A DNA stretch of 64,000 bases from positions 257,393 through 321,392 of the forward strand of contig CAVYDL010000001.1 in assembly GCA_963767275.1 (NCBI GenBank), in the 5' to 3' direction. The position numbers were made by a program, and so were the translations under genes. This document shows positions 1 to 64,000 of this stretch, in pieces. The DNA is from an uncultured delta proteobacterium. GTDB lineage: Bacteria > Desulfobacterota > Binatia > UBA9968. A model generated the notes under the pieces. That model did not search any database. It was not told the DNA's origin and was given only the letters and a program-made list of their open reading frames with translations. How positions within the stretch are numbered: position 1 is the first letter of the stretch; each line of letters opens with the position of its first letter.

Positions 1-660
1 CTTTTTTGTACCAGCTTATAAACGGCTCGCGGCCGAAATAAGCCGCCACGGTTATCGCCCGGCACTGCACTTCGCCGCGTTCGAGAGCCAAGTCCTGATC
101 GGCGCCGCCGGGATAACCGGTGACGATTTGAAATTTTAAATTCAGCGTCTCTTCGAGCAGGCGCGGGAATCAAATGGCCGCTGGTGCCCACTCCCGTCGC
201 CGAACATTTCGGGCGCCTCTTTGGCCTTGCGAATGTCCTCGATGGATTTGAACGGCGCGTCGGCGCGCATGAATAACAACGTGCCGTTATGCTCCGGAGT
301 GCCGATCCAGGAAAACTTGGCCCAATCGAATTTGACTTCCTTGCCGCCGGTGAGCTGCGCCAAATAAAGCCCCGGGGCGATCGAACCGAGCGTCAGCCCA
401 TCGGGCTTGGCGACATTGTAAACGTGATTGGCCGCCACCATGGAGCCGGCTCCCGGCATATTTTGCACGACAAAGTTCGGATTGCCTGGGAGATGCTTGC
501 CCATATGGCGCGCATAAGCGCGCGCCCATAAATCATGAGTGTCGCCGGCCTGGTAGCCGACGATCAGGCGCACGGTCTTGCCTTGAAAATAGGAACTCTG
601 CGCGCCGGCGTCGGAGTGCGTCAGGAAAATGAATAACAGGATAACAGTGAGGTTTTTCAT
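1..660 (-). CDS. Bug/TctC-family periplasmic solute-binding protein. The 5' part is in frame at 142-660. An apparent frameshift lies near 170-180, and the C-terminal part continues in another frame to the window edge.
   Basis: N-terminus has a signal peptide followed by YFQGKTVRLIVGY...VVQNMPGAGSMVAANHVYNVAKPDGLTLG, the same architecture as the intact paralogs at 47478, 62124 and 38863. The reverse complement of 1-140 translates to LLEETLNLKFQIVTGYPGGADQDLALERGEVQCRAITVAAYFGREPFISW, which matches the paralogs' C-terminal TctC-like region. Confidence 0.6.
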
Positions 661-776
661 CGAAGTTAGAAAAAGCTGCGAGCGAGTCGTGGAGCGATGG
701 AATAATCAAGTGTTGCGGTTTGACAAACCCACCACTCAAAAACTTCATCAGCACCACGACTCCAATGTCAGTTGGC

Positions 777-2346
777 CTACTTTTTCGCCGGTGCCGGCTT
801 CTTGCCAATGGCGGCGAGCAAATCGCTATAAGGAACGATCCGGCCGTGGATCGGCACGATGCGGTCGACATCGATATTCAAGCGTCGGACGTTGGCCTCT
901 AGGTTAACCGAGTACGGATTGGGAACCTTGGGCGGCTCCGCTCCCGCCGCGAGCGGAGTAAACACATCGGCCTCGATCAGAAGTTTTTCCTTGCGCAAAT
1001 ATGCCATGATGATGCCATCGTGATGGGCGTTGCCGACGATCTGATAGAGCTCCACCGAGCGCGTGCCGTCGGTCAATACCATGTTGTCGCCCATGGTTTG
1101 AAACACCGGCTTTTTCTTTGACTTGGCCAAGCGATCCGGGTCGAGGTTCCAAGTATTACGGGCGGCGCGTTCGAAATACGGCCGGTTAACTTCGTGGGTA
1201 ACGATCGTGACGCCCTCGGCCGCGTAGGTACGGATTCCGGCAGCGTGATCGAAGTGATGGTGCGTGTTGACCAGATACTTGATCGGCTTGTTCGGCACCA
1301 GTTTCTTTACTTCTGCCATGACCGCCAGTTGGAGCGACGATCTCCCAGTGGGGCGCTTCGACGACGATCAAGATAATCTTTCATCTCGATCAGAACGCTG
1401 TAATGGGAGACGCCCGTGATATACCAAACCCCATCCGCCGCCTTCTCCGATTTCACCGGCATCGGGTCGTCACGAACATGGGCGGGAACTTGGATATCTA
1501 CCGGCGGATTGGCTCTGACGGCGGTAACCGTCAAATCCAAGGTCGGCTTGCCATCTTGATACTGAATGATCTTGGTCGGAAACTTAACCCCGGCAAAGTC
1601 GCGATAGGGGCCGTAATGGGTCACGACCTTGATATCGCCGACGACCGGATGGCCGTAAGATGATTCGACCCACTCGATGGCGTTCTGGTCGTTGGCGTAG
1701 GCAACCACCTTGTGTTTGCCCCGATCGGTAAATGAAATAATGGTCATCTGCCGCCCTTCGATCGTTTTCTTCGTGGCGCTCGCATTATTGGCAAACGCCG
1801 CGCGAAGTAGGCCGTGGGGCGAGATCACAATCTGATGGGCACCGGTCACTGGCCTCAAAAAGCCTCGGCTCCGTATTCTTTGCCGACCACGTTCCAGGCA
1901 GCTCGCCGCTGACGACGTAAACTGGTGTTTGCTCAGGTCCGACCGTGGCGTCTCGCCCGCCATGCGCACTGACGTCATCGCGCATCGTCCCAGCCGTGAA
2001 ATCGTAGACCCGGGTCAAGGTTTTCACGAAGAACCTCGGCCAAGGCGCGGCTGGACTCGTGCTCTCGCCAGGAATACATCGTGCCGTTGGCGGTAAACTG
2101 AAAGGTCTTGGTCGTCGACACGTCGAGAGCATCGGCGATGCGCTGAAGTTCAGTGTCCTGCGCCTCGGCGCGAAATCCCAAGAGCGCGAACAGCACGAGC
2201 GCAGCTAGGAGCTTGGTAAGCATAAACAGCCTCCTGATTTGTCGATGGAATCCTGGATCGACAACTTCATATGTCAGCCACAGGAAAGTTACAAGACAAA
2301 AAAAGACGCGAGACGCGGCCCATGCCGCGCTCGCGCCTTTGCCCAT
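777..2346 (-). pseudogene. Secreted MBL-fold metallo-hydrolase, paralog 1, broken into 4 reading frames (3 or more frameshifts near 1320-1370, 1850 and 1980-2130).
   Basis: Fragments 1975-2346 (signal peptide plus FTANG), 1785-2132, 1307-1978 and 777-1319 (HHHFDH metal motif) align collinearly with the single-frame paralog at 2358-3897. Confidence 0.6.
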
Positions 2347-2357
2347 TTACAAGGTGA

Positions 2358-3897
2358 CTACTTCGCCGGCGTCTTTTCCGTCGGGGCCTTTTCTGGCGGT
2401 GTCTTTGCCGCCGGTGCTTTTTCTGCGGGTGCTTTTTCCGGCGGTGGTTTTTTCGCCTCCGCCGGATCTTTGCCGATCGCTTTCATCAACTCGACGTACT
2501 GAACTACCGAACCATGGAGCGGTAAAATGCGCTCGACTTCGATGTTCAAGCGGCGCACGTTGGCTTCCAAGTTAACGGAGAACGGATCGGGTGTTTTGGG
2601 CACACTGCCGGGAGTGAAAGCGTCCGCTTCGATCAGCAGTTTCTCTTTGCGGAGGTACGCCATGACGATGCCATCATGGTGGGCGTTACCGACCATTTGA
2701 TAAAGCTCGACGGAACGCGTTCCATCGGTCAGCACCATATTGTCGCCCATGGCCTGGAAAACCGGCTTCTTTTTCGACTTCGCCAAACGATCGGGATTCA
2801 AGCTCCAGCTATTATTGGCAGCCCGTTCAAAAAGTGGCCGGTTAGCTTCGTGGGTCACGATGGTCACTCCGTCCGCAGCGTAGGCACGCACGCCGCCGGA
2901 GTGGTCGAAGTGATGATGGGAGTTGACCAAATACTTGATCGGCTTATTGGGCACCAGCTTCTTCACCTCGTCGATCACCGCCATCGAGCGGACATCACTG
3001 GACGGTGCTTCCACGACGATCAAATAGTCTTTCATCTCGATCAACACGGAATTATGCGAGTCGCCGCCGATAAACCAAACGCCGTCAGCGGTTTTTTCGG
3101 ACTTGACCGCCGTCGGCGTGCTGCGCACATTGGCCGGCACTTCGACATTGAAAGTCGGATTGGCGCGCACCGCCGTGACGACAACGTCCAAAGCCGGCAA
3201 GCCGTCCTGGTATTGCACGATTCGGGTGGGAAATTTGACTCCGGCAAAGTCGCGGTACGGGCCGTAGTTGGTCACGACTTTCATGTCGCCCACCACCGGA
3301 TGGCCGTAGCTCGACTCGATGCGCTCGATGGCATTCTGATCGTTGGCATAGGCGACGATCTTGCGCTTGCCCTGATCGGTAAACGAGACCACCGTCATCT
3401 CCCGCCCGTCGATCTTTTTCTTGGTTACGGCAGCATTGCTGGCAAACGCAGCCCGGACCACTCCGTGCGGCGAAGTCGCCAGGTCATGCGCCCGGGCGCT
3501 GGCCTCGTGGGGCCGGGCCGGCGTGTTTTTGCCGGCCTCATTCCAGGCGAGATCGCCGGCCGACCAAAGTTATGCTTTGCTGATCGCCCTCGAGCGGCTG
3601 ACCGCCGCCTCCGCTCGGAGGGTTCTCCCCCTGCGTGCGGACCATTTGTTGGCGCATGGCTCCAGCGGTGAAGTCGTACATGCGCGTCAAACTTTTTACG
3701 TAATATCTCGGATATGCCGCCATCGGGCTGGTCGATTGCCCGACCTGCCACATCTTGCCGTTAGCGGTGAACTGAAACGTTTTCGTCGTCGATACGTCTA
3801 ACGCGTCGGCGATCTGCTGGAGCGCCGTGTCCGCCGCCTCGGCTCTAAAACCACAAAGAAGCACCAACGCGAGCGCAGTAACAAACCTGTTTAACAT
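2358..3897 (-). CDS. Secreted MBL-fold metallo-hydrolase, paralog 2 (signal peptide, N-domain and HxHxDH domain), with one apparent -1/+1 shift near 3545-3555 and a C-terminal PEKAP-repeat tail.
   Basis: ORF 3538-3897 gives the signal peptide and N-domain. The frame of 2358-3461 stays open upstream as far as 3580 and carries the SHHHFDHSGG motif. Deleting one base in ggccggcg rejoins the two frames (LVGGDLAWNE). The C-terminus is KKPPPEKAPAEKAPAAKTPPEKAPTEKTPAK. Confidence 0.65.
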
Positions 3898-3956
3898 ACC
3901 ATCGCCTCCCTAATCTTAAGTTTATTAGGCAACCAATTCGCTATTCGGCGGCGACA

Positions 3957-4586
3957 TTATCCGATGAGCTTGGCCAGTGTCAATGTCTTTGCCGGCCTTT
4001 CATGCTCGACGTCTAATCCTTGAAGCGACCGATCCATACGCGCGAAAGCTTGAAGAAACTTCTTCACATGTTGACCGGTGTTGTCGTCAGTGAGCTTGCC
4101 GCTGGCATCGAATAGCGGCGCCGCGGAAGGAATTTTGATCTCCGGCTGGGACATGACATGGGTGTCGGTGAAGACAAACGATTGGCGCAGCGCATGCTGG
4201 CAACGAATCGTCCCGCCCAGCCCAGGAGAGCAGCCCATCAGCGCCGCCGGCTTGCGGTTGAGCACGCACTTGCCGCTCGGCCGGGACGCCCAGTCGATGG
4301 CGTTTTTTAATACCCCGGGCACACCGTAATTATATTCCGGCGAAACGATCAGCAGCGCGTCGGCAGCGGCGATAAACGCTTTCATAGCCGCCACCGGTTC
4401 CGGGTCGCCTTTGACGAATACATCGTCGTTGTACGGCGGGATATCACCCAGCCGGGTAAAAATCTGGACCTCCATCCCCGCCGGCGCCAGCTCCGCGGCC
4501 GCTCGCAGCAATCCTTTGTTTAGCGAAGCCTCGCGCAAACTCCCACAAATTCCGGCAATCCGTAGAGCCATCCGACCTCCAGGCAA
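3957..4586 (-). CDS. NADPH-dependent FMN reductase (ChrR/YieF/SsuE-like flavoprotein); probable true start at 4571.
   Basis: MALRIAGICGSLREASLNKGLL...IPPYNDD...AADALLIVSPEYNYGVPGVLKNAIDWASRP is the typical NADPH-dependent FMN reductase fold signature. Confidence 0.8.
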   Translation of the reverse strand: MPGGRMALRIAGICGSLREASLNKGLLRAAAELAPAGMEVQIFTRLGDIPPYNDDVFVKGDPEPVAAMKAFIAAADALLIVSPEYNYGVPGVLKNAIDWASRPSGKCVLNRKPAALMGCSPGLGGTIRCQHALRQSFVFTDTHVMSQPEIKIPSAAPLFDASGKLTDDNTGQHVKKFLQAFARMDRSLQGLDVEHERPAKTLTLAKLIG

Positions 4587-4646
4587 AAGTTAATCGAGAA
4601 CCATATAGGTTACAAACGACGGTAAGGTCAAGTAGGGGGGATATCC

Positions 4647-4790
4647 GTTCAAAAGTTCCAGGGTTCAAGGTTCAAGGTCGGAATTCAAGGTCACCGCGCC
4701 CGCCGGTCCGATTGAACCCTTGAACTTTGAACAACGTCGAAACCTAAACGATTGGACATTGGAACGATTGGAACGAGTTCAGGACTTTTG
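4647..4790. repeat. Intergenic array of tandem GTTCAA/TTGAAC hexamers (inverted halves, so potentially hairpin-forming).
   Basis: gttcaaggttcaaggtcggaattcaaggtc ... gaacccttgaactttgaacaacg ... ttggaacgattggaacg. Confidence 0.7.
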
Positions 4791-4791
4791 A

Positions 4792-5283
4792 CTAATTGAG
4801 ATAGCCACTGCCGCCGCCCTCGGCCTCTGCCACCGCTAAGTTGTGGCGCACGGCATCGAGATGTGGATGGATTTCCAACGCCCGGCGAAAGCATGTCGCC
4901 GCCTCGCGAAACTCACTCACCGTCAGATGACAAAGGCCTTGCCCCGCCGCCGCGCCGAAGTGATTGGGATTGCGCGCCAAGGTTTGCTGACAGTCGGCGA
5001 TCGAGCCTTTGAAATTTTTGCGCATATAGCGCACCGTCGCGCGCTTGTTCCAACCCTCGGCGAATGCCGGCAGTCTCTCGATCACGCTGCCGAACAACTC
5101 TTCCGCTTCTTCGAGCCGGCGGTTCTGCATGGCCTCGACGCCGGCGCGAAACAGCCGATCGCACTCAGCATCCGCCGAGCGGCACCAAAAGCCCCAAAGC
5201 ATCGCCTCCGCCGTCGCCGCCAACTCGGCGTCGTCGCCTTTCAAAGCGACCAGCGCTTCTTGTTCGTCGGTCGGGTAGGACAT
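4792..5283 (-). CDS. TPR-repeat protein.
   Basis: Repeated W-x-x-A/Y/F TPR-like helices (EGWNKRATVRYMRKNFKGSIADCQQTLARNPNHFGAAAGQGLCHLTVSEFREAATCFRRALEIHP). The opposite-strand ORF is Arg-rich and looks like an antisense artefact. Confidence 0.55.
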   Translation of the reverse strand: MSYPTDEQEALVALKGDDAELAATAEAMLWGFWCRSADAECDRLFRAGVEAMQNRRLEEAEELFGSVIERLPAFAEGWNKRATVRYMRKNFKGSIADCQQTLARNPNHFGAAAGQGLCHLTVSEFREAATCFRRALEIHPHLDAVRHNLAVAEAEGGGSGYLN

Positions 5284-5287
5284 GGGT

Positions 5288-6025
5288 TCAAGGCTCGATT
5301 TCTGGCGAGGAAGGCAGCAAACCGCGACTCCGCTTCGAACCTTGAAGCGAAATATTTTTGATCATCCATTGCGCCGCCTCCTCGACCGCATCGCTCAAGG
5401 CTTGTTCATCCGACTTGCGCGCGCTCTTGAGCATATGGAACGAATGATCGCCGCCCTGGACGACATGGAGCTCGGCTCCGAGTTGCTTGCACAGCGGCTT
5501 GAGCAGTTTCAAATCGGCCAAGCCGTCCCGCGAGCCCTGCAAAAACAGCATGGGAATATCGATGTTGGACAAATGCACGCCACGATCGGCGCCGGGCTTG
5601 CCCATGGCGTGGAGCGGAAAGCCGAAATAGATCAGCCCGCGCACTTCGGCCAACGGCTCATGGGACGCCGCCAACGAGGTCATGCGTCCGCCCATCGACT
5701 TGCCACCGGCAAATAGCGGCAACCCGTCGGATAATTTTAGCGCGGTCGCCACCGCCGCGCGCACCGTCTCCAACATCACCGCCTCGCTGTCCGGCCGCTT
5801 GATGCGCTTCTCCATGTAAGGGAACTGATAGCGGAAGGTTGCCACGCCGCGCGCAGCCAGCCCGGCTGCGCTGTCGTTCATGAACTTATGCCACATGCCC
5901 GCGCCGGCGCCATGGGCCAGCACCAATAGCGCTTTGGAATCCTCGGGCTTTTGCAACAGGCCGGTAACCACGCCGGCTTTAGCATTGATGATAAATTGTA
6001 TTTCTTTGACGCCTGGATGACTCAT
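5288..6025 (-). CDS. Alpha/beta hydrolase (dienelactone-hydrolase-like).
   Basis: LVLAHGAGAGMWHKFM...GGKSMGGRMTS nucleophile-elbow context and ...DHSFH. Confidence 0.65.
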   Translation of the reverse strand: MSHPGVKEIQFIINAKAGVVTGLLQKPEDSKALLVLAHGAGAGMWHKFMNDSAAGLAARGVATFRYQFPYMEKRIKRPDSEAVMLETVRAAVATALKLSDGLPLFAGGKSMGGRMTSLAASHEPLAEVRGLIYFGFPLHAMGKPGADRGVHLSNIDIPMLFLQGSRDGLADLKLLKPLCKQLGAELHVVQGGDHSFHMLKSARKSDEQALSDAVEEAAQWMIKNISLQGSKRSRGLLPSSPEIEP

Positions 6026-6043
6026 GCTGCTTTCATAGCATAA

Positions 6044-7321
6044 TCAAAACTTGAGCACACCCACTTGGTGCTTTTCTTGGTTCCAGGCGGCGAGCAAATA
6101 CCAGACAATCATCAGCAGCACAACTGCACCGACGGCCCAGGGCCAGCTAAAAAGTTGCGGCAAAAACACCGGCGTGCCCAGCTGACCAATCCACTCCATG
6201 CGTGTGAGCAACAAACGCATCGCCGATGCAGTAAGGGCAAAAAAAACCACGGCAATCCAAAGCTTCACATGCCCCTCGCCGGCGCGCCAGATCGATCCCG
6301 CGCCGCAGCCGCCGGCAAGCACCATGCCGATGCCGAAGATGACACCGCCGGTCAGAGCGCCGAACCAAAATGACGGGAACACCCACTCTGACGCGTCTTT
6401 TAAATCCGTGACTTTTAAAATCGCGAAGCCGATCACACCCATGACCAGCGCCAATGCCGCGCCGCGCGCATGCTCGCTTGCGCCGCTCATGAACGGCTCG
6501 CGAAAGGCGTTCACCAGACAAAAGCGCGAGCGCTGCAAGACGATGCCGAAAGCGCTGCCGAAGAATAAGAAAACTGCTAACCGGCCATGACCCATGAACT
6601 GATACGAATACCCCGCTACGAGCACGAGCATGAGCACCAATCCGCCAATCCCCGGTTGAAGCTTAAACGCCGTCGAGGTAACCGCCGGCCGCGGCGGCGC
6701 CTCGCAAGTTGCCATAAATGGCAATCTGCCGGACTCGATGACCTTGCCGTTCTCGCGGATCAGATAGCGCGTACCGATAAAGGCGCCGACAACTAGCCCC
6801 ATCATCATCGCCAATCCGCTCGCCGACAGCGCCGCTAGCGCGCTGAAAAACCCGCCGATGTTGCAGCCAAACGACAACACCGCACCCGCGCCCATGAGCA
6901 GACCGCCGAGCGCGCCTTTGATTAATTCCCTGCCAGGCGCCGGGCGCATGGCGAACTCACGGCTGAGCAACGCCGCTGCTAGCGCGCCGAGCAGCAAACC
7001 GATGTTCAACACCGAGCCGGAGTACAGTAGCGGCGGCAGCAAGTCCGGCTGATCGATGACGCCAAGCCAGTGGAACATGGAGTCGCCCCAGCTGCGCAAA
7101 CCATCCGACGCGGTCCATGGCTTGTCATAGGCGAAGAGAAAAACATTGAGGGCGGCAATTACCAGCGCCGAGGGCATCACCGGCCAGGGGCGGCCGAAGA
7201 TTTGATTATATTGATCGCGCAATACCGCGGCGAGGCTGCCAGGTTTGCCCGTCATAATGGCGGCAGGGCGCGCGATTCGCCCACAATAACCGGGGATTGA
7301 ATTCTCGACGCCGACAACCAT
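6044..7321 (-). CDS. YeeE/YedE-family sulfur-compound (thiosulfate-type) transporter with duplicated domains; likely start at M23 (7255).
   Basis: Two copies of the YeeE/YedE signature (GCNIGGFFSALAA ... AGGCGAGSIWRAG), highly hydrophobic, about 400 aa. Confidence 0.75.
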   Translation of the reverse strand: MVVGVENSIPGYCGRIARPAAIMTGKPGSLAAVLRDQYNQIFGRPWPVMPSALVIAALNVFLFAYDKPWTASDGLRSWGDSMFHWLGVIDQPDLLPPLLYSGSVLNIGLLLGALAAALLSREFAMRPAPGRELIKGALGGLLMGAGAVLSFGCNIGGFFSALAALSASGLAMMMGLVVGAFIGTRYLIRENGKVIESGRLPFMATCEAPPRPAVTSTAFKLQPGIGGLVLMLVLVAGYSYQFMGHGRLAVFLFFGSAFGIVLQRSRFCLVNAFREPFMSGASEHARGAALALVMGVIGFAILKVTDLKDASEWVFPSFWFGALTGGVIFGIGMVLAGGCGAGSIWRAGEGHVKLWIAVVFFALTASAMRLLLTRMEWIGQLGTPVFLPQLFSWPWAVGAVVLLMIVWYLLAAWNQEKHQVGVLKF

Positions 7322-7324
7322 GAA

Positions 7325-7669
7325 CTAGGAAAAATGCACATCGCTCTGGCCCTGATAAACTTTACCCTCGGTATCCGAAAAACTCACCGTCAGCTTGCCC
7401 GGCTTGTCGACTTTCAACGGAAAGGTAAAACTCGGATTCTGACTGACAGCCTGGGTCAGCTCCGTGCGCATCACTTCCTTGCCGTTGTACGCCACGGTCA
7501 TGGTATGAATAAATAGATAGTTCTTGGGAATAATCTTGTTCGCCTTATCGCGCTGGACGATCTCCATCGGATGGATCACCAGAGTGCGCACGCGAATCAC
7601 GTCGCCCTGCTTGATCGACGACGGCAAGCGAATACTGACTCTGCCTACCTCAGCCATAACTTTTCTCAA
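7325..7669 (-). CDS. soxZ: SoxZ thiosulfate-oxidation carrier subunit.
   Basis: VIRVRTLVIHPMEIVQRD...KIIPKNYLFIHTMTVAYNGKEVMRTELTQAVSQNPSFTFPLKV matches the SoxZ pattern (xHPMExG...IP...NGK.V...AVS.NP.F.F). Confidence 0.75.
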   Translation of the reverse strand: MRKVMAEVGRVSIRLPSSIKQGDVIRVRTLVIHPMEIVQRDKANKIIPKNYLFIHTMTVAYNGKEVMRTELTQAVSQNPSFTFPLKVDKPGKLTVSFSDTEGKVYQGQSDVHFS

Positions 7670-7674
7670 TCATT

Positions 7675-7725
7675 TTCCGAAAACGACTTGGACGTTTTGA
7701 ACGTCTGGAACGATTGGAACGCCGC
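7675..7725. repeat. TTGAAC-type intergenic repeat between soxZ and soxY.
   Basis: gacttggacgttttgaacgtctggaacgattggaacg. Confidence 0.6.
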
Positions 7726-7733
7726 GCCGCGGC

Positions 7734-8273
7734 TCAGCCCTGCGGCGGCAGATCACAGCCGCTGATGGTTACCCGCACATGCTTGCTCACCGCATAAAGC
7801 GTATCATCGCTCATCTCCGCGACCACGCGCACATCGGTGGAGGTCGCCAAACGCACGCTGGTGGCGACCGACGCCCGCCCCGACTCCGGCGTAAATGAGA
7901 ACTTCGCCAACATCGGCCGGCGGTTCTTGTCGGAAATAATATAAATACGCTTCACCTGCACCGCGCCGCTTACCGGCAAACTCGAGTCGATGGCGATCGC
8001 CACGCTACTGCCATCCTCGGCGATCTGCGGTAGTTCGACCTTAAGCTTGTCGTCACCGCTTTGGAATACGCGATTACCGAATAGCCGCTTCAAAGTCGCA
8101 TCGACCAGCTCGTCCGGCTGCGGCATGCCCAACGCGGCAACCTGAGCCTTTATCGTGCTTGGGATCAAAAGTTCTTTGAGCAAACCAGCGCCGCCAAGCA
8201 CGGTGACCAACACCCGTAGAAACCTTCTGCGACTCAGCACCGAAGAGTAAGCTACTGACTCGAATCGGCTCAT
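7734..8273 (-). CDS. soxY: SoxY-like sulfur-carrier protein with a Tat signal; the C-terminus is ...VTISGCDLPPQG, not the canonical GGCGG.
   Basis: MSRFESV...SRRRFLRVL twin-arginine motif. The body aligns to SoxY (VKRIYIISDKNRRPMLAKFSF...VRVTISGC). RBS-spaced ATG at 8271-8273. Confidence 0.7.
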   Translation of the reverse strand: MSRFESVAYSSVLSRRRFLRVLVTVLGGAGLLKELLIPSTIKAQVAALGMPQPDELVDATLKRLFGNRVFQSGDDKLKVELPQIAEDGSSVAIAIDSSLPVSGAVQVKRIYIISDKNRRPMLAKFSFTPESGRASVATSVRLATSTDVRVVAEMSDDTLYAVSKHVRVTISGCDLPPQG

Positions 8274-8414
8274 TATTGATCCGCGCATCGACTGTAATTT
8301 AGTAAATATGACTAAACCAATCAACTAGGTTTGATTTTACTTGACTTAGCCTGGGCGTTTGGTTATTCACGAAAACGACTCAACCAAACCGATCAAACTT
8401 TTGTGGAGATATCC

Positions 8415-9659
8415 ATGTCTAGATTCACGCGTAGAAGATTTCTCCAGGTTAGCGGCATGGGCGTCGCCGCGCTCAGCGCGGCGCGAGTGCCGGTGTTCGG
8501 CCAGGCGCGGCGCCGTGTCCTGGTCATCGGCGGCGGCTGGGGCGGCGCCACTGCGGCGAAGTATGTTCGTCTCACTGACCCGTCGATCGAAGTCACTGTG
8601 CTTGAACCTAACAAGGAATTCATTTCCTGTCCCTTCAGCAACCTCGTCGTGGCCGGCGTCGAATCGCTGAAGAGCCTGACCCTGAACTATAACGGCCTGA
8701 GAAAACATGGCGTGAAAATTCGCCATGAGGCTGCCGCCGCCATCGAGCCGGACAAGAAGCGCGTGCGCGTCGGCAGGGATTCACTCGAATACGACCGATT
8801 GATAGTTTCGCCGGGCGTCGATTTTCAGTGGGAACTGATCGACGGCTTGGCGCAGGCCAAAGACAAAGTACTCCACGCCTGGAAAGCCGGACCGCAGACC
8901 GTGCAGTTGGCCCAGCAGCTACAGTCCATGGCCGATGGCGGCGTTGTCGTCATGACCGTGCCGCCGGTCGCCTATCGATGCCCGCCCGGCCCCTACGAAC
9001 GGGCATCGATGATCGCTTGGTTGCTGAAAACCAAGAAACCCAAATCGAAATTGATCGTCCTCGACGCCAACAAAGACATCGTCTCAAAGACCGGGCTGTT
9101 CAAAGCGATATTCAAGGAATATGACGCCAACATCGAATACCGCCCAGCGCAAAAGGCCGAGAAGATCGATGTCGGCGCCAGAGAGATCACCACGGATACG
9201 GGCGACAAAGTGAAGTACGACGTGGTCAATGTCATTCCGCCGCAGCGCGCCGGCGCCATCGCCGTCGACGCCGATCTGGTCAGCGGCGACAAGCGCTGGT
9301 GCGAAGTCGATCATGTGAGTTATGAATCGCTGAAGCAGAAAAACATTCATGTCGTCGGCGACGCGACGATCGGCTTGCCCGTGCCCAAATCGGGCAACGT
9401 CGCCAACGCCATGGGAAAAATTTGCGCCGTCGCCGTTGCCAATTTGTTAAACGGCAAAGAGGCGCCGCAGATCGCTCCGGGCAACACCTGCTACAGTTGG
9501 GTCAGCGACAAGGAAGCGATCGCGGTGGTCAACGCGTATAAGATCGAAAACGGCAAGGTCGTTCAGATCGAGCAAAAACTCACACCGGGCAAGAGCGTCG
9601 GCACGGCGCAAAACTCGCTTTCCTGGCGCGCCAGCATCTGGAACGACATGTTAGGATGA
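8415..9659 (+). CDS. fccB: Flavocytochrome c sulfide dehydrogenase flavoprotein subunit (FccB/SoxF-like FAD oxidoreductase) with a Tat signal.
   Basis: MSRFTRRRFLQVSGMGVAALSAA, then VLVIGGGWGGATAAKY (FAD Rossmann) ...EPNKEFISCPFSN...CPPGPYER. RBS ggagat 7 nt upstream of the ATG at 8415. Confidence 0.8.
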   Translation: MSRFTRRRFLQVSGMGVAALSAARVPVFGQARRRVLVIGGGWGGATAAKYVRLTDPSIEVTVLEPNKEFISCPFSNLVVAGVESLKSLTLNYNGLRKHGVKIRHEAAAAIEPDKKRVRVGRDSLEYDRLIVSPGVDFQWELIDGLAQAKDKVLHAWKAGPQTVQLAQQLQSMADGGVVVMTVPPVAYRCPPGPYERASMIAWLLKTKKPKSKLIVLDANKDIVSKTGLFKAIFKEYDANIEYRPAQKAEKIDVGAREITTDTGDKVKYDVVNVIPPQRAGAIAVDADLVSGDKRWCEVDHVSYESLKQKNIHVVGDATIGLPVPKSGNVANAMGKICAVAVANLLNGKEAPQIAPGNTCYSWVSDKEAIAVVNAYKIENGKVVQIEQKLTPGKSVGTAQNSLSWRASIWNDMLG

Positions 9660-10276
9660 TCGAGGACACTTTCATGCGTAGATTACGATTCATGGCAGCG
9701 AGCTTATTAGGTTTATTGATGCTCACGGCGGCGGCGAGCGCCGGCCCCCTCGATTCTCCCGGCGCGCAGAAATCCCTCGTGTGCAGCGCCTGTCACGGCT
9801 TTGCCGGCAATACGCCAGGACAATACATGCCCGTGCTCGCCGGCATGAACGCCAATTATTTCAAGAAAGCCATCAAGGATTACGCCGAGGGCAAACGCCC
9901 GTCGCCGGAGATGGAACCTTACGCGAAGTATATTTTACAGTTCGGTTTGGATGAGATCGCAGATTATTTCGCCAGCCAAAAAAAGCCGGCGCCGGCCAAC
10001 CTAAAGGTCGCGGCCAAGGCACCCAGCCGTGGCTCCACCCTCGCCGCCCAGTGCATCGCCTGCCACGGTGCCAAAGGCGACGGTGACAACGAACGCGTCG
10101 TCCCGGCCCTGCGCGGACAACCCAGGGGTTTTCTGCAGACTCAGATGGCGCTGTTCGCCGGCGATAAGCGCAAATTGGAAATCGCTGAAATGGAAGAAGC
10201 GAAAAAGCGCAGCTTCAACGGACTCACCGAAGCCGACCTCACCGACCTGGCGACGTATTACGCGACGCTAAGATAA
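9656..10276 (+). CDS. fccA: Diheme cytochrome c (FccA-like cytochrome subunit); its start overlaps the fccB stop (ATGA).
   Basis: Signal peptide plus two CxxCH motifs (CSACH, CIACH), about 200 aa; ATGA overlap with the upstream stop at 9656-9659. Confidence 0.75.
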   Translation: MIEDTFMRRLRFMAASLLGLLMLTAAASAGPLDSPGAQKSLVCSACHGFAGNTPGQYMPVLAGMNANYFKKAIKDYAEGKRPSPEMEPYAKYILQFGLDEIADYFASQKKPAPANLKVAAKAPSRGSTLAAQCIACHGAKGDGDNERVVPALRGQPRGFLQTQMALFAGDKRKLEIAEMEEAKKRSFNGLTEADLTDLATYYATLR

Positions 10277-10580
10277 TCCCGAACACAGGGAGAACCCACC
10301 GGCCTGTGCGACGATGAGACCCCGTCGCAACGGTCCTTGCCCAGTAAAGGTGGAAAATTATTTCGCCGCAAGCGGATTTCGCCAGTGGCGACACCGGCTC
10401 CAAGCGGATCAGCTGATTTTTTTCGTTCGCTGAGCACCTTCGTCGATTTCTATATTGCTACACCCGGCAGCCTCGATCATCCGACCTCCATCGGGGCCTT
10501 TGAATGCAAAATATCGCCGGCTGCGGCTGGCAGCATCACGGCGAAGTTTGTATAAGAAACGTCGGAACTCGTTCAGCTTC

Positions 10581-11762
10581 ATGACTCCGGCAAACTCCGA
10601 CACCCTCTGGACCCGCGCTTTCGTACTGCTTTGCATCGTCCAGTTCTTAGGCTACGCGCAGCACTTCGTGCTGCAACCGACCTTGCCAATCTACGTGACT
10701 CACCTCGGTGCCACCCCATTCGTCGTTGGCTTGGTGATGGCTTCCTTCGCCGCCACCAGCATGATCTTGCGGCCGCTGGTGGGCTATTGGTCCGACCGCT
10801 GGAGCGAAGCCGGTGTGATGATCTCCGGCCTGCTAATCCAAGGCGCCAGCGTGTTGCTTTGCTACCTGCCGTTTGTCACCACCACCATGATCGCCAACAG
10901 CTGCCGCGGCGTCGGCTGGGCCAGCGTCAATTCCGGCGGCTACGCGCTGCTCGCCCAGAGCGCTCCCGCCGCCCGCCGCGGTGAAGCGTCGGGTTACTAC
11001 AGCGGCGCCCAGGGCAGCGCGACGATTCTTTTGCCAGCCTTGGCGCTCTGGTTGATCGATGCGCCCTTCGGCGGCTTTCACGTCGTCTTCGCGGTTTCCA
11101 TGAGTATCGCCGTCACCGGCGCCGCTCTCGGACTGCTCCTGCGCGATCGCGCCGTAAGCAGCGCGCGGCAACAGCGCAACGCCCTCGCCGGTCCCTGGTG
11201 GCGTGAGATCATTAGAATTCCCGACAAAGATATTTTGCTCGCCGCCGGCTTGCTGTTCGCATTGCATGTTTCGCTGCCCGCCGTCGCCGGCTTTCTGGTT
11301 CTCTACGCGCGCCAGTTGGGCATCGAGCATTTCGGCTGGTACTACGTTGCCAGCGGCGCGACGAGTCTAATTGCCCGCCCGCTGCTCGGCCAGCTCTCCG
11401 ACAAGATTGGCCGTGGCGCCGCTATCGGCGCCGGTTTCATTCTTGAAGCCGCGGCATTCTGCGTCGTCGTAAACGCCACCACGCTGGGCGGCATGATCGT
11501 CTCGGGAATGCTTTACATGACCGGCTCGTCAATGGGCACGGCGGCGACGTTGGCGCTCGCCCTGCAGCACGCCAACCCGGAACGGCGCGGCCAAGTGATC
11601 GCGACTTATTCGATGGCCTATCCGCTCAGCGCCGGCGTCGGCTCATTGCTCGCCGGCAGCGCCATCCAAATGGCCGGATACAGCTGGATGTTTATTTTCA
11701 TCGCCCTGCTCAATATCCCCGGCCTGTGGATCACCTGGAAAAACCGCGCGAGCTTGCAATGA
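10581..11762 (+). CDS. MFS transporter, paralog 1 of 5.
   Basis: About 390 aa, 12 predicted TM segments. N-terminus LWTRAFVLLCIVQFLGYAQHFVLQPTLPIYVTHLGATPFVVGL and the RRGEASGYYSGAQ motif are shared by all five paralogs. Confidence 0.8.
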   Translation: MTPANSDTLWTRAFVLLCIVQFLGYAQHFVLQPTLPIYVTHLGATPFVVGLVMASFAATSMILRPLVGYWSDRWSEAGVMISGLLIQGASVLLCYLPFVTTTMIANSCRGVGWASVNSGGYALLAQSAPAARRGEASGYYSGAQGSATILLPALALWLIDAPFGGFHVVFAVSMSIAVTGAALGLLLRDRAVSSARQQRNALAGPWWREIIRIPDKDILLAAGLLFALHVSLPAVAGFLVLYARQLGIEHFGWYYVASGATSLIARPLLGQLSDKIGRGAAIGAGFILEAAAFCVVVNATTLGGMIVSGMLYMTGSSMGTAATLALALQHANPERRGQVIATYSMAYPLSAGVGSLLAGSAIQMAGYSWMFIFIALLNIPGLWITWKNRASLQ

Positions 11763-11789
11763 CAATGATGAAGAAACGTTTTCACCACG

Positions 11790-11870
11790 AACGGCACCGA
11801 GTTCACGAAGGCAAGCGATATCCTATCAACGCCTATACGCACTTTCCCGGACTTCGTGTCCTTCGTTGTG
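11790..11870. repeat. CACGAAG/CTTCGTG hairpin element between MFS1 and MFS2.
   Basis: gttcacgaaggcaagcg ... cttcgtgtccttcgttgtgaac (inverted repeat). Confidence 0.55.
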
Positions 11871-11884
11871 AACGATGCTAATCC

Positions 11885-13066
11885 ATGCCCACGCCACGAT
11901 CACATACACTCTGGACGCGCACGTTTCTCTTGCTTTGCACCGCGCAGTTCTTCGGCTCGTCGCAGCATGCGCTGCTGCAGCCGACCTTTCCGCTCTACAT
12001 TACGTCCCTCGGCGGCACGCCGTTTCAAGTCGGCCTCGTGCTGGCATGCTTTGCAGTGACCAGTGTGGTGTTCCGTCCGCTGATCGGCGGATGGGCGGAT
12101 CAATGGTCGGAGGCCGGCGTCTCGTGTTGCGGCTTGTCGTTGTTATCCGCTGCCATGTTGCTCTGCTTTATTCCCTTCGCAGAGGCGATCATGTTCGCCA
12201 ATGCGCTGCGCGGGCTCGGTTGGGCGGCGATGAGCGCGGCGGGATACTCTTTGCTCGCTCTCAGCGCGCCGCCGCAACGGCGCGGCGAAGCGTCCGGTTA
12301 TTACAGCGGCGTCCAAGCGAGCGGGACGATTTTATTTCCGGCGGTGGCCCTCTGGCTGATTGACGCGCCGTTTGGCGGCTTTCATGTGGTTTTCACGGCA
12401 GCGCTTGTGCTTGCCGCCTTGGGCGCCGGCACCAGCGGGATTCTATTCCGGCGCCTGCCGAAGAAATCTCACGATCGCCACGGCGCGGAACTCGGGCCTT
12501 GGTGGCGGGAGATTCTCAATGTCCTCGATCGTGAGATTATTCTCGCCTCGGTCTTGTCGTTTCTATCCCATGTGACATTCCCGGCGCTGGCGAGCTTTCT
12601 GGTGCTCTATGCGCGTGAAATCGGCATCGAAAACCTGGGTTGGTTCTTCGTCGTCAGCGGCGCCACCAGCTTACTGTGCCGGCCGCTGCTCGGCAAAGTT
12701 TCCGATCGTATCGGCCGCGGACGCGCGCTGCTCGCGTGCTTCGCTTTGGAGAGCGTCGCCCTAGCGGCACTCGCTTTCTCATCCAGTCTTTTTGCCTTGA
12801 TGGTTTCGGGCATGCTCTACATGGTCGGCTTGGCGATGTCGAGTTCAACCACATTGGCGATAGCCATGGAACAAACCAAGCCGGAACGCCGCGGCAGGGC
12901 GATGGCAACGTTTTCCGTTGCGCTTCCCTTGAGCAACGGCATCGGCGCGCTGATCTGCGGCAGCATCGTTCAAGGGTTGGGCTTTTTCTGGATGTATCTC
13001 GCCGGCGCGGCCTTCGCCGCGGTCGGCTTGATCATCACCATCGTCAACCGGGCGCAACTGAAATGA
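11885..13066 (+). CDS. MFS transporter, paralog 2.
   Basis: LWTRTFLLLCTAQFFGSSQHALLQPTFPLYITSLGGTPFQVGL ... RRGEASGYYSGVQ. Confidence 0.8.
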   Translation: MPTPRSHTLWTRTFLLLCTAQFFGSSQHALLQPTFPLYITSLGGTPFQVGLVLACFAVTSVVFRPLIGGWADQWSEAGVSCCGLSLLSAAMLLCFIPFAEAIMFANALRGLGWAAMSAAGYSLLALSAPPQRRGEASGYYSGVQASGTILFPAVALWLIDAPFGGFHVVFTAALVLAALGAGTSGILFRRLPKKSHDRHGAELGPWWREILNVLDREIILASVLSFLSHVTFPALASFLVLYAREIGIENLGWFFVVSGATSLLCRPLLGKVSDRIGRGRALLACFALESVALAALAFSSSLFALMVSGMLYMVGLAMSSSTTLAIAMEQTKPERRGRAMATFSVALPLSNGIGALICGSIVQGLGFFWMYLAGAAFAAVGLIITIVNRAQLK

Positions 13067-13494
13067 TCTAAGGCTAGTCGGGATTGAGAATGCGGTGCCG
13101 CCGGCGTTATCACGAGACCTGCCAGTTGCATCGCCCGCCGCAAGCGCGTCGATACTCACCCTCGTAACCGCCGTTGAAATAAGTTATGAAAATCAAAACA
13201 CTTGCGCGCTGCACGTTGAGTTATCGCAAACACTTTCGCTATTACTTTCTTAGAGGTTGGCCGCCGGCGTTTGCCTCCTGGAGCTGCCGTGGCCCGCGGC
13301 ATTCCTAGCGGCAGAGCCGCCAACGAAAAAAGAAGTAGTTTAACCCAATGAGAATACTATTGCGTTAACCACTTCATTGTCCGGTCGAAAGATCGCCGGG
13401 GCGCGGCAGACGCGGCAAGTTTACTTTCCAGGCTTTCTCGATCATCCAGCTTGAAAAGTTCATGGATTGGCCGTCAGGATAACTCAGAAATCCG

Positions 13495-14477
13495 ATGAGT
13501 AGAAAATTCTGGCCGCTTGTCTTTGCGCTCTACTCTTGACCGCAAGCGTTCCGGTCCAGGCACAGCAGCCAAAGAGGATCCCGCGAGTGGGGTATCTCGC
13601 GGCCGTTTCTGCTTCCGCTGACGCGCCTCGGCTGGAGGCGTTTCGCCAAGGGCTGCGTGACTTTGGCTATATTGAGGGCAAGAACATTTTTGTTGACTAC
13701 CGACATCAAAGCCGCAGCTTCGAGCGCCTTCCCGACCTCGCCGCCGAGTTGATCGCTCTGAAAATCGACGTGCTCGTCGCAGTCACGACGAATGCGGCTC
13801 TCGCTGCCAAGAAGGCTACCACGACCGTCCCATCGTTTTTATGGGAGTGACCGATCCGATTACCGCTGGGTTGGTCGAGAGTCTGGCGCGACCCGGCGGA
13901 AACAGTACTGGGGTTACCAACATGGCGGCGATTTTGACCGGTAAACGACTGGAGTTATTGAAAGAGGCCATTCCCAAGGTGCGTCGTGTTGCCGTCCTGT
14001 GGGACCCTCAGGCCCCGGGCTCGACACCACAATGGAACGAAAGCCAGGAGCCGGCCCGGGCGCAGGGCCTGCAACTTCATTCAATGCAGGTAAGCAGCGC
14101 CGACAAATACGAGGCCGCTTTCAAAGAAGCCGTCAAGGCACGCAGCACCGCTGTCTGGATCACACTGAACCCTTTGGCCAATTCTAACCAAAAATTGCTC
14201 GCGGCGCTGGCCGTCAGTCATCGCTTGCCATCGATATGTGCGCGCGCAGATTACGCGGAAAATGGTTGTCTAATCGCCTATGGACCCGGTTACACTACCG
14301 AGGGTAAAGACGGAGCGCGCTACGTCGACAAGATCTTGAAGGGCGTGAAGCCTTCACGAGATTCCAGTGGAGCAGCCGATGAAATTCGAGCTCCTGGTTA
14401 ATTTGAAGACCGCCAAGCAGATCGGCGTCACGGTTCCGCCCTTGGTGCTTTATCGGGCCGATAAGCTGCTGAAGTAA
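13495..14477 (+). pseudogene. ABC_sub_bind-type (PF04392-like) periplasmic substrate-binding protein, broken by 3 or more frameshifts (near 13510, 13850 and 14380).
   Basis: MSRKFWPLVF (frame a), then LTASVPVQAQQPKRIPRVGYL...IEGKNIFVDYR...LKIDVLVAVTTNAALAAKKATTTVP (frame b), then GVTDPITAGLVESLARPGGNSTGV...CLIAYGPGY...YVDKILKGVKP (frame c), then FELLVNLKTAKQIGVTVPPLVLYRADKLLK* (frame d). Confidence 0.6.
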
Positions 14478-14697
14478 CAAAGCGATCGGATATTGCTCAC
14501 CGCCTGATTTTGCCCATCAGCCGGGCGCAGACGCGAGCGGCTGAAGAGCGTCGCAGATCGGTTAGCAGCCTCGCTTCCGTAGTTTTTCCATCAACTCGAT
14601 TCCAATCTCGGTTCGTGTTAGCGTGGGCGCGCTTTGCCGCCCACGTGTCGTCTTGCATTCGACAGGCCCGCGCAAAGAATTTCGCGACAATCATTTG

Positions 14698-15876
14698 ATG
14701 GCACACCAGCGGCTCGATACCATCTGGACGCGCACGTTTATTCTTTTATGTGCCGCTCAGTTGCTTAGCTACGCGCAGCATTTCATGCTCGCGCCGGTGC
14801 TACCGCTTTTCCTCACCCAACTGGGAGCGCCGCCGGTCGTCGTCGGCATCGTGCTCGCCTGCTTCGCCGTCACCAGCGTCATCGTCCGTCCGCTGGTCGG
14901 TCACTGGGCCGACCGCTGGAGCGAAGCCGGCGTAATGATCGCCGGCTCGCTGTTTCAAGCGGCGGCCATTTTTCTCTGCTTCATGCCGTTTATCTCCGCC
15001 ACGGCATTGGCCAACGGCCTGCGCGGCATCGGCTGGGCCGGATTGAACACCGGCGGCTACTCGCTCCTGGCGCTGATCTCGCCGGAGAAAAAACGCGGCG
15101 CCGCCTCGGGTCTCTACAGCGGCGTGCAAAGCTCGGCGCAAATCTTTTTTCCGCCCATCGCCCTCTGGCTGCTCTACGCCTCCTTCGGCGGCTACCGCCT
15201 GGTATTCGTCATCACCGCGATCTTTTCCGTCGCCGGAGCAATCGCCGGCTGGGCGATGGCGTCGTCGGTGCCGCATCCGGCGAAGGCGAATCGCACCGAC
15301 GAAGCAACCGATTGGTGGCGCGAAATATTTCATTTCGTCGAACCGGAGATTTTACTGCCGTCGCTGCTTTTGCTCTGGCTCAACCTGGCGCTGCCGGCGA
15401 TCACCAACTTCAGCATTCTCTACGCCAAAGAACTCGGCATCGGCAATTTCGCGCCCTACTTCGTTGTCATCGGCGCCACCAGCATGCTCGGCCGGCCGCT
15501 GCTCGGACGCCTGTCCGATCGCATTGGCCGCGCTCGTTCCATCGCCGCCGGATTCGCGCTGCAGACGGTTGCTCTGGTGCTCATTACCGCCATGACGAAT
15601 TTACTGGGTATGATTGTCTGCGGGGCGATTTACATGCTCGGCAACGCCATCGGCAGCTCGACCACGCTGGCGCTGGCCGTCGAACGCGCCGATCCCCAAC
15701 GCCGGGGTAAACAGATGGCGACTTTCTCCGTCGCTTATCCGTTAAGCTATGGCGTCGGCTCGCTGATCACCGGCAGCGCCATCGACATCGCCGGCTACAT
15801 CGGCATGTTCTTACTGCTGGCAATCACGCAAGCAGGCGGACTGTTATTTATCGTCGGGCGACGCGCCAAACTGTAA
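14698..15876 (+). CDS. MFS transporter, paralog 3.
   Basis: IWTRTFILLCAAQLLSYAQHFMLAPVLPLFLTQLGAPPVVVGIVLACFAVTSVIVRPLVGHWADRWSEAG. Confidence 0.8.
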   Translation: MAHQRLDTIWTRTFILLCAAQLLSYAQHFMLAPVLPLFLTQLGAPPVVVGIVLACFAVTSVIVRPLVGHWADRWSEAGVMIAGSLFQAAAIFLCFMPFISATALANGLRGIGWAGLNTGGYSLLALISPEKKRGAASGLYSGVQSSAQIFFPPIALWLLYASFGGYRLVFVITAIFSVAGAIAGWAMASSVPHPAKANRTDEATDWWREIFHFVEPEILLPSLLLLWLNLALPAITNFSILYAKELGIGNFAPYFVVIGATSMLGRPLLGRLSDRIGRARSIAAGFALQTVALVLITAMTNLLGMIVCGAIYMLGNAIGSSTTLALAVERADPQRRGKQMATFSVAYPLSYGVGSLITGSAIDIAGYIGMFLLLAITQAGGLLFIVGRRAKL

Positions 15877-15979
15877 ATACACGGGACTGCGAAAATTCTC
15901 TGCGCCGTTACTCCGGCACTCCAGTATTGCAATCGTCCGGCCGCATGAGTTTTTGCAGGCGCCATGCTAGACCACAACG

Positions 15980-17164
15980 ATGTCCGTTGCATCGTCGAAC
16001 CGATCCCTCTGGACGCGAGGGTTTGTGCTGCTCTGCGTGGCGGAATTTCTTTGCTATGCGCAGCACTTCGTTTTGCAGCCGGCGCTGCCCCTTTATATCA
16101 CCCACCTGGGTGGCTCGCCGTTCATCGTCGGTCTGGTTATCGCCGCTTTCGGCATTACCAGCGTCATCTCGCGACCGATCATCGGCTATTGGGTCGATCG
16201 CTGGAGCGCTCCCGGGATGATGGTTCTCGGCATGATCGGCCAGGGGCTGAGCATTTTGTTTTGCTTGCTCCCGATCAACGCCGCCGTGATCGTTTCCAAC
16301 GCGCTGCGCGGTATTGGCTGGTCGAGCATGGCGGCATCGGGTTACACGCTGCTGGCAACGTCCGCGCCGCCGCAACGTCGCGGTGAAGCATCCGGCTATT
16401 TCGGCGGCGTCCAGTCCAGCGCGACGATTATTTTTCCCGCCATAGCGCTTTGGGTCATCGACTCACCGCTGGGCGGTTTCCGCGCGGTATTTCTGTTGGC
16501 CATGACTTTCGTTTTCGCCGGCGCAATCGCCGCATGGGCTCTGGCGCGTATCGCACCGCGGCACAGCCAGGAAAGTAAAATGGACGCCGGGGAACCTTGG
16601 TGGCGCGAGATTATCAATGTCGTCGACCGCCACATTCTCACCGCGGCGTTGCTGATTTTTACTTTGAACATGTCGCTGCCCTGCTTCTCCAGCTTCATTG
16701 TGCTTTACGCCCGCGATCTCGGCGTCGGTAACTTCGGTTGGTATTACGTTGCCGTCGGCGTGACCAGTGCGTTGGGGCGCCCGCTGCTCGGCCGTTTTTC
16801 CGACAAGTTCGGCGCCGGCCGGTCATTGCTGATCGCTTTCAGTCTAGAGACTGTCGCCTTGCTGATCATGCCGCTCGCCGGCAGCCTCCCGGGCTTGATC
16901 TTGGGCGGTGCTCTTTGGTACACGGGCGCCGCCATCGGCGGCGCGCGGATCATGGCACTGGCAATGGAATCTGCGCCGGCACAGCGCCGCGGCCGGGCGA
17001 TGGCGAGCTATTCCACCGCTTTACCCCTCAGCAACGGTATTGGGGCGTTGATCAACGGCATAGTCGTCGACCTGGCCGGCTTCCGTTGGATGTTCACCAT
17101 CGCCGGCATCCTCTGCGCCGCCGGATTCGTTGTGATTTGGAAACAATGGGCGAAATTGCGCTAG
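15980..17164 (+). CDS. MFS transporter, paralog 4.
   Basis: LWTRGFVLLCVAEFLCYAQHFVLQPALPLYITHLGGSPFIVGL ... QRRGEASGYFGGVQ. Confidence 0.8.
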   Translation: MSVASSNRSLWTRGFVLLCVAEFLCYAQHFVLQPALPLYITHLGGSPFIVGLVIAAFGITSVISRPIIGYWVDRWSAPGMMVLGMIGQGLSILFCLLPINAAVIVSNALRGIGWSSMAASGYTLLATSAPPQRRGEASGYFGGVQSSATIIFPAIALWVIDSPLGGFRAVFLLAMTFVFAGAIAAWALARIAPRHSQESKMDAGEPWWREIINVVDRHILTAALLIFTLNMSLPCFSSFIVLYARDLGVGNFGWYYVAVGVTSALGRPLLGRFSDKFGAGRSLLIAFSLETVALLIMPLAGSLPGLILGGALWYTGAAIGGARIMALAMESAPAQRRGRAMASYSTALPLSNGIGALINGIVVDLAGFRWMFTIAGILCAAGFVVIWKQWAKLR

Positions 17165-17331
17165 GGCGAATTACTTTCCGCCGCGGCAATCCACCACAAT
17201 AGTCATCACTGTAGGAGCGACAGAAACCTATGATCATGAAGGCACACGAGGGAAACCGATGTGTGAATTAAGTACCCGACACTTCGCGTCGTCGCGGTGA
17301 ACATTTCAGCCGGACTGCCTTCAAAACAACC

Positions 17332-18516
17332 ATGACCATTGCCAACCACGCATCTCTTTGGACCTCCACGTTTGCCCTGCTCTGCGTAGTCCAGTCGTTG
17401 GGTTACGCGCAGCAGGCCATGCTCAACCCGACTATCCCGCTCTACATCACTCAGTTGGGCGGTTCGCCCTTCGTGGTCGGATTGACGATCTCCTCGTTTG
17501 CCGCAACCAGCGTGATAGCCCGGCCCTTTATCGGATACTGGTCCGACCGCTGGAGCGAGTGCGGCGTGTTGGGGTTCGGCCTGCTCGTGTTGGCGGCGAG
17601 CATGCTGCTGTGCTTTTTTCCCTTCGTAAGCATGGTTCTGCTCGCCAACGCCCTGCGCGGCATCGGCTGGGCCGGAGTCAACGCCGGCGGTTACGCTCTC
17701 TTGGCGCGCATCGCGCCGGAATCCCGCCGCGGCGAGGCGTCGGGATATTACAGCGGCGCGCAATCGACGCCGACGGTACTCTTTCCCGCCGTCGCACTGT
17801 GGCTGTTGCATGCGCCTTTTGGCGGTTACAATTTGGTATTTACCATCATGATCGCTTTGGGTCTCGCCGGAGCCGGCGTTTGCTTGTTCATGTCCCGGCA
17901 GGTCCCGGCGGTTGAGCGTCGGGCCGAATCATCATCAGGGTCGCTCCCTTGGTGGCGGCAAATCTTCAGCGTGGCGGAACAGGGCGTGTTGCTGCCCGCG
18001 GCTTTGATGTTCTGCAATCAGTTGAGTTTTCCGGCGATCACCAGTTTCATCGTGCTTTACGCCCGCGAGATCGGCATCGGCGCCATCGGTTCCTATTTCG
18101 TCGTCAGCGGCATCACCAGCGTGCTCGCCCGCCCATTGCTCGGTCGTGTTTGCGATCGCATCGGCATCGGCTATTCGCTGGTCGCGACTTTCACGCTGCA
18201 GGCCCTTGCCCTGCTGTTATTGGCCGCCGCGTCAAATCTCGCGACGATTTTGTCCGCGGGAGTGCTCGCCATGCTGAGCATGGCGATCGGCGGTTCGGCG
18301 ACCCTGATCATTGCCATGAATCGCGCCACGCCGGAGCGGCGCGGCCGCTTCATGGCGTCATTTTCGATCGCCTACCCGCTCGGCTACGGTGTCGGTGCGG
18401 TTATCACCGGCACTGCCGTCGAGATGATCGGATATTCTTGGACTTATCTTTTTCTCGCTGCGCTTGGCCTATCCGGACTTGTGTTGACCCTAACCAACTG
18501 GTCGGATCTTCGCTAG
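17332..18516 (+). CDS. MFS transporter, paralog 5.
   Basis: LWTSTFALLCVVQSLGYAQQAMLNPTIPLYITQLGGSPFVVGL ... SRRGEASGYYSGAQ. Confidence 0.8.
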   Translation: MTIANHASLWTSTFALLCVVQSLGYAQQAMLNPTIPLYITQLGGSPFVVGLTISSFAATSVIARPFIGYWSDRWSECGVLGFGLLVLAASMLLCFFPFVSMVLLANALRGIGWAGVNAGGYALLARIAPESRRGEASGYYSGAQSTPTVLFPAVALWLLHAPFGGYNLVFTIMIALGLAGAGVCLFMSRQVPAVERRAESSSGSLPWWRQIFSVAEQGVLLPAALMFCNQLSFPAITSFIVLYAREIGIGAIGSYFVVSGITSVLARPLLGRVCDRIGIGYSLVATFTLQALALLLLAAASNLATILSAGVLAMLSMAIGGSATLIIAMNRATPERRGRFMASFSIAYPLGYGVGAVITGTAVEMIGYSWTYLFLAALGLSGLVLTLTNWSDLR

Positions 18517-18618
18517 CAATGAATTTAATTCACAACTCATTCCGCTCGCCGGCGAACCATGGGAAGATAGCGCAAGCCGGATTGCCAGCTTTAATGCCCG
18601 GCCTATGGTAGGAGATCA

Positions 18619-19458
18619 ATGATCTATCCGGCGACAAATAACGCCGACGGCGCAGCCGTCGCCGCTCACTACGACGAGCTTGATCGGTTTTACCGAGCGG
18701 TGTGGGGAACCAATCTGCATCATGGTTATTGGCAGCACGGCGACGAGAGTACCGAAGACGCAATACTAAACCTGACCAGGCTCGTCGCGACACTGGCACA
18801 GATCACAACCGGCAGCCGAGTTTGCGACTTCGGCTGCGGCTACGGCACCCCCGCGCGGTTTTTCGCGCAAGAATACGGCGCCGATGTTACCGGCATGACG
18901 ATTTCGCGCCGCCAGCATGATCTTGCGCGCGACATAGCCGGAAATAACGTCAGCTTCTTGTTGTGCGACGGCCTGGCCAATAATTTACCTGAGGAGTCTT
19001 TCGATGCGCTGGTTGCAATCGAAAGCACCGAACACATAGGCGACAAGCCGGGCTTTTTTCACGAAGCTCATCGGTTGCTGCGCCCCCAAGGTCGCGTAGT
19101 CGTCGCCGCCTGGCTTGCGCGCGAGCAAGCTACACCTCTCGAAGCTAGATTTTTACTCGAACCGATCTGCGTAGAAGGGCGCCTGCCCAACATGGCCGCG
19201 CCGTCGGAATATCTAACCATGCTCAAGACGGCCGGATTTCGTGAGCCTGTTTTCTCGGATCTGAGCCGCAAAGTCAGCAAGACCTGGAGCATATGCGCTT
19301 ATCGCTTGATAAAAACCATTGCCTCCAATGCCGAACTCCGCCACGAGTTGTTCCGACCCGACTGGCCCAACCGTGTGTTTGCGAAAACTGTGTTTCGCAT
19401 CTGGCTCGCGTACCACACCGGTAGCATGCGCTACGGGATTTTCTCCGCCACGAAATAA
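18619..19458 (+). CDS. Class I SAM-dependent methyltransferase (gamma-tocopherol-MT/RebM-like fold).
   Basis: HYDELDRFYRAVWGTNLHHGYW ... VCDFGCGYG (motif I) ... DALVAIESTEH ... LLRPQGRVVVAAW. Confidence 0.75.
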   Translation: MIYPATNNADGAAVAAHYDELDRFYRAVWGTNLHHGYWQHGDESTEDAILNLTRLVATLAQITTGSRVCDFGCGYGTPARFFAQEYGADVTGMTISRRQHDLARDIAGNNVSFLLCDGLANNLPEESFDALVAIESTEHIGDKPGFFHEAHRLLRPQGRVVVAAWLAREQATPLEARFLLEPICVEGRLPNMAAPSEYLTMLKTAGFREPVFSDLSRKVSKTWSICAYRLIKTIASNAELRHELFRPDWPNRVFAKTVFRIWLAYHTGSMRYGIFSATK

Positions 19459-19569
19459 CCACCGATAGAACCGCATTGCCGGCAGTGGTCGATCGATGGC
19501 TATTCTCCGCGCCATGGAGTAATAACATTTTCGTTTGCAATTTTGCGATTCGACAGGAAATGGCTGGCC

Positions 19570-20572
19570 ATGAAATTCGGCATCTTCATTTTCGGCGACA
19601 ATCATCCTGAGCTCGGCCGCTCCAATCAAAAATATTACGAAGAAGTATTGACCATGGCCGAGTGGGCCGAGGAGTTGGGCTTCGACTCGTTCTGGTTGGG
19701 CGAGCATCATCTTTACTGGTACGGCACCTGCGTTTCGCCGCCGATGATCATCGCCGCCCTCGGACAGCGCACCAAACGCATTCGCTTGGGCCCGGCCATC
19801 GCCGTGCCGTCATTTCACAACCCGCTCATCGTCGCCGAAGAGTACGCCCTGGCCGACAACCTGTGCAACGGCCGTTTGGAGTTCGCCCTCGGCAGCGGTT
19901 TCTCGCCGGTGGAGTTTCAACAGTTCGGCATGGGCGTGGAGGAAGCCAAAGAAAAGTTCTGGGAAGGCACCGAGATCATCTTCAAAGCCTGGCAAGGCGA
20001 GACATTTTCCTACCATGGCAAGCATTACAACTTCGATAACATCTCGCTTTACATGCAGCCGCTGCAAAAGCCGATGCCGCCGACCTGGCTCGCCGCCTCC
20101 AGCGACGAGACCCTGATCAAAGCCGGCGCGATGGGCCTGCCGATGATGGGCATCCCGTTCGCGCGCTCGCATGATCTCGCCGACGTAAAGGTGAAAAACG
20201 ATCTCTACACCGGAGCGTTTGCCAAGGCGGGCCACAAGAACACGCCGGAGATCATGGTCGCCATGCATTTTTATCTGCACGACAACGAACAAGCCGCCGT
20301 CGACGGCGCACGGCCTTATTTCGAGCGCGCGATTTCGTTTCACCCGACCCACCGCCGCCCCGGTTCGAAGATTCCGCAATTCGACAACATCAAGCAACAA
20401 CGCACTGGCGCTGTTCACGACGCCGGAAGATACCGTTGCCATCCTGCGCGAATACGAAAAGACCGGCGTCACCCATGTCATCGCCATGGTCAACTTCGGC
20501 GGCGTGCCGATGGGCGACGTGCGACGCACCCTGGAGCTAATGTCGAAGGAAGTCTTGCCGAAGTTTAAATAG
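19570..20572 (+). CDS. LLM-class (luciferase-like) flavin-dependent oxidoreductase; apparent frameshift near 20395-20410.
   Basis: MKFGIFIFGDNHP...FDSFWLGEHH...RIRLGPAIAVPSFHNPL, then continues in a second frame ...ALALFTTPEDTVAILREYEKTGVTHVIAMVNFGGVPMGDVRRTLELMSKEVLPKF. Confidence 0.7.
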
Positions 20573-20620
20573 ATCGCTGCCGGTGTCCTCGTCCGCCTCG
20601 CCCCGGCAACTGCGGCAGCC

Positions 20621-21151
20621 TTGTCGAAAATCGTTGCCGTAACTGGTAAATCATTAGAGTCGCTTACAGTAGCGGCCGGGAAGAAACTATGCGGACTCGA
20701 CAAACACTGCATCGGCGCAATCATCGGCTTGGCAATTATGCTGGCGCCGTCACCGTCGCTCCATGCCAACGAGCCCTCGCCCGTGGGCCTATGGAAAACC
20801 ATCGACGATAGTTCGGGCCAGCCCAAGGGTTTGGTGCGCATTCGCGAAGCGAACGGCCGGTTTGAGGGCAAGATCGAACAGATCTTTCCCAAGCCGGGCG
20901 AAGATCCGGCACCCAAGTGCGATAAGTGCGATGGCGCGAGGAAAAACCAGCCGGTCCTCGGCATGACGATACTCTGGGGCCTAACCAAACAGGCCGCCGA
21001 CTACCAAGGCGGCGAGATTCTCGACCCGGAGAACGGCAAAATTTACCGCGCCAAGATGACACTGCTCGACGGCGGCAAGAAGCTCGAAGTGCGCGGCTTC
21101 ATCGGCGTGTCGCTATTTGGCCGCAGCCAAATCTGGCTGCGGGAAGAATAA
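20621..21151 (+). CDS. DUF2147 domain protein (secreted); the true start is probably internal, near the signal peptide IGAIIGLAIMLAPSPSLHA.
   Basis: GLWKTIDDSSGQPKGLVRI...GKIEQIF...CDKCDGARKNQPVLGMTILWGL...GGEILDPENGKIYRAKMTLLDGGKKLEVRGFIG...SQIWLR matches DUF2147 along its full length. Confidence 0.8.
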   Translation: MSKIVAVTGKSLESLTVAAGKKLCGLDKHCIGAIIGLAIMLAPSPSLHANEPSPVGLWKTIDDSSGQPKGLVRIREANGRFEGKIEQIFPKPGEDPAPKCDKCDGARKNQPVLGMTILWGLTKQAADYQGGEILDPENGKIYRAKMTLLDGGKKLEVRGFIGVSLFGRSQIWLREE

Positions 21152-21200
21152 ACCATTGGCGCTTTTTTGGATTTACCTGTTAGAAAATTAGGACCCAGCC

Positions 21201-22659
21201 ATGACCGAAGTTTATTTTCAAGACACCACCATCCGCGACGGCGCGCAAAGCCTGTGGGCATACAATATCCGCACCGGGATGATGGCGCCGATCTGCGCCC
21301 AACTCGACGAGGCCGGCTTCGAAGCCATCGAACTCGGCGGTCCCATCGAAATGCCCAAGTGCGTCAAAGAACTGCGCGAAGATCCCTGGGAGCGCTACCG
21401 TCTGATTATTCCCAAATTCAAACGCACGCCGTTGCGCTTGGTGCATGGCTCACGCAGCGGCTTTGCCATTTATCCGGACGCCTTGCATCAACTCTTCGAT
21501 ACCTGCATGGCCAACGTCGGCGTCAGCGAAGTGCGCATCTCGGATTCATGGAACGATGCCGCGGATTGGGCCTGGCGCGTCAAACAGGCCAAGCACGCCG
21601 GCTTGAAACCGATTATCAATTTGATCTACACCGTGTCGCCGCGCCACACCGACGAATATTACGCCGCGAAAATTCACGAAGCCAAAGCCCTCGACGTCTA
21701 CCGGATCATATTCAAGGACCCCGGCGGGATCTTGACGCCGGAGCGCACCAGGACCGCGGTGCCGGCGATCCTCAAAGCCGCCGGCGATATGACGGTGGAG
21801 CTGCACACCCACTGCACCACCGGCCTCGGCACGCTGTGCTGCCTGGAGGCGATCAAAGCCGGCATGGTGCATATCAACACGGCGATTCCGCCGCTCGCCG
21901 ATGGCTCGGGAAATCCTTCCCTGTTCAATGTCGCCATGAACGCGCGCGCTCTGGGTTATAAAACCATGATCGACGAAGCGCCGCTGCGCGAAGCTTCCAA
22001 GTTTCTCACCGCCTGCGCCAGACAAGACAATCTGCCCATCGGCAAAACGCCCGAATACGACTACGCGCAGTACGTCCATCAAATCCCCGGCGGCATGATT
22101 TCCAACCTGCGCCATCAATTGAGCCGCGTCGGCATGGACGACAAGATCGCTCAGACTTTAGAGGAAGCCGCCCAGGTGCGCGCCGATTTCGGTTATCCGA
22201 TCATGGTCACGCCGCTGTCGCAGTTCGTCGGCAGCCAAGCCGCCATCAATGTAATTGTCGGCGAGCGTTACAAACAGGTCACCGATCAGACCATCGAATA
22301 CGCCATGGGCATCTGGGGCAAGGAAGGCGCCGCAGTTCATGGACCAGAACGTCAAAGAAAAAATACTCAATCGCCCGCGCGCCAAAGAGATCGCCGGCCG
22401 CCCCCACCCCACCGACACCCTTGAGGAGCTGCGCAAAAAGTATGGCGGCAAGGACGACGAAGAACTCTTGTTGCGATTTTTTTCCAGCAAAGAGGACGTC
22501 GACCGCATGTATGCCGCCGGCCCGGCGCGGACCTATTCCAGCGGCAGTAATCCGCTGGTCAATCTCGTCGGCGAGTTGTCGAAACAAAAAGACCGCTCTA
22601 GCGTGTTCATTCAACGCCCCGGCTTAACCTTGCGCATGCAACGGCGCAGCGCAGCCTGA
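21201..22659 (+). CDS. Carboxyltransferase-domain protein (pyruvate carboxylase subunit B / oxaloacetate decarboxylase alpha / transcarboxylase 5S-like, no biotinyl domain); apparent frameshift near 22320-22340.
   Basis: FQDTTIRDGAQSL (HMGL-like) ... VELHTHCTTGLGTLCCLEAIKAGMVHINTAI (PYC_OADA), then the frame shifts to ...KEKILNRPRAKEIAGRPHPTD... Confidence 0.7.
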
Positions 22660-22680
22660 TCTAGACAACTGCAACCCCTG

Positions 22681-22766
22681 GAACGACCGGAACCCAAGCC
22701 GACGTCTTGAACGATTTGAACGGAGCAAAGCGGTTGAACGGCTTGAACGCGTTTTGCAATTCGAGG
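22681..22766. repeat. TTGAAC tandem hexamer repeat.
   Basis: cttgaacgatttgaacggagcaaagcggttgaacggcttgaacgcg. Confidence 0.65.
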
Positions 22767-22771
22767 TACTC

Positions 22772-23301
22772 ATGGCACGCGTATCGTTAATCGGCGAAGC
22801 CGATCATCCCGAGCTCGCCGACAGTCTATCGCCAAAATCAAAGGCGCCCGCGGCGGGCGGCTGATCAACGTCTATCGCTTGATGCTGCATAGTCCGACGC
22901 TGGCCAATGCCTGGTTCGAATTCAATCAAGCCGTGCGCTACGGCACCGAGATCGACGGCCAGTGCCGCGAGATCGCGGTCATTCGCGTGGCGCTATTGAA
23001 CAATGTCGAGTACGTCCAACGCGCCCATGGACCGGCCTACGCACTGAAAGAAGGCTTGACGCCCGAGCAGGTCACCGCCATTGCCGACTGGCAACCGTCG
23101 AAGCTATTCAACGACAAGCAGCGCGCCCTGCTTGCCTACACCGACGCCATGACGCGCGAAATCGAGGTACCGGACAGCCTGTTCGCCGAAGTGCGCCAAC
23201 ACTTCAACGAACGCCAAACCGTCGAACTGACCATGCTCATCGGTACCTACAACATGTTCACAAGAGTTTTACAGGCACTGAGAATCGACCCGGAACCCTG
23301 A
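22772..23301 (+). CDS. Carboxymuconolactone decarboxylase (AhpD-like) family protein; apparent 1-nt deletion near 22822.
   Basis: MARVSLIGEADHPELAD, then after a frame change SIAKIKGARGGRLINVYRLMLHSPTLANAWFEF...REIAVIRVALLNNVEYVQRAH (CMD family). RBS gaggt upstream of the ATG at 22772. Confidence 0.65.
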
Positions 23302-23304
23302 GCA

Positions 23305-23390
23305 TTCGTTCAAGGTTCAAAAGTTCAACGTTCAAGGCCAGAAACAGGAATTCAACGTTGAACTTTTGAACCGTTGAACTGTTGAACGAA
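23305..23390. repeat. GTTCAA/TTGAAC repeat, an imperfect long palindrome.
   Basis: cgttcaaggttcaaaagttcaacgttcaagg ... gaattcaacgttgaacttttgaaccgttgaactgttgaacg. Confidence 0.7.
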
Positions 23391-23394
23391 ATTT

Positions 23395-24473
23395 ATGATT
23401 AAATTCGTCGTCGAAAACGACACCTTCCTGCGCTTGATTCAAGTCGTCCTCGATCCGTCGGCATCCGCAGAACGAATGGAAGCCTTCGCGCACTTTTGCT
23501 TGCACGATTTGCCGGATTTCCGCGGCTGGTGCGACAAAATCCGCGCCCAGGCGGAAAATCTTTTTCCCGCCGATGTTCGCCTGGTCGACAGCCAGGACGA
23601 GTTATTGACGCATTTGCCCAACGCCACGGTCGCCGTCGTTGAAGAGCTTTCTTTCGGAGCGCAAGAAGTTGCCGCGCGCGGGCAAGAACCTCCGATTCGT
23701 TCAGAAGTACGGCTTCACGACGCGCAACATCGACCAAGCCGCTTGTGACCGCGCCGGTGCAAAGGTGTTAACCATCCGCCGCCGGGCAAACATCTCGACC
23801 GCGGAACAAGGCTTGATGCTCATGCTCGCGCTGGCGCGCCAAGTGACGCAGAACGCCAATCTGATTAGCAACGAACAACTCAGCAATGCCGGCTACCAGC
23901 CGACGACCTACAATCGCCGGCACACGCCCAACGGCAACTGGGCGCGCATCCCCGGCATGGTTACGCTTTATCACGCGCCAACTCGGCATCGTCGGTCTCG
24001 GCGAGATCGGCAGGGAACTGGCTTTGCGCGCCATCGCCCTCGGCATGCGCATCGTCTATCATCAGCGCACGCGCTTGCCCGCAGCAGTCGAAGAGCAATA
24101 TCAGGCGACGTACGTGAGCCTAGACGAACTGCTTGCCGGCTCGGACTTCATCAGCCTGCACTTGCCGCGCAGTCCGGCGACCGTCAACTTCATCGGTGCA
24201 GATGAGTTATCGGTCGTCAAGCCCGGCGCATTCCTAATCAACGTCTCGCAACCGAACTTGGTCGAACGCCACGCACTGCAACGCGCCCTGGAATCGCGCC
24301 GTCTCGCCGGATTCGGTCTCGACACGTTCTACGAAGAACCGGGCGACGCCAACGACCCGCTGATCCAATTCCCCAACGTCATCGTCACCCCCCACATGGG
24401 CGGGTCACCGCGCTGGAACTCGCTCGACGACATCGAGGAAGTGATCGTCAACCTCGGCCGCTTGCTCGCCTGA
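23395..24473 (+). CDS. D-isomer-specific 2-hydroxyacid dehydrogenase (NAD-binding); two apparent frameshifts (near 23650-23700 and 23940-23960).
   Basis: Three collinear frames. The last carries GIVGLGEIGRELALRA (Rossmann) ... FISLHLPRSPATVNFIG ... NVIVTPHMGG. Confidence 0.65.
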
Positions 24474-24479
24474 GAGTGT

Positions 24480-24620
24480 GTGAAAATCCATTCATGCTTC
24501 GAACCTTTGACATTGCTCAGGACAGCACGAACGGCAAATTTGTCAATGTTATCAATGCAATTTCCGTTCGCCCTGAGCTTAGTCGAAGGGCGAGTCAGAT
24601 TGTTTTACACACTCTGAGTG
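24480..24620. repeat. MITE/REP-like palindromic element of about 130 bp.
   Basis: Terminal inverted repeat gagtgtgtgaaaa ... ttttacacactc; internal arms gctcaggacagcacgaacggcaaatt / aatttccgttcgccctgagc; shares ccgttcg(c/t)cctgagc..gtcgaagg and cagattgt cores with 40500-40565 and 42785-42860. Confidence 0.6.
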
Positions 24621-24630
24621 AATTGCGAAG

Positions 24631-25410
24631 TTAGATTTTCTCGCTCGATTCGGGCGGCGCTTGCCGCTCAGCACGAACGATTTCAATCACCGCGAGCAGC
24701 GCCTGCCGCGGCGATACTTGCGGCTCATCTGAGAACTGCCCATCGGCGCCACAGCTCACGGTGAATTCAACATGGGAGTCGTCGTCGACCGCCACATGCC
24801 AGCGCAGCGAGTTTTCTCTGCCGGAGGCAATGGCGTGAGCGGTCAGCATATTGGGCATGATGAACTTGGCACCGCCGGCGGGTGGTTGTTCACCGTCGGC
24901 AATCCCTCGCAGGTAATTTTCCGCGCGCAACACTTTCGTCGGCGGACGCCCCGCCGGTTGCTCGGCGAGACATTTATAGGGCGGCAGCGCCGGCGGCTCG
25001 CCCGGCCCCATGTAAACAAAAATTATTCCGCCCGCTTCGACACAAGGATAAGACGGCTGGCCGACATCCCAGCGCCGTTCTTTCTCCGGCAGCCAGTCGC
25101 CGCGCAGCAGCACCTTGCCGCAGGTGTCGAATAGCCAGCCGTGATACATGCAGCGCAAACCGTCCGGCTCGACCCGGCCGTATATCATATCGACGCCCTG
25201 ATGCGCGCAGTAGCGCCCGATCAAAGCCGGCTTGCCCGTGCCGTCGCGAAAGAGAATCAACTCCTCGCCGAACAGTTGCACCGGGAACGGCTTGTCCGCC
25301 GGCACATCCTCCGACAACGCCGCCGGCTGCCAATAACGCCGCATCAGCGCGCCGCAAGGCGTGCCCTTGCCGGTCTGTGTCAGTAAATTATTTTCTTCTT
25401 CAGTCATCAT
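24631..25410 (-). CDS. Rieske [2Fe-2S] domain protein (ring-hydroxylating oxygenase alpha-subunit N-terminal type); short, and the catalytic domain is not evident.
   Basis: CAHQGVDM...CMYHGWLF Rieske CxH...CxxH pair; only 259 aa. Confidence 0.55.
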   Translation of the reverse strand: MMTEEENNLLTQTGKGTPCGALMRRYWQPAALSEDVPADKPFPVQLFGEELILFRDGTGKPALIGRYCAHQGVDMIYGRVEPDGLRCMYHGWLFDTCGKVLLRGDWLPEKERRWDVGQPSYPCVEAGGIIFVYMGPGEPPALPPYKCLAEQPAGRPPTKVLRAENYLRGIADGEQPPAGGAKFIMPNMLTAHAIASGRENSLRWHVAVDDDSHVEFTVSCGADGQFSDEPQVSPRQALLAVIEIVRAERQAPPESSEKI

Positions 25411-25608
25411 GAACCAAAAATCGATTCACCGCGGATTATCCAGCGCCGATGATAATCGATCGCATGGCGTAGTTCTTACCTTGGGCATCTGTCCGCCATC
25501 ATAAACACGATCGCGCCGGGATGCCAATTGTCCACGCACGCACCGTGATTGACAGCAAAAACAGCCAGACCTATAGTCCGCGGCATCTTTAGGTGTCAGG
25601 AGTACCTC

Positions 25609-26595
25609 ATGGATCGAATCGTTCCCATGATCCTATCTCTAATTATCTGCGCAACGCTGACAAGCGTCGCCACCGCTCAAGAGCGCATGCGCATCGCCTG
25701 GGCCGGCAGCACGCCGTCGAACACGCCGATCTGGGTCGCCGACCAGAAAGGGTTTTTCAAACGAAACGGCCTCAACGCCGAGGTCATCAGCATCAGCGCC
25801 AGCACGATCGTCATCCAAGCGCTGCTCACCGGCGAAGTCGATTTCATCGTCGCTCCGTCGGCGACGTTGGTTACTTCTAAACTCGCCGGCGCCGATACCG
25901 TGATGGTATCGACTAATCTGCCGCTGTTCATCGACCACATCGTTTCTCTGGGCAGCATTACGACCATCGAGCAGCTCAAGGGTAAATTCGGCGGGGTCAA
26001 CCGCTTAGGCACGACCTCCGACATGACGCTCCGGCTCGCCCTGCGCCGCTTGGGAGTGGACCCGGAGAAGGAAACCAAAATCATCGCCACGGGAGAAAAT
26101 CCCCAACGGCTCGCCGCCCTGGCCAACAACATCACCCAGTTCACGCTCTTGGGCGAACCGCTGGTGCGCGAAGCCGAAAGGCTCGGCTTTCGCGATCTAT
26201 TCGACATCGGCACGTTGAAGATTCCCTACCACGTCAACGCCATCGTCACCCGGGAAAAGACCGTCAAAGAGCGCCGGCCGCTGGTGCAAAAAGTCGTGCG
26301 CGCCTTCACCGAAGCGCTGCACTACATTAAGACCAACAAAGAGGACACCAAAGCGCTGATCGGCAAAAATCTCAAAACCAAAGACCCCGAAGGACTCGAG
26401 CGCGCCTACAAAGCCTACAACGGCGCCTTTCCCGAAGTTCCTTATCCCCACGCCGAAGGGGTCAAAACCCTGCTCGACGATATCGCCCCGCGCGACAAAA
26501 AAGCCGCTGCCGCCGATCCGAAGAGTTTTGTCGATATGAGCTTGGTGCAGGAATTGGAAGCGTCGGGATTTATCAAGCAGCTGTATAAAAGATGA
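25609..26595 (+). CDS. NMT1/THI5-like (NitT/TauT-family) ABC substrate-binding protein, orphan.
   Basis: Signal peptide, then RIAWAGSTPSNTPIWVADQKGFFKRNGLNAEVISISA... is the typical NMT1-like SBP pattern; about 330 aa. Confidence 0.7.
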   Translation: MDRIVPMILSLIICATLTSVATAQERMRIAWAGSTPSNTPIWVADQKGFFKRNGLNAEVISISASTIVIQALLTGEVDFIVAPSATLVTSKLAGADTVMVSTNLPLFIDHIVSLGSITTIEQLKGKFGGVNRLGTTSDMTLRLALRRLGVDPEKETKIIATGENPQRLAALANNITQFTLLGEPLVREAERLGFRDLFDIGTLKIPYHVNAIVTREKTVKERRPLVQKVVRAFTEALHYIKTNKEDTKALIGKNLKTKDPEGLERAYKAYNGAFPEVPYPHAEGVKTLLDDIAPRDKKAAAADPKSFVDMSLVQELEASGFIKQLYKR

Positions 26596-26637
26596 CCAAG
26601 AAATTTTGCTCAATGCACCAACGTCAATCGAAAAACC

Positions 26638-26907
26638 ATGCCTGAGATTTCTCGATTCTTTGGGATTGTCATCCGCATGTTCGTCGAGGCAGGCGGGCCG
26701 CATCACACGCCGCACTTTCACGCGTATTATCAGGACCTTGTTGCGATTTACGATATCACAAAGATCGAGCTATTGGCGGGCGCAATGCCGAGGCGGCAAG
26801 AACGGCTCGTTTTGGCTTGGGCCGAGCTTCACCAAGAGGAGTTACGGGCGAATTGGCAGACATTGCAACAGGGCCAAGCTGCGATTAAGATTGAGCCATT
26901 AAAGTAG
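26638..26907 (+). CDS. DUF4160 domain protein.
   Basis: MPEISRFFGIVIRMFVEAGGPHHTPHFHAYYQ...AWAELHQEEL matches DUF4160 along its length. Confidence 0.8.
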   Translation: MPEISRFFGIVIRMFVEAGGPHHTPHFHAYYQDLVAIYDITKIELLAGAMPRRQERLVLAWAELHQEELRANWQTLQQGQAAIKIEPLK

Positions 26908-26917
26908 AATATCATCC

Positions 26918-27235
26918 ATGACCCACCAAATTCATCGCGTTGTATCGTTTCAGAAAATCCCGCCATTCACTTTACGCGTCCAATTCGATGACGGCACATC
27001 CCAAATCGTAGATTTTCAACCCGTTCTGAAGGGGGAAGTTTACGGACCATTGCGAGATACCGCGGTTTTCGACCAAGTCAGCATCGATCCCGAAGCGCAC
27101 ACGCTCGTCTGGCCCAACGGCGCGGATTTCGATCCGGCGATTTTGCACAACTGGCCCGAATCCGGCCCGGAGCTCGAAGCCTTAGCCAACACCTGGAAGC
27201 CTCAGAACCATCGCGCAGCCGGAATTCCGACGTAA
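26918..27235 (+). CDS. DUF2442 domain protein (the usual partner of DUF4160).
   Basis: FTLRVQFDDGTSQIVDF...VWPNGADFDP; adjacent, 10-bp gap after the DUF4160 gene. Confidence 0.75.
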   Translation: MTHQIHRVVSFQKIPPFTLRVQFDDGTSQIVDFQPVLKGEVYGPLRDTAVFDQVSIDPEAHTLVWPNGADFDPAILHNWPESGPELEALANTWKPQNHRAAGIPT

Positions 27236-27254
27236 GTTACGAAGAAGCAGTTCT

Positions 27255-27360
27255 GTGCGCCAATAAAGCCGGCGCCGCTAACCAGACGATGTTCGTCGAC
27301 TTGAGCGAGGTGCAAGAACTGGCAGCATCGGGGTTTATCAAGCAGCTTTATAAAAGATGA
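27255..27360 (+). repeat. Roughly 105-bp imperfect direct repeat of the 3' end of the SBP gene at 26490-26595 (a gene-end remnant).
   Basis: gtcgacttgagcgaggtgcaagaactggcagcatcggggtttatcaagcagctttataaaagatga versus gtcgatatgagcttggtgcaggaattggaagcgtcgggatttatcaagcagctgtataaaagatga, with upstream aaagccg..gccg similarity. Confidence 0.75.
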
Positions 27361-27427
27361 CTCGTTCGAGACTTATGCAGGTATATGGTGAAATACAGGT
27401 TAATATTATCGATGGTGAAGTGGCTGA

Positions 27428-27836
27428 ATGGACATCACACTGGCAACAAATACCGACAATCCGATTCTCCAGTTTCGGAACGTGAGTCGTTCCTCGGGTG
27501 GTTCCGGATACGGAGCAGAGCTGCTTGTTCGATCTAGAGACTTCAGCGTGGAGTTCCCGTTTTACTTTGAGGTCGAACCTATGCGGGAGTTTATTGCTAA
27601 CCTGGACGAAATGGACAAGAACCTTGAAGGGGAAGGCTGTACTAAACCCAATGTATGAAGATGATTTTATCGAATTTGAGATAGACGAAAGTACCGGGCA
27701 TGTCGAAGTCCGCGGCGAAATATTCGAGCATTCTGAAATGCCACAGAGTTTGACGTTTGCGTTCCAAACAGATCAAACCTGTTTGGCTCCCCTGGTCCAA
27801 GAGCTAAAGAAATGGCAACAAATGGCCGCCAGTTAA
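27428..27836 (+). CDS. Hypothetical protein in an AT-richer islet (about 48% GC); apparent frameshift near 27630-27650.
   Basis: Two overlapping frames (27428-27658, 27498-27836) that join into one protein of about 135 aa; no recognisable domain. Confidence 0.4.
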
Positions 27837-27978
27837 CTATGCCTTTCAGCGGGCGACCAGCCGGTCGCCCTCTACAAATCCGAATTTTATCTTTGCGCCC
27901 TTTGCGTTCTTTGCGGCTAAGTCTTCCGGGTCCGAATTTTGTGACTTTTGTGCTCTTTGTGGTTAAATCATCCGACTC

Positions 27979-29079
27979 TTAATTCAGCCCGTAAAACACC
28001 CGCGGATTATCTTCGACGATTTTCTTGTGCATGCCCGCGCTGATGCCGCCGTCGTCTTTCAGCGTCGTCAAAGCATCTAATTCGGTTGACGAATCGGCAT
28101 GGCCGTAGTCGGTGCCGATCATCAAAGTATTCTCACCCATGCAGCTCTTGATCAGATACGGCACGTCGTCGCCGATCTGGCAGGTGACGAAGATGCCGGA
28201 CTGCTCCAACAGATCGTTGGGCAGTTTTTTATTCACCGTGTCCAAGCGCCGGCGCAGCTCGTAGATCACCCAGGGCACCCAGGAGGCCGCGGTTTCGATA
28301 AAGCCGAAGCGCAGCTTGGGGAACTTCTGCGGAATGCCGCAATTGAGGATGCGGAACATCGCCCCGACATTGAAAATCCGATACTGGTTGAAAAAATCGC
28401 GGCTGCCATCCGGGTTGACCATCATGTCGACCGCCGCGGCGCTGCCGTTGGCCTGATGCAGGCCGATGCAGAAATTCAGTTTCTCGGCTAATTCGTACAT
28501 CGGAAAGAAGTAAGGATCGCTGATCTGCCGCGCGCCTTCGAGGGGGCGCATGAACACGCCGCAGCCGCCGTTTTCCTTGGCGAATTTTAATTGATCCAGC
28601 GCATCCGGCATGCTCAAGAGCGGCAAGGTCGCCATCCAGCGCAGCCGCCCATTGCTCTGCTTCCAAACATCCGCCATCCAGCGGTTGTAGGCGCCGCACA
28701 ACGCCACTTCGGTATCGGCGCGCTCGGTGACCTGATCGAGAAAGATACTGGTGTAGAGCACCTGGAGATCGATTCCCAGCTCGTCCATATGCCGGATCCG
28801 TCCCGACACGTCGGCGAGATCGCGGGTCGCCATGGTCGTCGACACGTCGCGGCCGAGTTCGGCGGACTTCTTGTCGAGATCGTCTTTGCTGAAGGTAAAG
28901 CGAAACAGACCGCGAATCTTGCCGTCGATCACCCAATGGGCTTTCTGATTGTCGTCTTCCGGCTTGAATAGCTGGGGGCGAAACTTTTTTTCCGATGGCG
29001 TCAAATAATCCCAAGTCAGCGGACTTTCGACGACATGCGCGTCAGCGTCTACCCATCCCATAACGATTTCCTCCGTCAA
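27979..29079 (-). CDS. Amidohydrolase-2 family (TIM-barrel metal-dependent hydrolase, ACMSD-like).
   Basis: WVDADAHVVES ... FMRP ... IGTDYGHAD conserved His/Asp ligand positions typical of PF04909. Confidence 0.7.
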   Translation of the reverse strand: MTEEIVMGWVDADAHVVESPLTWDYLTPSEKKFRPQLFKPEDDNQKAHWVIDGKIRGLFRFTFSKDDLDKKSAELGRDVSTTMATRDLADVSGRIRHMDELGIDLQVLYTSIFLDQVTERADTEVALCGAYNRWMADVWKQSNGRLRWMATLPLLSMPDALDQLKFAKENGGCGVFMRPLEGARQISDPYFFPMYELAEKLNFCIGLHQANGSAAAVDMMVNPDGSRDFFNQYRIFNVGAMFRILNCGIPQKFPKLRFGFIETAASWVPWVIYELRRRLDTVNKKLPNDLLEQSGIFVTCQIGDDVPYLIKSCMGENTLMIGTDYGHADSSTELDALTTLKDDGGISAGMHKKIVEDNPRVFYGLN

Positions 29080-29168
29080 TCCATTTTGGATTTTTGATTT
29101 TCAATTTCCGGACGGGCGAAACATGTTTCGCCCCTACTAATATCTGTTGCCTAATGCCTATTGCCTGC

Positions 29169-29933
29169 TTAATGCAGCACGGCGCCGCCGTTGACGAGAA
29201 TCGTCTGGCCGGTGACGAAAGTGCTCAAATCGGACAGTAAGTAGAGCGCCGTCCCGACCAGATCTTCCGGCTGCTCGATGCGCTTGAGAATGCGCGTGGT
29301 CGCCGTCCGTTCATAATTCTTCAACGCTTCGTCAGTCGCTTTATCTTCGCTCATGGTCGCGCCGGGCGCCAGCGTGTTGACACGAATATTATCCCCGCCC
29401 AACTCGCGCGCGAGCACGCGGCTGAACCCCACCACCGCCGCCTTCGAAGTCACATAGTGCATCATCGTCAAGCCGCCGTTGAATGCCATGTTGGACGAGA
29501 TATTGACGACGCTTCCTTGTTTACGTTTCTGCATGGCGGGAACCACAGCCCGGCTGGATAGCCACAGCCCTTTGACGTTTACCGCCATGATGCGGTCCCA
29601 GGCTTCTTCGGTGATATCCTGCCAGCTGCCCTTTTCCGCCGGCACGCTCATAAAGATCGCCGCGTTGTTGATCAAGCCGTCGATCTGGCCATAGGCGCCG
29701 AGAGCTTTTGCCGCCATCTCCTGGCAGCTGGGAAAATTCGCCACGTCGACTCTGGTCGCCAGCGCTTTGCCGCCCTTGTCGGCGATCGCTTTGGCAACGC
29801 CGTCGGCGGCCTTATCATCGATATCGGCGACCACTGCCGTGCCGCCTTCGCGGGCGATCCCCATGCAATAGGCACGGCCAATGCCATGTCCGCCGCCGGT
29901 CACCACCACTACTTTGCCGTCCAATAAACCCAT
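29169..29933 (-). CDS. SDR-family short-chain dehydrogenase/reductase.
   Basis: GKVVVVTGGGHGIGRA (TGxxxGxG) ... NNAA ... S...YVTSKAAV (YxxxK). Confidence 0.85.
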   Translation of the reverse strand: MGLLDGKVVVVTGGGHGIGRAYCMGIAREGGTAVVADIDDKAADGVAKAIADKGGKALATRVDVANFPSCQEMAAKALGAYGQIDGLINNAAIFMSVPAEKGSWQDITEEAWDRIMAVNVKGLWLSSRAVVPAMQKRKQGSVVNISSNMAFNGGLTMMHYVTSKAAVVGFSRVLARELGGDNIRVNTLAPGATMSEDKATDEALKNYERTATTRILKRIEQPEDLVGTALYLLSDLSTFVTGQTILVNGGAVLH

Positions 29934-29979
29934 ATCACGCTCTCCCCTACCGCTATTACTTATCGCAAGTACTGGCCAT

Positions 29980-30040
29980 CGTTCAACGCTACGAACCGCG
30001 AGCGACCTTAACTTTGACCTTTGAACCTTGAACGGGCAAA
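29980..30040. repeat. TTGAAC-type repeat.
   Basis: cgttcaacgctacgaaccgcgagcgaccttaactttgacctttgaaccttgaacg. Confidence 0.6.
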
Positions 30041-30041
30041 A

Positions 30042-31109
30042 TTACGGTTTGAGAATCTTTTTCAATTTCGCCTTCAGCTCCGCCGGCAAGCCAAAAAACT
30101 CGTTGACCAGCTTCTGTACCTGCGTCGCCGACACCGGATCGATGTCGAGCTTGCCCTTGTCCGCCTCGGCGAGGAATTCTTTGTCGGCAAAGGTTCTGGT
30201 CAACGCCGACTCCAATGCCGCGGCACGGTCGGCCGGCGTCCCCGGTGGAACTGTGTAGACTTTGGCGAATTGATTGGGCGCGTAGGCGCCGAATCTGAGC
30301 AGCTGTTGTTGCTCTTCGGTCTTGCCGATCTGCCCAATGGTCGGCACGTTTTTGACCGGCAGCGCCGCGATCGGCTGATCGCCGACCTGCGCGAGGATTT
30401 GCCAATCGCCGTTTTTGACCCTGTCCAGCGACGTAACCTTGGTCGATTCCCAGCTATTGAAAAATCCGTCTAGCTCGCCGCTCTCCATTGCCAGGCGCAC
30501 GTCGGCAGTGCCCTTGTAACCGCTAACGACCTTGATGTTCGCGCCCAGCAGATCTCGCAACAGCATCGGCCCCTGTTCCACCGTGGAGCCAGGGATTCCG
30601 CCGATGGTGAGCTGCTTGGACTTGGCCCCGATCAGTTCGTCAAACTTTGCGATGCCGGATTTTTTTGTCGCCAGCAACAAATAGGTCTCCCCGATCGGCA
30701 CGCCGAGAAACCGAAACTTCGCTAGATCGAATTGCACGGCTGGATTGCCGAACTGCTGCTCCAAGATAATCTGGCCGCTGAAATTGCCGATCACCGTGCC
30801 GTCTTTGGGCGCTGCGTTAAACATGTGGTTGGCCAGGATAATGCTGCCGGCGCCGGCCATGTTTTCGACCATGATAGTGGGATTGCCGGGAATGTGTTTG
30901 TGCAGGTGGCGGCCGATCAGCCGCGAGTACGCGTCGTAGCCGCCGCCGGCGGAGAAGCCGACAATGATTTTTACCGTCTTGCCACGGTAAAAATCCGCCA
31001 CGGTCTTGTCATCCGCGGCGGCAGCCCAAGCTTGCCGGGCCGCGCCCAAGAGGGCGCTGAAAGTTAGCAGCGCAAATACTGCGAATAACTTTTTCACGAG
31101 TACCTCCAT
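30042..31109 (-). CDS. Bug/TctC-family periplasmic solute-binding protein, orphan.
   Basis: FYRGKTVKIIVGFSAGGGYD...IMVENMAGAGSIILANHMFNAAPKDGTVIG ... SGYKGTADVRLAMESGELDG ... NVPTIGQ ... VPPGTPADR ... IDPVSATQVQKLV follows the TctC pattern. Confidence 0.7.
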   Translation of the reverse strand: MEVLVKKLFAVFALLTFSALLGAARQAWAAAADDKTVADFYRGKTVKIIVGFSAGGGYDAYSRLIGRHLHKHIPGNPTIMVENMAGAGSIILANHMFNAAPKDGTVIGNFSGQIILEQQFGNPAVQFDLAKFRFLGVPIGETYLLLATKKSGIAKFDELIGAKSKQLTIGGIPGSTVEQGPMLLRDLLGANIKVVSGYKGTADVRLAMESGELDGFFNSWESTKVTSLDRVKNGDWQILAQVGDQPIAALPVKNVPTIGQIGKTEEQQQLLRFGAYAPNQFAKVYTVPPGTPADRAAALESALTRTFADKEFLAEADKGKLDIDPVSATQVQKLVNEFFGLPAELKAKLKKILKP

Positions 31110-31267
31110 CGAGAGACTCTGTTGTTAAACTGGGCTATCACTGCGCTCCGACGGCTGTCAACCGTCGTCCGCATCCAGCGGAAACAGCATTAGCCTCTGG
31201 ACAGCGGTTTATAAGTGAGATACCGAATCGGATCTGACGCGAAAAACGGATCGCGAACCCGGAGGAA

Positions 31268-32068
31268 ATGACTATGGCCGGCGCCGAACACAAATTCACC
31301 GAAGTCCAGGGTATTAAACTACACTATTTGGAATGGGGCGAGGCCGGCAAACCCGACCTGCTGCTCGTCCACGGTTGGACCAACTTCTCAGCGAGCTGGA
31401 CCGGGGTCGCCGAAAATTTTCGCGACCGTTATCATATCGTCGCGCCGGACTTGCGCGGCCACGGCGAATCCGACAAACCGCAAACCGGCTACCGCTTGCG
31501 GGATTTCGCAGAAGACATCCGTGAGTTGATTAAGAATTTAGAATTGACCAAGCCCGCCTACGTCGGCCATTCCTGGGGCGGCAATATCGGCACGATCCTC
31601 GCCGCCGACTCGCCGGCATTGATCTCGCGAGCGTTCCTGGAAGATCCGGTCTACTGGCGCATGATTCACGCCTTCATGACCAGCCTGCCCGGCGCGCTGG
31701 CACGGAGCGCCAAACCGGAAGCGGAGATCCGCGCCGAAGCGCAGCAAAAAGGATTGTCAAAAGCAGACGAAAACCTGGAGGTCTATAAAGCGCATCACTT
31801 CTCGCCCCACGCTCTGACTCGCCTCCAGACCGATAACCGCGACTGGGCCATTGAGTTTGAGACTTACTTCAAGCGCATCGCCGTGCCGACGACCATCTTG
31901 GTCGCCGACCACAAAGCCGGCGGCGCCATCATGCGCGAGGAAATGACCTACCTCCAAACACTCGCACCGCCGCAGGTAAAATTAGAATTCTGGGAAAACA
32001 TCGGCCACGGCATGAAGGCGGCCAAGCCGGCGGAATACAATAGAGCATTGGAAATTTGGCTTGGCTAA
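31268..32068 (+). CDS. Alpha/beta-fold hydrolase.
   Basis: LLLVHGWTNFSASW...LRGHGESDKP...VGHSWGG nucleophile elbow. Confidence 0.8.
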   Translation: MTMAGAEHKFTEVQGIKLHYLEWGEAGKPDLLLVHGWTNFSASWTGVAENFRDRYHIVAPDLRGHGESDKPQTGYRLRDFAEDIRELIKNLELTKPAYVGHSWGGNIGTILAADSPALISRAFLEDPVYWRMIHAFMTSLPGALARSAKPEAEIRAEAQQKGLSKADENLEVYKAHHFSPHALTRLQTDNRDWAIEFETYFKRIAVPTTILVADHKAGGAIMREEMTYLQTLAPPQVKLEFWENIGHGMKAAKPAEYNRALEIWLG

Positions 32069-32084
32069 TCAACAGAGAGCCGAC

Positions 32085-33220
32085 TTACTCCGATCGCGTC
32101 CCGAGGCGAAATCCGGGCAACAAATAGAGCAATCCCGCCAGCGGTACCAGCGGCGGCAGGTGCGGGAATACCAGCGTGTTTATTAGAGGCAAAGCTCCGA
32201 CCAACACCAGAGTCAACGCTACGCAAACCGGCACTTCGTCCCCGCCGATTTTCAAGATAAATGCCGCCGGAAGAGTAAACAGGGTCATATCATGGTCGTG
32301 AAAGTGGGGTGCGATGAGAATGATGCCGATAAGAATCTTCACCCACGCAGGAAATGAATCTGCTTCAAGTCCGAAGCGGGCGGCGGCACTGAAATAGCGA
32401 CCACAGTGAGCACACCAGCGGTCAAGCCGTACCAGAAGTAATCACGCCAGGCTGGTGCGGCGAAGAAATAGGCCAAAGCACGCAGATTATGCATCCGGTC
32501 CGGTCGTATGCTCAGTGTGGCTTCGCCGGCTGTGGCCCGCTGCGAAATGTCCAGATACGCTCGTAGATCCTTCTAAGCCGATCATGAAGTAGGAAATTGC
32601 GCCTAGTCCGAGGATCACCAACAGCAAGACGCTGATTCCGCGCCAGGATTTTTTCGCCAACAGTAGCAGCGCCGGTACAGCCAAGAGCGGCGGTTTGAAT
32701 AGTAAAAGCCCACACCACCAACCAGCGCGGCGCTGGCGATTATCGACAAAAGCTGAGACAAACAGCACCAACAGGAGGAGTGCCAAAAAAGAGGTCTGCG
32801 CCTGTAACACTGCATAATAAACACCATAGTTGCAGACAGTCGCGAGCACCAGCCGATTTTTTCTGCGCGAAATTGAACTCAAGTTGGCGCATGAGCACAC
32901 TCAATGCCAGCGCCAGCAGCACAATGTTAACCAAGGTCATCAATGCGAACGCAACGGAAAAGGAAAATCCTGCGAGCGGCGCCAACGCCAGTGCGAAAAA
33001 AGGTGGATAAAAAAATGGCAGCACCCAGCTGCCGCGTGATGGATCGATCGGCTGTTGCACCTGGCGCTGCCGTTCCAAATCGTAGAGCGCCGACGGATCG
33101 CTAGTCACCAGCACCGCACCAGTATAGAGACTTATGAAATCGGGCTTATATCCACTGCAACTCGGACTCTGGTAGCGAGATAAATCGTCCAGCAGCAAAG
33201 GACCGATTAACCAAACTCAT
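32085..33220 (-). pseudogene. Decayed integral membrane protein (DUF2029/GT87-like), broken into 3 or more frames; lower-GC region.
   Basis: Overlapping hydrophobic ORFs 32085-32342, 32487-32900 and 32740-33198, with PFFYPPFFALALAPLAGFSF typical of DUF2029 membrane glycosyltransferases. Confidence 0.35.
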
Positions 33221-33424
33221 GGCAATTCCTAAGCCCAGACGATAGACAGTTTGGCTGCACATGCGGGTCTCGAGCGAAGAAATCTATGAATCGGACGGTC
33301 AAATTGGTCCAGGAATTTTGAAAAGCCAATGAAAGGATTACCTCTAGACCGTCTAAAATTACCGATTGACTAGTGGAGCGTCTCGCGCTGTCGTTAGTTT
33401 ATCGAGCACAACTCACCACCAAGG

Positions 33425-33495
33425 ACACGAAAGGTTCGGATGACCAAATCTTTGAACTTCGTGCTTTTCGTGCCCTTCGTGGGAAAAAACTATTT
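33425..33495. repeat. CACGAAG/CTTCGTG repeat element.
   Basis: aaggacacgaaaggttcgg ... cttcgtgcttttcgtgcccttcgtggg. Confidence 0.5.
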
Positions 33496-34428
33496 CTCAT
33501 TGAGTTGCGTGGGAGCCGCACTAGGATATCTGTGACCCTGTGGGATAGTTCGCGTGCCAGAGCGAAACAGACGAGTAGTTTTGATCTGAACCGGTCTCGC
33601 CATTAGGTGCTTCTTAACCCATTCAAGAATGACCGCATTAGTCTCCTCCGGCGCCTGCCAGAAAAAACCATGGGACTGGCCCTTGAGCATTTTCATTTCG
33701 GCACCGCGAATGCGCTCCATCAGCACTTGAGCCTGCGCCCGGTGATTGCTGCCAACCGTGTCGGCCTCGCCGATCAGCACCAACGTCGGCGCCTGGACAT
33801 CGCCGAGTCGGTGCGTGCCTTCGAAGTTATGACGCGCGATGCACAGATGAATGAACGGATCGAGCTTGGCGTGGGTCGCCCAGGCTACTTTGAAAAATGC
33901 TTCCACCTGATCGCGGTGCGCCGTGCGATAGTCCTTGGTAAAAAATGTGTCCGACTCGACGATCTCTTCGTAGATAAATTTCTCGAAGCCCATCTCGACC
34001 ATGTCGTATACCATGCGGTGCGGCAAACCCGGCACGCAATCCGAACCGGCCCGGCCCGCGGTGCCCGAACCGCTGGCCGCCATGATCAGACTTTTTACTT
34101 TGCCAGGGAAATTTTGCGCCAGCGATAACGCGATGCGCCCGCCCATGGAGTGGCCGATGAAGTGGGCCGCCGGCAATTTCAAGTGATCCATCATCGCGAC
34201 GATGTCCAAGGCCATCTGCTCGATGGTGTAAACGGATTGCGTCGGCACCGAACGGCCGCAGCCGCGCGGATCGTGGAAGATCAATTGCAGAGAACTCGCC
34301 AGCGGCATCTGCCACGGCTTCCAAACCTCGCCGGAATAAGCCGTCGACGGCACGAAAATCAACGGCTCTCCGCTGCCGTGGGTTTCATAGTAGAAGTCGA
34401 CACCCGTCGGTAATTTTACATTGGGCAT
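33490..34428 (-). CDS. Alpha/beta-fold hydrolase.
   Basis: PLIFVPSTAYSGEVW...FIGHSMGGRIAL... Confidence 0.75.
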   Translation of the reverse strand: MPNVKLPTGVDFYYETHGSGEPLIFVPSTAYSGEVWKPWQMPLASSLQLIFHDPRGCGRSVPTQSVYTIEQMALDIVAMMDHLKLPAAHFIGHSMGGRIALSLAQNFPGKVKSLIMAASGSGTAGRAGSDCVPGLPHRMVYDMVEMGFEKFIYEEIVESDTFFTKDYRTAHRDQVEAFFKVAWATHAKLDPFIHLCIARHNFEGTHRLGDVQAPTLVLIGEADTVGSNHRAQAQVLMERIRGAEMKMLKGQSHGFFWQAPEETNAVILEWVKKHLMARPVQIKTTRLFRSGTRTIPQGHRYPSAAPTQLNEK

Positions 34429-34439
34429 GGGTTACCTCT

Positions 34440-34545
34440 CCTTCGCAGAAAGGTTTCTCGCTGCGCTCGAAATGACAAGACGTTAGTGGATGTCATCCGT
34501 GCATTGACTGTCATCTCGAACGATGTGAGAGATCTCTCCGAGTTT
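34440..34545. repeat. MITE/REP-like palindromic element (same family as 38935-39060).
   Basis: ggtttctcgctgcgctcgaaatgacaagac...tgtcatctcgaacgatgtgagagatctc versus gatttctcgccttgctcgaaatgacagac...tgtcatcccgaacgaagtgagggatctc at 38960. Confidence 0.65.
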
Positions 34546-34548
34546 CAT

Positions 34549-35526
34549 TTACTTGGCAGCACCGCTCTTGTAAAACCCTTCCTTCTCCAACTGCGCGACA
34601 AAGCGCGTGTCGAGAAAATCTTCCGGCTTAGCGGTCTTGGCCTTGGGCTCGGTGGGCAGCAACTCGCCGATGATCGTTTCCATGCCTTTGCGCGTCACGT
34701 ACGGAATCGTCTCGATGTAAGCACGCGCTTCGCCGTAAGTCGCTTCGAGAATCTCCGGATCTTTGATGCGCGCGTATTTCTGAATCGCGCGGATGCCGGC
34801 GGCTTTGTTCGCCTTCAACAGCTGCACGCCTTCGCTATAGCCGCGCATAAAACGGCGCGTCATCTCTTCGTTGGCCTTGACGAACGACCGGGTCGAACCG
34901 ATGGCGACGGAGACATACTCCGGGCCGTCCTTGGTCACGTCCATCAATTCGCTCAAGCCGGCTTTACGGGCGCGAAAGTTGGTCGGCGGCGAGAGCGCAC
35001 CGGCGTCGACTTGGCCGGCCGCGATGGCGGTAAAAATATTCGGCACGTCGACCAATTGCAGCATCTGATAGTCATCGGGTTTGAAGCCCGCTTTGTTCAT
35101 CACCCAAAGCGTCACGCTGTGAGTTGACGATCCCAGCCTGGTAATGCCGATTTTCTTGGCGCGCATTTCAGTTAAACTCTTGATCTCCGGCCGTGCCATG
35201 AACGAGAACACCAAGCGGTTGGCCACGCCGGCGATAATCGCTACGTCGGCGCCCTTGAGCGCCGCCGTCACCGAATTGCGCCCGTCCATGTAAGTATAGT
35301 GAAGTTCGCCGGCGAGCATCACTTGAATCGCCCGCGAAGTCGAAGGAATATGCACGAGTTCGACTTCAAGGCCGTTCTTCCGGAACAGCCCTTCCTCTTG
35401 CGCCACCCAAGTGCCGCTCATGTTGCTGGCGAACGAAGTCCACGCCACCCGCGCCTTCATCTGCGTCGAGCCGGCGCTCGGCAAGAGCAGCAAAGCCAGC
35501 GCAGGAATTAACGACCGGAGCAACAT
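34549..35526 (-). CDS. NMT1-like (NitT/TauT-family) ABC substrate-binding protein, orphan.
   Basis: Signal peptide, then KARVAWTSFASNMSGTWVAQEEGLFRKNGLEVELVHIPS... Confidence 0.7.
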   Translation of the reverse strand: MLLRSLIPALALLLLPSAGSTQMKARVAWTSFASNMSGTWVAQEEGLFRKNGLEVELVHIPSTSRAIQVMLAGELHYTYMDGRNSVTAALKGADVAIIAGVANRLVFSFMARPEIKSLTEMRAKKIGITRLGSSTHSVTLWVMNKAGFKPDDYQMLQLVDVPNIFTAIAAGQVDAGALSPPTNFRARKAGLSELMDVTKDGPEYVSVAIGSTRSFVKANEEMTRRFMRGYSEGVQLLKANKAAGIRAIQKYARIKDPEILEATYGEARAYIETIPYVTRKGMETIIGELLPTEPKAKTAKPEDFLDTRFVAQLEKEGFYKSGAAK

Positions 35527-35679
35527 TTTAAGACAAGCTTTATCGGCATTCCCGGACTTTTCATAAATAAAGATTTGGCCGCAAAGAACGCAAAAGCCAC
35601 AGACCCCTCATCGAATTATCCGCAGCGAAGGGCTGGCAACCTTCCCACGCCCTCCGACGGAAGCTAAGATGTAAATCCG

Positions 35680-35712
35680 GCCTTGAACCTTGAATGTTTG
35701 AACCTTGAACCG
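35680..35712. repeat. TTGAAC-type repeat.
   Basis: ccttgaaccttgaatgtttgaaccttgaacc. Confidence 0.6.
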
Positions 35713-35734
35713 CGCGGCGCGAAAAGCGCCGCGC

Positions 35735-36746
35735 TTAATTCGGCAACCAGCACACCGCCGCGATCTCGCTCAGCTCTCTGCGCAGCTTCGTCCACGACGC
35801 GCCGCTGTCATCGCTGCGGTAGAGATAACCGTAGCGGCTCGCGGCAAACATAACCTTTGGGTCGTCGGAATTGGTCGCGAACGTCCACATCGTCGAGTTG
35901 GGTTCCTGGGGCAGCGGCAAGAGCTTCCAGCTCTTACAGAAATCATCGCTTTGCGCGATTGCGCCTGAGGTTCCCGGCGTGAAGTCGCCGAAGCTCACCA
36001 TGATTTTTTTCGGATTGGCTGGGTCGACGGCAATGCCGCGCAGATAGTTTTCTTTGCGCGGATACTCCCACGGCAAACACTTCTGCATGTCGCGCGGCTC
36101 CCAGCTCTTGCCATTATCCGTGCTCGCATATATCTCCCGGTTGGCCATGATGAATGCCGTCTTGGGCGGGCCGGCGGTGACCGCAACGTTGTGAATATCG
36201 CGCCGCCCGGTCACCTCGACGATATTCCAGGTGTCGCCGCCGTCGCTGCTGTGACGGGCGCCGTCCACTTCGAGACCCGCCCAGATATGATTGGGCTCGA
36301 CAGGATCGACGGCGATGCCGGTGAACCTCGGCGTGCCCACCGCCTCACATTCCGTCGCCACTTCCACCGGCCGCTTGTCGAAGCTGCGGCCGCCATCCTT
36401 CGAACGAAAGAGCATCGCCGGCAGTCGGCGTGCCGGTGCCGACAAAAATGTTATCCGGATTCACCGGATCGATGCCGATCGCCCAGACATAGTGCGGATT
36501 GAGCGCCGAGTCGAGGTACTGCCAATTGGCGCCGCCGTCGGCGCTGCGATAAAGCCCGCGCTCGGTACCGGCAAAGAGAATATTGTGCTGCTTCGGATTC
36601 ATCGCGATGCAGCGCACCGAAGCCTCGTAAGCAAATCCCCGCCGCGGCCCGATGCGCGCCCAAGTCTGGCCATTGTCTTCGCTGCGCATGATGCTTTGTC
36701 CGATAGTTCCGACAACGATAGTTACGTCTCGCATATTTCCTCCCAA
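35735..36746 (-). CDS. BNR/Asp-box repeat protein (Ycf48-like/sialidase-like beta-propeller); apparent frameshift near 36350-36440.
   Basis: Seven S-x-D-x-G-x-T/S-W boxes (SEDNGQTW, SADGGANW, SKDGGRSF, SSDGGDTW, STDNGKSW, SDDFCKSW, SDDSGASW) spread across two frames. Confidence 0.65.
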
Positions 36747-36775
36747 GACGACTTGAACGTTTTGAACTAAGTCTT

Positions 36776-37757
36776 CTAGATGTTGACCCGATGCATATCC
36801 TTGGTCCGCGGTCCCGCCGCCACTCCCGGCGGAAAGATTGCATCGAGCCGGGCTAAATCTTCTTTGGTTAATTTAATCTCCGTCGCTTTGATGTTCTCTT
36901 CCAAATGGGCCCGCGTCTTATTGCTGGGGATCGGAATCACACCGCTGCCCTGAGCCATCAACCACGCCAGCGCCAGCTGCGCCGGCGTGCAATGTTTCTC
37001 CCGCGCCAGCTCTTCGAAGCGCGCCAGCAGAGCCAGATTCTTCGCCAGATTGTCGCCTTGGAATCGCGGATGGTTGATCCGGCCGTCGCCTTCGCTCATG
37101 TCTTTGGCATCATGCACGGCGCCGCCGAAAAAGCCTCGGCCCAGCGGCGAGTACGCCATAAAGCCCATGTCGTTTTCGCGGCACGCCTGGAGGTTGCCGC
37201 CCTTCGGGATCCCGCGACCACAGCGAATATTCCATCTGCAATGACACTATCGGATGAACCTTGCGCGCGCGCCGGATCGAGTTGGCGCTCGCTTCCGAAA
37301 GGCCGATATAACGCGTCAGACCGCGCTCGACCAACTTTGCCATCGCGCCCACCGACTCCTCAACCGGAATATCCGGATCTACCCGCGACATGCAGAATAC
37401 ATCAAGAGCGTCGATCCCCAACCGCTTGACGCTTTGCTCGCAATTCTGGGTTAGATATTCCGGCGTGCTGCCGCTGCGATTGCCGGCGGCGTCCGGCGCC
37501 CGTGGGCTGCCGGATTTGGAGTGAATCACGATGCGCTCGCGCCGCCCCTGCAGCGCCTTGTTGATCAACTCATGGTTGTGACCCTGGCCGTAGCTCGCCG
37601 AGGTATCGAGAAAGTTGATGCCGAGATCGAATGCCTTGTGCAACGTCGCGATCGATTCGTTATCGTCCGCCGGCCCATAGGCGCCAGACATGCTCATGCA
37701 GCCCAAAGCCAAGCGCGAGACTTTGAATTCCGTCGAGCCGAATTGAACGTAATCCAT
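36776..37757 (-). CDS. Aldo/keto reductase; apparent frameshift near 37110-37170.
   Basis: FGSTEFKVSRLALGCMSMSG...LGINFLDTSASYG...IGLSEAS, then a second frame GFMAYSPLGRGFF...ALAWLMAQGSGVIPIPSNKTRAHLEEN. Confidence 0.7.
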
Positions 37758-37812
37758 GCTGCCTCCGTACTGAGGTCAGAGTTACCGCAGGTGGACGGAG
37801 CAAGTCAAACCG

Positions 37813-38863
37813 CTATTTGCCCAACAACTTCTTCATCCGTTCGATCACTTCAGTGTCTTTGGTCATCACTTCCTTGGCGAGCCGATCGAGCTCCTCGCCC
37901 GAAGTGTATTCGATGTCGATGCGGCGCCGCTTCGCGTCGGCCAAGAGTTCCGGATCATTGAGCGTGCGCATGAAGGATTCGCGCAGGATCTTTACGTACT
38001 CGGGCGGCGTCGCCGGCGGCAGCACATAGGGTCGGCCGAAAGAATTGGAAGCGATCAACAAGCTCGCCAGCTTCTTGATCTGCTCCGAGCGCTTTGAACT
38101 CATCGAGCAGCTCATAGACTGTCGGCACGTCGGCGAGGCGCGCATCGCGCTTGCGATGGCTCTGCACCACAGCGCGGGCAAAGCCGGTCTTGCGCCAATT
38201 GGCGTAGAGATCGCCCGTGAACCAACCGGCGATGGTGAAGGAGCGGCACTGCACTTCGTTGCGCTCCACCGCCAGATCGATTTCCGGTCCGCCCGGATAC
38301 CCGGTGACGACATGGAACTTCGTGCCGATACCGTCGTTCAATAGCGTCGGCAGATAGTGGCTGGTTGTGCCGGTGCCGGTCGAGCCGCACTTGGGACCTT
38401 CGGCAGCCTTGCGCACGTCAGCCACAGTCTTGAACGGCGCGTCGCCGCGCATGTACATCAAATCTTCAGAGCGATCCGGGCTGCCGACGTAAATATATTT
38501 CGACCAATCAAACTGGACATCTTTGTTGCCGCCCAGTTGATTGAAGTACAACGCCGCGTTGACGGTGCCGAACGTCAAGCCGTCGGGCTTGGCCACCGAG
38601 TAAATATAGTTCGCGCCGACAATGTTGCCGCCGCCCGGCATGTTTTGCACGACCACTTCCGGTTTTCCCGGAATGTGCCTGCCGATATACTGCCCCACCA
38701 ATCGGCCATAGAGGTCGTAGTTACTGCCCGCCGTGCTGCTGACGATCAGCCGAACCGTCTTGCCTTGATAATAAGGCGTCTGCGCGTGCAACTCGATCGT
38801 CCACAACAAAACCACTGGAAGCGAAGCCAGAAGCGCTCTCATTGCAGTCTCCTTATGATTCAC
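37813..38863 (-). CDS. Bug/TctC-family periplasmic solute-binding protein; apparent frameshift near 38075-38095.
   Basis: YYQGKTVRLIVSSTAGSNYD...VVVQNMPGGGNIVGANYIYSVAKPDGLTFG...LADVPTVYELLDEFK, then a frame change to ...FGRPYVLPPATPPEYVKIL...EYTSGEELDRLAKEVM; collinear with the intact paralog at 62124. Confidence 0.65.
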
Positions 38864-38934
38864 GGATTCCTTCTATCCATTGCTCTCATATCACCACCCA
38901 TGTTTAATCAACAACAGAGCGCATCGTTGCGCTG

Positions 38935-39060
38935 CACGATGGTGGTTCAGATTGATTGTGGCGATCGAGAAAGATTTCTCGCCTTGCTCGAAATGACAGA
39001 CAAAAAGCGAGTGTCATCCCGAACGAAGTGAGGGATCTCGACCGAAAGCAACCACAATCA
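38935..39060. repeat. MITE/REP-like palindromic element.
   Basis: ggttcagattgattgtggcgatcgagaaagatttctcgccttgctcgaaatgacagacaaaaagcgagtgtcatcccgaacgaagtgagggatctc; the two arms are about 25 bp of imperfect inverted repeat. Confidence 0.65.
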
Positions 39061-39141
39061 CGGTAATGCGACATTGACAGCAGCGCGCGTTCTCATCTAA
39101 AAGGAATCCCAACAACCGGCGGACAATTGAAGGAGAACCAT

Positions 39142-40159
39142 ATGCGCAATCGTTTGTTAGTCTCGTTTTTCGGACTCGCTCTCGCGCTATCCGTGCCGCT
39201 GCGCGCCCAATCGCTGGCTGCTGCCGAGAAACTCGATAAGGTTCGCTTCACCTACGCCCCGCTGTCCGCCAGTGGATTTCTCTGGTTCATCGCCAAAGAC
39301 GCCGGCTATTTCGAGAAAAACCGCCTCGACGTCGACATGTATTTCGAAGGCGCATCGCCGATCATGGTGCAGTCGATTCTCGCGGGCGAGAATCAGCTCG
39401 CCGGCGGCTTGGGGCCCACCGTAGTCACCAACGTCTTACAGGGAGGAGATGTCATTCCCGTCGCCTGTATCACGCACACGTTTACCACCCCCATGTATGT
39501 CCAACCGTCGATCACCAGCTTGCAGCAACTCCGCGGCAAAAAAGTCGGGGTAAGCCGTATCGGTGCCGTATCGCACCTGACCGCCGATTCGATTCTGCGC
39601 CGTGCCCGAGTCGGCGATGTAACGATCATCCAAACCGGTGGCATTCCTGAATCCATGGCGGCGATCATGACCGGCAACCTCGATGGCGCCATGGTCAACC
39701 CGCCGAACAACATAATTCTTAGAGAAAAAGGCTTCCGCGAGATCGTCGGCGCGAAACAACTCAAAGAATTGAACCTGCGTTTTCCCGAGAACGGCGTCAT
39801 GGCCAAGCGCACCTGGGCCGAGAAAAATTCCGACGTCGTCAAAAGATTTATCAAATCCATCGCTGAAGGCTTGAAGCGCATGCATGACGATAAAGACTTT
39901 GCGATCAAGACTCTCGGTAAATACACCAAGGTCACCGACGCGAAATCGCTCGAAGAAAGCTATCGCTGGGGCATCGATAGCTTTTTCAAGGATTTCAAAA
40001 CCTCACCCGACGGCGATGCGGCTCATGGTCGACCAGCTGGCCTCCTCGCGCATGATTGATCCGAACCTCGCGCAAAAAACCCCGCTCACGGCCTACTATG
40101 AAAATCGCTACGTCGAGGAGCTGGAGCGGGAGGGATTCTTCAAGAAGCTGTGGCAGTAA
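39142..40159 (+). CDS. NMT1-like ABC substrate-binding protein; apparent frameshift near 40000-40030.
   Basis: RBS aaggagaacc 5 nt before the ATG at 39142. Signal peptide, then KVRFTYAPLSASGFLWFIAKDAGYFEKNRLDV..., and the C-terminus resumes in a second frame ...NLAQKTPLTAYYENRYVEELEREGFFKKLWQ. Confidence 0.7.
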
Positions 40160-40210
40160 TTCAAAGAGTTTCCGAAACGCCAAGGTGGAGCATGCCTCGA
40201 CAAGCTCAGC

Positions 40211-40501
40211 ATGAACGGATTTAGTTCAATAGCTAAGACAATCGGATTCGCAACCACGTTTATGGAAATTAAAGTTGATCAAGTTACTCAGAGCAGCGGG
40301 GCGCGTGTCGCCTGCGGTTTCTGCAGAAAAACACGCAACGAAGTTAGTATTCTTATGATCTCAAATGAAAGCGTAATTTGTGAAGAATGCATTGCAACTG
40401 GATTGGAAGTATTCGTCCGTGAGTCTCGCCGTCTTTCCCTGAGGCTCGCTTTCTCGGTATTTAAGATCATCGCCTCGATTGGTCGGTTCCTCAGAATTTA
40501 G
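40211..40501 (+). CDS. Small protein with a ClpX-type C4 zinc-ribbon (ZB domain) and no AAA+ domain; AT-richer islet.
   Basis: CGFCRKTRNEVSILMISNESVICEECI parallels the ClpX N-terminus [26 protein letters not shown]; 96 aa. Confidence 0.45.
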   Translation: MNGFSSIAKTIGFATTFMEIKVDQVTQSSGARVACGFCRKTRNEVSILMISNESVICEECIATGLEVFVRESRRLSLRLAFSVFKIIASIGRFLRI

Positions 40502-40565
40502 ACAGAAAGAGATCGAATGCAAATCTTTTTCCGTTCGTCCTGAGCCCGTCGAAGGCCTCTGAGAT
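40500..40565. repeat. MITE/REP-like element fragment.
   Basis: ttccgttcgtcctgagcccgtcgaaggcctctgagattgtgttcagcg, compare 24555-24600. Confidence 0.55.
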
Positions 40566-40633
40566 TGTGTTCAGCGATTTGCGTAACTTTCCAGGAAAAT
40601 GAAAGTCACGCTCCAGCGCGTTTGGAGATCAGT

Positions 40634-41620
40634 ATGAAAGCTCGTGTCTTTGCCGCAATCCTGACAACGCTATCGGTGTTCCTCACACCACCCGCGCCCG
40701 CCCAGGACAAACCGAAGATCTATGTCGGCCCTTCAAGCAAGACTCTAGGCTACAGTCCGCTGTGGGTCGGCGCGAAGAAAGGGTTTTTCGAACAACAAGG
40801 ATTGGACGTGCAAGTGGTGGTGCTGCGCGGCATGCCTATGGTCGTCCAAGCCCTCGCGGCGGGATCGATCCACTTCGGTTCCGGCGGGCCCGAGCCGTTC
40901 ATGGAGTCGAGCGACCGCGGCCTCGATTTCATCATCACCGGCGGGGTCATTAACGGCATGACAGCGGCCATCGTCGCCGGCAAGAAATATAAAAGCTTCG
41001 AAGATTTGCGCGGCACGACGGTGGGCTCGTCTTCATTGACCGGCGGCACCGTCACCGCCTTTCGCGAGGCAATGAAACAGAAAGGACTCGAATATCCCCG
41101 CGACTACAAGATTCTAGTGGTCGCCGGCGGTTCATCCGGCAATCTCGCCGCGCTCCAATCCGGCCAGATCTCCGCCACGACGGTCGCCGTGCCGCTCAAC
41201 TACGCCGCCGAGGAATTGGGATTTCATAGCATCGGCCGTCTGCTCGACGCCGTGCCGCAGTTTCAATCGGCGGCGTTGGCCACGCGCCGTTCCTGGGCCG
41301 AGAAAAATCGCCCGCTCATGGTGCGCTTCATGAAAGGCATGGTGCAGTCGCTGCGCTGGATGCACAACAACAAAGACGCCACGGTGGAGTTCTTGACCAA
41401 GGAGATCCAGCTAAAACCAGTCCACGCCCTGAAAGGCTGGGAGTACTATACGCAGAACCGCATCTGGCCCTACGACGGCGAACCCAACATGGAAGGCATG
41501 AAACACAACATTCGCGTCTACTACGACCAGACCGGCGCCAAAGCCCCGGTGCCGGATGTGTCTAAATTTGTCGAGATGAGTTATCTCAACGACGCGTTGA
41601 AGGAGTTTGGCAAAAAATAG
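40634..41620 (+). CDS. NMT1-like ABC substrate-binding protein, orphan.
   Basis: MKARVFAAILTTLSVFLTPPAPAQ signal peptide, then KIYVGPSSKTLGYSPLWVGAKKGFFEQQGLDVQVV... Confidence 0.7.
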   Translation: MKARVFAAILTTLSVFLTPPAPAQDKPKIYVGPSSKTLGYSPLWVGAKKGFFEQQGLDVQVVVLRGMPMVVQALAAGSIHFGSGGPEPFMESSDRGLDFIITGGVINGMTAAIVAGKKYKSFEDLRGTTVGSSSLTGGTVTAFREAMKQKGLEYPRDYKILVVAGGSSGNLAALQSGQISATTVAVPLNYAAEELGFHSIGRLLDAVPQFQSAALATRRSWAEKNRPLMVRFMKGMVQSLRWMHNNKDATVEFLTKEIQLKPVHALKGWEYYTQNRIWPYDGEPNMEGMKHNIRVYYDQTGAKAPVPDVSKFVEMSYLNDALKEFGKK

Positions 41621-41652
41621 AACCGATCACGAATCGGTTTGCCGATTACTGT

Positions 41653-42729
41653 CTAGTATCGCCGTAACACCGGCATTACTTCTTGAGAGAACAGCCGCAT
41701 CGACTGCAGCACCTTGTCCTGCGCCAAGCTGCCCGACGCAATGTTGAGCATCACCTGCTCGGGGTGCATCGCGTCGACGTAAAATTTGATCTTCTCGACG
41801 CACTCCGCCGGCGTGCCCCACACCGCCATGACGTTGGGCCATTCTGTTGCGACGGCTTGTCTGGCCTTTTCCGGCGTGCAGAGTTTTTCGAAGGCTTCGC
41901 GCGAGGCGCTCTTGCTGGCGTAGGTTTGAATCTTTTCAGTCTCCACCGGACGGCTCAGCCTGCCGCGCAGAAACACATCCGCCTGGCTCGACAGCGCTAT
42001 GGCGCCCTGTTCGATTGCTTCCTCGCGGGTCCGCGCAACGTGGCAATGAATACCCAGCACGACATCGCTTGATTTGCCCGCCGGCAAATTCTTTCGATAG
42101 GTTTCGGTCAAGCTGCGAACCAGTTCGAAGGGAATGCCCAAGTATCCCGGTTGCACCAGACCTTGGCCAACTTTCCCCGCAAAGCTCGCGCTGTCCGGCG
42201 TCGTCGCGGCCGCGGTGTAGATCGGCGGATGGGGCTGCTGTACCGGCGGCGGGCTCAGTTTGAAGTCACGGATCCGCCAATATTCGCCGTCGAGTCTTTC
42301 GATATAATCGCCCTTGAATATCTCGACCAGCATGCGGATGCCTTCTTCGAAGCGCGCCGTGCTGGTGGCAGCGTCGACGTTCATGCGATTGATAACCCAG
42401 GGATGGCCGCGGCCGAGGCCGAGCATGATTCGACCTTCGGTCAATAAATCAGCGGCGGCGACTTGGCTCGCCAACATCGCCGGATGGTGAATCGGCATGC
42501 TGATGATGCCGGTGAGAAAGCGAATCCGCCGCGCCCGCTGCGCCGCGGCGACGTAAACTCCCAGCGGAAATGGCGAACATGAGAACAGATCCTTGCCGTA
42601 ACTCTCGGTGATCGAGAAGAAATCGTAGCCAAGTTCATCGGCGACGGCGATCTGTTCCAACACCTCGGCGTAAAGTTGATGCTCCGACTTGCCCGGATAG
42701 GAAAACTCGGTGAATAATCCAATTTTCAT
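41653..42729 (-). CDS. LLM-class flavin-dependent oxidoreductase.
   Basis: MKIGLFTEFSYPGKSEHQ...GYDFFSITESY...RIRFLTGIISMPIHHPAMLA... Confidence 0.75.
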   Translation of the reverse strand: MKIGLFTEFSYPGKSEHQLYAEVLEQIAVADELGYDFFSITESYGKDLFSCSPFPLGVYVAAAQRARRIRFLTGIISMPIHHPAMLASQVAAADLLTEGRIMLGLGRGHPWVINRMNVDAATSTARFEEGIRMLVEIFKGDYIERLDGEYWRIRDFKLSPPPVQQPHPPIYTAAATTPDSASFAGKVGQGLVQPGYLGIPFELVRSLTETYRKNLPAGKSSDVVLGIHCHVARTREEAIEQGAIALSSQADVFLRGRLSRPVETEKIQTYASKSASREAFEKLCTPEKARQAVATEWPNVMAVWGTPAECVEKIKFYVDAMHPEQVMLNIASGSLAQDKVLQSMRLFSQEVMPVLRRY

Positions 42730-42784
42730 ATAGCGCACAACAAATAAGGGCGGGTTTGAAACCCGCCCCTACGAATTCGATTAT

Positions 42785-42860
42785 GTGCCGTTGACTTTCT
42801 AACGCCCGATCGCCCTGAGACTCGTCGAAGGGTGCGGCCAACCGATCCGAAATTTCGGCC
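42785..42860. repeat. MITE/REP-like element fragment.
   Basis: cgcccgatcgccctgagactcgtcgaagggtgcggcc. Confidence 0.5.
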
Positions 42861-43940
42861 TTATTTCGTACGCCGCTGCACGCCGAAAGTCCGGTTAAAG
42901 TGATCGATGACGTCGTTCAAGTTCGGTCCGATCGACGCCGGGCTCAAGAACACGAAATCTTTCTGAAATAGCTCCTGCACCCAGGGGCGGTGCTTGATGC
43001 CTCGGCGCACGGATAAACGCCCGACCTCGGCCATGCGCGTCTGGCCTTCTTCCGAGAGCATCCAGTCGATAAACAGGACCGCTGCGAACGGATGGGGTGC
43101 CCGCTGCATCAAGGTGACGAAGTTGGGTTCGCCGGCATAGGGATCGAGCACGCGGTAATCGATGGGCGCGCCCTGCTGCTTGTATTCCGACACGCGCCGG
43201 CCGCGCGCCGCGATAGCGATGGCCGACTCGCCGGCGAGCATGAGCTGCACGCGCATGACGCTGCTTGAACCGGGCATGGCGAGATCCTGCTTAGCCAGTC
43301 CTTGCATTAACTCGTTGCCCTTGGCCTTGCCCATGGTTTCAAGAAGAACGTTGAACCAAGTGTACTCCTCGGTGCCCAAACTCATCTTGCCCTTCCACTT
43401 GGGATGCAACAAGTCGGCATAGCTGCGCGGCGCGTCCGCGGCGGGAACCTGCTTGGTATTGAAACCCAGCACCAGCGGCGTCACGTCGAAAGCCTGCCAA
43501 AAGCCCTCGGGATCGAACGCGCCAGCCTGGAGCGCGCGCCGCTCAGGCGAGAGATACGGCGCCGATAGCTTGCGCTGCTTGAGCTGCCACATCTCCACCG
43601 GCGCCGAGCCGATCACGTCGGCGGCGAATCTGCCGGCGCGCGCTTCGGTGTCCACCCGCGTGAACAAGCCGGACGGCGTCGCGCGATAAGTATTGGTCTT
43701 GAGAAAGGGGTAGGCTTTTTCAAAATGCGGCAGGATCTTCGGGTAATCGGTCAAGCTCAGCGAAGTATAGAAGACGATCTCGCCTTCTTTCTTCGCCCCT
43801 GCTTCGAGAAAAGTCTTGCGCTCGGCGCCGGACAGCGCCGAGGCTTTTTTGACGACTTCCTCGACGGTGGCAGCGACTCCGCTCCCCGACCACCCGACTA
43901 TTAACCAGCCAACAAGCAGCAGACGAATGATTTTCTGCAT
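42861..43940 (-). CDS. Family-1 extracellular solute-binding protein (Fe3+/polyamine PotD/AfuA-like), orphan.
   Basis: Signal peptide, then KKEGEIVFYTSLSLTDYPKILPHFEKAYPFLKTNTYRA..., about 360 aa. Confidence 0.7.
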   Translation of the reverse strand: MQKIIRLLLVGWLIVGWSGSGVAATVEEVVKKASALSGAERKTFLEAGAKKEGEIVFYTSLSLTDYPKILPHFEKAYPFLKTNTYRATPSGLFTRVDTEARAGRFAADVIGSAPVEMWQLKQRKLSAPYLSPERRALQAGAFDPEGFWQAFDVTPLVLGFNTKQVPAADAPRSYADLLHPKWKGKMSLGTEEYTWFNVLLETMGKAKGNELMQGLAKQDLAMPGSSSVMRVQLMLAGESAIAIAARGRRVSEYKQQGAPIDYRVLDPYAGEPNFVTLMQRAPHPFAAVLFIDWMLSEEGQTRMAEVGRLSVRRGIKHRPWVQELFQKDFVFLSPASIGPNLNDVIDHFNRTFGVQRRTK

Positions 43941-43955
43941 AGACCGTCGCCGCGC

Positions 43956-44333
43956 TTACAGATCGTTGCGGCGAACCGGGCCCCAGCCCGTCGTCGAGAT
44001 GTCGATCAAGTTGCCATCGGGATCGGCGGCCCGCCCTTCGGCGTAAGTCGCAATGCGATCCTTGGGCGCGCCCTCGGGATAGACGTCCATGATCCGCTTG
44101 GTGGTTTCCTGAGCATCGTCGATATGGAAGCCGAAGTGATACAGCCCCGCCGGATGGCCGGGCTCTTTGGGATCGTTGGCGTTCAAGATCGCGAGATTGA
44201 CCTCGCCGTCGGACAGATGCACCGAGCCGTTTTTGGTCCGATACAACTCCTGCATGTCGAAGACACGCTTGTAATAATCCGCCAATTTGTCCGGCTGATG
44301 CGTCAGCAGCGCCAAGTGTCGAAGCTTTGCCAT
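43956..44333 (-). CDS. VOC-family (glyoxalase/bleomycin-resistance fold) protein.
   Basis: LRHLALLTHQPDKLADYYKRVFDMQ...LYHFGFHIDD. Confidence 0.7.
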   Translation of the reverse strand: MAKLRHLALLTHQPDKLADYYKRVFDMQELYRTKNGSVHLSDGEVNLAILNANDPKEPGHPAGLYHFGFHIDDAQETTKRIMDVYPEGAPKDRIATYAEGRAADPDGNLIDISTTGWGPVRRNDL

Positions 44334-44540
44334 GATCGTCCCTCCTGTTTATTTGCAAGACATGCCAGCGCTATCACCGCAGAAATAGCCTGTCAACGTA
44401 GTCGGCAAGGGCGTTCCAACCGTTCCAGCCGTTCAAACCTTTCCAATCGTCTTCGGAAACGCAAACGGGATAGTTGCGACTCTGACGCGCGAGTGTCCTG
44501 GTTTCGCCTAAATTTGTTGTAACCTCCTGTTTCCGACACG

Positions 44541-44588
44541 GCTTGAACGGAGCGCAGGGGTTGAACGGCTTGAACGATTTGAACGCCT
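44541..44588. repeat. TTGAAC tandem hexamer repeat.
   Basis: ggcttgaacggagcgcaggggttgaacggcttgaacgatttgaacgcc. Confidence 0.65.
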
Positions 44589-44605
44589 GTAGCGCGCGAT
44601 GCGCG

Positions 44606-45553
44606 CTAGATGACCATCGTCGTGCCAACACTGTTCGGCGTGAACGCCTCGGGAAACTCGCGCGCGATCAGATGCGTCGCCTTCCAGCCGGTGCAATGCT
44701 GCGGCACGATGACGCCGGGATTGAATTCTTTCAGCGCCTGCACCGTCGGTTGAACGATCGGCTCGAAGATCGGTCCGGTCAAGTGAAACCCGCCGATGAC
44801 CGCGTGAATTTGCTTCACTCCGGTCATGTCGCGCGCGCATTTCAACGTGTTGACCACCCCGGCGTGGCCGCAGCCGGTAAGCACGACGAGTCCCTTATTC
44901 TTCACATTGATAACGATCGCTTGATCGTCGTGAATCCACGGATCGGGCTGCCACTTGCCATCGATCAGCGCGACTTGGTTGGGGCTGCCTTTCTCGAAGG
45001 TTGTCGTCCGCGGGATCTGCCCGGTGACAAGCGCGTTGCCGCCGATCAACATGGTCGGCCCGCGTTCCTCGACGATCTGAATATCCTCGCCTTCGAGATC
45101 CTTTTTGCTCGGCGGAATATGCTCCGACTCGTGGCCGTCGCCCTGAATATTTTTTCTTTTCAGATAGGCGTCGGGATGGAGAACGATCGGCACTTGGGGC
45201 CGGCCATAGCGCTTGATGAATCCAAGCAAACCGCGCGTGTGGTCGGTGTGGCCATGGCTCAAGACGACGGCGTGAAGCTCGTTGCCCTTGATGTCGAGCA
45301 CGTCCATGTTGTGCAGCACGCCGTCGACGGTCACGCCGGTATCGAAGAGAAACGAATCTTTTTGGCCGGCGGAGTAAGTCGTCACCAGCATCGACACGCC
45401 GTGCTCGGCGCGCAACTGCGGCCGCGCATGGGCGTTGCTGCCGCGCTGGTGGCGCTTGGCCACCGGCGTGTTGCCCATCAGCACGTCGATGGAATTATCC
45501 ATCACGCTCAAGATTTCGACGCGGTCGACTTCATTCAGCGGCAAGGTCACCAT
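44606..45553 (-). CDS. MBL-fold metallo-hydrolase (COG1237-like).
   Basis: MVTLPLNEVDRVEILSVMDNSIDVLMG...VVLSHGHTDHTRGL. Confidence 0.75.
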   Translation of the reverse strand: MVTLPLNEVDRVEILSVMDNSIDVLMGNTPVAKRHQRGSNAHARPQLRAEHGVSMLVTTYSAGQKDSFLFDTGVTVDGVLHNMDVLDIKGNELHAVVLSHGHTDHTRGLLGFIKRYGRPQVPIVLHPDAYLKRKNIQGDGHESEHIPPSKKDLEGEDIQIVEERGPTMLIGGNALVTGQIPRTTTFEKGSPNQVALIDGKWQPDPWIHDDQAIVINVKNKGLVVLTGCGHAGVVNTLKCARDMTGVKQIHAVIGGFHLTGPIFEPIVQPTVQALKEFNPGVIVPQHCTGWKATHLIAREFPEAFTPNSVGTTMVI

Positions 45554-45561
45554 AGCGCCTC

Positions 45562-46416
45562 CTATTTTACTTCGTAGAGAAAAGGCTTTTTCAGCATCCA
45601 GTTGACGATCTGCTCGACCGTCTCGGATTCCTTGCCGAGAAAACCATGCTGGCTGCGCGCTTCGCAGGGCGTCGACTGCGGCGGCAAACCGCCCCACACG
45701 GTGATCAACGGATACTTTTCGGAATAGCGCGCGGCGTCGCCGTAGGGCGTGTAACGGCATTGATCGCTGACATGGTGTGCAAACAAGAGCGGGATTTGAA
45801 TCGTCGCGAAGTCGAATCGGCTGAGGCCGGGGCCGGGCTCGTTGCTGTTTCGCCCGACCTCGCGAAACATCGTCGCCGTGAGCACGGCGCCGGCGATTCT
45901 TGGACCGAAACGGGCGCCGAGCGCCGCCGCCGATATGGTGCCGCGGCTGGTGCCGATGAGAAACACAGCCACGCCGGGGAAGCGCTTATTGAGATCGGCG
46001 ACTACGGCGGAGATATCCGTGAAGTGATCGCCGCCGAGGCGAAACTCATCGCTCATGCCCCAGCCGCTTTGCAGGTCCGAGGGCGCGTCGAGGATGGCCG
46101 CGATGACGCCGCGCTTGATGAACTCGGAACGGCTGCGGACCAGAAAATTGCCGCCGGCAAACTTCGGCTGGCCGCCTTCGCTGCGCAGCTGAATCAAGCC
46201 GCCGGAGCCGGGAAACAAGACGGCAATCGCTTGCAGCTGTTTCGGCGAGCTGGTGAGAAAATAGGACTGGGTCACGTTGGCGCGCGTCGGCAAGGTGACA
46301 ATTTCCTGGGCGCCAACGGACATCACAAAGACTGGCAACCCAGCAGGCAACGACAATGCGATTAAGGTGCACCCATGAACACGCGATTGAAACGTTACTT
46401 CTTGACGACCTTCCAC
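45562..46416 (-). CDS. Alpha/beta hydrolase (dienelactone-hydrolase-like), secreted.
   Basis: Signal peptide; VFLIGTSRGTISAA nucleophile context. Confidence 0.6.
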   Translation of the reverse strand: MEGRQEVTFQSRVHGCTLIALSLPAGLPVFVMSVGAQEIVTLPTRANVTQSYFLTSSPKQLQAIAVLFPGSGGLIQLRSEGGQPKFAGGNFLVRSRSEFIKRGVIAAILDAPSDLQSGWGMSDEFRLGGDHFTDISAVVADLNKRFPGVAVFLIGTSRGTISAAALGARFGPRIAGAVLTATMFREVGRNSNEPGPGLSRFDFATIQIPLLFAHHVSDQCRYTPYGDAARYSEKYPLITVWGGLPPQSTPCEARSQHGFLGKESETVEQIVNWMLKKPFLYEVK

Positions 46417-47308
46417 GCCTGTTCAATATTCACCGGCAGGCGATCTTGCCCCTGCCAGTCGGCATACTCAGGCATCTTGAGCTCTTTCTTAATCTCGATC
46501 GAGAGATCATTCCCTGCGCCGCCATCTCGCCCACCCGTTTCATCAGCAAGGTGTAATAGCCTTCGTACTCGTCGAAGATTTTGGTCGTGGTCGGCTGGCC
46601 ATGGCCGGCAACGACGATTTCCGGATTAAACGACTTCATCAATTTATAACTCGCCAGCACGTCGGGGATCACCACCGACGGCCGCAGATTGATAAAAGTT
46701 CTGACGTTGGCCGCCGAGGATGCGAACAGCACGCGCTCCTTGGGCATCCATACCGCGGTGTCGGCATAACTGTGAACGTTTTTCAGATAGATCAATTCAA
46801 AGGTGCGTTCGCCGACGATTGAGAGTCATGCGATCTTTATACTCGATATGGGGCACGAATCATTTTTTCGCCCTTCAACGCCTCGCGCATCTCCGGCGAT
46901 TGCGCCGCCAGTGTCTCGGCGCGCTTGGGATTGTATTCCTTTTTCATCCCGGCTCCCGCCCCCTCGGCATTGATGATCCTCGCCGGCGGGGAAAAGACAA
47001 AATGGTTACCGGTATGATCGCTGTGGGTTTCGGTATCGATGAGAAACAAAATCGGCTTGTCGGTAACCTTTTTGATCGCCGCCAACATGTTGCGCGAGTG
47101 CAGCGGGCTGTTGCAGGCGTCGATCATCACGACGCCTTCCTCGGTCACGACAAAACTGCACGTCGTTGTACCTTGGTCTGGGCGCAAAGGTGTAAATACC
47201 ATCCTTGATCTTGTGAAACCCAGGGCCGAGGTCCTGCGCGCCCGCTGCGCCTGCCCATAAGAACACCGCGACGGCGGCCGCGCCAAGCGTACCCAGTGTC
47301 GATTTCAT
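46395..47308 (-). pseudogene. Secreted MBL-fold metallo-hydrolase broken into 4 frames.
   Basis: 47006-47308 (signal peptide plus GIYTFAP), 46837-47286 (IDACNSPLHSRNM...THSDHTGN), 46430-46795, and a C-terminal piece at 46395-46500 (...IEQAWKVVKK*). Confidence 0.55.
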
Positions 47309-47477
47309 AGTTGTTCCTTCTTAAACCAGAGAGATTTCAAATCCACGCCTAAGCTAACCGAAACTCGCGGAGAGCGTCAAGCAACTAAAGTCCGAATGTT
47401 TGGCATTGACCATTGAACTCAGGTTGTACTAAAGAGGCCCAATCTAAGGCGCATTCGCTATGACGATCGGAGGCTAT

Positions 47478-48503
47478 ATGAAACTATCGTTTCTAGCTGT
47501 TGTTGTCCTGCTCGCCGTCTCGGCTGCCCAAGCCCAGACACCGTTTTTTCAAGGCAAGACGATTCGCATCGTTACCGGCTATCCCGCCGGCGATGTCAAC
47601 GATCTTTGGCCGCGCCTCATCGCCCGCCATATGGGCAAGTATATTCCCGGCAATCCCAGTTTCATCGTTCAGAACATGCCCGGCGCCAGCGCCATGATCG
47701 CGGCCAATTACGTCTACGGCGTTGCCAAGCCGGACGGCCTCACTCTCGGTTGGATCGCGCCGACCCTTTATTTCGATCAGCTGGTGCGCCGCCCGGAAGC
47801 GCGATACGATTGGGCCAAGTACAGCTTCATCGGCTCGCCGGCCCAAAGCGAGCATCATCTCTACATGCGCACCGATAGTCCGTACAAAACCATCGAAGAT
47901 GTGCGCAAAGCCAGTGAGCCGCCGAAATGCGGCTCCGGCGGCGCCACCGGCACTGGATTTTATTTTCCCAAACTGCTCGAAGAAACCGTTGGCGCCAAAT
48001 TCAATATCGTTCTCGGTTATCAAGGCGGCGGCCCCATCGACCTGGCTGTGGAAAAGGGCGAGATTCACTGCCGCGCCATGACGATCGAATCTTTCATGGC
48101 CCGCGAGCCGTTTCATACCTGGCGTAAAAATAATTTCGTCCGAAGCCTGGCCCAATCGGGGCGCAAGCGCGACCCGCGTCTGCCCGACACGCCGACCATC
48201 TACGAACTGATGGATCAGTATAAAACTGCCGACCAATCGCGCCGGGTCGCCACGGTGATCCTCGCCGGCGGCGTCTTCGGCCGCCCGCTGGTCGGTCCAG
48301 CCGGCATCCCGCCGGAAACAGTGAAAACCTTACGGGCCGGCGTAGCCAGCGCCCTCAAAGATGGCGAGCTCAAAGCCGAGGCGGAAAAACGCAACTACGA
48401 ACTCGACCCGGTGAGCGGCGAGGAAATGCAGCGTCTGGCCAAGGAAGTCATGAGCCAACCGCCGGCGGTGTTGGAGCGAATGAAGAAAGTGTTGGGCGAG
48501 TAG
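47478..48503 (+). CDS. Bug/TctC-family periplasmic solute-binding protein, intact.
   Basis: FFQGKTIRIVTGYPAGDVND...IVQNMPGASAMIAANYVYGVAKPDGLTLG...LGYQGGGPIDLAVEKGEIHCRAMT...LPDTPTIYELMDQYK...LDPVSGEEMQRLAKEVM. Confidence 0.75.
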   Translation: MKLSFLAVVVLLAVSAAQAQTPFFQGKTIRIVTGYPAGDVNDLWPRLIARHMGKYIPGNPSFIVQNMPGASAMIAANYVYGVAKPDGLTLGWIAPTLYFDQLVRRPEARYDWAKYSFIGSPAQSEHHLYMRTDSPYKTIEDVRKASEPPKCGSGGATGTGFYFPKLLEETVGAKFNIVLGYQGGGPIDLAVEKGEIHCRAMTIESFMAREPFHTWRKNNFVRSLAQSGRKRDPRLPDTPTIYELMDQYKTADQSRRVATVILAGGVFGRPLVGPAGIPPETVKTLRAGVASALKDGELKAEAEKRNYELDPVSGEEMQRLAKEVMSQPPAVLERMKKVLGE

Positions 48504-48555
48504 CTAAGATGAATTTCACTGCGAAGCAAGTGCGACGGGATCGCAATTGCGCAGC

Positions 48556-49560
48556 CTATTTGCCAAACGTGTCCTGAAATAGTTTTACGTAGCGGTCGAA
48601 ATTCTCATACACCTGTTCGGCGGTGAATACCGCGGTAAAGCCTTGCGCCAGCTTGGGCGGATCGGGCAGCACATCGATGCGGTCGGGCACGCGTCGCTGC
48701 GCGCGAATAGTTTCCTGACCGGCTTTCGATAATACGAAATCGATAAACAACTTGCCGGCGTTGGAACGCGGCGACTTGGCGGAGAGACCCATCGGATTCA
48801 GGTTGGCATAGACAGGATCGAGCGGCACCCAGTCCACCGGGGCGCCATCGCGCTTGAGACTCTCGAAGTTCTGCGAGTAAGCCGCCAGTGCCGAATTGAC
48901 TTCCCCCGCCGCCACCAATTGCGCCAGGAGTGTGCGGCCGTTGCGCAATTGCGGCTGTTGTTTCGCCAGCTCGCGCATGAACGCCATACCTTTTTCCTGT
49001 CCCATCGCCTGCAACATCACCGCAAACCATTCGTAGGCGGTCTGCACGATGCCGACCTGGCCGCGCCAAAGAGGCTTTAGCAAGTCAGCATGTGATTTCG
49101 GCACATTATCCCGGCTCACCAACCGGCTGTTGTAACCGAGCACGGTGTAGTTGGTATAGATCGACGTCCACATCGCCTGCGGATCTTTATGGCCGGCACG
49201 AATGAACTTGCGCTCCGGCGAATCGTACGCCGCCAACATGCCGCGCTTTTTAAGATTGTGTGCGTAAAAGCCGGTGGTGCTCACGACATCCCATTCGAAC
49301 TTGCCCGCCCGCGACTCGGCGAGGATCCGTTCCATCAACGTGGCATCGCCGGCGCGGTAAAACTGCGCGTCGATCTTTGGATAAAGCTCTTTGAAGCGAT
49401 CGATAATCCGCCGCGCATCGGTCGCGCCGAGAGAAGCGTACCAGGTCAGTTTTCCTTCCGCTTCGGCTTTGTCTTTCCACTCGGAACCGTGTGCGGATGA
49501 AAACCCCAGGCTGAAGACCAGAAACATCATCTGGATGATCTGCAGGAATATATTACGCAT
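48556..49560 (-). CDS. Family-1 extracellular solute-binding protein (Fe3+/polyamine type), orphan.
   Basis: Signal peptide, then EAEGKLTWYASLGATDARRIIDRFKELYPKI... Confidence 0.7.
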   Translation of the reverse strand: MRNIFLQIIQMMFLVFSLGFSSAHGSEWKDKAEAEGKLTWYASLGATDARRIIDRFKELYPKIDAQFYRAGDATLMERILAESRAGKFEWDVVSTTGFYAHNLKKRGMLAAYDSPERKFIRAGHKDPQAMWTSIYTNYTVLGYNSRLVSRDNVPKSHADLLKPLWRGQVGIVQTAYEWFAVMLQAMGQEKGMAFMRELAKQQPQLRNGRTLLAQLVAAGEVNSALAAYSQNFESLKRDGAPVDWVPLDPVYANLNPMGLSAKSPRSNAGKLFIDFVLSKAGQETIRAQRRVPDRIDVLPDPPKLAQGFTAVFTAEQVYENFDRYVKLFQDTFGK

Positions 49561-49594
49561 CTCGGCTGATCGTTGGTTGTACTAAGGCGGCCTA

Positions 49595-50383
49595 TCAAGC
49601 TTTAAGAAACCCGTGCTTCTTGAGAAAATCCAGAACGTGCGAATCGAATGTCGCCGGATCCTCCAGACAGCATGCATGCCCGGCACCTTGGATGGTCCGA
49701 TGCTCGGCGCCGGCGATACGCGTGCTCATTTCTTTGCTGCGCTTGAGCGAATTGTCGAACTCGCCGTTCATGATCAGAACCGGCATTTTCAACTCCGGCA
49801 AGCGCGCCGTCAGGTCGCGGTGCTGCAGAGCATCGAAAATCTCAGCGATGGCGTTTGCGTTGAGACGTGAATCCATTTCAGTATGCATGCTCAACAAGTA
49901 ATTACCGAGCTTGGTCTGCGGGAATTCTTTACTGACCAGATCGGTCAAATGCTGAATGTGAAATTTACCGACACCTTGCCCCACATAACCGTCGATGCGG
50001 CTTTGGTAACGGTCGCCCGGCATGCTGCTGCAGCCGACTAGAATCAACGCTTTAAACAACTCCGGGTGATCGAGGCCCAGCTGTAAACCCATCACGCCGC
50101 CAACACTGACACCGGCAAACACCGCCTGACTCGCACCCTCCTGCCGGCACACCGCAACCACGTCATCGCACAGATCGGTCATGGCCACCGGCGTCGCCGG
50201 CTTGTCGGAGTAGCCGTACGCGCGCAGATCGATGTTGATGACTTTCATGAACGTGGAGAAGTGCGCCACCTGATAAAGAAACATGCGCCGATCGAATGGA
50301 TTGGCATGCATCAACACCAGCGGGAAACCTTCGCCGGAGACTTCGTAATAGTTCTTAACGCCGTTTCTAATGCTATAGGGCAT
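49595..50383 (-). CDS. Alpha/beta-fold hydrolase.
   Basis: PLVLMHANPFDRRMF...FAGVSVGGVMGLQLGL. Confidence 0.75.
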   Translation of the reverse strand: MPYSIRNGVKNYYEVSGEGFPLVLMHANPFDRRMFLYQVAHFSTFMKVINIDLRAYGYSDKPATPVAMTDLCDDVVAVCRQEGASQAVFAGVSVGGVMGLQLGLDHPELFKALILVGCSSMPGDRYQSRIDGYVGQGVGKFHIQHLTDLVSKEFPQTKLGNYLLSMHTEMDSRLNANAIAEIFDALQHRDLTARLPELKMPVLIMNGEFDNSLKRSKEMSTRIAGAEHRTIQGAGHACCLEDPATFDSHVLDFLKKHGFLKA

Positions 50384-50454
50384 GTAGACCTCCGGAGGTT
50401 ACAGACATACGGAACTCACTGCGTAGAGCCGATGAGCTTCTACTCGCCTACAGA

Positions 50455-50590
50455 GCATACAAATGGTTCGTATTCCCAGAACATGCGCCCATCCTCGATT
50501 CCTCATACCCGCGCACGCGGGAATCCAGGTTTGTCTGCGCTGAATTAGCCTGGATACCCACTTTTGCGGGTATGACGGAGATCTCAAGAC
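50455..50590. repeat. Nested palindromic intergenic element.
   Basis: tcatacccgcgcacgcgggaatccagg ... cctggatacccacttttgcgggtatga; each unit is internally palindromic (cccgcgcacgcggg, cccacttttgcggg). Confidence 0.5.
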
Positions 50591-50630
50591 TTTGCGTTGT
50601 CCATATCATCCCCTCACATGGATTTTCAAA

Positions 50631-50665
50631 GAAGCCACGAAGGACACGAAGGGTTCAGATTGAAA
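50631..50665. repeat. CACGAAG repeat unit.
   Basis: gaagccacgaaggacacgaagggttcagattg. Confidence 0.5.
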
Positions 50666-50672
50666 GGTCTGC

Positions 50673-51500
50673 TTAATCGTTGGCGTGGGCCGCAAACGTC
50701 GCCGAGTCTTCGTTGGTGATTTGCAGGCGAAAGCCGCTGGGCTCCCTGAAATAGGTCCCCAACTGATCGTCGCGCCGGCCTTCGCGCTCGCCGTGATCGT
50801 CTCGCTCTTCGATGCCCGCCGCATGGAGCTTCGCGACGATGGCGTGGAAGTCGTCGTTGGTCACGTTGAGGGCAAAGTGGCGGCCGCGCCAGGTCGCCTT
50901 GGTCACGTCACTCAGATCATCGACTTTGTTAACAATCACGCTTTGCCCCGTCGGAAAAACGATTTCCGCCATGGCATCATGCCGCGTTCCCACCGTGCAG
51001 TTCAGAAATTTCTTGTAGAAATCCAGACTGGCGTCGATATCGGTGCTGTCAAAATGCAAATGGTGCAAGCGCGTCTTGGCGATGCCGCTGGCTTTGGTAA
51101 TCTCGAAGAAGTTGCCTTCGGAATCTTGGAAGACCAACCCTTGGTTCCAACAACAACCCAAAGCGCTTTCCGATTTGATCTCGCGCGTGAATACGCCGGC
51201 GCCGCGAATCTTCGCGACCATCGAGTCGTACTCGCCCGCCGGCACTTCGAACGAATGGCGCGGATAGGAATTGGCGCTGTCGCGCTTGGGCAACTGGTTC
51301 TTTCCTTGGGAAAACAGCCCGACATGATTCTCGCCGAGTTTCATGAAAATGCGCGTCATATTCGGCGCGTTCTGGGTTTTCAAAGTGCGCGCGCCGAGCA
51401 CCTCGGTGTAGAATTTTTCGGCCCGGTCCGGCTCCATCACCGCGACCACGAAGTGATCGAGATGATGGACATCGCCATTGGCTTTTGCATTGCCGCTCAT
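50673..51500 (-). CDS. Two-domain VOC-family protein (glyoxalase/extradiol-dioxygenase fold).
   Basis: HHLDHFVVAV...FYTEVLG and a second copy HHLHFDSTDIDASLDFYKKFL. Confidence 0.65.
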   Translation of the reverse strand: MSGNAKANGDVHHLDHFVVAVMEPDRAEKFYTEVLGARTLKTQNAPNMTRIFMKLGENHVGLFSQGKNQLPKRDSANSYPRHSFEVPAGEYDSMVAKIRGAGVFTREIKSESALGCCWNQGLVFQDSEGNFFEITKASGIAKTRLHHLHFDSTDIDASLDFYKKFLNCTVGTRHDAMAEIVFPTGQSVIVNKVDDLSDVTKATWRGRHFALNVTNDDFHAIVAKLHAAGIEERDDHGEREGRRDDQLGTYFREPSGFRLQITNEDSATFAAHAND

Positions 51501-51521
51501 AACTTTCCCTCCTTCTCACGC

Positions 51522-52625
51522 TTATTTTGCTTGCAACGACTGGATCGACTCCGTCGCGGGGAAAATCACCATGCGCTGCTTCGGCAAATGGAGCGTCACA
51601 GTGCCCGTCACCTTGGCATCGGCGTCGTCAGGCAAACTCTTGACGTTGATAATCGTCTCGCCGATCCTAACTTCGCTCATGACATGATCGCCAAGAAAAA
51701 ACGACCCGACCACATTCCCCGCCGGACAATTCTCCGCCGCACCCGGCTGCGCGATCAATTTAACATCTTCGGGGCGAATACCGACGACTACAGCCCCTTC
51801 ATACTGCCGCGCCGCGGCGATGACAAGCGGGCCGATCTCGGTGTCGATGCGGCCGTCGGCAAGCACCTTGCCGTGCAGCCAGTTGATCGAACCGAAAAAC
51901 TCAGCGATCTGCGAATTAGCCGGCGCGCGGTAGAGCTCGAACGGGTTGCCGATCTGTAAAATTTCGCCATGGGCCATCACCGCGATGCGGTCGGCGAGCA
52001 CCATCGCCTCGACTTGATCATGGGTGACATAGAGCGCGGTAATGCCCAATCGGGTGGCGAGTTTCTTGATATTGGTGCGCACCTCTTCGCGCAAACGCGC
52101 GTCCAAATTGCTCAGCGGCTCGTCCATCAGCAGCAAGGCCGGATTGACCGCTAAAGCCCGCGCCAGCGCGACCCGTTGCTGTTGCCCGCCGCTCAACAGG
52201 CGCGCCGGCCGGTTTTCGAAATCGTCCAATTGCACCAAGCTGAGCGCGTAAGCGATCCGAGCTTGCGCCTCGTTTTTGGACAGACGCCTGCGGCCATGGG
52301 TCAGCACCAAGCCGATATTTTCGGCAACGGTGAGGTGGGGCCATATCGCATAGGACTGAAACACCATGCCGATGCCGCGCGCTTCCGGCGGTTCCGAAAT
52401 CCGCCGGCTGCTGGAGAAGACCAGCTTGTCATCGAGTAAAATCTCGCCGCTATCGGGTTTCTCCAACCCGGCGACGCTGCGCAACAGCGTCGTCTTCCCC
52501 GATCCGCTCGGCCCGAGCAGCACGAAGAACTCGCCGCGCTTCACATCCAGGTCAATGCCTTGCAGCGCCGCCACGGCGTGATCGCCGGACTGAAAATTCT
52601 TGCGCAGGCCGGTGATCGAAATCAC
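51522..52625 (-). CDS. ABC transporter ATP-binding protein (PotA/FbpC-like, with a C-terminal TOBE-like domain); GTG start overlaps the permease stop (GTGA).
   Basis: Walker A GPSGSGKTT, signature LSGGQQQRVALARAL, Walker B LLMDEP; RBS ggaggtg upstream of the GTG at 52625. Confidence 0.85.
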   Translation of the reverse strand: MISITGLRKNFQSGDHAVAALQGIDLDVKRGEFFVLLGPSGSGKTTLLRSVAGLEKPDSGEILLDDKLVFSSSRRISEPPEARGIGMVFQSYAIWPHLTVAENIGLVLTHGRRRLSKNEAQARIAYALSLVQLDDFENRPARLLSGGQQQRVALARALAVNPALLLMDEPLSNLDARLREEVRTNIKKLATRLGITALYVTHDQVEAMVLADRIAVMAHGEILQIGNPFELYRAPANSQIAEFFGSINWLHGKVLADGRIDTEIGPLVIAAARQYEGAVVVGIRPEDVKLIAQPGAAENCPAGNVVGSFFLGDHVMSEVRIGETIINVKSLPDDADAKVTGTVTLHLPKQRMVIFPATESIQSLQAK

Positions 52626-54325
52626 GATGACACCTCCGAGAAGCGGCTGCGCCGGCCGAAATAGAGATAGAGAATCACCGCCGGCAGCATGAAGGCGAGC
52701 ACGACGAGATTCGCCGCCGCGGCTTGATTGAGACTGCCGCCCAGCCACAAACCCCAAACGATCATCGGCAAGGTTACGTTGGCCTGGCTCGTCACCAGCA
52801 CCGAAGCCATAGTCAGCTCGCGAAAACACAACAACGCCATCCACAACCAGGCGTAAACCAACGCCGGCCGGAGCAGCGGCAAGAGAATCTTGCGCATTAC
52901 CTGCCAGAGCGGCAGACCGCCGACAAACGCCGCTTCTTCCAGCTCGGGATGAATCTGCGCCAGCGAGTTATTGATGATGCGGGTGGCGAAGCTAATCCGG
53001 CTGATGGTGTAGACAATAATCAGAATCGCCAAGCTGCCGTAGAGCGCCGCCACATCGCGCAAAAGAAACAGCGAGGCGAACACCGCGGCGATGGCGAGAA
53101 TCAGATGCGGCACGGCGTGGGGCAAAAACGCCACGGCGTCGAAGCCGACGCGCCATCTAAGTCCCGAGCGCAGCACCGTCCAGGAAATCGCCAGGCACAG
53201 TATCAACGTCACGGTCGGCACCGTCACCATCAGCACCACGGTATTCCACGCGCCTTGGAAAAGCAGATTCCAGGGCAAGCCGTAAAAATTTCTCAGCGAC
53301 ACCTGTTCCAACGCCGCCCACGAGGGCGGCTGGAAATAGCGCAACAGCGATGCCCAGACCAGCAGGAGAAACGGCAGCAACTTGGCGACGGTAAAATAGC
53401 CGCCTAAAAACAGCCAGGCGAGCAACCAACCGCGCCGGCCCAACTCCACCAGCCGCGGCCGGTAGCCCTTGCCGGTCACCACCGCGTAGCGATGAGAAAA
53501 TTTAAGCGTGCGAAAGTAGCCCCAACTCAACAGCAGCGCCAAAACCACCAACAGGCTGCTCACCGCGCCTGCCATGCCGTAGCTCGGCAGCTCTTCCTGC
53601 GGCTGGATTTTGTAAAAAATAAACGTCGAAAAAGTAAAGATCTTATTCGACATGCCGATGATCGCCGGAACTTCGAACGCCGACAAGCCGATGGTGAAGA
53701 TATAAATCGCCGCGGCGACGATGCCGGGAAACGTCAGCGGCAGAGTGACATAGCGCAACGTGCGCAGGATGCCCAAGCCATGCACCCGCGCCGCTTCTTC
53801 CAGCGCCGGGTCCATGCTGCGATAGGTCGCCACGATCATAATGAAGGCGATCGACGAAAGGCCCAGCCCTTCGACCCAACCCATGCCGACCAGCGAGGCG
53901 ATGTTGAACGGCGCCTGCGCCAAGCCGAAAAGGTCAATGAGAAATTTATTGATGATGCCGATGCGCGGATGGAGCAAGAACACCCAGCCCATGGCGGTAA
54001 AAAACGTCGGCACCAAAGCGCCTATGGTCGCGAGAGCAAAAATCAAATTTTTGCCAGGCAAATCCGTGCGCTCGACTAGCCACGCCATCGGCACGGCGAA
54101 AAACAGCGCGATCAAGACCGTCGTGGTGGCGAAGCCTAAGGTGTTGAGCAGGGTGCGGTAGGTGGAGCCGTCGGTGAAAAGCTCGCGATAATGCTTCAGC
54201 GTGTAAACAACCGGATCGCCCGGACTGCCTTGCCAAAACCCCATCCAAAAGATAATCAGCAGAAACGCCAGCACCGGCAGCAGACTCGCCACCGACACCG
54301 CGACAAACAACCAGCGACCCTTCAA
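52622..54325 (-). CDS. ABC transporter permease, fused double domain (Fe3+ FbpB/PotBC-like).
   Basis: 567 aa, about 12 TM segments, two EAA-like loops (ALEEAARVHGL..., ELEEAAFVGG...). Confidence 0.8.
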   Translation of the reverse strand: MKGRWLFVAVSVASLLPVLAFLLIIFWMGFWQGSPGDPVVYTLKHYRELFTDGSTYRTLLNTLGFATTTVLIALFFAVPMAWLVERTDLPGKNLIFALATIGALVPTFFTAMGWVFLLHPRIGIINKFLIDLFGLAQAPFNIASLVGMGWVEGLGLSSIAFIMIVATYRSMDPALEEAARVHGLGILRTLRYVTLPLTFPGIVAAAIYIFTIGLSAFEVPAIIGMSNKIFTFSTFIFYKIQPQEELPSYGMAGAVSSLLVVLALLLSWGYFRTLKFSHRYAVVTGKGYRPRLVELGRRGWLLAWLFLGGYFTVAKLLPFLLLVWASLLRYFQPPSWAALEQVSLRNFYGLPWNLLFQGAWNTVVLMVTVPTVTLILCLAISWTVLRSGLRWRVGFDAVAFLPHAVPHLILAIAAVFASLFLLRDVAALYGSLAILIIVYTISRISFATRIINNSLAQIHPELEEAAFVGGLPLWQVMRKILLPLLRPALVYAWLWMALLCFRELTMASVLVTSQANVTLPMIVWGLWLGGSLNQAAAANLVVLAFMLPAVILYLYFGRRSRFSEVSS

Positions 54326-54422
54326 GATTGGGCTCCGCGCGTAGAGTCGGAGTGATGGAGTATTGGAGTGCCGGGTTTCAATTGCATCACTCCATCATGC
54401 CAAAACCCCGCGCTTCTGCGTT

Positions 54423-55478
54423 TCAGTTCCCTGCCAATATTTTCTGAAACTTCTGGCGGATGCGCGAATGTTCCTCGGCGTTCTTGAAGACTTCCGATAC
54501 CGAATAGGCGGTGAACTTGACGCCGCGCTTTTCCTGCTCGGCGACAAATTTCTGCATCGGCGTGCCCTTGACCAGATGGGAACTGCTGCGCTCGGTGTTG
54601 TAAAGAATATCCTGGCCGTCTTTACTGAGCAAAAACGCGGCAAGCAATGTTGCGGCGTTGGCATTCCGCGCGTTAGTCGGCACCGTCACGTACCAATAGG
54701 AAAGAATTCCGGCGTCGCGAAAAACCTGGCCATCCACCGGCCCGCCCTTTTCCTTGGCTTCCTGGGGCGCGGCGAGATCGCAGTTAAAGACCAGCATGGC
54801 GAACTCGCCCGCGGCGATGCGGTCATCTTCGCCGCAGCGAATCAACCCGGTGACCTGCTTGACGAATTTCTCCAAGAACGCGGTGGTTTTTTCCTCGCCC
54901 CAAATCATCGCCAGCCGATCGAAAGACGCCGCATAGGGCGTCGACGCGATCTTGCCTTTCCATTTGGGGTTGAGCACATCCTCGACCCGCTGCGGGATAT
55001 CCTTGCCGACCACCATCTTCGAGTTGAAAGTGAAGCCGGGCGTGCGCGTCGTGACGATCAAGACTTTGTTGTCGAAATCGATCATCGGCGCGGTGATATG
55101 ATTGAAAGTCTTGCTCCACTCCACGCTTTTGAGCGACATGCGCGCGACGTGATTCTCCGACCCGACAAATAAATCCGATGACGACGGCTGCCCGGCTTTC
55201 GCTTCTTGAATAATTCGGCTGGCAAACTGCGGCATCGCAGGACCTGGGGTGTACTTGAATTGGAGGTTCAATCCGTACGCCTTGTTAAACGCCTTCTCCA
55301 GCGTCGCCGCTCCCTCGATACCGCCCATAGTCCCTGTGCCCCAGCTCAGAATCAGCTGGCCTTCCTTCTTCGCCCCCTCGATCAATTGGGCCCGTGTCTG
55401 GGTAAAACCATCGGTCGGCGAAAGCGCAAGCGCGATAGTCAAAGCACTCAGCACCCACAGTAATCTCGGTCTAAGCAT
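54423..55478 (-). CDS. Family-1 extracellular solute-binding protein, cognate to the downstream permease and ATPase.
   Basis: Signal peptide plus KKEGQLILSWGTGTMGG...; first gene of the SBP-permease-ATPase triplet. Confidence 0.75.
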   Translation of the reverse strand: MLRPRLLWVLSALTIALALSPTDGFTQTRAQLIEGAKKEGQLILSWGTGTMGGIEGAATLEKAFNKAYGLNLQFKYTPGPAMPQFASRIIQEAKAGQPSSSDLFVGSENHVARMSLKSVEWSKTFNHITAPMIDFDNKVLIVTTRTPGFTFNSKMVVGKDIPQRVEDVLNPKWKGKIASTPYAASFDRLAMIWGEEKTTAFLEKFVKQVTGLIRCGEDDRIAAGEFAMLVFNCDLAAPQEAKEKGGPVDGQVFRDAGILSYWYVTVPTNARNANAATLLAAFLLSKDGQDILYNTERSSSHLVKGTPMQKFVAEQEKRGVKFTAYSVSEVFKNAEEHSRIRQKFQKILAGN

Positions 55479-55500
55479 GGCAATTCTCCTCTGTGCCTAA

Positions 55501-55572
55501 CTGGAACGGTTAGAACACGTGGAACTCTTCGATCTTCCGACCTTGAACTTTGAACCTTGAACCTTTGAACGA
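55501..55572. repeat. TTGAAC tandem hexamer repeat.
   Basis: ccttgaactttgaaccttgaacctttgaacg. Confidence 0.7.
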
Positions 55573-55575
55573 TCT

Positions 55576-56538
55576 TTAGAGATCCATCTTCTTCCCCAGC
55601 CCGCGCTGCACCGCTTCATCATAAAGCCACGCCGCCAACGCCATGTCACCGTAGCCGCCCTGGGACTCGCGAAAAATGTTAATTTCGTCGCGGCTGGCGC
55701 GCCCGACCGCCTGACCGGTGACCAATTCGCCGAGCTCGGGCACCCGGCTCCAAGAAAGCTTGCCTTCGGCAGCGAGCTCGACCAATGGCAGCGCCGCCGA
55801 TTTATCGGCGTAGTTGCGCTCCTGCTCTTGGCTGCCGACCACGGTGCGCGCGGCTTTCAAATGCAGATCGCGGCTCAACTCCGTCGGCTTACCCATGCTG
55901 CTGACATGGGTGCCCGGCTCGACCCAATCTTCGGGAAAGATCGGCGTCAGCGAATTGGTCGCGGTGAGAATAACGTCCATGCCGCGCACTGCTTGCTCCG
56001 GCCGGTCGACACCGCGCACCGTGATGCCGAGTAACTGTTCGCCCTCGGCGCAAAATTTCTTGCGCCGCTCGGGGTCGCGGCTCGACACATAGATCTCATT
56101 AATCGGCCGCACGGTTTGCAGCGCCTTGAGAATGCCGAAGGCATTACGGCCGACGCCAAACAAGCCGAGCTTCTTGGAGTCTTGCCGCGCCATATGCTTG
56201 GCCGCGATGGCAACCACGGCCGCGGTACGAAGTGTGCCGAAGGGAAATCCCATGAACGCCAACAGCTCGCCGCTATCGGCATCGAACAAGGTTGCGTACA
56301 TTTTATCGCCGCCGCCGAGTCCGCTGTTGGGCCCCATTCGAACGCCGACTCGATGCTGTTTGAGCACCGCGCCGGACACGATGCGCAATCCTTTGCTCGG
56401 CCCGACGGTCACATGATACGGCGCATGGGGCACAATCTGGCCATTGACCTGTTGCCGGTGGGCATCCTCGATCAACTCGATGGCCTGAGTAAGGCCGAGC
56501 AGCGGTTTCAATTCATCGCGACTTAGAAATAAAGCCAT
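55576..56538 (-). CDS. Ornithine cyclodeaminase/mu-crystallin-family protein, paralog 1.
   Basis: LGLFGVGRNAFGILKAL (Rossmann) ... about 320 aa, OCD_Mu_crystall architecture. Confidence 0.75.
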   Translation of the reverse strand: MALFLSRDELKPLLGLTQAIELIEDAHRQQVNGQIVPHAPYHVTVGPSKGLRIVSGAVLKQHRVGVRMGPNSGLGGGDKMYATLFDADSGELLAFMGFPFGTLRTAAVVAIAAKHMARQDSKKLGLFGVGRNAFGILKALQTVRPINEIYVSSRDPERRKKFCAEGEQLLGITVRGVDRPEQAVRGMDVILTATNSLTPIFPEDWVEPGTHVSSMGKPTELSRDLHLKAARTVVGSQEQERNYADKSAALPLVELAAEGKLSWSRVPELGELVTGQAVGRASRDEINIFRESQGGYGDMALAAWLYDEAVQRGLGKKMDL

Positions 56539-56579
56539 CGTAACTCCGATTTTGCAGCAGACTATCTCGAGCAGGTCCG

Positions 56580-56613
56580 ACGTTGAACTTTTGAACCTTG
56601 AACCTTTGAACGG
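56580..56613. repeat. TTGAAC repeat.
   Basis: cgttgaacttttgaaccttgaacctttgaacgg. Confidence 0.7.
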
Positions 56614-56616
56614 CAG

Positions 56617-57835
56617 TTATTTCTGCGTAACCGCCAGTTCATGCGCCCGCTTGCCTAACCGTCGCCCACCGTTCTTGGTCACGACCACGGTATCGCCCCA
56701 CTGGCAGATATATTCGCCGTCCGCCGAAATCGCCGACGGCTTGCAGATAAAAACCATGTTCTCGCGCATCGCCACCGCGAGCTGGCGCGGGCTCTTGGCG
56801 TGGGGCGTAATGATCGGTCCGTCGTCCCCCTGGCCGCGGCCATGCATGTTGAGGACGCCTTGGGCGCCCGCCGCCGGGCCCCTTTTCGGCGCGGCACTTT
56901 GCACCGCACTCCTAGTCAACTCGGCGAGCTCGCCGACGGTGACGCCGGGCTTCAGATTTTCCACCACGCGATTGAACACTTCGCGCTGTACTTTGATCAA
57001 CTCGGCCTGCACCGGATCGATCACTTCGACAAACACCGGCTGCACGCCCTGGGCCCGGTACCCGATCCACGACGCTTCGATCTCATTGATGATCGCGTCG
57101 CCGCGCTCGAGCAGCCGCATGCTCGGCCGGGTCAAGGTGCGCTTGGGATTTTTTCCGGACACCCAGAAACAGTGCACCGGCAACTCGGAACCGTTGCGCG
57201 TCATGGCGTAATGCATCGCCGCCCAGACTTCCCAATCCTTGACGCCGACTTTGGCCGCTTCGATTTCCGCTTGAATCGCCAGTTCGTTGATTTCCATTGA
57301 CTTGGTGAGCACGCCGATTTCTTCGTCGCTTTTCACATAACGCACTTCGTCGAGGATTGCCGTGGCGTCGACCAATTGCGCCTGCGGGAAGCCTTCGCGG
57401 ATCTGCTTCCAGGTGCCGTAGAAAATCGTTCCTTCCGGCGTGCGCGTGCCTTCGACCTCGCCCAGACCGGTTATGCCGATACGGCCGCGATCGATCGCCC
57501 AATTCTTTCAACCGCTCGACAATGACCTTGCCATAATTACGCCGCGCCTCGCGCACGTCGGTGACCCAGTCCTGCACCGTCGGCCAACGCGGCGCCGGCG
57601 AAGTCGCGATCGCCGTCACTTCGCCGTCAATCGGAAAAACCGCCGCGAGATCGGGTTCGCCGCCGCCGCAATGCGTCAGGTAGCGCGTGTTGGCTTGATA
57701 GTCCGCCGAATGGCCGCTGTTCTGCGGCGTGACGATGACGTCAAGATTCTGCTGGCGCATCAGCTCACGGACAGCTTGCCAACGCCGGTCCCGTTCAGCG
57801 AGTGAAAAACGCGGATAGGGATAAAGTTCTGCCAT
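56617..57835 (-). CDS. M24-family metallopeptidase (creatinase/prolidase/ectoine-hydrolase-like), paralog 1; apparent frameshift near 57480-57520.
   Basis: The N-domain frame 57083-57835 and the catalytic frame 56617-57375 align collinearly with the intact paralog at 57962-59140. Confidence 0.65.
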
Positions 57836-57869
57836 GAATTATGTTCTGAGGGTCAATGAAATATTTTTC

Positions 57870-57950
57870 TCACCACGAAGGCACGAAGAGCACAAAGTTC
57901 GGAGGTTATTTATCCGAACCCTTCGTGCCTTCGTTGGTGAACAATCCTCT
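57870..57950. repeat. CACGAAG/CTTCGTG hairpin element.
   Basis: caccacgaaggcacgaagagcacaaagttcgg ... ccgaacccttcgtgccttcgttggtgaa. Confidence 0.6.
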
Positions 57951-57961
57951 TTTTTTTGCGG

Positions 57962-59140
57962 TCAAACATCGATTACAACCAATTTCATATCGCGCTTGCC
58001 CAAACGGCGCGCGCCGTTTGCGGTCACCGTCACGGTATCACCGACGCTGGCGCGGCCTTTGCCCTGGGTCGGCCGTACTTGTGGTTTGAGTATGAAAGTC
58101 ATGCCGGCCTTAAGCTCAATCTTGGCAAATCGCTCGAGATCCTTGTCACCCATCAGCGCCGGCCCATCGTCACCGAGCCCGCGCGCGTGCATCATCGGAT
58201 GGCTCCAAGAATATGGCCCGGCGCCTTCCACCGTGCGCGTGTAGGTATCGAACAACGTGCCGAAAGTCACGCCTGGTTTCATGGCAGCGAGAATCGCATC
58301 GAAACAGGCATGCGAGACTTCGACCATCGCTTGATAAGCCGGATCGGGTTTACCGACCACCGCCGGACTCACCGCCTGCGCCGCATAACCGCCATATTTG
58401 GCTTCGATCTCACCGACAAGATTGTCGCCGTTTTGAATCACGTAATCGGTGGGCACAAAAGAGCTATTGAACAGATTGGGGCCGGCGCTGAGAAAAAATA
58501 AGGTCGGCAACTCGCCGCCGTTGGATAACATGGCATGAAGCATGGTCGCATAGACTTCTTTTTCGCTCACGCCCGGCTTGGCGGTTTGCTTCATCGCATC
58601 AATGGCTTTCTCGATAATCGCCGCAGAGCGCTCTAGAAAAGACACTTCCTCTGAGCTCTTGATGGCACGAATCTCCTGCATCATCTCGGTGGCGTTGACC
58701 AGCTTGGCATGGGGAAACGCCTCTTGAATCGCCTTGACCGACGTATAAGGAATGATCCCCTCCGGCGCGCGCACCAAACCGGCAAGCCCGGAAACTCCGA
58801 TGGTGCCTTTGTCGAGGCCCAATTCTTTGATGCGCTCGATGGCGTTTTGACTCCAGCGGTTGCGCCCGTCACGCACGTCCGCCACCCAATTCTGCGCCTT
58901 CTGCCACCAGCCGGCGCGATTGAAAACATATGCAGTAACGTCGCCCTGGGCGGGGAAAACGGTAAACATCTCGGTGGCGAAACCGCCGATGTTGGTCAGA
59001 TAGCGCGAGTCGCCTTGCAGCTGCTCCCAGCGCCCCGTGTTCGCCGGCAGCAGCAACACATCGATGCCGCGCTGGGCCATCTCCGCGCGCACCAGTTGGT
59101 AACGCCGATCTCTTTCTTGAATCGATAACTGTGGAATCAT
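57962..59140 (-). CDS. M24-family metallopeptidase (creatinase N-domain plus pita-bread catalytic domain), intact.
   Basis: 392 aa; ...HARGLGDDGP... metal-ligand region and creatinase-like N-domain. Confidence 0.75.
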   Translation of the reverse strand: MIPQLSIQERDRRYQLVRAEMAQRGIDVLLLPANTGRWEQLQGDSRYLTNIGGFATEMFTVFPAQGDVTAYVFNRAGWWQKAQNWVADVRDGRNRWSQNAIERIKELGLDKGTIGVSGLAGLVRAPEGIIPYTSVKAIQEAFPHAKLVNATEMMQEIRAIKSSEEVSFLERSAAIIEKAIDAMKQTAKPGVSEKEVYATMLHAMLSNGGELPTLFFLSAGPNLFNSSFVPTDYVIQNGDNLVGEIEAKYGGYAAQAVSPAVVGKPDPAYQAMVEVSHACFDAILAAMKPGVTFGTLFDTYTRTVEGAGPYSWSHPMMHARGLGDDGPALMGDKDLERFAKIELKAGMTFILKPQVRPTQGKGRASVGDTVTVTANGARRLGKRDMKLVVIDV

Positions 59141-59185
59141 CGTTTCCTCACTTGTTCGGAATCTCAGATTTAAAATGTTCAGTCA

Positions 59186-59232
59186 CGACTTGAACGAAGC
59201 GCAGCGGTTGAACGGCTTGAACGTTTTGAACG
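59186..59232. repeat. TTGAAC tandem hexamer repeat.
   Basis: cgacttgaacgaagcgcagcggttgaacggcttgaacgttttgaacgcg. Confidence 0.7.
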
Positions 59233-59236
59233 CGCT

Positions 59237-60355
59237 TCATTTTCCCGACCGCTGCCGCGCGGCATTGATCAAATCGCCCACCGGTTTCCACTCCATCCAG
59301 TCGTGCCGGCTGATTTCTATGTAGTTGACATCTTTCTTGCGCCGCGCCGCTTCGGGGACATACTCCAGCGGCAAGTCTTCACGCATCGACGTCGTGATTT
59401 CGTCCTCGATGGTGTTATTCGCCTGGCGAAAGGCGATCTGCCCTTCGCGCGAGAGATACCAATTGATAAAAACTTTCGCGGCGTTGGCATGGGGCGCATT
59501 GTTCATTAAGGCAATCGCGCCGTTGTTGGCGCCGATACCGGGAGCCTCTTTGAAGTGATAGACGCTGGCTTCCTCCACCGGTAAACCTTGTTCGTGAGCA
59601 CGGCGCAGGCGGCAGAGGAAACAAATCGGCGCTTTGCCGGCGGCGAGCCAGTCGGTGCCCTGGCGAAAATCGCTGAAATAGGTCACGTCCATTTCGCTGT
59701 AAAAGCGCTCGAGAAACTTCGGCCCAATCTGCGGATGATGATACATGAACAGCAATGCCGTCGAGACGTAGTTGGCCCGCGGCCACAAGCCGATCATCTT
59801 GCCTTTCCATTTGGCATCGAGGAGATCCCAGACCGATTTGATCGAATCGAGATTGACCAGCTTGGTATTGTAATAAACCGGCGGGCCATACTTGGTGCTC
59901 TGGTAGACGAAGACATATTGCCCTTCAGGATCGACATACCGGTGTTTGCTTTTCCACCACTTCGACAGATCGGTCACCTCGGCCAGCATCAGCGCCGGCG
60001 CCAGCGGATCGAGAGTCTTGCCGCGGTGCAGACTGTTGTACGTCGCGCCCGGTGCGCCGAGCACGACATCGGGGTAATATTGGCTCGCCCGTCGCTCCGC
60101 CATGATCTTGGTGACGATTTCGCTGGTGGTGCTGATCGCCACGGCGTTCAACTTGATTTTGGGAAATCGCTTTTTGAAGGCATCCCAAATCACCTGAAGC
60201 TCGCCGACGGAGTTGGTCGCATAGACGCTGACCTCACCTTCCTTCTCCGCCGCCCGCACGGCATCGTCCCAACGCGCCTGCGCCGCCATAACGTCCTGGC
60301 CAAATAACAGGGTCACGAATGCTAGTGGCAACCAACTCTTCATCCAAATCTTCAT
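59237..60355 (-). CDS. Family-1 extracellular solute-binding protein.
   Basis: Signal peptide, then ...EKEGEVSVYATNSVGELQVIWDAFKKRFPKIKL... Confidence 0.7.
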   Translation of the reverse strand: MKIWMKSWLPLAFVTLLFGQDVMAAQARWDDAVRAAEKEGEVSVYATNSVGELQVIWDAFKKRFPKIKLNAVAISTTSEIVTKIMAERRASQYYPDVVLGAPGATYNSLHRGKTLDPLAPALMLAEVTDLSKWWKSKHRYVDPEGQYVFVYQSTKYGPPVYYNTKLVNLDSIKSVWDLLDAKWKGKMIGLWPRANYVSTALLFMYHHPQIGPKFLERFYSEMDVTYFSDFRQGTDWLAAGKAPICFLCRLRRAHEQGLPVEEASVYHFKEAPGIGANNGAIALMNNAPHANAAKVFINWYLSREGQIAFRQANNTIEDEITTSMREDLPLEYVPEAARRKKDVNYIEISRHDWMEWKPVGDLINAARQRSGK

Positions 60356-60392
60356 TTTTTATAGCTCTTTATAGCTCCTGATCTCTGAGGCG

Positions 60393-61370
60393 CTACTCAG
60401 TGCTGATCTCCTCGCCCAAGCCGCGCCGCTTAGCCTCCTCGAAGGCGTACACCGCCAAAGTTAGGTCGCCATAACCGCCCTGGGAGTCGCGAAAGATTCT
60501 CAAGCTGCGCGCCAAATCCGGCACCGCCACTTTACCGGTCACGACATCGCAAAATTCCGCGACGCCGTCCCAGGAAAGCTTGCCCTGCTGCGACAAGCGA
60601 ATCAGTGGCTGATCGAGCTTGGTGTCGTAATAGTTGAGTTCATGAGTTTTGCTGGGGACGCTCACCAGGTCAGCCATGAGATAAACGTCATCGTCAAACT
60701 CATTGGGCCGGCCGATGCCGAACACCGCTAGCCCAGGCCGAAGCCATTGGCCATGCAGGGCCGGCGCCGGCGAGTTAGTGCTCACTAGGACAAAATCGGC
60801 TTGCGCGATGGCCGCTTGCGGCGAGGCAACTGCGATCACCGAAGTTTTCAGCAGCGCACTGGCCGTACGCGCGAAGCCCTCGCGATTCTCCGCGCTGCGG
60901 CTGTAAACCAACACGCGCTCGATGGGACGCAACGCGCAGGCCGGCTCGAGAATCGGCAACGCCAGCCGGCCGCTGCCGATCATCGCCACGGTTTTCGCTT
61001 TGGCATCGGTGAAGCGCTCGATGGCCAGGCCGACAGTGGCGCTGATACGCAACTCGCTAAACGGGTAGCCCATTAACGACAGCAGCTTGCCCGAGCTGAT
61101 CTCAAACAACAAAGCCAACGCGCCGCCGCCGGTAACGCTGACCCGCAAACCGTTTCTATCCTGCGCCTGCAAGCCGCCGACGACCATACGCATGCCGCGA
61201 TTCATAAACCGCAGCGGCGCCACTTGCTGCACCTGACCGGCCGCTTGTTCGCGAAATGTTTGTTCGAGCACCGCCATCGCTTGGCGCAGATCCAACAAAC
61301 CCGAAACTACAGATCGTTTTAGCAGCAGCGTCACGACGCGCAACTTATCGCTGTCGAGGAAATCACACAA
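60393..61370 (-). CDS. Ornithine cyclodeaminase/mu-crystallin-family protein, paralog 2 (start uncertain).
   Basis: VAMIGSGRLALPILEPA ... FRDSQGGYGDLTLA, parallel to paralog 1 (FRESQGGYGDMALA). Confidence 0.7.
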   Translation of the reverse strand: MCDFLDSDKLRVVTLLLKRSVVSGLLDLRQAMAVLEQTFREQAAGQVQQVAPLRFMNRGMRMVVGGLQAQDRNGLRVSVTGGGALALLFEISSGKLLSLMGYPFSELRISATVGLAIERFTDAKAKTVAMIGSGRLALPILEPACALRPIERVLVYSRSAENREGFARTASALLKTSVIAVASPQAAIAQADFVLVSTNSPAPALHGQWLRPGLAVFGIGRPNEFDDDVYLMADLVSVPSKTHELNYYDTKLDQPLIRLSQQGKLSWDGVAEFCDVVTGKVAVPDLARSLRIFRDSQGGYGDLTLAVYAFEEAKRRGLGEEISTE

Positions 61371-61397
61371 CCTATCGACAAACGCCGCCCTGCGCCG

Positions 61398-62072
61398 TCA
61401 GTGCTGAATCTCATGAACCATGCTTTTTCCAGGGCAATACGTGTAGGTGTGATGGTCGTAGCGTTTTTTCTCGGACCTGTCGGTCACGCTCCAGTAGAAT
61501 TCCAGACAATGGGGCTCATTACCCAATATGAAGTCGATCTGCTTGATCGTGACCGATTCCACCCTTTCAGAATCCCTCGATCCCTCATAAATCTTATAGC
61601 CATGCTTTTTGGTTTCGCCTTCTTTCCACAAGCCGAGGGGAAATTTAAGACCGCCCGACGATGTCCGAGTGTCTTGATTGGGCCGTCCATCGTAAAGCCG
61701 GCCGAGACCGGTGCGTTCTTCGTTAATGACAAACAGTTGCCATTTTGCACCGCCCCTTTGAGGATTAATTCGCTCATAGACGGCATGGTTCTGCCCGGTC
61801 GCTGGATGTTTCCAGTCGGTAGGCCCTTTGATCGAGTAAGCGGCTTTATTGTGCCGATAGTTACCGTCGACCTTCGGCATTTTAAGTTCCTGCTTGCCAT
61901 CCCACTCGGCGCCGGTCCAAAGCTCCACCGGAATGAACCGTTCTTTTGTTTCCACATTCGTCGCGTCGTCCCATGGATTCGCTGCCGCCGTGACGGGCGC
62001 GGTAGTCGAAACCAACAGGCCCAGGATCAAACCACTCGAAATAATCCCGTACGTGCTAATCGCGCGTTTCAT
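61398..62072 (-). CDS. Secreted hypothetical protein (signal peptide, Trp/Tyr-rich, lower GC).
   Basis: MKRAISTYGIISSGLILGLLVSTTAPVTAAANPW...; no recognisable domain. Confidence 0.45.
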   Translation of the reverse strand: MKRAISTYGIISSGLILGLLVSTTAPVTAAANPWDDATNVETKERFIPVELWTGAEWDGKQELKMPKVDGNYRHNKAAYSIKGPTDWKHPATGQNHAVYERINPQRGGAKWQLFVINEERTGLGRLYDGRPNQDTRTSSGGLKFPLGLWKEGETKKHGYKIYEGSRDSERVESVTIKQIDFILGNEPHCLEFYWSVTDRSEKKRYDHHTYTYCPGKSMVHEIQH

Positions 62073-62123
62073 AGCGCACCGCCAATGGTTACGCTGTTGC
62101 ATTTGAAGTTGTCTTAAATAATT

Positions 62124-63152
62124 TCATTGCGCCAATATCTTTTTGATCCGCTCGACCACTTCTGCCGGCTGTTCGATGACTTCTTTCGCGATCTTGGCGA
62201 GTTGCTCGCCGCTAACCGGTGTAATATCGAGTTTCTTTTGCTTCGCCTCATCGAGCAGCGCTGGATCGAGCATTGCTTTTGCAAATCCGTCACGCAATAG
62301 CTTCGTTCTATCCGGCGGCGTCGCCGGATGGGTCACCATCGGCCGGCCAAGCTCACCGGAGCCGAGCATGACGACGGCGACACGGCGGCTCAACTCCGGG
62401 GTTTTGTATTCGTTCATGAGGTCTTTGAGCAGCGGCGTATCGGGCAACTGCGGGTCTTTCTTCTCGCCGGTTTGCATGAGTATCCGCACCAGGTTGGTTT
62501 TGCGCCAGGTGTGATAGGGCTCGCGGGAAAAATATGCCTGGGTGGTGAATGACCGGCAGACGACTTCGTTGCGCTCCGTGGCGATGTCGATTTCATTGCC
62601 GCCGGCATAGCCGGTGACGATGGTGAACTTGGTCCCGAGCAGCTCTTCGAGCAGGCGCGGAATGTAATGGCCGCTGGTGCCGGTGCCGGTGGCGCCGCAC
62701 TTGGGCGGCTCCTTGGCGTTGCGAATATCCTGCATGCTCTTATACGGCGCATCGCTGCGCATATAGAGCAGATGCTCCGACTTATCCGGACTGGCGAGCC
62801 AGGTGAACTTCGTCCAGTCGAATTTGATTTCTTTGTTACCCTGGAGCTGATTGAAATAGTGCGCCGGATTGATCGACGCGATGGTCAAGCCGTCCGGCTT
62901 GGCGACGCTGTAAACATAGTTGGCCGCGACGATGCCGCCGGCCGCCGGCATGTTTTGCATGATCACATTCGGATTGCCAGGAATATGTTTGCCAATATGG
63001 TTCGCCAATAGGCGCGAATAAATATCGTAGGCCGTGCCGGTCCCCGATCCGACAATAAAATTGATAGTCTTGCCCTGATAATAGGGTGTTTGCGCGCTCG
63101 CCTCCGCGCCCGGGACTAACAGTAATACCGCCAACAAAAGCAGTCGTTTCAT
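62124..63152 (-). CDS. Bug/TctC-family periplasmic solute-binding protein, intact.
   Basis: YYQGKTINFIVGSGTGTAYD...IMQNMPAAGGIVAANYVYSVAKPDGLTIA...TGYAGGNEIDIATERNEVVCRSF...LPDTPLLKDLMNEYK...ITPVSGEQLAKIAKEV. Confidence 0.75.
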   Translation of the reverse strand: MKRLLLLAVLLLVPGAEASAQTPYYQGKTINFIVGSGTGTAYDIYSRLLANHIGKHIPGNPNVIMQNMPAAGGIVAANYVYSVAKPDGLTIASINPAHYFNQLQGNKEIKFDWTKFTWLASPDKSEHLLYMRSDAPYKSMQDIRNAKEPPKCGATGTGTSGHYIPRLLEELLGTKFTIVTGYAGGNEIDIATERNEVVCRSFTTQAYFSREPYHTWRKTNLVRILMQTGEKKDPQLPDTPLLKDLMNEYKTPELSRRVAVVMLGSGELGRPMVTHPATPPDRTKLLRDGFAKAMLDPALLDEAKQKKLDITPVSGEQLAKIAKEVIEQPAEVVERIKKILAQ

Positions 63153-63785
63153 CTCATTTTCCTTTCCATAAAAAGCTTGCCAAGTCTATTCGATCCTCGC
63201 GCCGCTACTCGTTACCATCAATTGAGTTAAATTGCCAAACCAGCCGCCGCGTCAGTCGCCAGGAGTCCCATTCAAATTCTTGCAGTCGATGAAAACGCGG
63301 TGACGCAATCGAGCCGGTTTGAACGACGGGAAGCGCCGCTGACCGCCTCGCGCTCTGGCGCCTGGCCTCCGGTTATCGTGAACAAGACAAGGATCGTTAT
63401 CAGTCGAAGACTATCGCACCGAAAGAATTTACTTCTTGTTCAAGTCGGGTCGTTTGCTGCACCGTCGCGATACCCCAATTCTCGAGCCAAGCCAACATGA
63501 TTCCTAGGACACAACAAATTCGCTCGCAGTGTCGTCGCAGCATCGAAAACTGTTCACCGTATCCAGCGGGACCCGCCTGCACCGAATGGAAAGCGCTTGC
63601 CATTGATTGACAACCCGGCCATAAATACTGTTGCCTGAGGGAGCAAGTTTTCCCGCGATAGATCGAAGATTCTCGGCTAGGTCCGATTGGCAGGAGTTTC
63701 GCCAAATGAGGTAGTTTGGCCTGTCATGACCGGTATGCAACTTGCTCCAATTCCGGCCTACTAAACTTTCACTGGGAATTTATTG

Positions 63786-64000
63786 ATGGATCATAACGAC
63801 AACTGCAAAGGATGGTTGGGCAAAGGCTCCATCGTTCTGGGGCTGGGACTACTTGTATTTGGCGCGATCTTCTACAGCACGGGTGGCGGTACGAAGACTT
63901 CGACGAAACCGGCGGCAGCGCCGCTCGATCGAAATGCGCAAAGGCCGGTGCGCATCATGAACATGGCCCTCGGCCCGATGGTATTCCTCGCCCGCGAACT
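63786..64000 (+). CDS. 5' fragment of a hypothetical membrane-anchored protein; runs off the window.
   Basis: ATG at 63786, MDHNDNCKGWLGKGSIVLGLGLLVFGAIFYSTGGG... one TM helix; open to the window end. Confidence 0.3.
   Translation, partial: MDHNDNCKGWLGKGSIVLGLGLLVFGAIFYSTGGGTKTSTKPAAAPLDRNAQRPVRIMNMALGPMVFLARE

Follow-up and report, generated by a model that had tools for sequence, protein, structure and literature searches.

In a Candidatus Binatia-type genome, the gap between two convergent genes, encoding a substrate-binding protein (SBP) and an amidohydrolase, holds an accessory islet at positions 26596–27836 of the window (the whole 64,000-nucleotide stretch of DNA analyzed here). The islet contains an intact DhiT/DhiA operon (DhiTA) and a frameshifted WapI-like gene, parted by a decaying relic of the SBP gene end that is 105–125 nt long. 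Relative to an L052-like arrangement, in which the SBP gene is followed by the WapI-like gene, the window has gained a working SBP end together with DhiTA, and the old SBP end lies stranded behind dhiA. The explanation that we favor overall, with a probability of about 0.6, is that the islet holds domesticated integron cassettes, and that a unit made of DhiTA and a gene end integrated at the homologous gene end.

Organization of the islet

The gene with the duplicated 3' end, here called the host gene, encodes an NMT1/SsuA-like periplasmic SBP of 328 residues counted from the ATG (25609–26595, forward strand). Its product matches Pfam NMT1 with 70 bits and NCBIfam SsuA_fam under that family's cut-off, and SBP orthologues with 80–96% amino-acid identity occur in at least 40 loci of Binatia metagenome-assembled genomes (MAGs). 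The last 35 codons, including the TGA stop, form the functional repeat copy A (26491–26595). A 42-nt leader (26596–26637) runs from the SBP stop to dhiT (26638–26907, DUF4160 toxin gene, 89 aa), which is followed by dhiA (26918–27235, DUF2442 antitoxin gene, 105 aa); both genes are intact, and Pfam confirms the initial annotation, which had placed the two domains at these positions downstream of an NMT1-like SBP gene. Repeat copy B, the decaying relic of the SBP 3' end, occupies 27236–27360, with homology that is clear over 27257–27360 and probable from about 27240. Next come a spacer (27361–27427), which abuts the SBP stop in the empty-site relative, and the WapI-like immunity gene (27428–27836), disrupted by a 1-nt insertion; all of these features lie on the forward strand.

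Beyond the islet, a GC hairpin with an 8-bp stem and a 4-nt loop (27851–27870) and a repeated intergenic element on the forward strand, with CTTTGCG/CTTTGTG repeats and the 3' end GTGGTTAAATC (27885–27969), are both native to the gap. The convergent Amidohydro_2 gene (27979–29079, reverse strand) is the conserved right flank, as identified by Pfam and by synteny in relatives. The islet is GC-poor, as had been claimed (46–52%, versus 57–62% in the flanks).

The leader is 88% identical in the related locus L054 and unlike the leaders of L027, L051 and L043; it contains no convincing sigma-70 match, and a promoter/terminator scan of the window gave nothing exceeding shuffle expectation. Scanning the window with Rfam and for tRNA genes gave no match, and thus no tRNA-type att site is present in it. 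The neighbors within about 8 kb of the islet are metabolic genes only. Exact-sequence look-ups with the window DhiT and SBP matched no record.

The DhiT/DhiA pair

DhiT matches PF13711 (DUF4160) over the full length of the profile (1–65/65) with 76.5 bits against a cut-off of 23, and DhiA matches PF10387 (DUF2442) with 44.7 bits against a cut-off of 23.9. The two genes lie on the same strand, toxin first, with a 10-nt gap. The earlier description as a toxin–antitoxin (TA)-like pair of unknown function falls short of current knowledge, as DUF4160/DUF2442 constitute the validated DhiTA family (PMC8198452, PMC12724237). Toxicity, neutralization and autoregulation have been demonstrated for the Dickeya pair (PMC8198452), and the Thermus plasmid pair provides plasmid persistence and does not permit deletion of its antitoxin (PMC12724237). 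A published analysis of DhiT arrived at no confident structural homologue (PMC12065111), and our PDB sequence searches with DhiT and DhiA gave no useful match.

Like DhiT/DhiA of Dickeya dadantii 3937 and the 'persistence-enhancing module' of Thermus thermophilus, the window pair is a toxin-first bicistron with both Pfam domains, and its proteins are similar in size (89 and 105 aa, versus 87 and 92 aa in Thermus). Unlike the known pairs, the window genes are 10 nt apart without overlap, and their host is an uncultured Binatia bacterium. The window DhiT scores 71.5 bits (E 6.8e-20) against NCBIfam toxin_DhiT (NF048015), under the equivalog cut-off of 100; by the NCBI threshold, its sequence is thus that of a homologue and not of an equivalog. 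Comparison of dhiT with distant homologues gives a dN of about 0.10 with a dS of 1.5–2.5 or saturated, and dN/dS of dhiA is about 0.07–0.09 where dS is measurable; judged by these substitution rates, both genes are under purifying selection.

The window pair is a member of the DhiT/DhiA type II TA family; by analogy with the characterized pairs, growth inhibition, neutralization and autoregulation are its predicted properties, which the purifying selection supports indirectly. DhiT would inhibit growth, DhiA would bind and neutralize DhiT, and the complex of the two would repress its own operon. Loss of the operon would be penalized, which would stabilize the islet. The window contains no second DhiTA pair, and PADLOC returned no match for DhiT, DhiA or the WapI-like protein.

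The WapI-like gene

The initial annotation described an orphan gene of about 135 aa downstream of the relic. The 409 nt in question (27428–27836) hold two frames (27428–27658 and 27498–27836) rather than one open reading frame, and the gene is no orphan: it matches PF24716 and has intact homologues of 134–135 aa (P0001–P0006). The disruption comes from an extra A at 27620/27621 that L052, L054 and L053 lack, and dropping one base restores a protein of 135 aa; the gene is either a pseudogene or the product of an assembly error. The repaired protein scores 46 bits against PF24716 (cut-off 27) over profile positions 32–132 of 138, and the unrepaired C-terminal frame scores 27.3 bits.

The match to PF24716 is shared with WapI of Bacillus subtilis, which confers immunity to the polymorphic toxin WapA, and an immunity role is predicted for the repaired protein. 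Unlike B. subtilis WapI, the window gene is frameshifted and has no adjacent WapA-like toxin gene; the genes upstream are dhiA and the SBP gene, with no cognate polymorphic toxin gene among them. By sequence comparison, the WapI-like gene is present here even in the empty-site relative, and lies outside the DhiTA insertion. The spacer on its 5' side is 98.5% identical to that of L054 and 89.7% identical to that of L052.

The direct repeat and the empty site

The direct repeat extends over 105 nt without gaps (26492–26596 versus 27257–27361; blastn E about 5e-22). The length previously proposed for it holds, whereas the identity of about 85% does not: it is 79% overall, and reaches 85% over the last 20 codons only. 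The second in-frame SBP ending was read correctly, as copy B ends in SGFIKQLYKR followed by a stop. Copy A and the SBP end of L052, a relative with an empty site, are 94–96% identical. From that functional end, copy A differs by 4 changes and copy B by 18, distributed as 5/5/8 over the three codon positions, and copy B is, on this pattern, a relic in neutral decay. L054 carries an orthologous relic that has changes in common with copy B of the window, and the relic is 79–83% identical to orthologous SBP ends.

The locus L052 is an exact empty site, composed of the SBP gene, the WapI-like gene, the hairpin and the amidohydrolase gene. Window positions 25400–26595 correspond to L052 positions 179–1374 (95.7% identity), and window positions 27262–29200 to L052 positions 1276–3195 (90.5% identity). 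The two matches overlap in L052, so that its single SBP end aligns to both copies of the window, and the sequence after the L052 stop is the one that follows copy B. In nine further relatives, free of cargo, the SBP gene is directly followed by the convergent amidohydrolase gene. The search for an empty site at the orthologous locus, suggested in the initial annotation, was successful. The proposal made there, that the cassette was acquired horizontally through a recombination event in which the gene end became duplicated, is supported by the L052 empty site, the nine cargo-free relatives, the low GC content and discordant divergence. As to the latter, dhiT of the window differs from that of L054 with a dS of 0.09 and the SBP gene with a dS of 0.42, and in the comparison with L027 dhiT is saturated and the SBP gene has a dS of 0.68; on these synonymous distances, cassette and flanks have discordant histories.

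The order of SBP gene, DhiTA and relic is also found in L054, L039, L027 and L043, and in truncated form in L051. The cassettes are of two types, one in the window, L054 and L039 and the other in L027, L043 and L051, which are saturated at synonymous sites and differ in the details of their junctions. These differences weaken the idea that the four dhiA/relic junctions trace back to one ancestral event, and two insertions or a later allele replacement are equally possible. We also considered L051 as a pristine, relic-free cassette donor and dropped it, as it appears to keep about the first 20–30 nt of the relic; L136 appears to do the same at a glutathione S-transferase (GST) gene.

Recurrence at other genes and the cargo hotspot

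Gene-end duplications accompany DhiTA not only at the SBP gene but also at the GST gene, for which L135 is an exact empty site, and at two more genes. One of these loci is L109, where the duplicated gene is unrelated to the SBP gene. The repeats measure about 74–130 nt at several genes, and only dhiT and dhiA lie between them in every locus carrying the repeats. The boundaries of the unit are tight at four different genes, with 6–42 nt before dhiT and 0–30 nt after dhiA. The differences between the copies are concentrated at third codon positions in L109 (16/19, p=0.002) and in L006 (8/8, p=0.004), tested against 1/2, which indicates that these copies come from two functional alleles and not from duplication in place. 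As a side observation, gene-end duplications are not confined to DhiTA but accompany other TA families too, and the genes that they affect are unrelated.

The hairpin at 27851–27870 (GGGCGACC-AGCC-GGTCGCCC) had been taken to close the islet. The hairpin itself is real, but the closing role is not, as it is native and lies directly 3' of the SBP stop in the cargo-free relatives L004, L008 and L009. It has no T tract and is thus no canonical intrinsic terminator. Other cargo occupies the gap between the SBP and amidohydrolase genes in L001, L002, L005, L038 and L043, making this gap a cargo hotspot in Candidatus Binatia. In L043 and L005, TA pairs have accreted stepwise, and a relic of either the SBP or the amidohydrolase gene end marks the boundary of each.

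Links to integrons

At least 11 DhiTA homologues have a canonical attC site directly 3' of dhiA, among them L059, L057, L061 and L065, whose toxins are 79–82% identical in amino-acid sequence to the window DhiT; four more lie within attC or attC-like arrays. L059 has at least four further attC sites, and the arrays of L119, L122 and L128 contain attC sites of 83–130 nt. In L057 a WapI-like gene is itself an attC-bounded cassette, adjoining DhiTA. Two canonical attC sites lie within the SBP/amidohydrolase gap of L002, and one of them has an exact 16-mer in common with the DhiTA attC of L059. The native GTTAAAT at window positions 27962–27968 fits the integron core-site consensus GTTRRRY, and in L005 the 3' end of an attC is joined exactly at this native site (..GCATAGC G/TTAAAC.., the slash marking the joint).

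The window dhiA stop lies within ..GACGTAAG; in related cassettes the corresponding sequence is the ..CACATAAC box, with which attC begins. An attC (R'' RYYYAAC ... R' GTTRRRY, an imperfect palindrome) is absent directly after the window dhiA, where ..GACGTAAG runs into the SBP relic and leaves no room for one; as judged from this junction, the window copy has probably lost its attC. In a crude scan of the window for attC, all matches lay outside the islet, in coding sequence as far as checked. Our two home-made attC scanners are too unspecific in GC-rich DNA, and only manually verified attC sites are used here. A tblastn search of the 64 kb for an integron integrase or tyrosine recombinase, with an IntI1 query, found no match.

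At the left edge, the relic of the window, L054 and L039 begins with GTTA immediately 3' of ..CATAA. The SBP allele of L054 reads CTGTTAGAC at this position, which fits GTTRRRY, and most SBP alleles read CTGCTCGAC, with no GTT. The relic junction at the GST gene has no GTT either, and resembles a microhomology of 5–6 nt (GCCGAC) inside a truncated attC. The integrase IntI inserts cassettes at genomic GWT sites, from which they can be excised imprecisely at nearby sites and where attC is easily lost (10.1101/2022.09.11.507474). We note that GWT sites are very common, so that finding them at the junctions is weak evidence.

Like cassettes found outside integrons (attG insertions and SALIN/CALIN; Loot et al., 10.1101/2022.09.11.507474; for CALIN, Cury et al. 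2016, PMC4889954), the window cassette has no integrase nearby. Further likenesses are that attC sites bound a WapI-like gene as well as those DhiTA pairs, away from the SBP and GST sites, that are most closely related to the window pair, and that L002 holds canonical attC cassettes in the same chromosomal gap. Attachment-site loss ('domestication') and imprecise excision have both been described for genome-inserted cassettes (10.1101/2022.09.11.507474). Unlike SALIN/CALIN, the window copy is without any attC and is flanked by a host-gene-end duplication of 105–125 nt; the word 'duplication' is absent from the text of Loot et al. (10.1101/2022.09.11.507474), and we did not find this feature described elsewhere. 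TA pairs are also carried as cassettes in sedentary chromosomal integrons, for example of Vibrio (Richard et al. 2024, PMC13108822), where they stabilize the cassette arrays; unlike these, the window pair stands alone among metabolic genes, with neither array nor integrase.

Origin of the gene-end duplication

According to the integron explanation, DhiTA and the WapI-like gene probably both descend from cassettes that were inserted into the genome and are now without attC. The extra unit would have come as a single molecule comprising the cassette and a gene end, likely a circle arising from imprecise excision, and would have integrated at the homologous gene end by one RecA crossover or by an integrase acting at a GTT site; either route would duplicate the gene end. 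No integrase is called for in homology-facilitated illegitimate recombination (HFIR) or abortive allelic replacement, which we consider rather unlikely to have produced the locus. Here the DNA of a relative with other cargo would form a homologous joint in the conserved flanking gene and a microhomology joint on the opposite side, and recombinants losing the TA pair would die, so that only additive products survive and a gene-end relic is stranded. Such recombination would suit the GST junction, with its short microhomology in a truncated attC in place of a G/TT joint, the relics of L027 and L043, which resemble different functional SBP alleles, the cargo after the relic, which differs in every genome, the stepwise accretion of TA pairs with gene-end relics in L043 and L005, and the mostly third-position differences in L109 and L006. 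However, it leaves unexplained why the joint repeatedly falls 70–130 nt inside a gene end, and the usual outcome of classical HFIR is a deletion of recipient DNA beside the anchor, not a duplication of about 100 nt within it.

Integrative elements typically leave direct repeats made from the 3' end of a gene, one of which restores that gene, and the window resembles elements with attL and attR in that the upstream repeat keeps the gene intact and the downstream repeat is a displaced fragment. A decayed element, whose own integrase targeted the SBP 3' end and of which the addictive TA pair remains, would also agree with the resistance of TA pairs to deletion and with the tyrosine-recombinase fragments that adjoin DhiTA in L056, L088 and L089. 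We nevertheless regard it as very unlikely: the window unit is only about 660 nt long, neither integrase nor element genes are present in it or at the six SBP-site and four GST-site loci, and independent decay to the same minimal unit with tight boundaries at four genes is unlikely. A further explanation would be a target-site duplication in place, arising from a staggered cut of about 100 nt as in transposition, with later decay of the non-functional copy. The two copies in the window differ at 4/6/10 sites by codon position, and these 10/20 third-position differences are what a functional and a neutrally decaying copy would give, fitting an old duplication in place as well as an imported copy; the similar repeat lengths of 74–130 nt at several genes are likewise compatible with it. 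The unit has no transposase gene and no terminal inverted repeats at its bounds, its repeat is 105 nt long, we know of no bacterial transposition system that makes duplications of about 100 nt, and the copies of L109 and L006 differ almost only synonymously, as two functional alleles would; duplication in place is accordingly a highly improbable origin. The alternative offered in the initial annotation, that the relic is the leftover end of a deleted tandem paralogue of the SBP gene, is hardly credible. Tandem SBP genes do exist in L005, L032 and L046, and an SBP fragment lies 3 kb downstream in L006. Against this, none of the 54 loci (0/54) has a second SBP gene after DhiTA, the sequence following the single SBP stop of L052 continues as it does after the relic in the window, and the relic is of the orthologue type (the paralogue end of L005 matches copy A at 71% identity, with no separate match to copy B). 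In addition, the same architecture occurs at the GST gene with its exact empty site.

Implications

By itself, the locus adds one member, from an uncultured soil lineage, to a TA family that was validated only recently. It is also a clean example from nature, with an exact empty site for each of two genes, of integron-type cassettes that have lost attC and persist outside integrons, a process so far documented mainly in the laboratory, and it shows one Binatia convergent-gene gap collecting TA pairs, immunity genes and other cassettes. More tentatively, gene-end duplications of about 75–130 nt may be a recurrent signature of small cassettes settling in chromosomes, notably of TA pairs that escaped from integrons, a generalization we hold as possible but doubtful. 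An imprecisely excised circle would carry along the end of a neighboring gene and re-integrate at the homologous gene elsewhere through RecA or IntI; TA addiction would make the gain hard to reverse, and TA islets would grow, with gene-end relics as scars. If true, this would be a homology-guided spread of cassettes between related genomes, a route of which we found no description. If a defined mechanism lies behind it, the gene-end duplication would be a mark in the sequence by which cassette gains could be dated and traced, and it would connect the growth of accessory islets with TA addiction in a way that can be tested.

Genes of the islet

The NMT1-like substrate-binding protein (SBP) gene (25609–26595, assigned by domain match) lies upstream of dhiT, which encodes a DUF4160 protein (26638–26907; 76.5 bits), and dhiA, which encodes a DUF2442 protein (26918–27235; 44.7 bits); both genes sit between the repeat copies, as initially annotated. 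The SBP 3' end at 26492–26596 (copy A) recurs at 27257–27361 (copy B) over 105 nt without gaps (blastn E ~5e-22). Identity is 79% overall, the annotated value of about 85% being reached only across the last 20 codons, and copy B retains the described second in-frame ending (...NQTMFVDLSEVQELAASGFIKQLYKR*). The suspected compositional deviation is also present, with 46–52% GC over 26350–28000 vs 57–62% outside. The neighbours are a Rieske gene to one side and, to the other, a convergent Amidohydro_2 gene and then an SDR gene; all genes within ~8 kb of the islet are metabolic. The 64-kb region looks like a stretch rich in catabolic and transport genes. Three further NMT1-like SBP paralogues in the window (34549–35526, minus strand; 39127–40059 and 40565–41620, plus strand) share 25–26% identity with the focal SBP and neighbour amidohydrolase, hydrolase, SDR and TctC-type genes.

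By homology, the pair is assigned to the DhiT/DhiA (DhiTA) type II toxin–antitoxin family, the window DhiT matching the NCBIfam equivalog model with E 6.8e-20 and 71.5 bits, under the cut-off of 100. In Dickeya dadantii 3937, dhiT and dhiA share a transcript, DhiT is growth-inhibitory in both Dickeya and E. coli, DhiA co-expression abolishes this effect, and DhiA represses the promoter alone and more strongly in complex with DhiT (PMC8198452). A pair from a Thermus plasmid, built of these two domains, makes the plasmid more persistent, and its second gene could not be deleted alone (PMC12724237). In Menshen, NsnC proteins contain DUF4160 as an effector domain; the domain has no known structural homologue (PMC12065111). 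Against distant homologues, the window pair combines low dN (~0.10–0.20) with high (1.5–2.6) or saturated dS; both dhiT and dhiA are therefore maintained by selection. By analogy with the family, DhiT would arrest growth, DhiA would neutralise it and act as co-repressor, and loss of the pair would be penalised.

The gene downstream of copy B (27428–27836; 409 nt), initially described as encoding a ~135-aa orphan, is split between two frames instead of forming one open reading frame. Deletion of one base gives a 135-aa protein that scores 46 bits (cut-off 27) against the Pfam profile for WapI-like immunity proteins, and intact homologues of 134–135 aa exist; alignment with three homologous genes places an additional A in the window at 27620/27621. 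The copy in the related locus L052 has a 1-nt deletion distinct from this extra A. Frameshifts are numerous in otherwise conserved genes of several related MAGs (e.g., L039 6001–7735, L029 6001–6923, L001 7028–7412), and three of the frameshift-rich contigs are MFD-labelled. The window gene may therefore be either a pseudogene or an assembly error, and single-base frameshifts in such data may in general be assembly errors. The hairpin at 27851–27870 folds as annotated but is native to the site rather than the closing element of the islet; it lies directly 3' of the SBP stop codon in three relatives (L004, L008 and L009).

An exact empty site

A scan restricted to one genome per species found 51 related loci, nearly all from MAGs labelled Candidatus Binatia or, in older records, "delta proteobacterium", with SBP identity of up to 96%. 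Mapping of the window proteins onto these loci separates three classes of SBP/amidohydrolase gap: the convergent amidohydrolase gene follows within 20–130 bp in nine loci (L007, L010, L014, L019, L021, L023–L026), unrelated cargo fills the gap in several others (L001, 0.8 kb; L002, 1.6 kb; L038, 4.6 kb; L005, 5.6 kb), and DhiTA occupies it in four (L027, L039, L043 and L051). Two more loci, L052 and L054, were reached through homologues of the repaired WapI-like protein. L054 has the complete architecture of the window (SBP end, DUF4160, DUF2442, relic of the SBP end, WapI-like gene), at 91.7% identity across 1630 nt. L052, which lacks DhiTA, has the order SBP, WapI-like gene, amidohydrolase, SDR. 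Window 25400–26595 corresponds to L052 179–1374 (95.7% identity) and window 27262–29200 to L052 1276–3195 (90.5% identity); because these alignments overlap, the single SBP end of L052 matches both copies A and B. In addition, the sequence 3' of the L052 SBP stop is that found 3' of copy B.

L052 is thus the empty site sought among relatives, and it supports the initial reading of a cassette insertion that duplicated the gene end. Comparison with this site shows that a unit of SBP end plus DhiTA has been added, the old SBP end being displaced and decaying. Relative to the functional SBP end of L052, copy A has 4 changes and copy B 18, distributed 5/5/8 among the codon positions; copy B is thus the displaced, neutrally decaying end. 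Between the two copies, third positions account for 10/20 differences in the window and 7/14 in L027, a pattern that is uninformative on origin.

A hotspot for small accessory genes

The SBP/amidohydrolase gap is a collector of small accessory genes. In L043, DhiTA is followed by an SBP relic, a Gp49/HTH_37 pair, a third SBP relic (36 nt), a BrnT/BrnA pair and a HigA-like gene, the SBP 3' end occurring three times (6408–6526, 7189–7258 and 8267–8302) to mark the module boundaries; this toxin–antitoxin islet (6530–9450) lies downstream of a damaged SBP gene. L005 mirrors the window architecture on the other flank gene (9336–10281), a nucleotidyltransferase/HepT (MNT/HEPN) pair (9468–10125) having a ~100-nt relic of the amidohydrolase 3' end on either side (9336–9437 and 10183–10281). 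The gap of L002 (6967–8540) contains two canonical attC sites, 7443–7521 (R'' GGTTAAC to R' GTTAGGC) and 7923–8000 (GCCTAAC to GTTAAGC), with a cupin gene between them. The gap thus has at least two canonical integron cassettes, the cupin and a 90-aa ORF without Pfam match. No integrase was found within the 13-kb L002 locus, and the cluster is CALIN-like.

A repeated intergenic element with CTTTGCG/CTTTGTG repeats occurs in the window (27885–27969, and 35570–35600 on the minus strand), in L001 (7590–7740), in L005 (2340–2460 and 12440–12615) and in L110 (34–128 and 899–993), where its two copies flank a DhiTA pair. The element ends in GG(T/C)(T/C)AAAT(C), a motif present four times in the window vs 0.46 expected. 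In L005 an attC 3' end (..GCATAGC G|TTAAAC) is joined precisely at the native GTTAAAT of the element (27962–27968 in the window). Cassettes may land preferentially in this element, or it may be an attI-like site.

Links to integron cassettes

With DhiT as query, a metagenome scan gave 80 loci (54–83% identity), and SBP adjoins DhiTA in none of the 80. Many are textbook cassettes, in which the dhiA stop lies within ..CACATAAC or ..GGGCTAAC, followed by an imperfect palindrome and GTTAGRM (L057, L059, L061, L064, L065, L076, L092, L103, L112, L118 and L129). L119 and L122 have arrays of ~130-nt attC sites (GCCCAAC...GTTGGGC), L117 and L128 arrays of ~83-nt attC-like repeats, and L059 at least four attC sites besides that of DhiTA. 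The exact 16-mer AGCGGCATGGCGTTAG is common to the DhiTA attC of L059 and an attC of L002 in the Binatia hotspot. In L057 (292–1385), a WapI-like gene (71 bits) lies upstream of DhiTA with an attC 3' end (..AGAGC G|TTATGTGG) between them, as neighbouring cassettes of an attC-type array in the reverse order of the window. Both islet genes are thus members of families carried about as integron cassettes.

In the window islet copies attC is absent, the dhiA stop (..GACGTAAG) passing directly into the relic, and no IntI-like gene was detectable in the 64 kb with an IntI1 sequence as query. Short tyrosine-recombinase-like fragments near DhiTA in three metagenome contigs (L056 92–250, L088 1004–1168, L089 1009–1173) are 45% identical to the C-terminus of that query. 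IntI inserts cassettes into genomic GWT "attG" sites, excision may be imprecise and use nearby genomic sites, and attC is easily lost by slippage, so that the cassette becomes "domesticated" (Loot et al., 10.1101/2022.09.11.507474). With cassette-type genes, no attC and no detectable IntI, the window islet agrees with these domesticated genomic cassettes.

Recurrence of the gene-end duplication

Direct repeats within 300 nt flank DhiTA in 10/47 testable metagenome loci vs 9/383 size-matched control intervals (Fisher p = 4e-6; p = 9e-5 without array loci); some of the repeats correspond to attC sites or, in L110, to the repeated intergenic element, and others to gene ends. The clearest recurrence is at a Binatia GST gene that converges on an Fpg glycosylase gene (L060 2863–3740). 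L055, L058, L060 and L136 share the order GST, 6 nt, DhiTA, truncated attC (..CACATAAC GGGTCGGCCC) and a relic of the last ~123–130 nt of GST, of which just the first 32 nt remain in L136. L135 is the exact empty site (3464–3700), its 3464–3586 aligning with both copies in L060. At the SBP site, L051 has a seemingly similar partial relic, the retained stretch being too degenerate for an exact length. The 198-aa GST alleles (tail ..TGT/TGI) look cassette-linked, P0036 of L136 having DhiTA and a tail that reaches the cassette leader; the one 196-aa allele checked (P0049 of L135) is at the empty site. In addition, DhiTA is bracketed in L109 by an 81-nt repeat from the 3' end of an unrelated gene (101–181 and 806–886) and in L075 by a 74-nt repeat taken from an lpxC-like gene's 5' end (2880–2952 and 3612–3684). 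The SBP/amidohydrolase hotspot also accepts attC cassettes, and the same scar exists at other genes.

Copy differences fall mostly at third codon positions in L109 (16/19; p = 0.002) and L006 (8/8; p = 0.004), even vs an expectation of 1/2, and those in L109 are almost all synonymous; these copies thus represent two functional alleles, not an in-place duplication followed by decay. Between the window and L054, dS is 0.09 for dhiT and 0.42 for SBP, and between the window and L027 dhiT is saturated at an SBP dS of 0.68; cassette and flank have differing histories. The SBP-site cassettes form two deep lineages, {window, L054, L039} and {L027, L043, L051}, with differing junction details.

Origin of the duplicated end

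We infer that cassette and gene end travelled as one molecule. In the favoured form, imprecise excision between the attC of the cassette and a position within the upstream gene would yield a circle, which could re-integrate at the homologous gene end through one RecA crossover or through IntI, and both routes would give exactly gene-D-cassette-D'-downstream. This circle is supported by the relics of the window, L054 and L039, which start with GTTA immediately after ..CATAA, and by the L054 SBP allele, which reads CTGTTAGAC at that position and fits GTTRRRY. Three points speak against it: most SBP alleles have CTGCTCGAC at this position, GWT sites are abundant, and the GST junction resembles GCCGAC microhomology within the truncated attC. 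That microhomology fits the main rival, which the present data also accommodate, namely illegitimate recombination facilitated by homology, or an abortive allelic replacement after which only products retaining the toxin–antitoxin pair would survive.

The leftover terminus of a deleted paralogous SBP gene, offered initially as an alternative, is unlikely and was rejected: in none of the loci compared does a second SBP gene follow DhiTA, and the relic resembles SBP orthologues. Derivation from a decayed integrase-bearing island, or from a transposon-like staggered cut, is likewise improbable. Cassette insertion with duplication of the gene end stays the supported interpretation, and the initial observation is confirmed in part.

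DhiTA toxin–antitoxin pairs are a known kind, as are former integron cassettes residing outside integrons, and this locus adds one instance to each. No published description was found of recurrent gene-end duplication, or of toxin–antitoxin accretion bounded by gene-end relics, and both merit a systematic survey.

Follow-up and report, generated by a model that had tools for sequence, protein, structure and literature searches.

The window, a 64,000-nt stretch of a Binatia MAG contig, carries a run of minus-strand genes that combines solute uptake with catabolism, as a first-pass annotation of this DNA had proposed. The coordinates which that annotation gave for nine ORFs are exact, and Pfam bears out its domain assignments for all nine: two OCD/mu-crystallin-family proteins (OCD_Mu_crystall), two solute-binding proteins (SBPs; SBP_bac_1/6/8/11), two M24-fold proteins (M24a, with Creatinase_N and Peptidase_M24; M24b, with a split Peptidase_M24), a permease with two BPD_transp_1 stretches, an ATPase with ABC_tran and TOBE_2, and one two-domain Glyoxalase/VOC protein. 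The co-directional run is longer than these nine genes. It begins with a TctC/Bug-family SBP (62124..63152; Pfam TctC, 60.7 bits), which is kept upstream of OCD2 in relatives and has a 51%-identical paralog on the plus strand at 47460-48503, and it ends, downstream of VOC1, with an alpha/beta-hydrolase (49595-50383) and a third family-1 SBP, SBP3 (48556-49560), which together span 48556-50383. Both are Pfam assignments, both are kept downstream in several relatives, and they are probable accessory genes. A 234-aa minus-strand ORF (61398..62102) has no match in a Pfam search and tblastn matches in L001 and L002 only; because it is confined to the closest relatives, it is probably not a core part of the cluster. 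Signal peptides occur among the cluster proteins in the SBPs only, and the cluster has no regulator and no aminotransferase, deacetylase or dehydrogenase to round off a recognisable pathway.

OCD2 (60393..61370, minus strand) and OCD1 (55576..56538, minus strand) are OCD/mu-crystallin-family NAD(P) oxidoreductases with PF02423 scores of 80.6 and 139.8 bits, respectively. The OCD2 reading frame stands as first described; its TTG start at 61370 is open to doubt. Residue 13, a GTG at 61334, is where homology sets in, and on alignment this is probably the real start. OCD2 keeps the GSGRLA Rossmann motif and an Arg equivalent to R112, and the GGD/Asp228 motif of cyclodeaminase is absent from its alignment; OCD1 also keeps R112, with Pro aligned to Asp228. 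The best PDB matches of OCD1 are the Thermococcus Pyr2C reductase (6t3e, 7e-29) and archaeal AlaDH, and both OCDs are nearest to Pyr2C reductase, AlaDH and CRYM. They resemble imine reductases (6t3e, LhpI, mammalian CRYM, archaeal AlaDH), their best structural-database matches, in having the Rossmann motif and the carboxylate-binding Arg without the cyclodeaminase Asp. Unlike those enzymes, they reach only 27-132 bits against equivalog cut-offs of 266-500, and each forms a deep Binatia clade of its own.

The two M24 proteins are M24a (57962..59140, minus strand), a two-domain creatinase/prolidase-fold protein, and its 40%-identical paralog M24b (56617..57835, minus strand), which has the same ligand substitutions. 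M24a lacks the dinuclear metal site: D209, D220, E313 and E327 of Pyrococcus furiosus prolidase correspond to E244, Q255, K352 and G367, and the fifth ligand, H284, aligns to L322 by HMMER but to H318 by MAFFT. In both proteins at most one of the five metal ligands remains, and on alignment neither would therefore be a prolidase. Prolidase H192 is a conserved His upstream of the first ligand, and Ser or Leu takes its place here; because this His is lost as well, the proteins could perform other chemistry or be non-catalytic. A search with M24a found 814 homologous clusters, and 217 clusters in all match at E<=1e-30. Among the closest 50%-identity cluster representatives, many share the replacement set E244-E/D246-Q255-H318-R320-D/E324-D325-K352-G367-D368, down to ~35% identity. 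An AF2 model places M24a equally near prolidases, DoeA, creatinase and DddP (TM 0.58-0.67); the model is poor in the putative active-site loops, where pLDDT is <50 (210-228, 241-255 and 315-331).

The reading frame of M24b is indeed broken, as had been noted, by one extra base at 57496-57497 (GGGCGATC here, GGGGATC in the sister contig L001, which is 97-99% identical). L001 lacks the extra base, yet has an indel of its own ~100 bp upstream. With L001 set aside, M24b is present in 21 other loci, 17 of which have it intact and in a single piece, and removal of the break gives a full-length ORF of ~404 aa. Because the sister contig does not have the extra base and those loci keep the gene whole, the frameshift is most likely an assembly error and M24b a functional gene, not a decaying copy.

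Uptake would rest on one fused permease and one ATPase of the kind first described, with family-1, AfuA/FbpA-like SBPs that number three and not two. SBP2 (59237..60355, minus strand; SBP_bac_8/1/6) and SBP1 (54423..55478, minus strand; SBP_bac_6/11) are periplasmic proteins with signal peptides. Against the PDB, SBP2 matches Fe3+-type SBPs only weakly (E about 5e-4), and the structures nearest to SBP1 are P5PA (6wce, 3e-6) and AfuA (4r72, 6e-6). SBP1 and SBP2 are ~31% identical over 159 aa, and SBP3 and SBP2 26% over 305 aa. The double-domain permease (52622..54325, minus strand) has PhnU2 as its best NCBIfam match (105.6 bits, cut-off 593), and the ATPase (51522..52625, minus strand), whose GTG start overlaps the permease stop as GTGA, as first noted, scores 331.7 bits against PhnT2 (cut-off 457.7). 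This architecture of family-1 (cluster D-like) SBP, fused two-domain permease and TOBE-domain ATPase is shared with the AfuABC, FbpABC and PhnS2T2U2 importers; unlike in those systems, all components fall under the family cut-offs and two or three very divergent SBPs accompany one permease. VOC1 (50673..51500, minus strand; Glyoxalase and Glyoxalase_6), a two-domain protein of the glyoxalase/dioxygenase fold, retains a His/His/Glu sequence pattern in its N-domain.

The cluster is real and conserved among uncultured soil Binatia: its full layout recurs in about 20 Binatia MAGs at 70-95% protein identity. It consists of a module A (OCD2-SBP2-(VOC2)-M24a) and a module B (M24b-OCD1-SBP1-fused permease-ATPase-VOC1), which VOC1 closes in relatives as well. 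Most relatives have a second VOC, 24% identical to VOC1, between SBP2 and M24a, which suggests that VOC2 has been lost in the sublineage of the window. Complete Binatia chromosomes contain one-module loci (ATPase...M24a-(LLM)-OCD2-type-SBP-permease), and a third locus type has the order M24a-OCD1-type-M24c-M24b-type-SBP1-permease-ATPase-VOC. The presence of each gene type twice, together with the broken M24b frame in the window, might be taken for a recent duplication of an OCD-SBP-M24 module in place, with one M24 copy decaying, and the first-pass annotation had read the locus as internally duplicated. This is hardly credible. The gene orders differ between modules (OCD-SBP-M24 and M24-OCD-SBP), the paralogs are only 37% (OCD), 40% (M24) and ~31% (SBP) identical, and the single-base break is confined to the window when compared with its sister contig, most other loci having the gene intact. 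In trees, the members of each OCD and M24 type group in a clade that includes lineages with one module only, and the OCD1/OCD2 and M24a/M24b splits are older than the divergence of the one-module Binatia lineages. Given paralog identities of 31-40% and such deep clades, the two modules go back to an old paralogy or to two loci that merged, and not to a duplication in place.

Most likely, the cluster encodes an ABC importer and the catabolic enzymes for a small zwitterionic nitrogen compound: an M24-fold hydrolase that needs no metal, an OCD similar to imine reductases and a VOC enzyme. The preferred reading in full, to which we assign a probability of about 0.55, is that two anciently diverged modules import one or two related carboxylates, small, polar and nitrogen-containing, and degrade them in the cytoplasm, with M24b functional. 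A route for a cyclic or N-modified amino-acid derivative had been suggested before, and a small N-containing carboxylate is the most reasonable guess. Each periplasmic SBP, with a specificity of its own, would pass ligand to the single permease/ATPase, and a cytoplasmic, metal-independent pita-bread (M24-fold) enzyme would then cleave a C-N bond of the zwitterionic substrate. To our knowledge, creatinase and ectoine hydrolase are the only two characterised non-peptidase relatives, and both catalyse such a cleavage. The OCD-family enzyme, dependent on NAD(P), would act on the M24 product as an imine/ketimine reductase or as a secondary-amine dehydrogenase, and the VOC enzyme would add a further isomerisation or cleavage.

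Every enzyme of the cluster scores far under every curated equivalog cut-off, which weighs against the preferred reading. Ectoine clusters (ehu/ueh with eutABCDE or doeABCD) have a comparable plan, in which an SBP-dependent importer lies beside an M24-fold non-peptidase hydrolase and an OCD protein, and cytoplasmic enzymes act on a zwitterionic N-compound. An OCD gene adjoining an M24 gene is otherwise documented in eut/doe clusters only (PMC3187862), including the eutD-eutC-atf operons of Bacillaceae (PMC13188858); DoeA_2 is nominally the top NCBIfam match for M24a, and DoeA is among its top structural matches. Nevertheless, uptake and catabolism of ectoine or hydroxyectoine, with M24 as EutD/DoeA and OCD as EutC, is very improbable, and the analogy drawn in the first-pass annotation fails on both membership and partner genes. 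For M24a the bit scores are 49 with EutD, whose cut-off is 613, and 73 with DoeA_2, whose cut-off is 575; the OCDs reach 58 and 114 bits with EutC, whose cut-off is 472; and the M24 family profile matches prolidases at 1e-34 but DoeA at only 3e-12. Domains of EutA, EutB, EutE/DoeB, DoeC and DoeD are absent from the cluster and its called flanks, as are EnuR and AsnC regulators nearby; the SBPs are AfuA/FbpA-like, the transporter is not of the Ehu (EhuB), Ueh (UehA) or Tea (TeaA) type, and a two-domain VOC is present. Use of proline peptides, with ordinary Xaa-Pro dipeptidases and OCDs that recycle proline-derived imino acids, would agree with the archaeal prolidases that head the PDB sequence matches (1pv9, 2e-20), equal in fold and length, and with public annotations, which are Xaa-Pro peptidase throughout. 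The M24 proteins do not simply group with generic Xaa-Pro dipeptidases, however: prolidases are their best matches, yet the metal centre is gone. D209E, D220Q, E313K and E327G are unambiguous, with only H284 alignment-dependent, the H192 position is lost, the replacements are conserved throughout the M24 clade, and the SBPs are not Opp/Dpp-type peptide binders, which makes peptide use improbable.

Arginase-plus-OCD logic is known from opine catabolism and offers a precedent for a guanidino-acid route, in which M24 would free urea from an arginine-like compound and OCD would cyclise the diamino acid so formed to proline or pipecolate. Like M24a, which has Creatinase_N and the pita-bread fold in common with it (TM about 0.65), creatinase (1chm) has lost the dinuclear metal site; it is a metal-free M24 enzyme that is an amidinohydrolase (PMC3187862). 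Such a route is nonetheless improbable: Asp228, part of the cyclodeaminase GGD motif, is missing from both OCDs, urease and urea carboxylase are absent nearby, and creatinase is a distant match (profile E 7.5e-16) that differs from the M24 signature here (E-E/D-Q-H-R-D/E-D-K-G-D) and at the conserved-His position. The neighbours of the M24 clade also tell against the preferred reading: they point towards oxidative aromatic or heterocyclic catabolism over simple amidine hydrolysis. In deeper Binatia, M24a is always directly preceded by a bicupin, and an LLM monooxygenase separates it from the OCD; other clade members occur amid Rieske oxygenases, cupins, LLM monooxygenases, class II aldolases (Aldolase_II), Amidohydro_2, GST and a GntR-DHDPS-OCD group; a 39%-identical Sphingobium homolog adjoins flavin reductase, cupin, FAH, aldolase II and LLM genes. 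For an aromatic or N-heterocyclic carboxylate, M24 could catalyse a non-amidine reaction (ring hydrolysis, decarboxylation or isomerisation), VOC, with its retained His/His/Glu pattern, could be a ring-cleaving dioxygenase, and OCD could reduce a cyclic imine. This is a possible but unlikely reading, given that the window cluster has no oxygenase besides possibly VOC, that the Sphingobium copy carries a frameshift and neither its cupin nor its LLM shows detectable orthology to those of Binatia, and that adjacency may be incidental in Binatia genomes crowded with such genes.

The eight junctions between the nine genes measure, in transcription order, 37, 96, 126, 78, 97, 97, -4 and 21 nt, a wider range than the 40-100 bp first given. 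TTGAAC is enriched in the window as had been reported (79 copies against 31.5 expected; 0 of 100 shuffles reach 79), but its arrays, GTTCAA on the minus strand, do not fill most spacers and occur at three of the eight junctions only, each beginning 5 nt past a stop codon: four units at 9-nt spacing after SBP2 (59190..59231), four with a 7-8-nt period after M24b (56583..56611) and four after OCD1 (55543..55570). The M24b>OCD1 array is present in most relatives with the doubled layout. The SBP2>M24a spacer folds worse than shuffles (z +1.67), and the M24b>OCD1 and OCD1>SBP1 spacers have z of +1.53 and +0.70; these unstructured arrays may be linkers that act on translation or processing of the next cistron. 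Two further junctions hold minus-strand hairpins. The M24a>M24b spacer, which exceeds the others in length and variability (it spans 85-447 nt across relatives, where similar palindromes are frequent), contains a strong hairpin on a CACGAAGG...CCTTCGTG palindrome (57870..57940; dG -47.1 kcal/mol, z -6.75), which probably marks the module boundary as a terminator, attenuator or mRNA-stabilising element. A weaker stem-loop occupies the SBP1>permease spacer (54326..54422; dG -32.2 kcal/mol, z -2.64, equalled by 2 of 200 shuffles). Hairpins past M24a and SBP1 could provide differential mRNA stability or partial termination. The motif CCTTCGTGG occurs four times in the window against 0.57 expected.

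Nine open reading frames (ORFs) on the minus strand form an uptake-and-catabolism cluster in this Binatia contig, and all nine were found exactly where the first-pass annotation had placed them, with each of its domain calls matched by Pfam. In transcription order they encode OCD2, an ornithine cyclodeaminase/mu-crystallin-type protein (60393-61370; OCD_Mu_crystall, 80.6 bits, threshold 24); SBP2, with family-1 solute-binding protein (SBP) domains (59237-60355); M24a, a creatinase/prolidase-fold protein with Creatinase_N and Peptidase_M24 domains (57962-59140); its paralog M24b, whose C-terminal Peptidase_M24 half (56617-57375) is preceded by a 250-aa ORF in a different frame; OCD1 (55576-56538; OCD_Mu_crystall, 139.8 bits, threshold 24); SBP1, again with family-1 domains (54423-55478); a permease with two BPD_transp_1 stretches (52622-54325); an ATPase with ABC_tran and TOBE_2 domains, 3' of the permease, whose start overlaps the permease stop as GTGA, as had been claimed; and VOC1 (50673-51500), assigned to the VOC superfamily by two Glyoxalase-type domains (57.9 and 49.4 bits). 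Successive spacers measure 37, 96, 126, 78, 97, 97, -4 and 21 nt. The gene order described holds for these nine genes, but the co-directional run extends beyond them at both ends: it begins with a TctC-family SBP gene (62124-63152, minus strand) and continues past VOC1 with an alpha/beta-hydrolase and a third family-1 SBP (48556-50383, minus strand). Two TctC/Bug-family SBP genes, that at 62124-63152 (minus strand) and another at 47460-48503 (plus strand), share 51% identity and flank the entire cluster; no TctA/TctB membrane partner was found among its called neighbours. Rfam and tRNA scans of the window gave no matches, a consensus promoter scan found no more sites than in shuffled sequences, and no convincing intrinsic terminator was found within the cluster.

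The transport genes have the components of a type I ABC importer: SBPs with signal peptides (signal-peptide-like N-termini read off the sequence), BPD_transp_1 permease domains and an ABC_tran ATPase. The permease, the TOBE-bearing ATPase and the SBPs are nearest to the PhnS2/T2/U2, AfuA, FbpA and PotD group, which agrees with the earlier statement that the SBPs belong to family 1 and are not of the EhuB/UehA type. All scores are below family cut-offs; against the 2-aminoethylphosphonate models PhnS2, PhnT2 and PhnU2, SBP2 reaches 47.5 of 392.75 bits, the permease 105.6 of 593.25 and the ATPase 331.7 of 457.7. The nearest structures to SBP1 are a pyridoxal-phosphate-binding protein and the sugar-phosphate-binding AfuA (E ~1e-6), SBP2 has weaker structural matches, and no SBP ligand can be inferred from structure or family matches.

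M24a belongs to the Peptidase_M24/Creatinase_N superfamily, with 88.2 and 38.8 bits, above the gathering thresholds. The best PDB sequence match of the M24 proteins is to archaeal prolidases (1pv9, 2e-20; profile 1e-34), with weaker profile matches to creatinase (1chm, 7.5e-16) and to the ectoine hydrolase DoeA (3e-12). Metal ligands were compared in Pyrococcus furiosus prolidase numbering, for which D209, D220, H284, E313 and E327 were confirmed as Asp, Asp, His, Glu and Glu in the 1pv9 alignment. In the HMMER alignment M24a has E244, Q255, L322, K352 and G367 at these five positions. The H284 position is ambiguous, being L322 with HMMER and H318 with MAFFT; the other four ligands are replaced in every alignment of M24a, M24b and their orthologs, and the conserved H192 of prolidase, upstream of the first ligand, is Ser or Leu. 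M24a and M24b, which have an identical pattern, are predicted not to be Xaa-Pro dipeptidases, because the five-ligand dinuclear metal centre of M24 metallopeptidases cannot form. Public annotation nevertheless names the homologs Xaa-Pro dipeptidase in every case, so hundreds of soil-metagenome proteins carrying that name cannot be metallopeptidases, their metal centre being gone. The substitutions are not random decay. Many of the nearest representatives of 50%-identity clusters, some with as little as ~35% identity, share the set E244-E/D246-Q255-H318-R320-D/E324-D325-K352-G367-D368; 217 such clusters match at E<=1e-30. On sequence grounds this pattern defines a distinct, sizeable and uncharacterised clade. 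Searches for characterised close relatives (PDB sequence and profile searches, NCBIfam and 814 homolog clusters) returned only generic names. An AlphaFold model has the two-domain creatinase/prolidase fold and is mediocre (pLDDT 68.6, pTM 0.75), with low confidence in the family-specific and active-site loops; Foldseek places it equally near prolidases, DoeA, creatinase and DddP (probability 1.0; TM 0.58-0.67) and does not separate them. Nearby M24 clusters with ~35-40% identity to M24a (P0137, P0148, P0153, P0160 and similar) have ligand columns E-S-H-H...E-G-D. This pattern may represent a mononuclear site, which suggests that several distinct non-peptidase subfamilies surround the M24a/M24b clade.

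Both OCD proteins belong to the PF02423 superfamily and carry the Rossmann GxGxxA motif, as GVGRNA and GSGRLA, and both are far below every NCBIfam equivalog cut-off (EutC, LhpI, BhcD, SbnB, archaeal alanine dehydrogenase and OCD itself). For the LhpI and Pyr2C/Pip2C reductase models (NF045512, NF004793, NF005603), OCD1 scores 47-109 bits and OCD2 27-56 bits against cut-offs of 266-400. The structures nearest to OCD1 are those of a Thermococcus Pyr2C reductase and of archaeal alanine dehydrogenase; OCD2 is nearest to Pyr2C reductase and to mu-crystallin, a mammalian ketimine reductase. Cyclodeaminase residues were located in Pseudomonas putida OCD numbering, verified on the 1u7h sequence, in which Asp228 is that of the GGD motif. 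Both proteins keep the carboxylate-binding R112 when aligned to the P. putida enzyme; at D228, OCD1 has Pro (SMGKPTE) and OCD2 has GIGRPNE, a CRYM-like GRP motif. Neither therefore has the Arg112-Asp228 pair of ornithine and lysine cyclodeaminases (EC 4.3.1.12 and 4.3.1.28). Because of their nearest structures, the kept R112 and the lost D228, OCD1 and OCD2 resemble imine reductases or amino-acid dehydrogenases that use NAD(P), and not cyclodeaminases.

In the literature consulted, pairing of OCD and M24 genes is documented only for the eut/doe clusters of ectoine catabolism, which are defined by EutD/DoeA with the deacetylase EutE/DoeB and downstream DoeC/DoeD, and by EutABC for hydroxyectoine (PMC3187862; PMC13188858). 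A literature search on OCD plus creatinase/M24 clusters and on Binatia returned ectoine papers only. An ectoine-like chemistry had been suggested for the cluster, and the evidence is against it. M24a scores 49.2 bits against the EutD/DoeA cut-off of 613 (TIGR02993) and 73.3 against 575 (NF038259), the C-terminal part of M24b scores 64.7 against the same DoeA cut-off of 575, and OCD1 and OCD2 score 114.3 and 58.2 against 471.65 for EutC (TIGR02992). The two families common to both systems thus fall four- to twelvefold short of what the models require, and the partner domains (EutE/DoeB, DoeC, DoeD, EutA and EutB) are absent from the genes at 48.5-63.2 kb and from the called genes of the sister contig, L001. 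The cluster resembles the ectoine system in its logic and is not a member of it.

The locus is real and vertically conserved. OCD1 is encoded residue for residue on L001, a 538-kb ENA soil-metagenome contig, and a genome scan with M24a recovered 46 loci, labelled nearly all as Candidatus Binatia, 'delta proteobacterium' or Thermodesulfobacteriota metagenome-assembled genomes (MAGs). About 20 of the 46 share the gene arrangement of the cluster, the TctC and hydrolase genes on its flanks included, with protein identities of 70-95% (tblastn with all cluster proteins). Most of these relatives carry a second two-domain VOC gene, VOC2, in ~1.1 kb between SBP2 and M24a (288 aa at 8955-9821 of homologous locus L012; same position in L006-L008, L013-L017, L020 and L042), with 24% full-length identity to VOC1. 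In the sublineage of the window a 96-nt array-bearing spacer occupies this position, and comparison with the relatives indicates that VOC2 is lost there. With VOC2 present in most relatives, the cluster resolves into module A (OCD2-SBP2-VOC2-M24a) and module B (M24b-OCD1-SBP1-permease-ATPase-VOC1). The suggestion of two parallel gene sets is thereby strengthened beyond what was first seen, but their proposed origin by duplication in place is not sustained. Paralogs are too divergent (OCD1/OCD2 37% identity, M24a/M24b 40%, SBP1/SBP2 ~31% over less than half their length), and gene orders are unlike (OCD-SBP-M24 versus M24-OCD-SBP). A neighbour-joining tree with the Thermococcus Pyr2C reductase as root puts OCD1 and OCD2 into separate deep clades, each shared with the single OCD of a one-module lineage, and M24a, M24b and M24c form separate clades in the M24 tree; the paralog split is therefore older than the separation of the Binatia lineages concerned. 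The cluster is better viewed as a pair of ancient paralogous modules, possibly a merger of two loci.

Deeper-branching Binatia, including several complete chromosomes, have simpler versions of the cluster. One (L031-L041, L046) runs alpha/beta-hydrolase, ATPase, two genes without assigned function (one a bicupin), M24a, LLM monooxygenase, OCD2-type, SBP and permease; the other (L029, L043) runs bicupin, M24a, OCD1-type, M24c, M24b-type, SBP1, permease, ATPase and VOC. In every deeper Binatia locus M24a is directly preceded by the bicupin (~335 aa; weak HgmA_N, JmjC_2 and Cupin_2 matches), and one or two bicupin paralogs lie downstream (examples are L029 5933-6928, L033 8779-9873 and L031 16886-18910); the window has no bicupin.

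The first-pass annotation also called M24b frameshifted. A break does exist in the window sequence, but a decaying copy does not follow from it. The window reads GGGCGATCGATC where L001 reads GGGGATCGATC and orthologs read GG(C/T)GTCGAxC, which leaves one extra window base at 57496-57497; L001 has its own extra G ~100 bp upstream of this break. M24b is intact in a single frame in 17 of the 21 other loci that carry it (counting L008, whose contig ends inside the gene), and break positions differ among the broken copies (L002, L014, L020, L001 and the window); the first three, the named genome records among them, are all MFD-labelled MAGs. The simplest reading is an assembly indel, in which case M24b is most likely functional. 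A 4-bp GATC tandem duplication was considered and dropped, since alignment with L001 and orthologs gives a one-base difference; deleting GATC mends the frame by coincidence only, because losing four bases shifts the frame just as losing one does. Divergence between the window and L001 is 0.4-2.6%, and their alignment opens 70 gaps in 13.7 kb. Gene lengths are unequal between window 45569-64000 and L001, among them those of the ATPase, the alpha/beta-hydrolase and orf234, a 234-aa ORF at 61398-62102 (minus strand). Other frame breaks in the window should be treated with suspicion, and frameshifts in long-read MAGs should not be taken for pseudogenes.

The best-supported mechanism is that the SBPs would import a substrate through one shared ABC translocator, after which a metal-independent pita-bread (M24) hydrolase, an OCD enzyme of the imine-reductase type and a VOC enzyme would act; the enzymes come in two parallel sets of ancient divergence. 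The earlier interpretation was right in its half that concerns an uncharacterised route of uptake and catabolism with SBPs of family 1, and its observations were largely correct; ectoine-like chemistry and in-place duplication are the parts that failed, and the reading of M24b as a decaying paralog fails as well. A rival reading is that the system may use oxidative steps to process an aromatic or N-heterocyclic carboxylate, by analogy with the contexts of other clade members. Two of these, from soil and wood metagenomes, lie amid Rieske oxygenases, SDRs, cupins, Amidohydro_1/2, Aldolase_II and GST genes, one of them with a GntR-DHDPS-OCD group 5-6 kb away, and such contexts, together with the bicupin and LLM genes of deeper Binatia loci, keep this rival in consideration. 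The closest M24a/M24b homolog outside Binatia is on plasmid pl4 of Sphingobium sp. AntQ-1 (L048 12001-13174; 39-46% identity in two frames). It closes a flavin reductase-cupin-FAH-aldolase II-LLM cluster that has Tn3 transposases on its flanks, but the gene itself is frameshifted and partly annotated, and its neighbours have no detectable orthology to those in Binatia. Plasmid homologs at 24-29% identity lie in unrelated clusters and offer no function that could be carried over.

The cluster is a variation on a familiar kind of system; it holds no major surprise and is an enzyme-discovery lead and an annotation correction. A more ambitious version, to which we give roughly three chances in ten, is that M24a and M24b represent a large uncharacterised metal-independent pita-bread branch (signature E-E/D-Q...H-R...D/E-D...K...G-D, recurring in many of the 217 clusters), which in Binatia would work with an imine-reductase-type OCD and a two-domain VOC in an undescribed soil N-compound pathway, and that GTTCAA/GTTCCA arrays five nt past stop codons would be new unstructured cis-acting RNA spacers that tune polycistronic expression. 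Binatia are abundant uncultured soil bacteria with heterotrophic capacities that are mostly inferred from generic annotations, and the cluster is a well-defined, conserved set of genes from which to seek the substrate, with two SBPs for ligand screening and three enzyme types.

TTGAAC, the reverse complement of GTTCAA, is enriched in the window (79 sites versus 31.5 expected; none of 100 shuffles reached 79), but arrays fill only three of the eight junctions and not most of them. Within the cluster they lie at 55543-55570, 56583-56611 and 59190-59231, and elsewhere in the window at 4647-4732, 22707-22748, 23308-23387, 35683-35710 and 44543-44584. Each consists of 3-4 units with a period of 7-9 nt, is intergenic and usually sense, and starts ~5 nt after a stop codon; two in the window occur as inverted pairs that form hairpins. 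Across 740 kb (window plus loci) there are 44 arrays, 42 of them intergenic and 32 sense and <=120 nt after a stop codon, with a modal offset of 6, that is, five bases from the stop codon to the first unit. Most doubled-layout genomes have them at the M24b-OCD1 and OCD1-SBP1 junctions, with the unit drifting through GTTCAA, GTTCCA and ATTCCA, and they are absent from deeper Binatia loci. An N run at L007 ~6550-6725 masks the M24b-OCD1 spacer, and array conservation is not scorable there. The arrays have no Rfam match, and the three array-bearing cluster spacers are less stably folded than their shuffles (z +0.7, +1.5 and +1.7). They are regarded as a real and lineage-specific spacer element that probably acts at the RNA level, and its candidate roles are those of an unstructured linker or standby region, a site of RNase entry and a protein-binding platform; as clean, positionally conserved post-stop-codon features they are a candidate operon-internal expression signal.

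Two other spacers contain hairpins. That between SBP1 and the permease is moderate (z -2.64); a stem-loop after the SBP gene is classic in ABC operons. That between M24a and M24b (57870-57940) is palindromic and strong (-47 kcal/mol, z -6.75). In relatives the M24a-M24b gap is the longest and most variable (85-447 nt) and often contains CACGAAGG/CCTTCGTG palindromes, features that fit a boundary between modules. A dispersed motif, CCTTCGTGG, occurs four times in the window versus 0.57 expected (57870-57940, 50635-50643, 17468-17476 and 33474-33482), builds the M24a-M24b hairpin at the first of these places and looks like a REP-type element.
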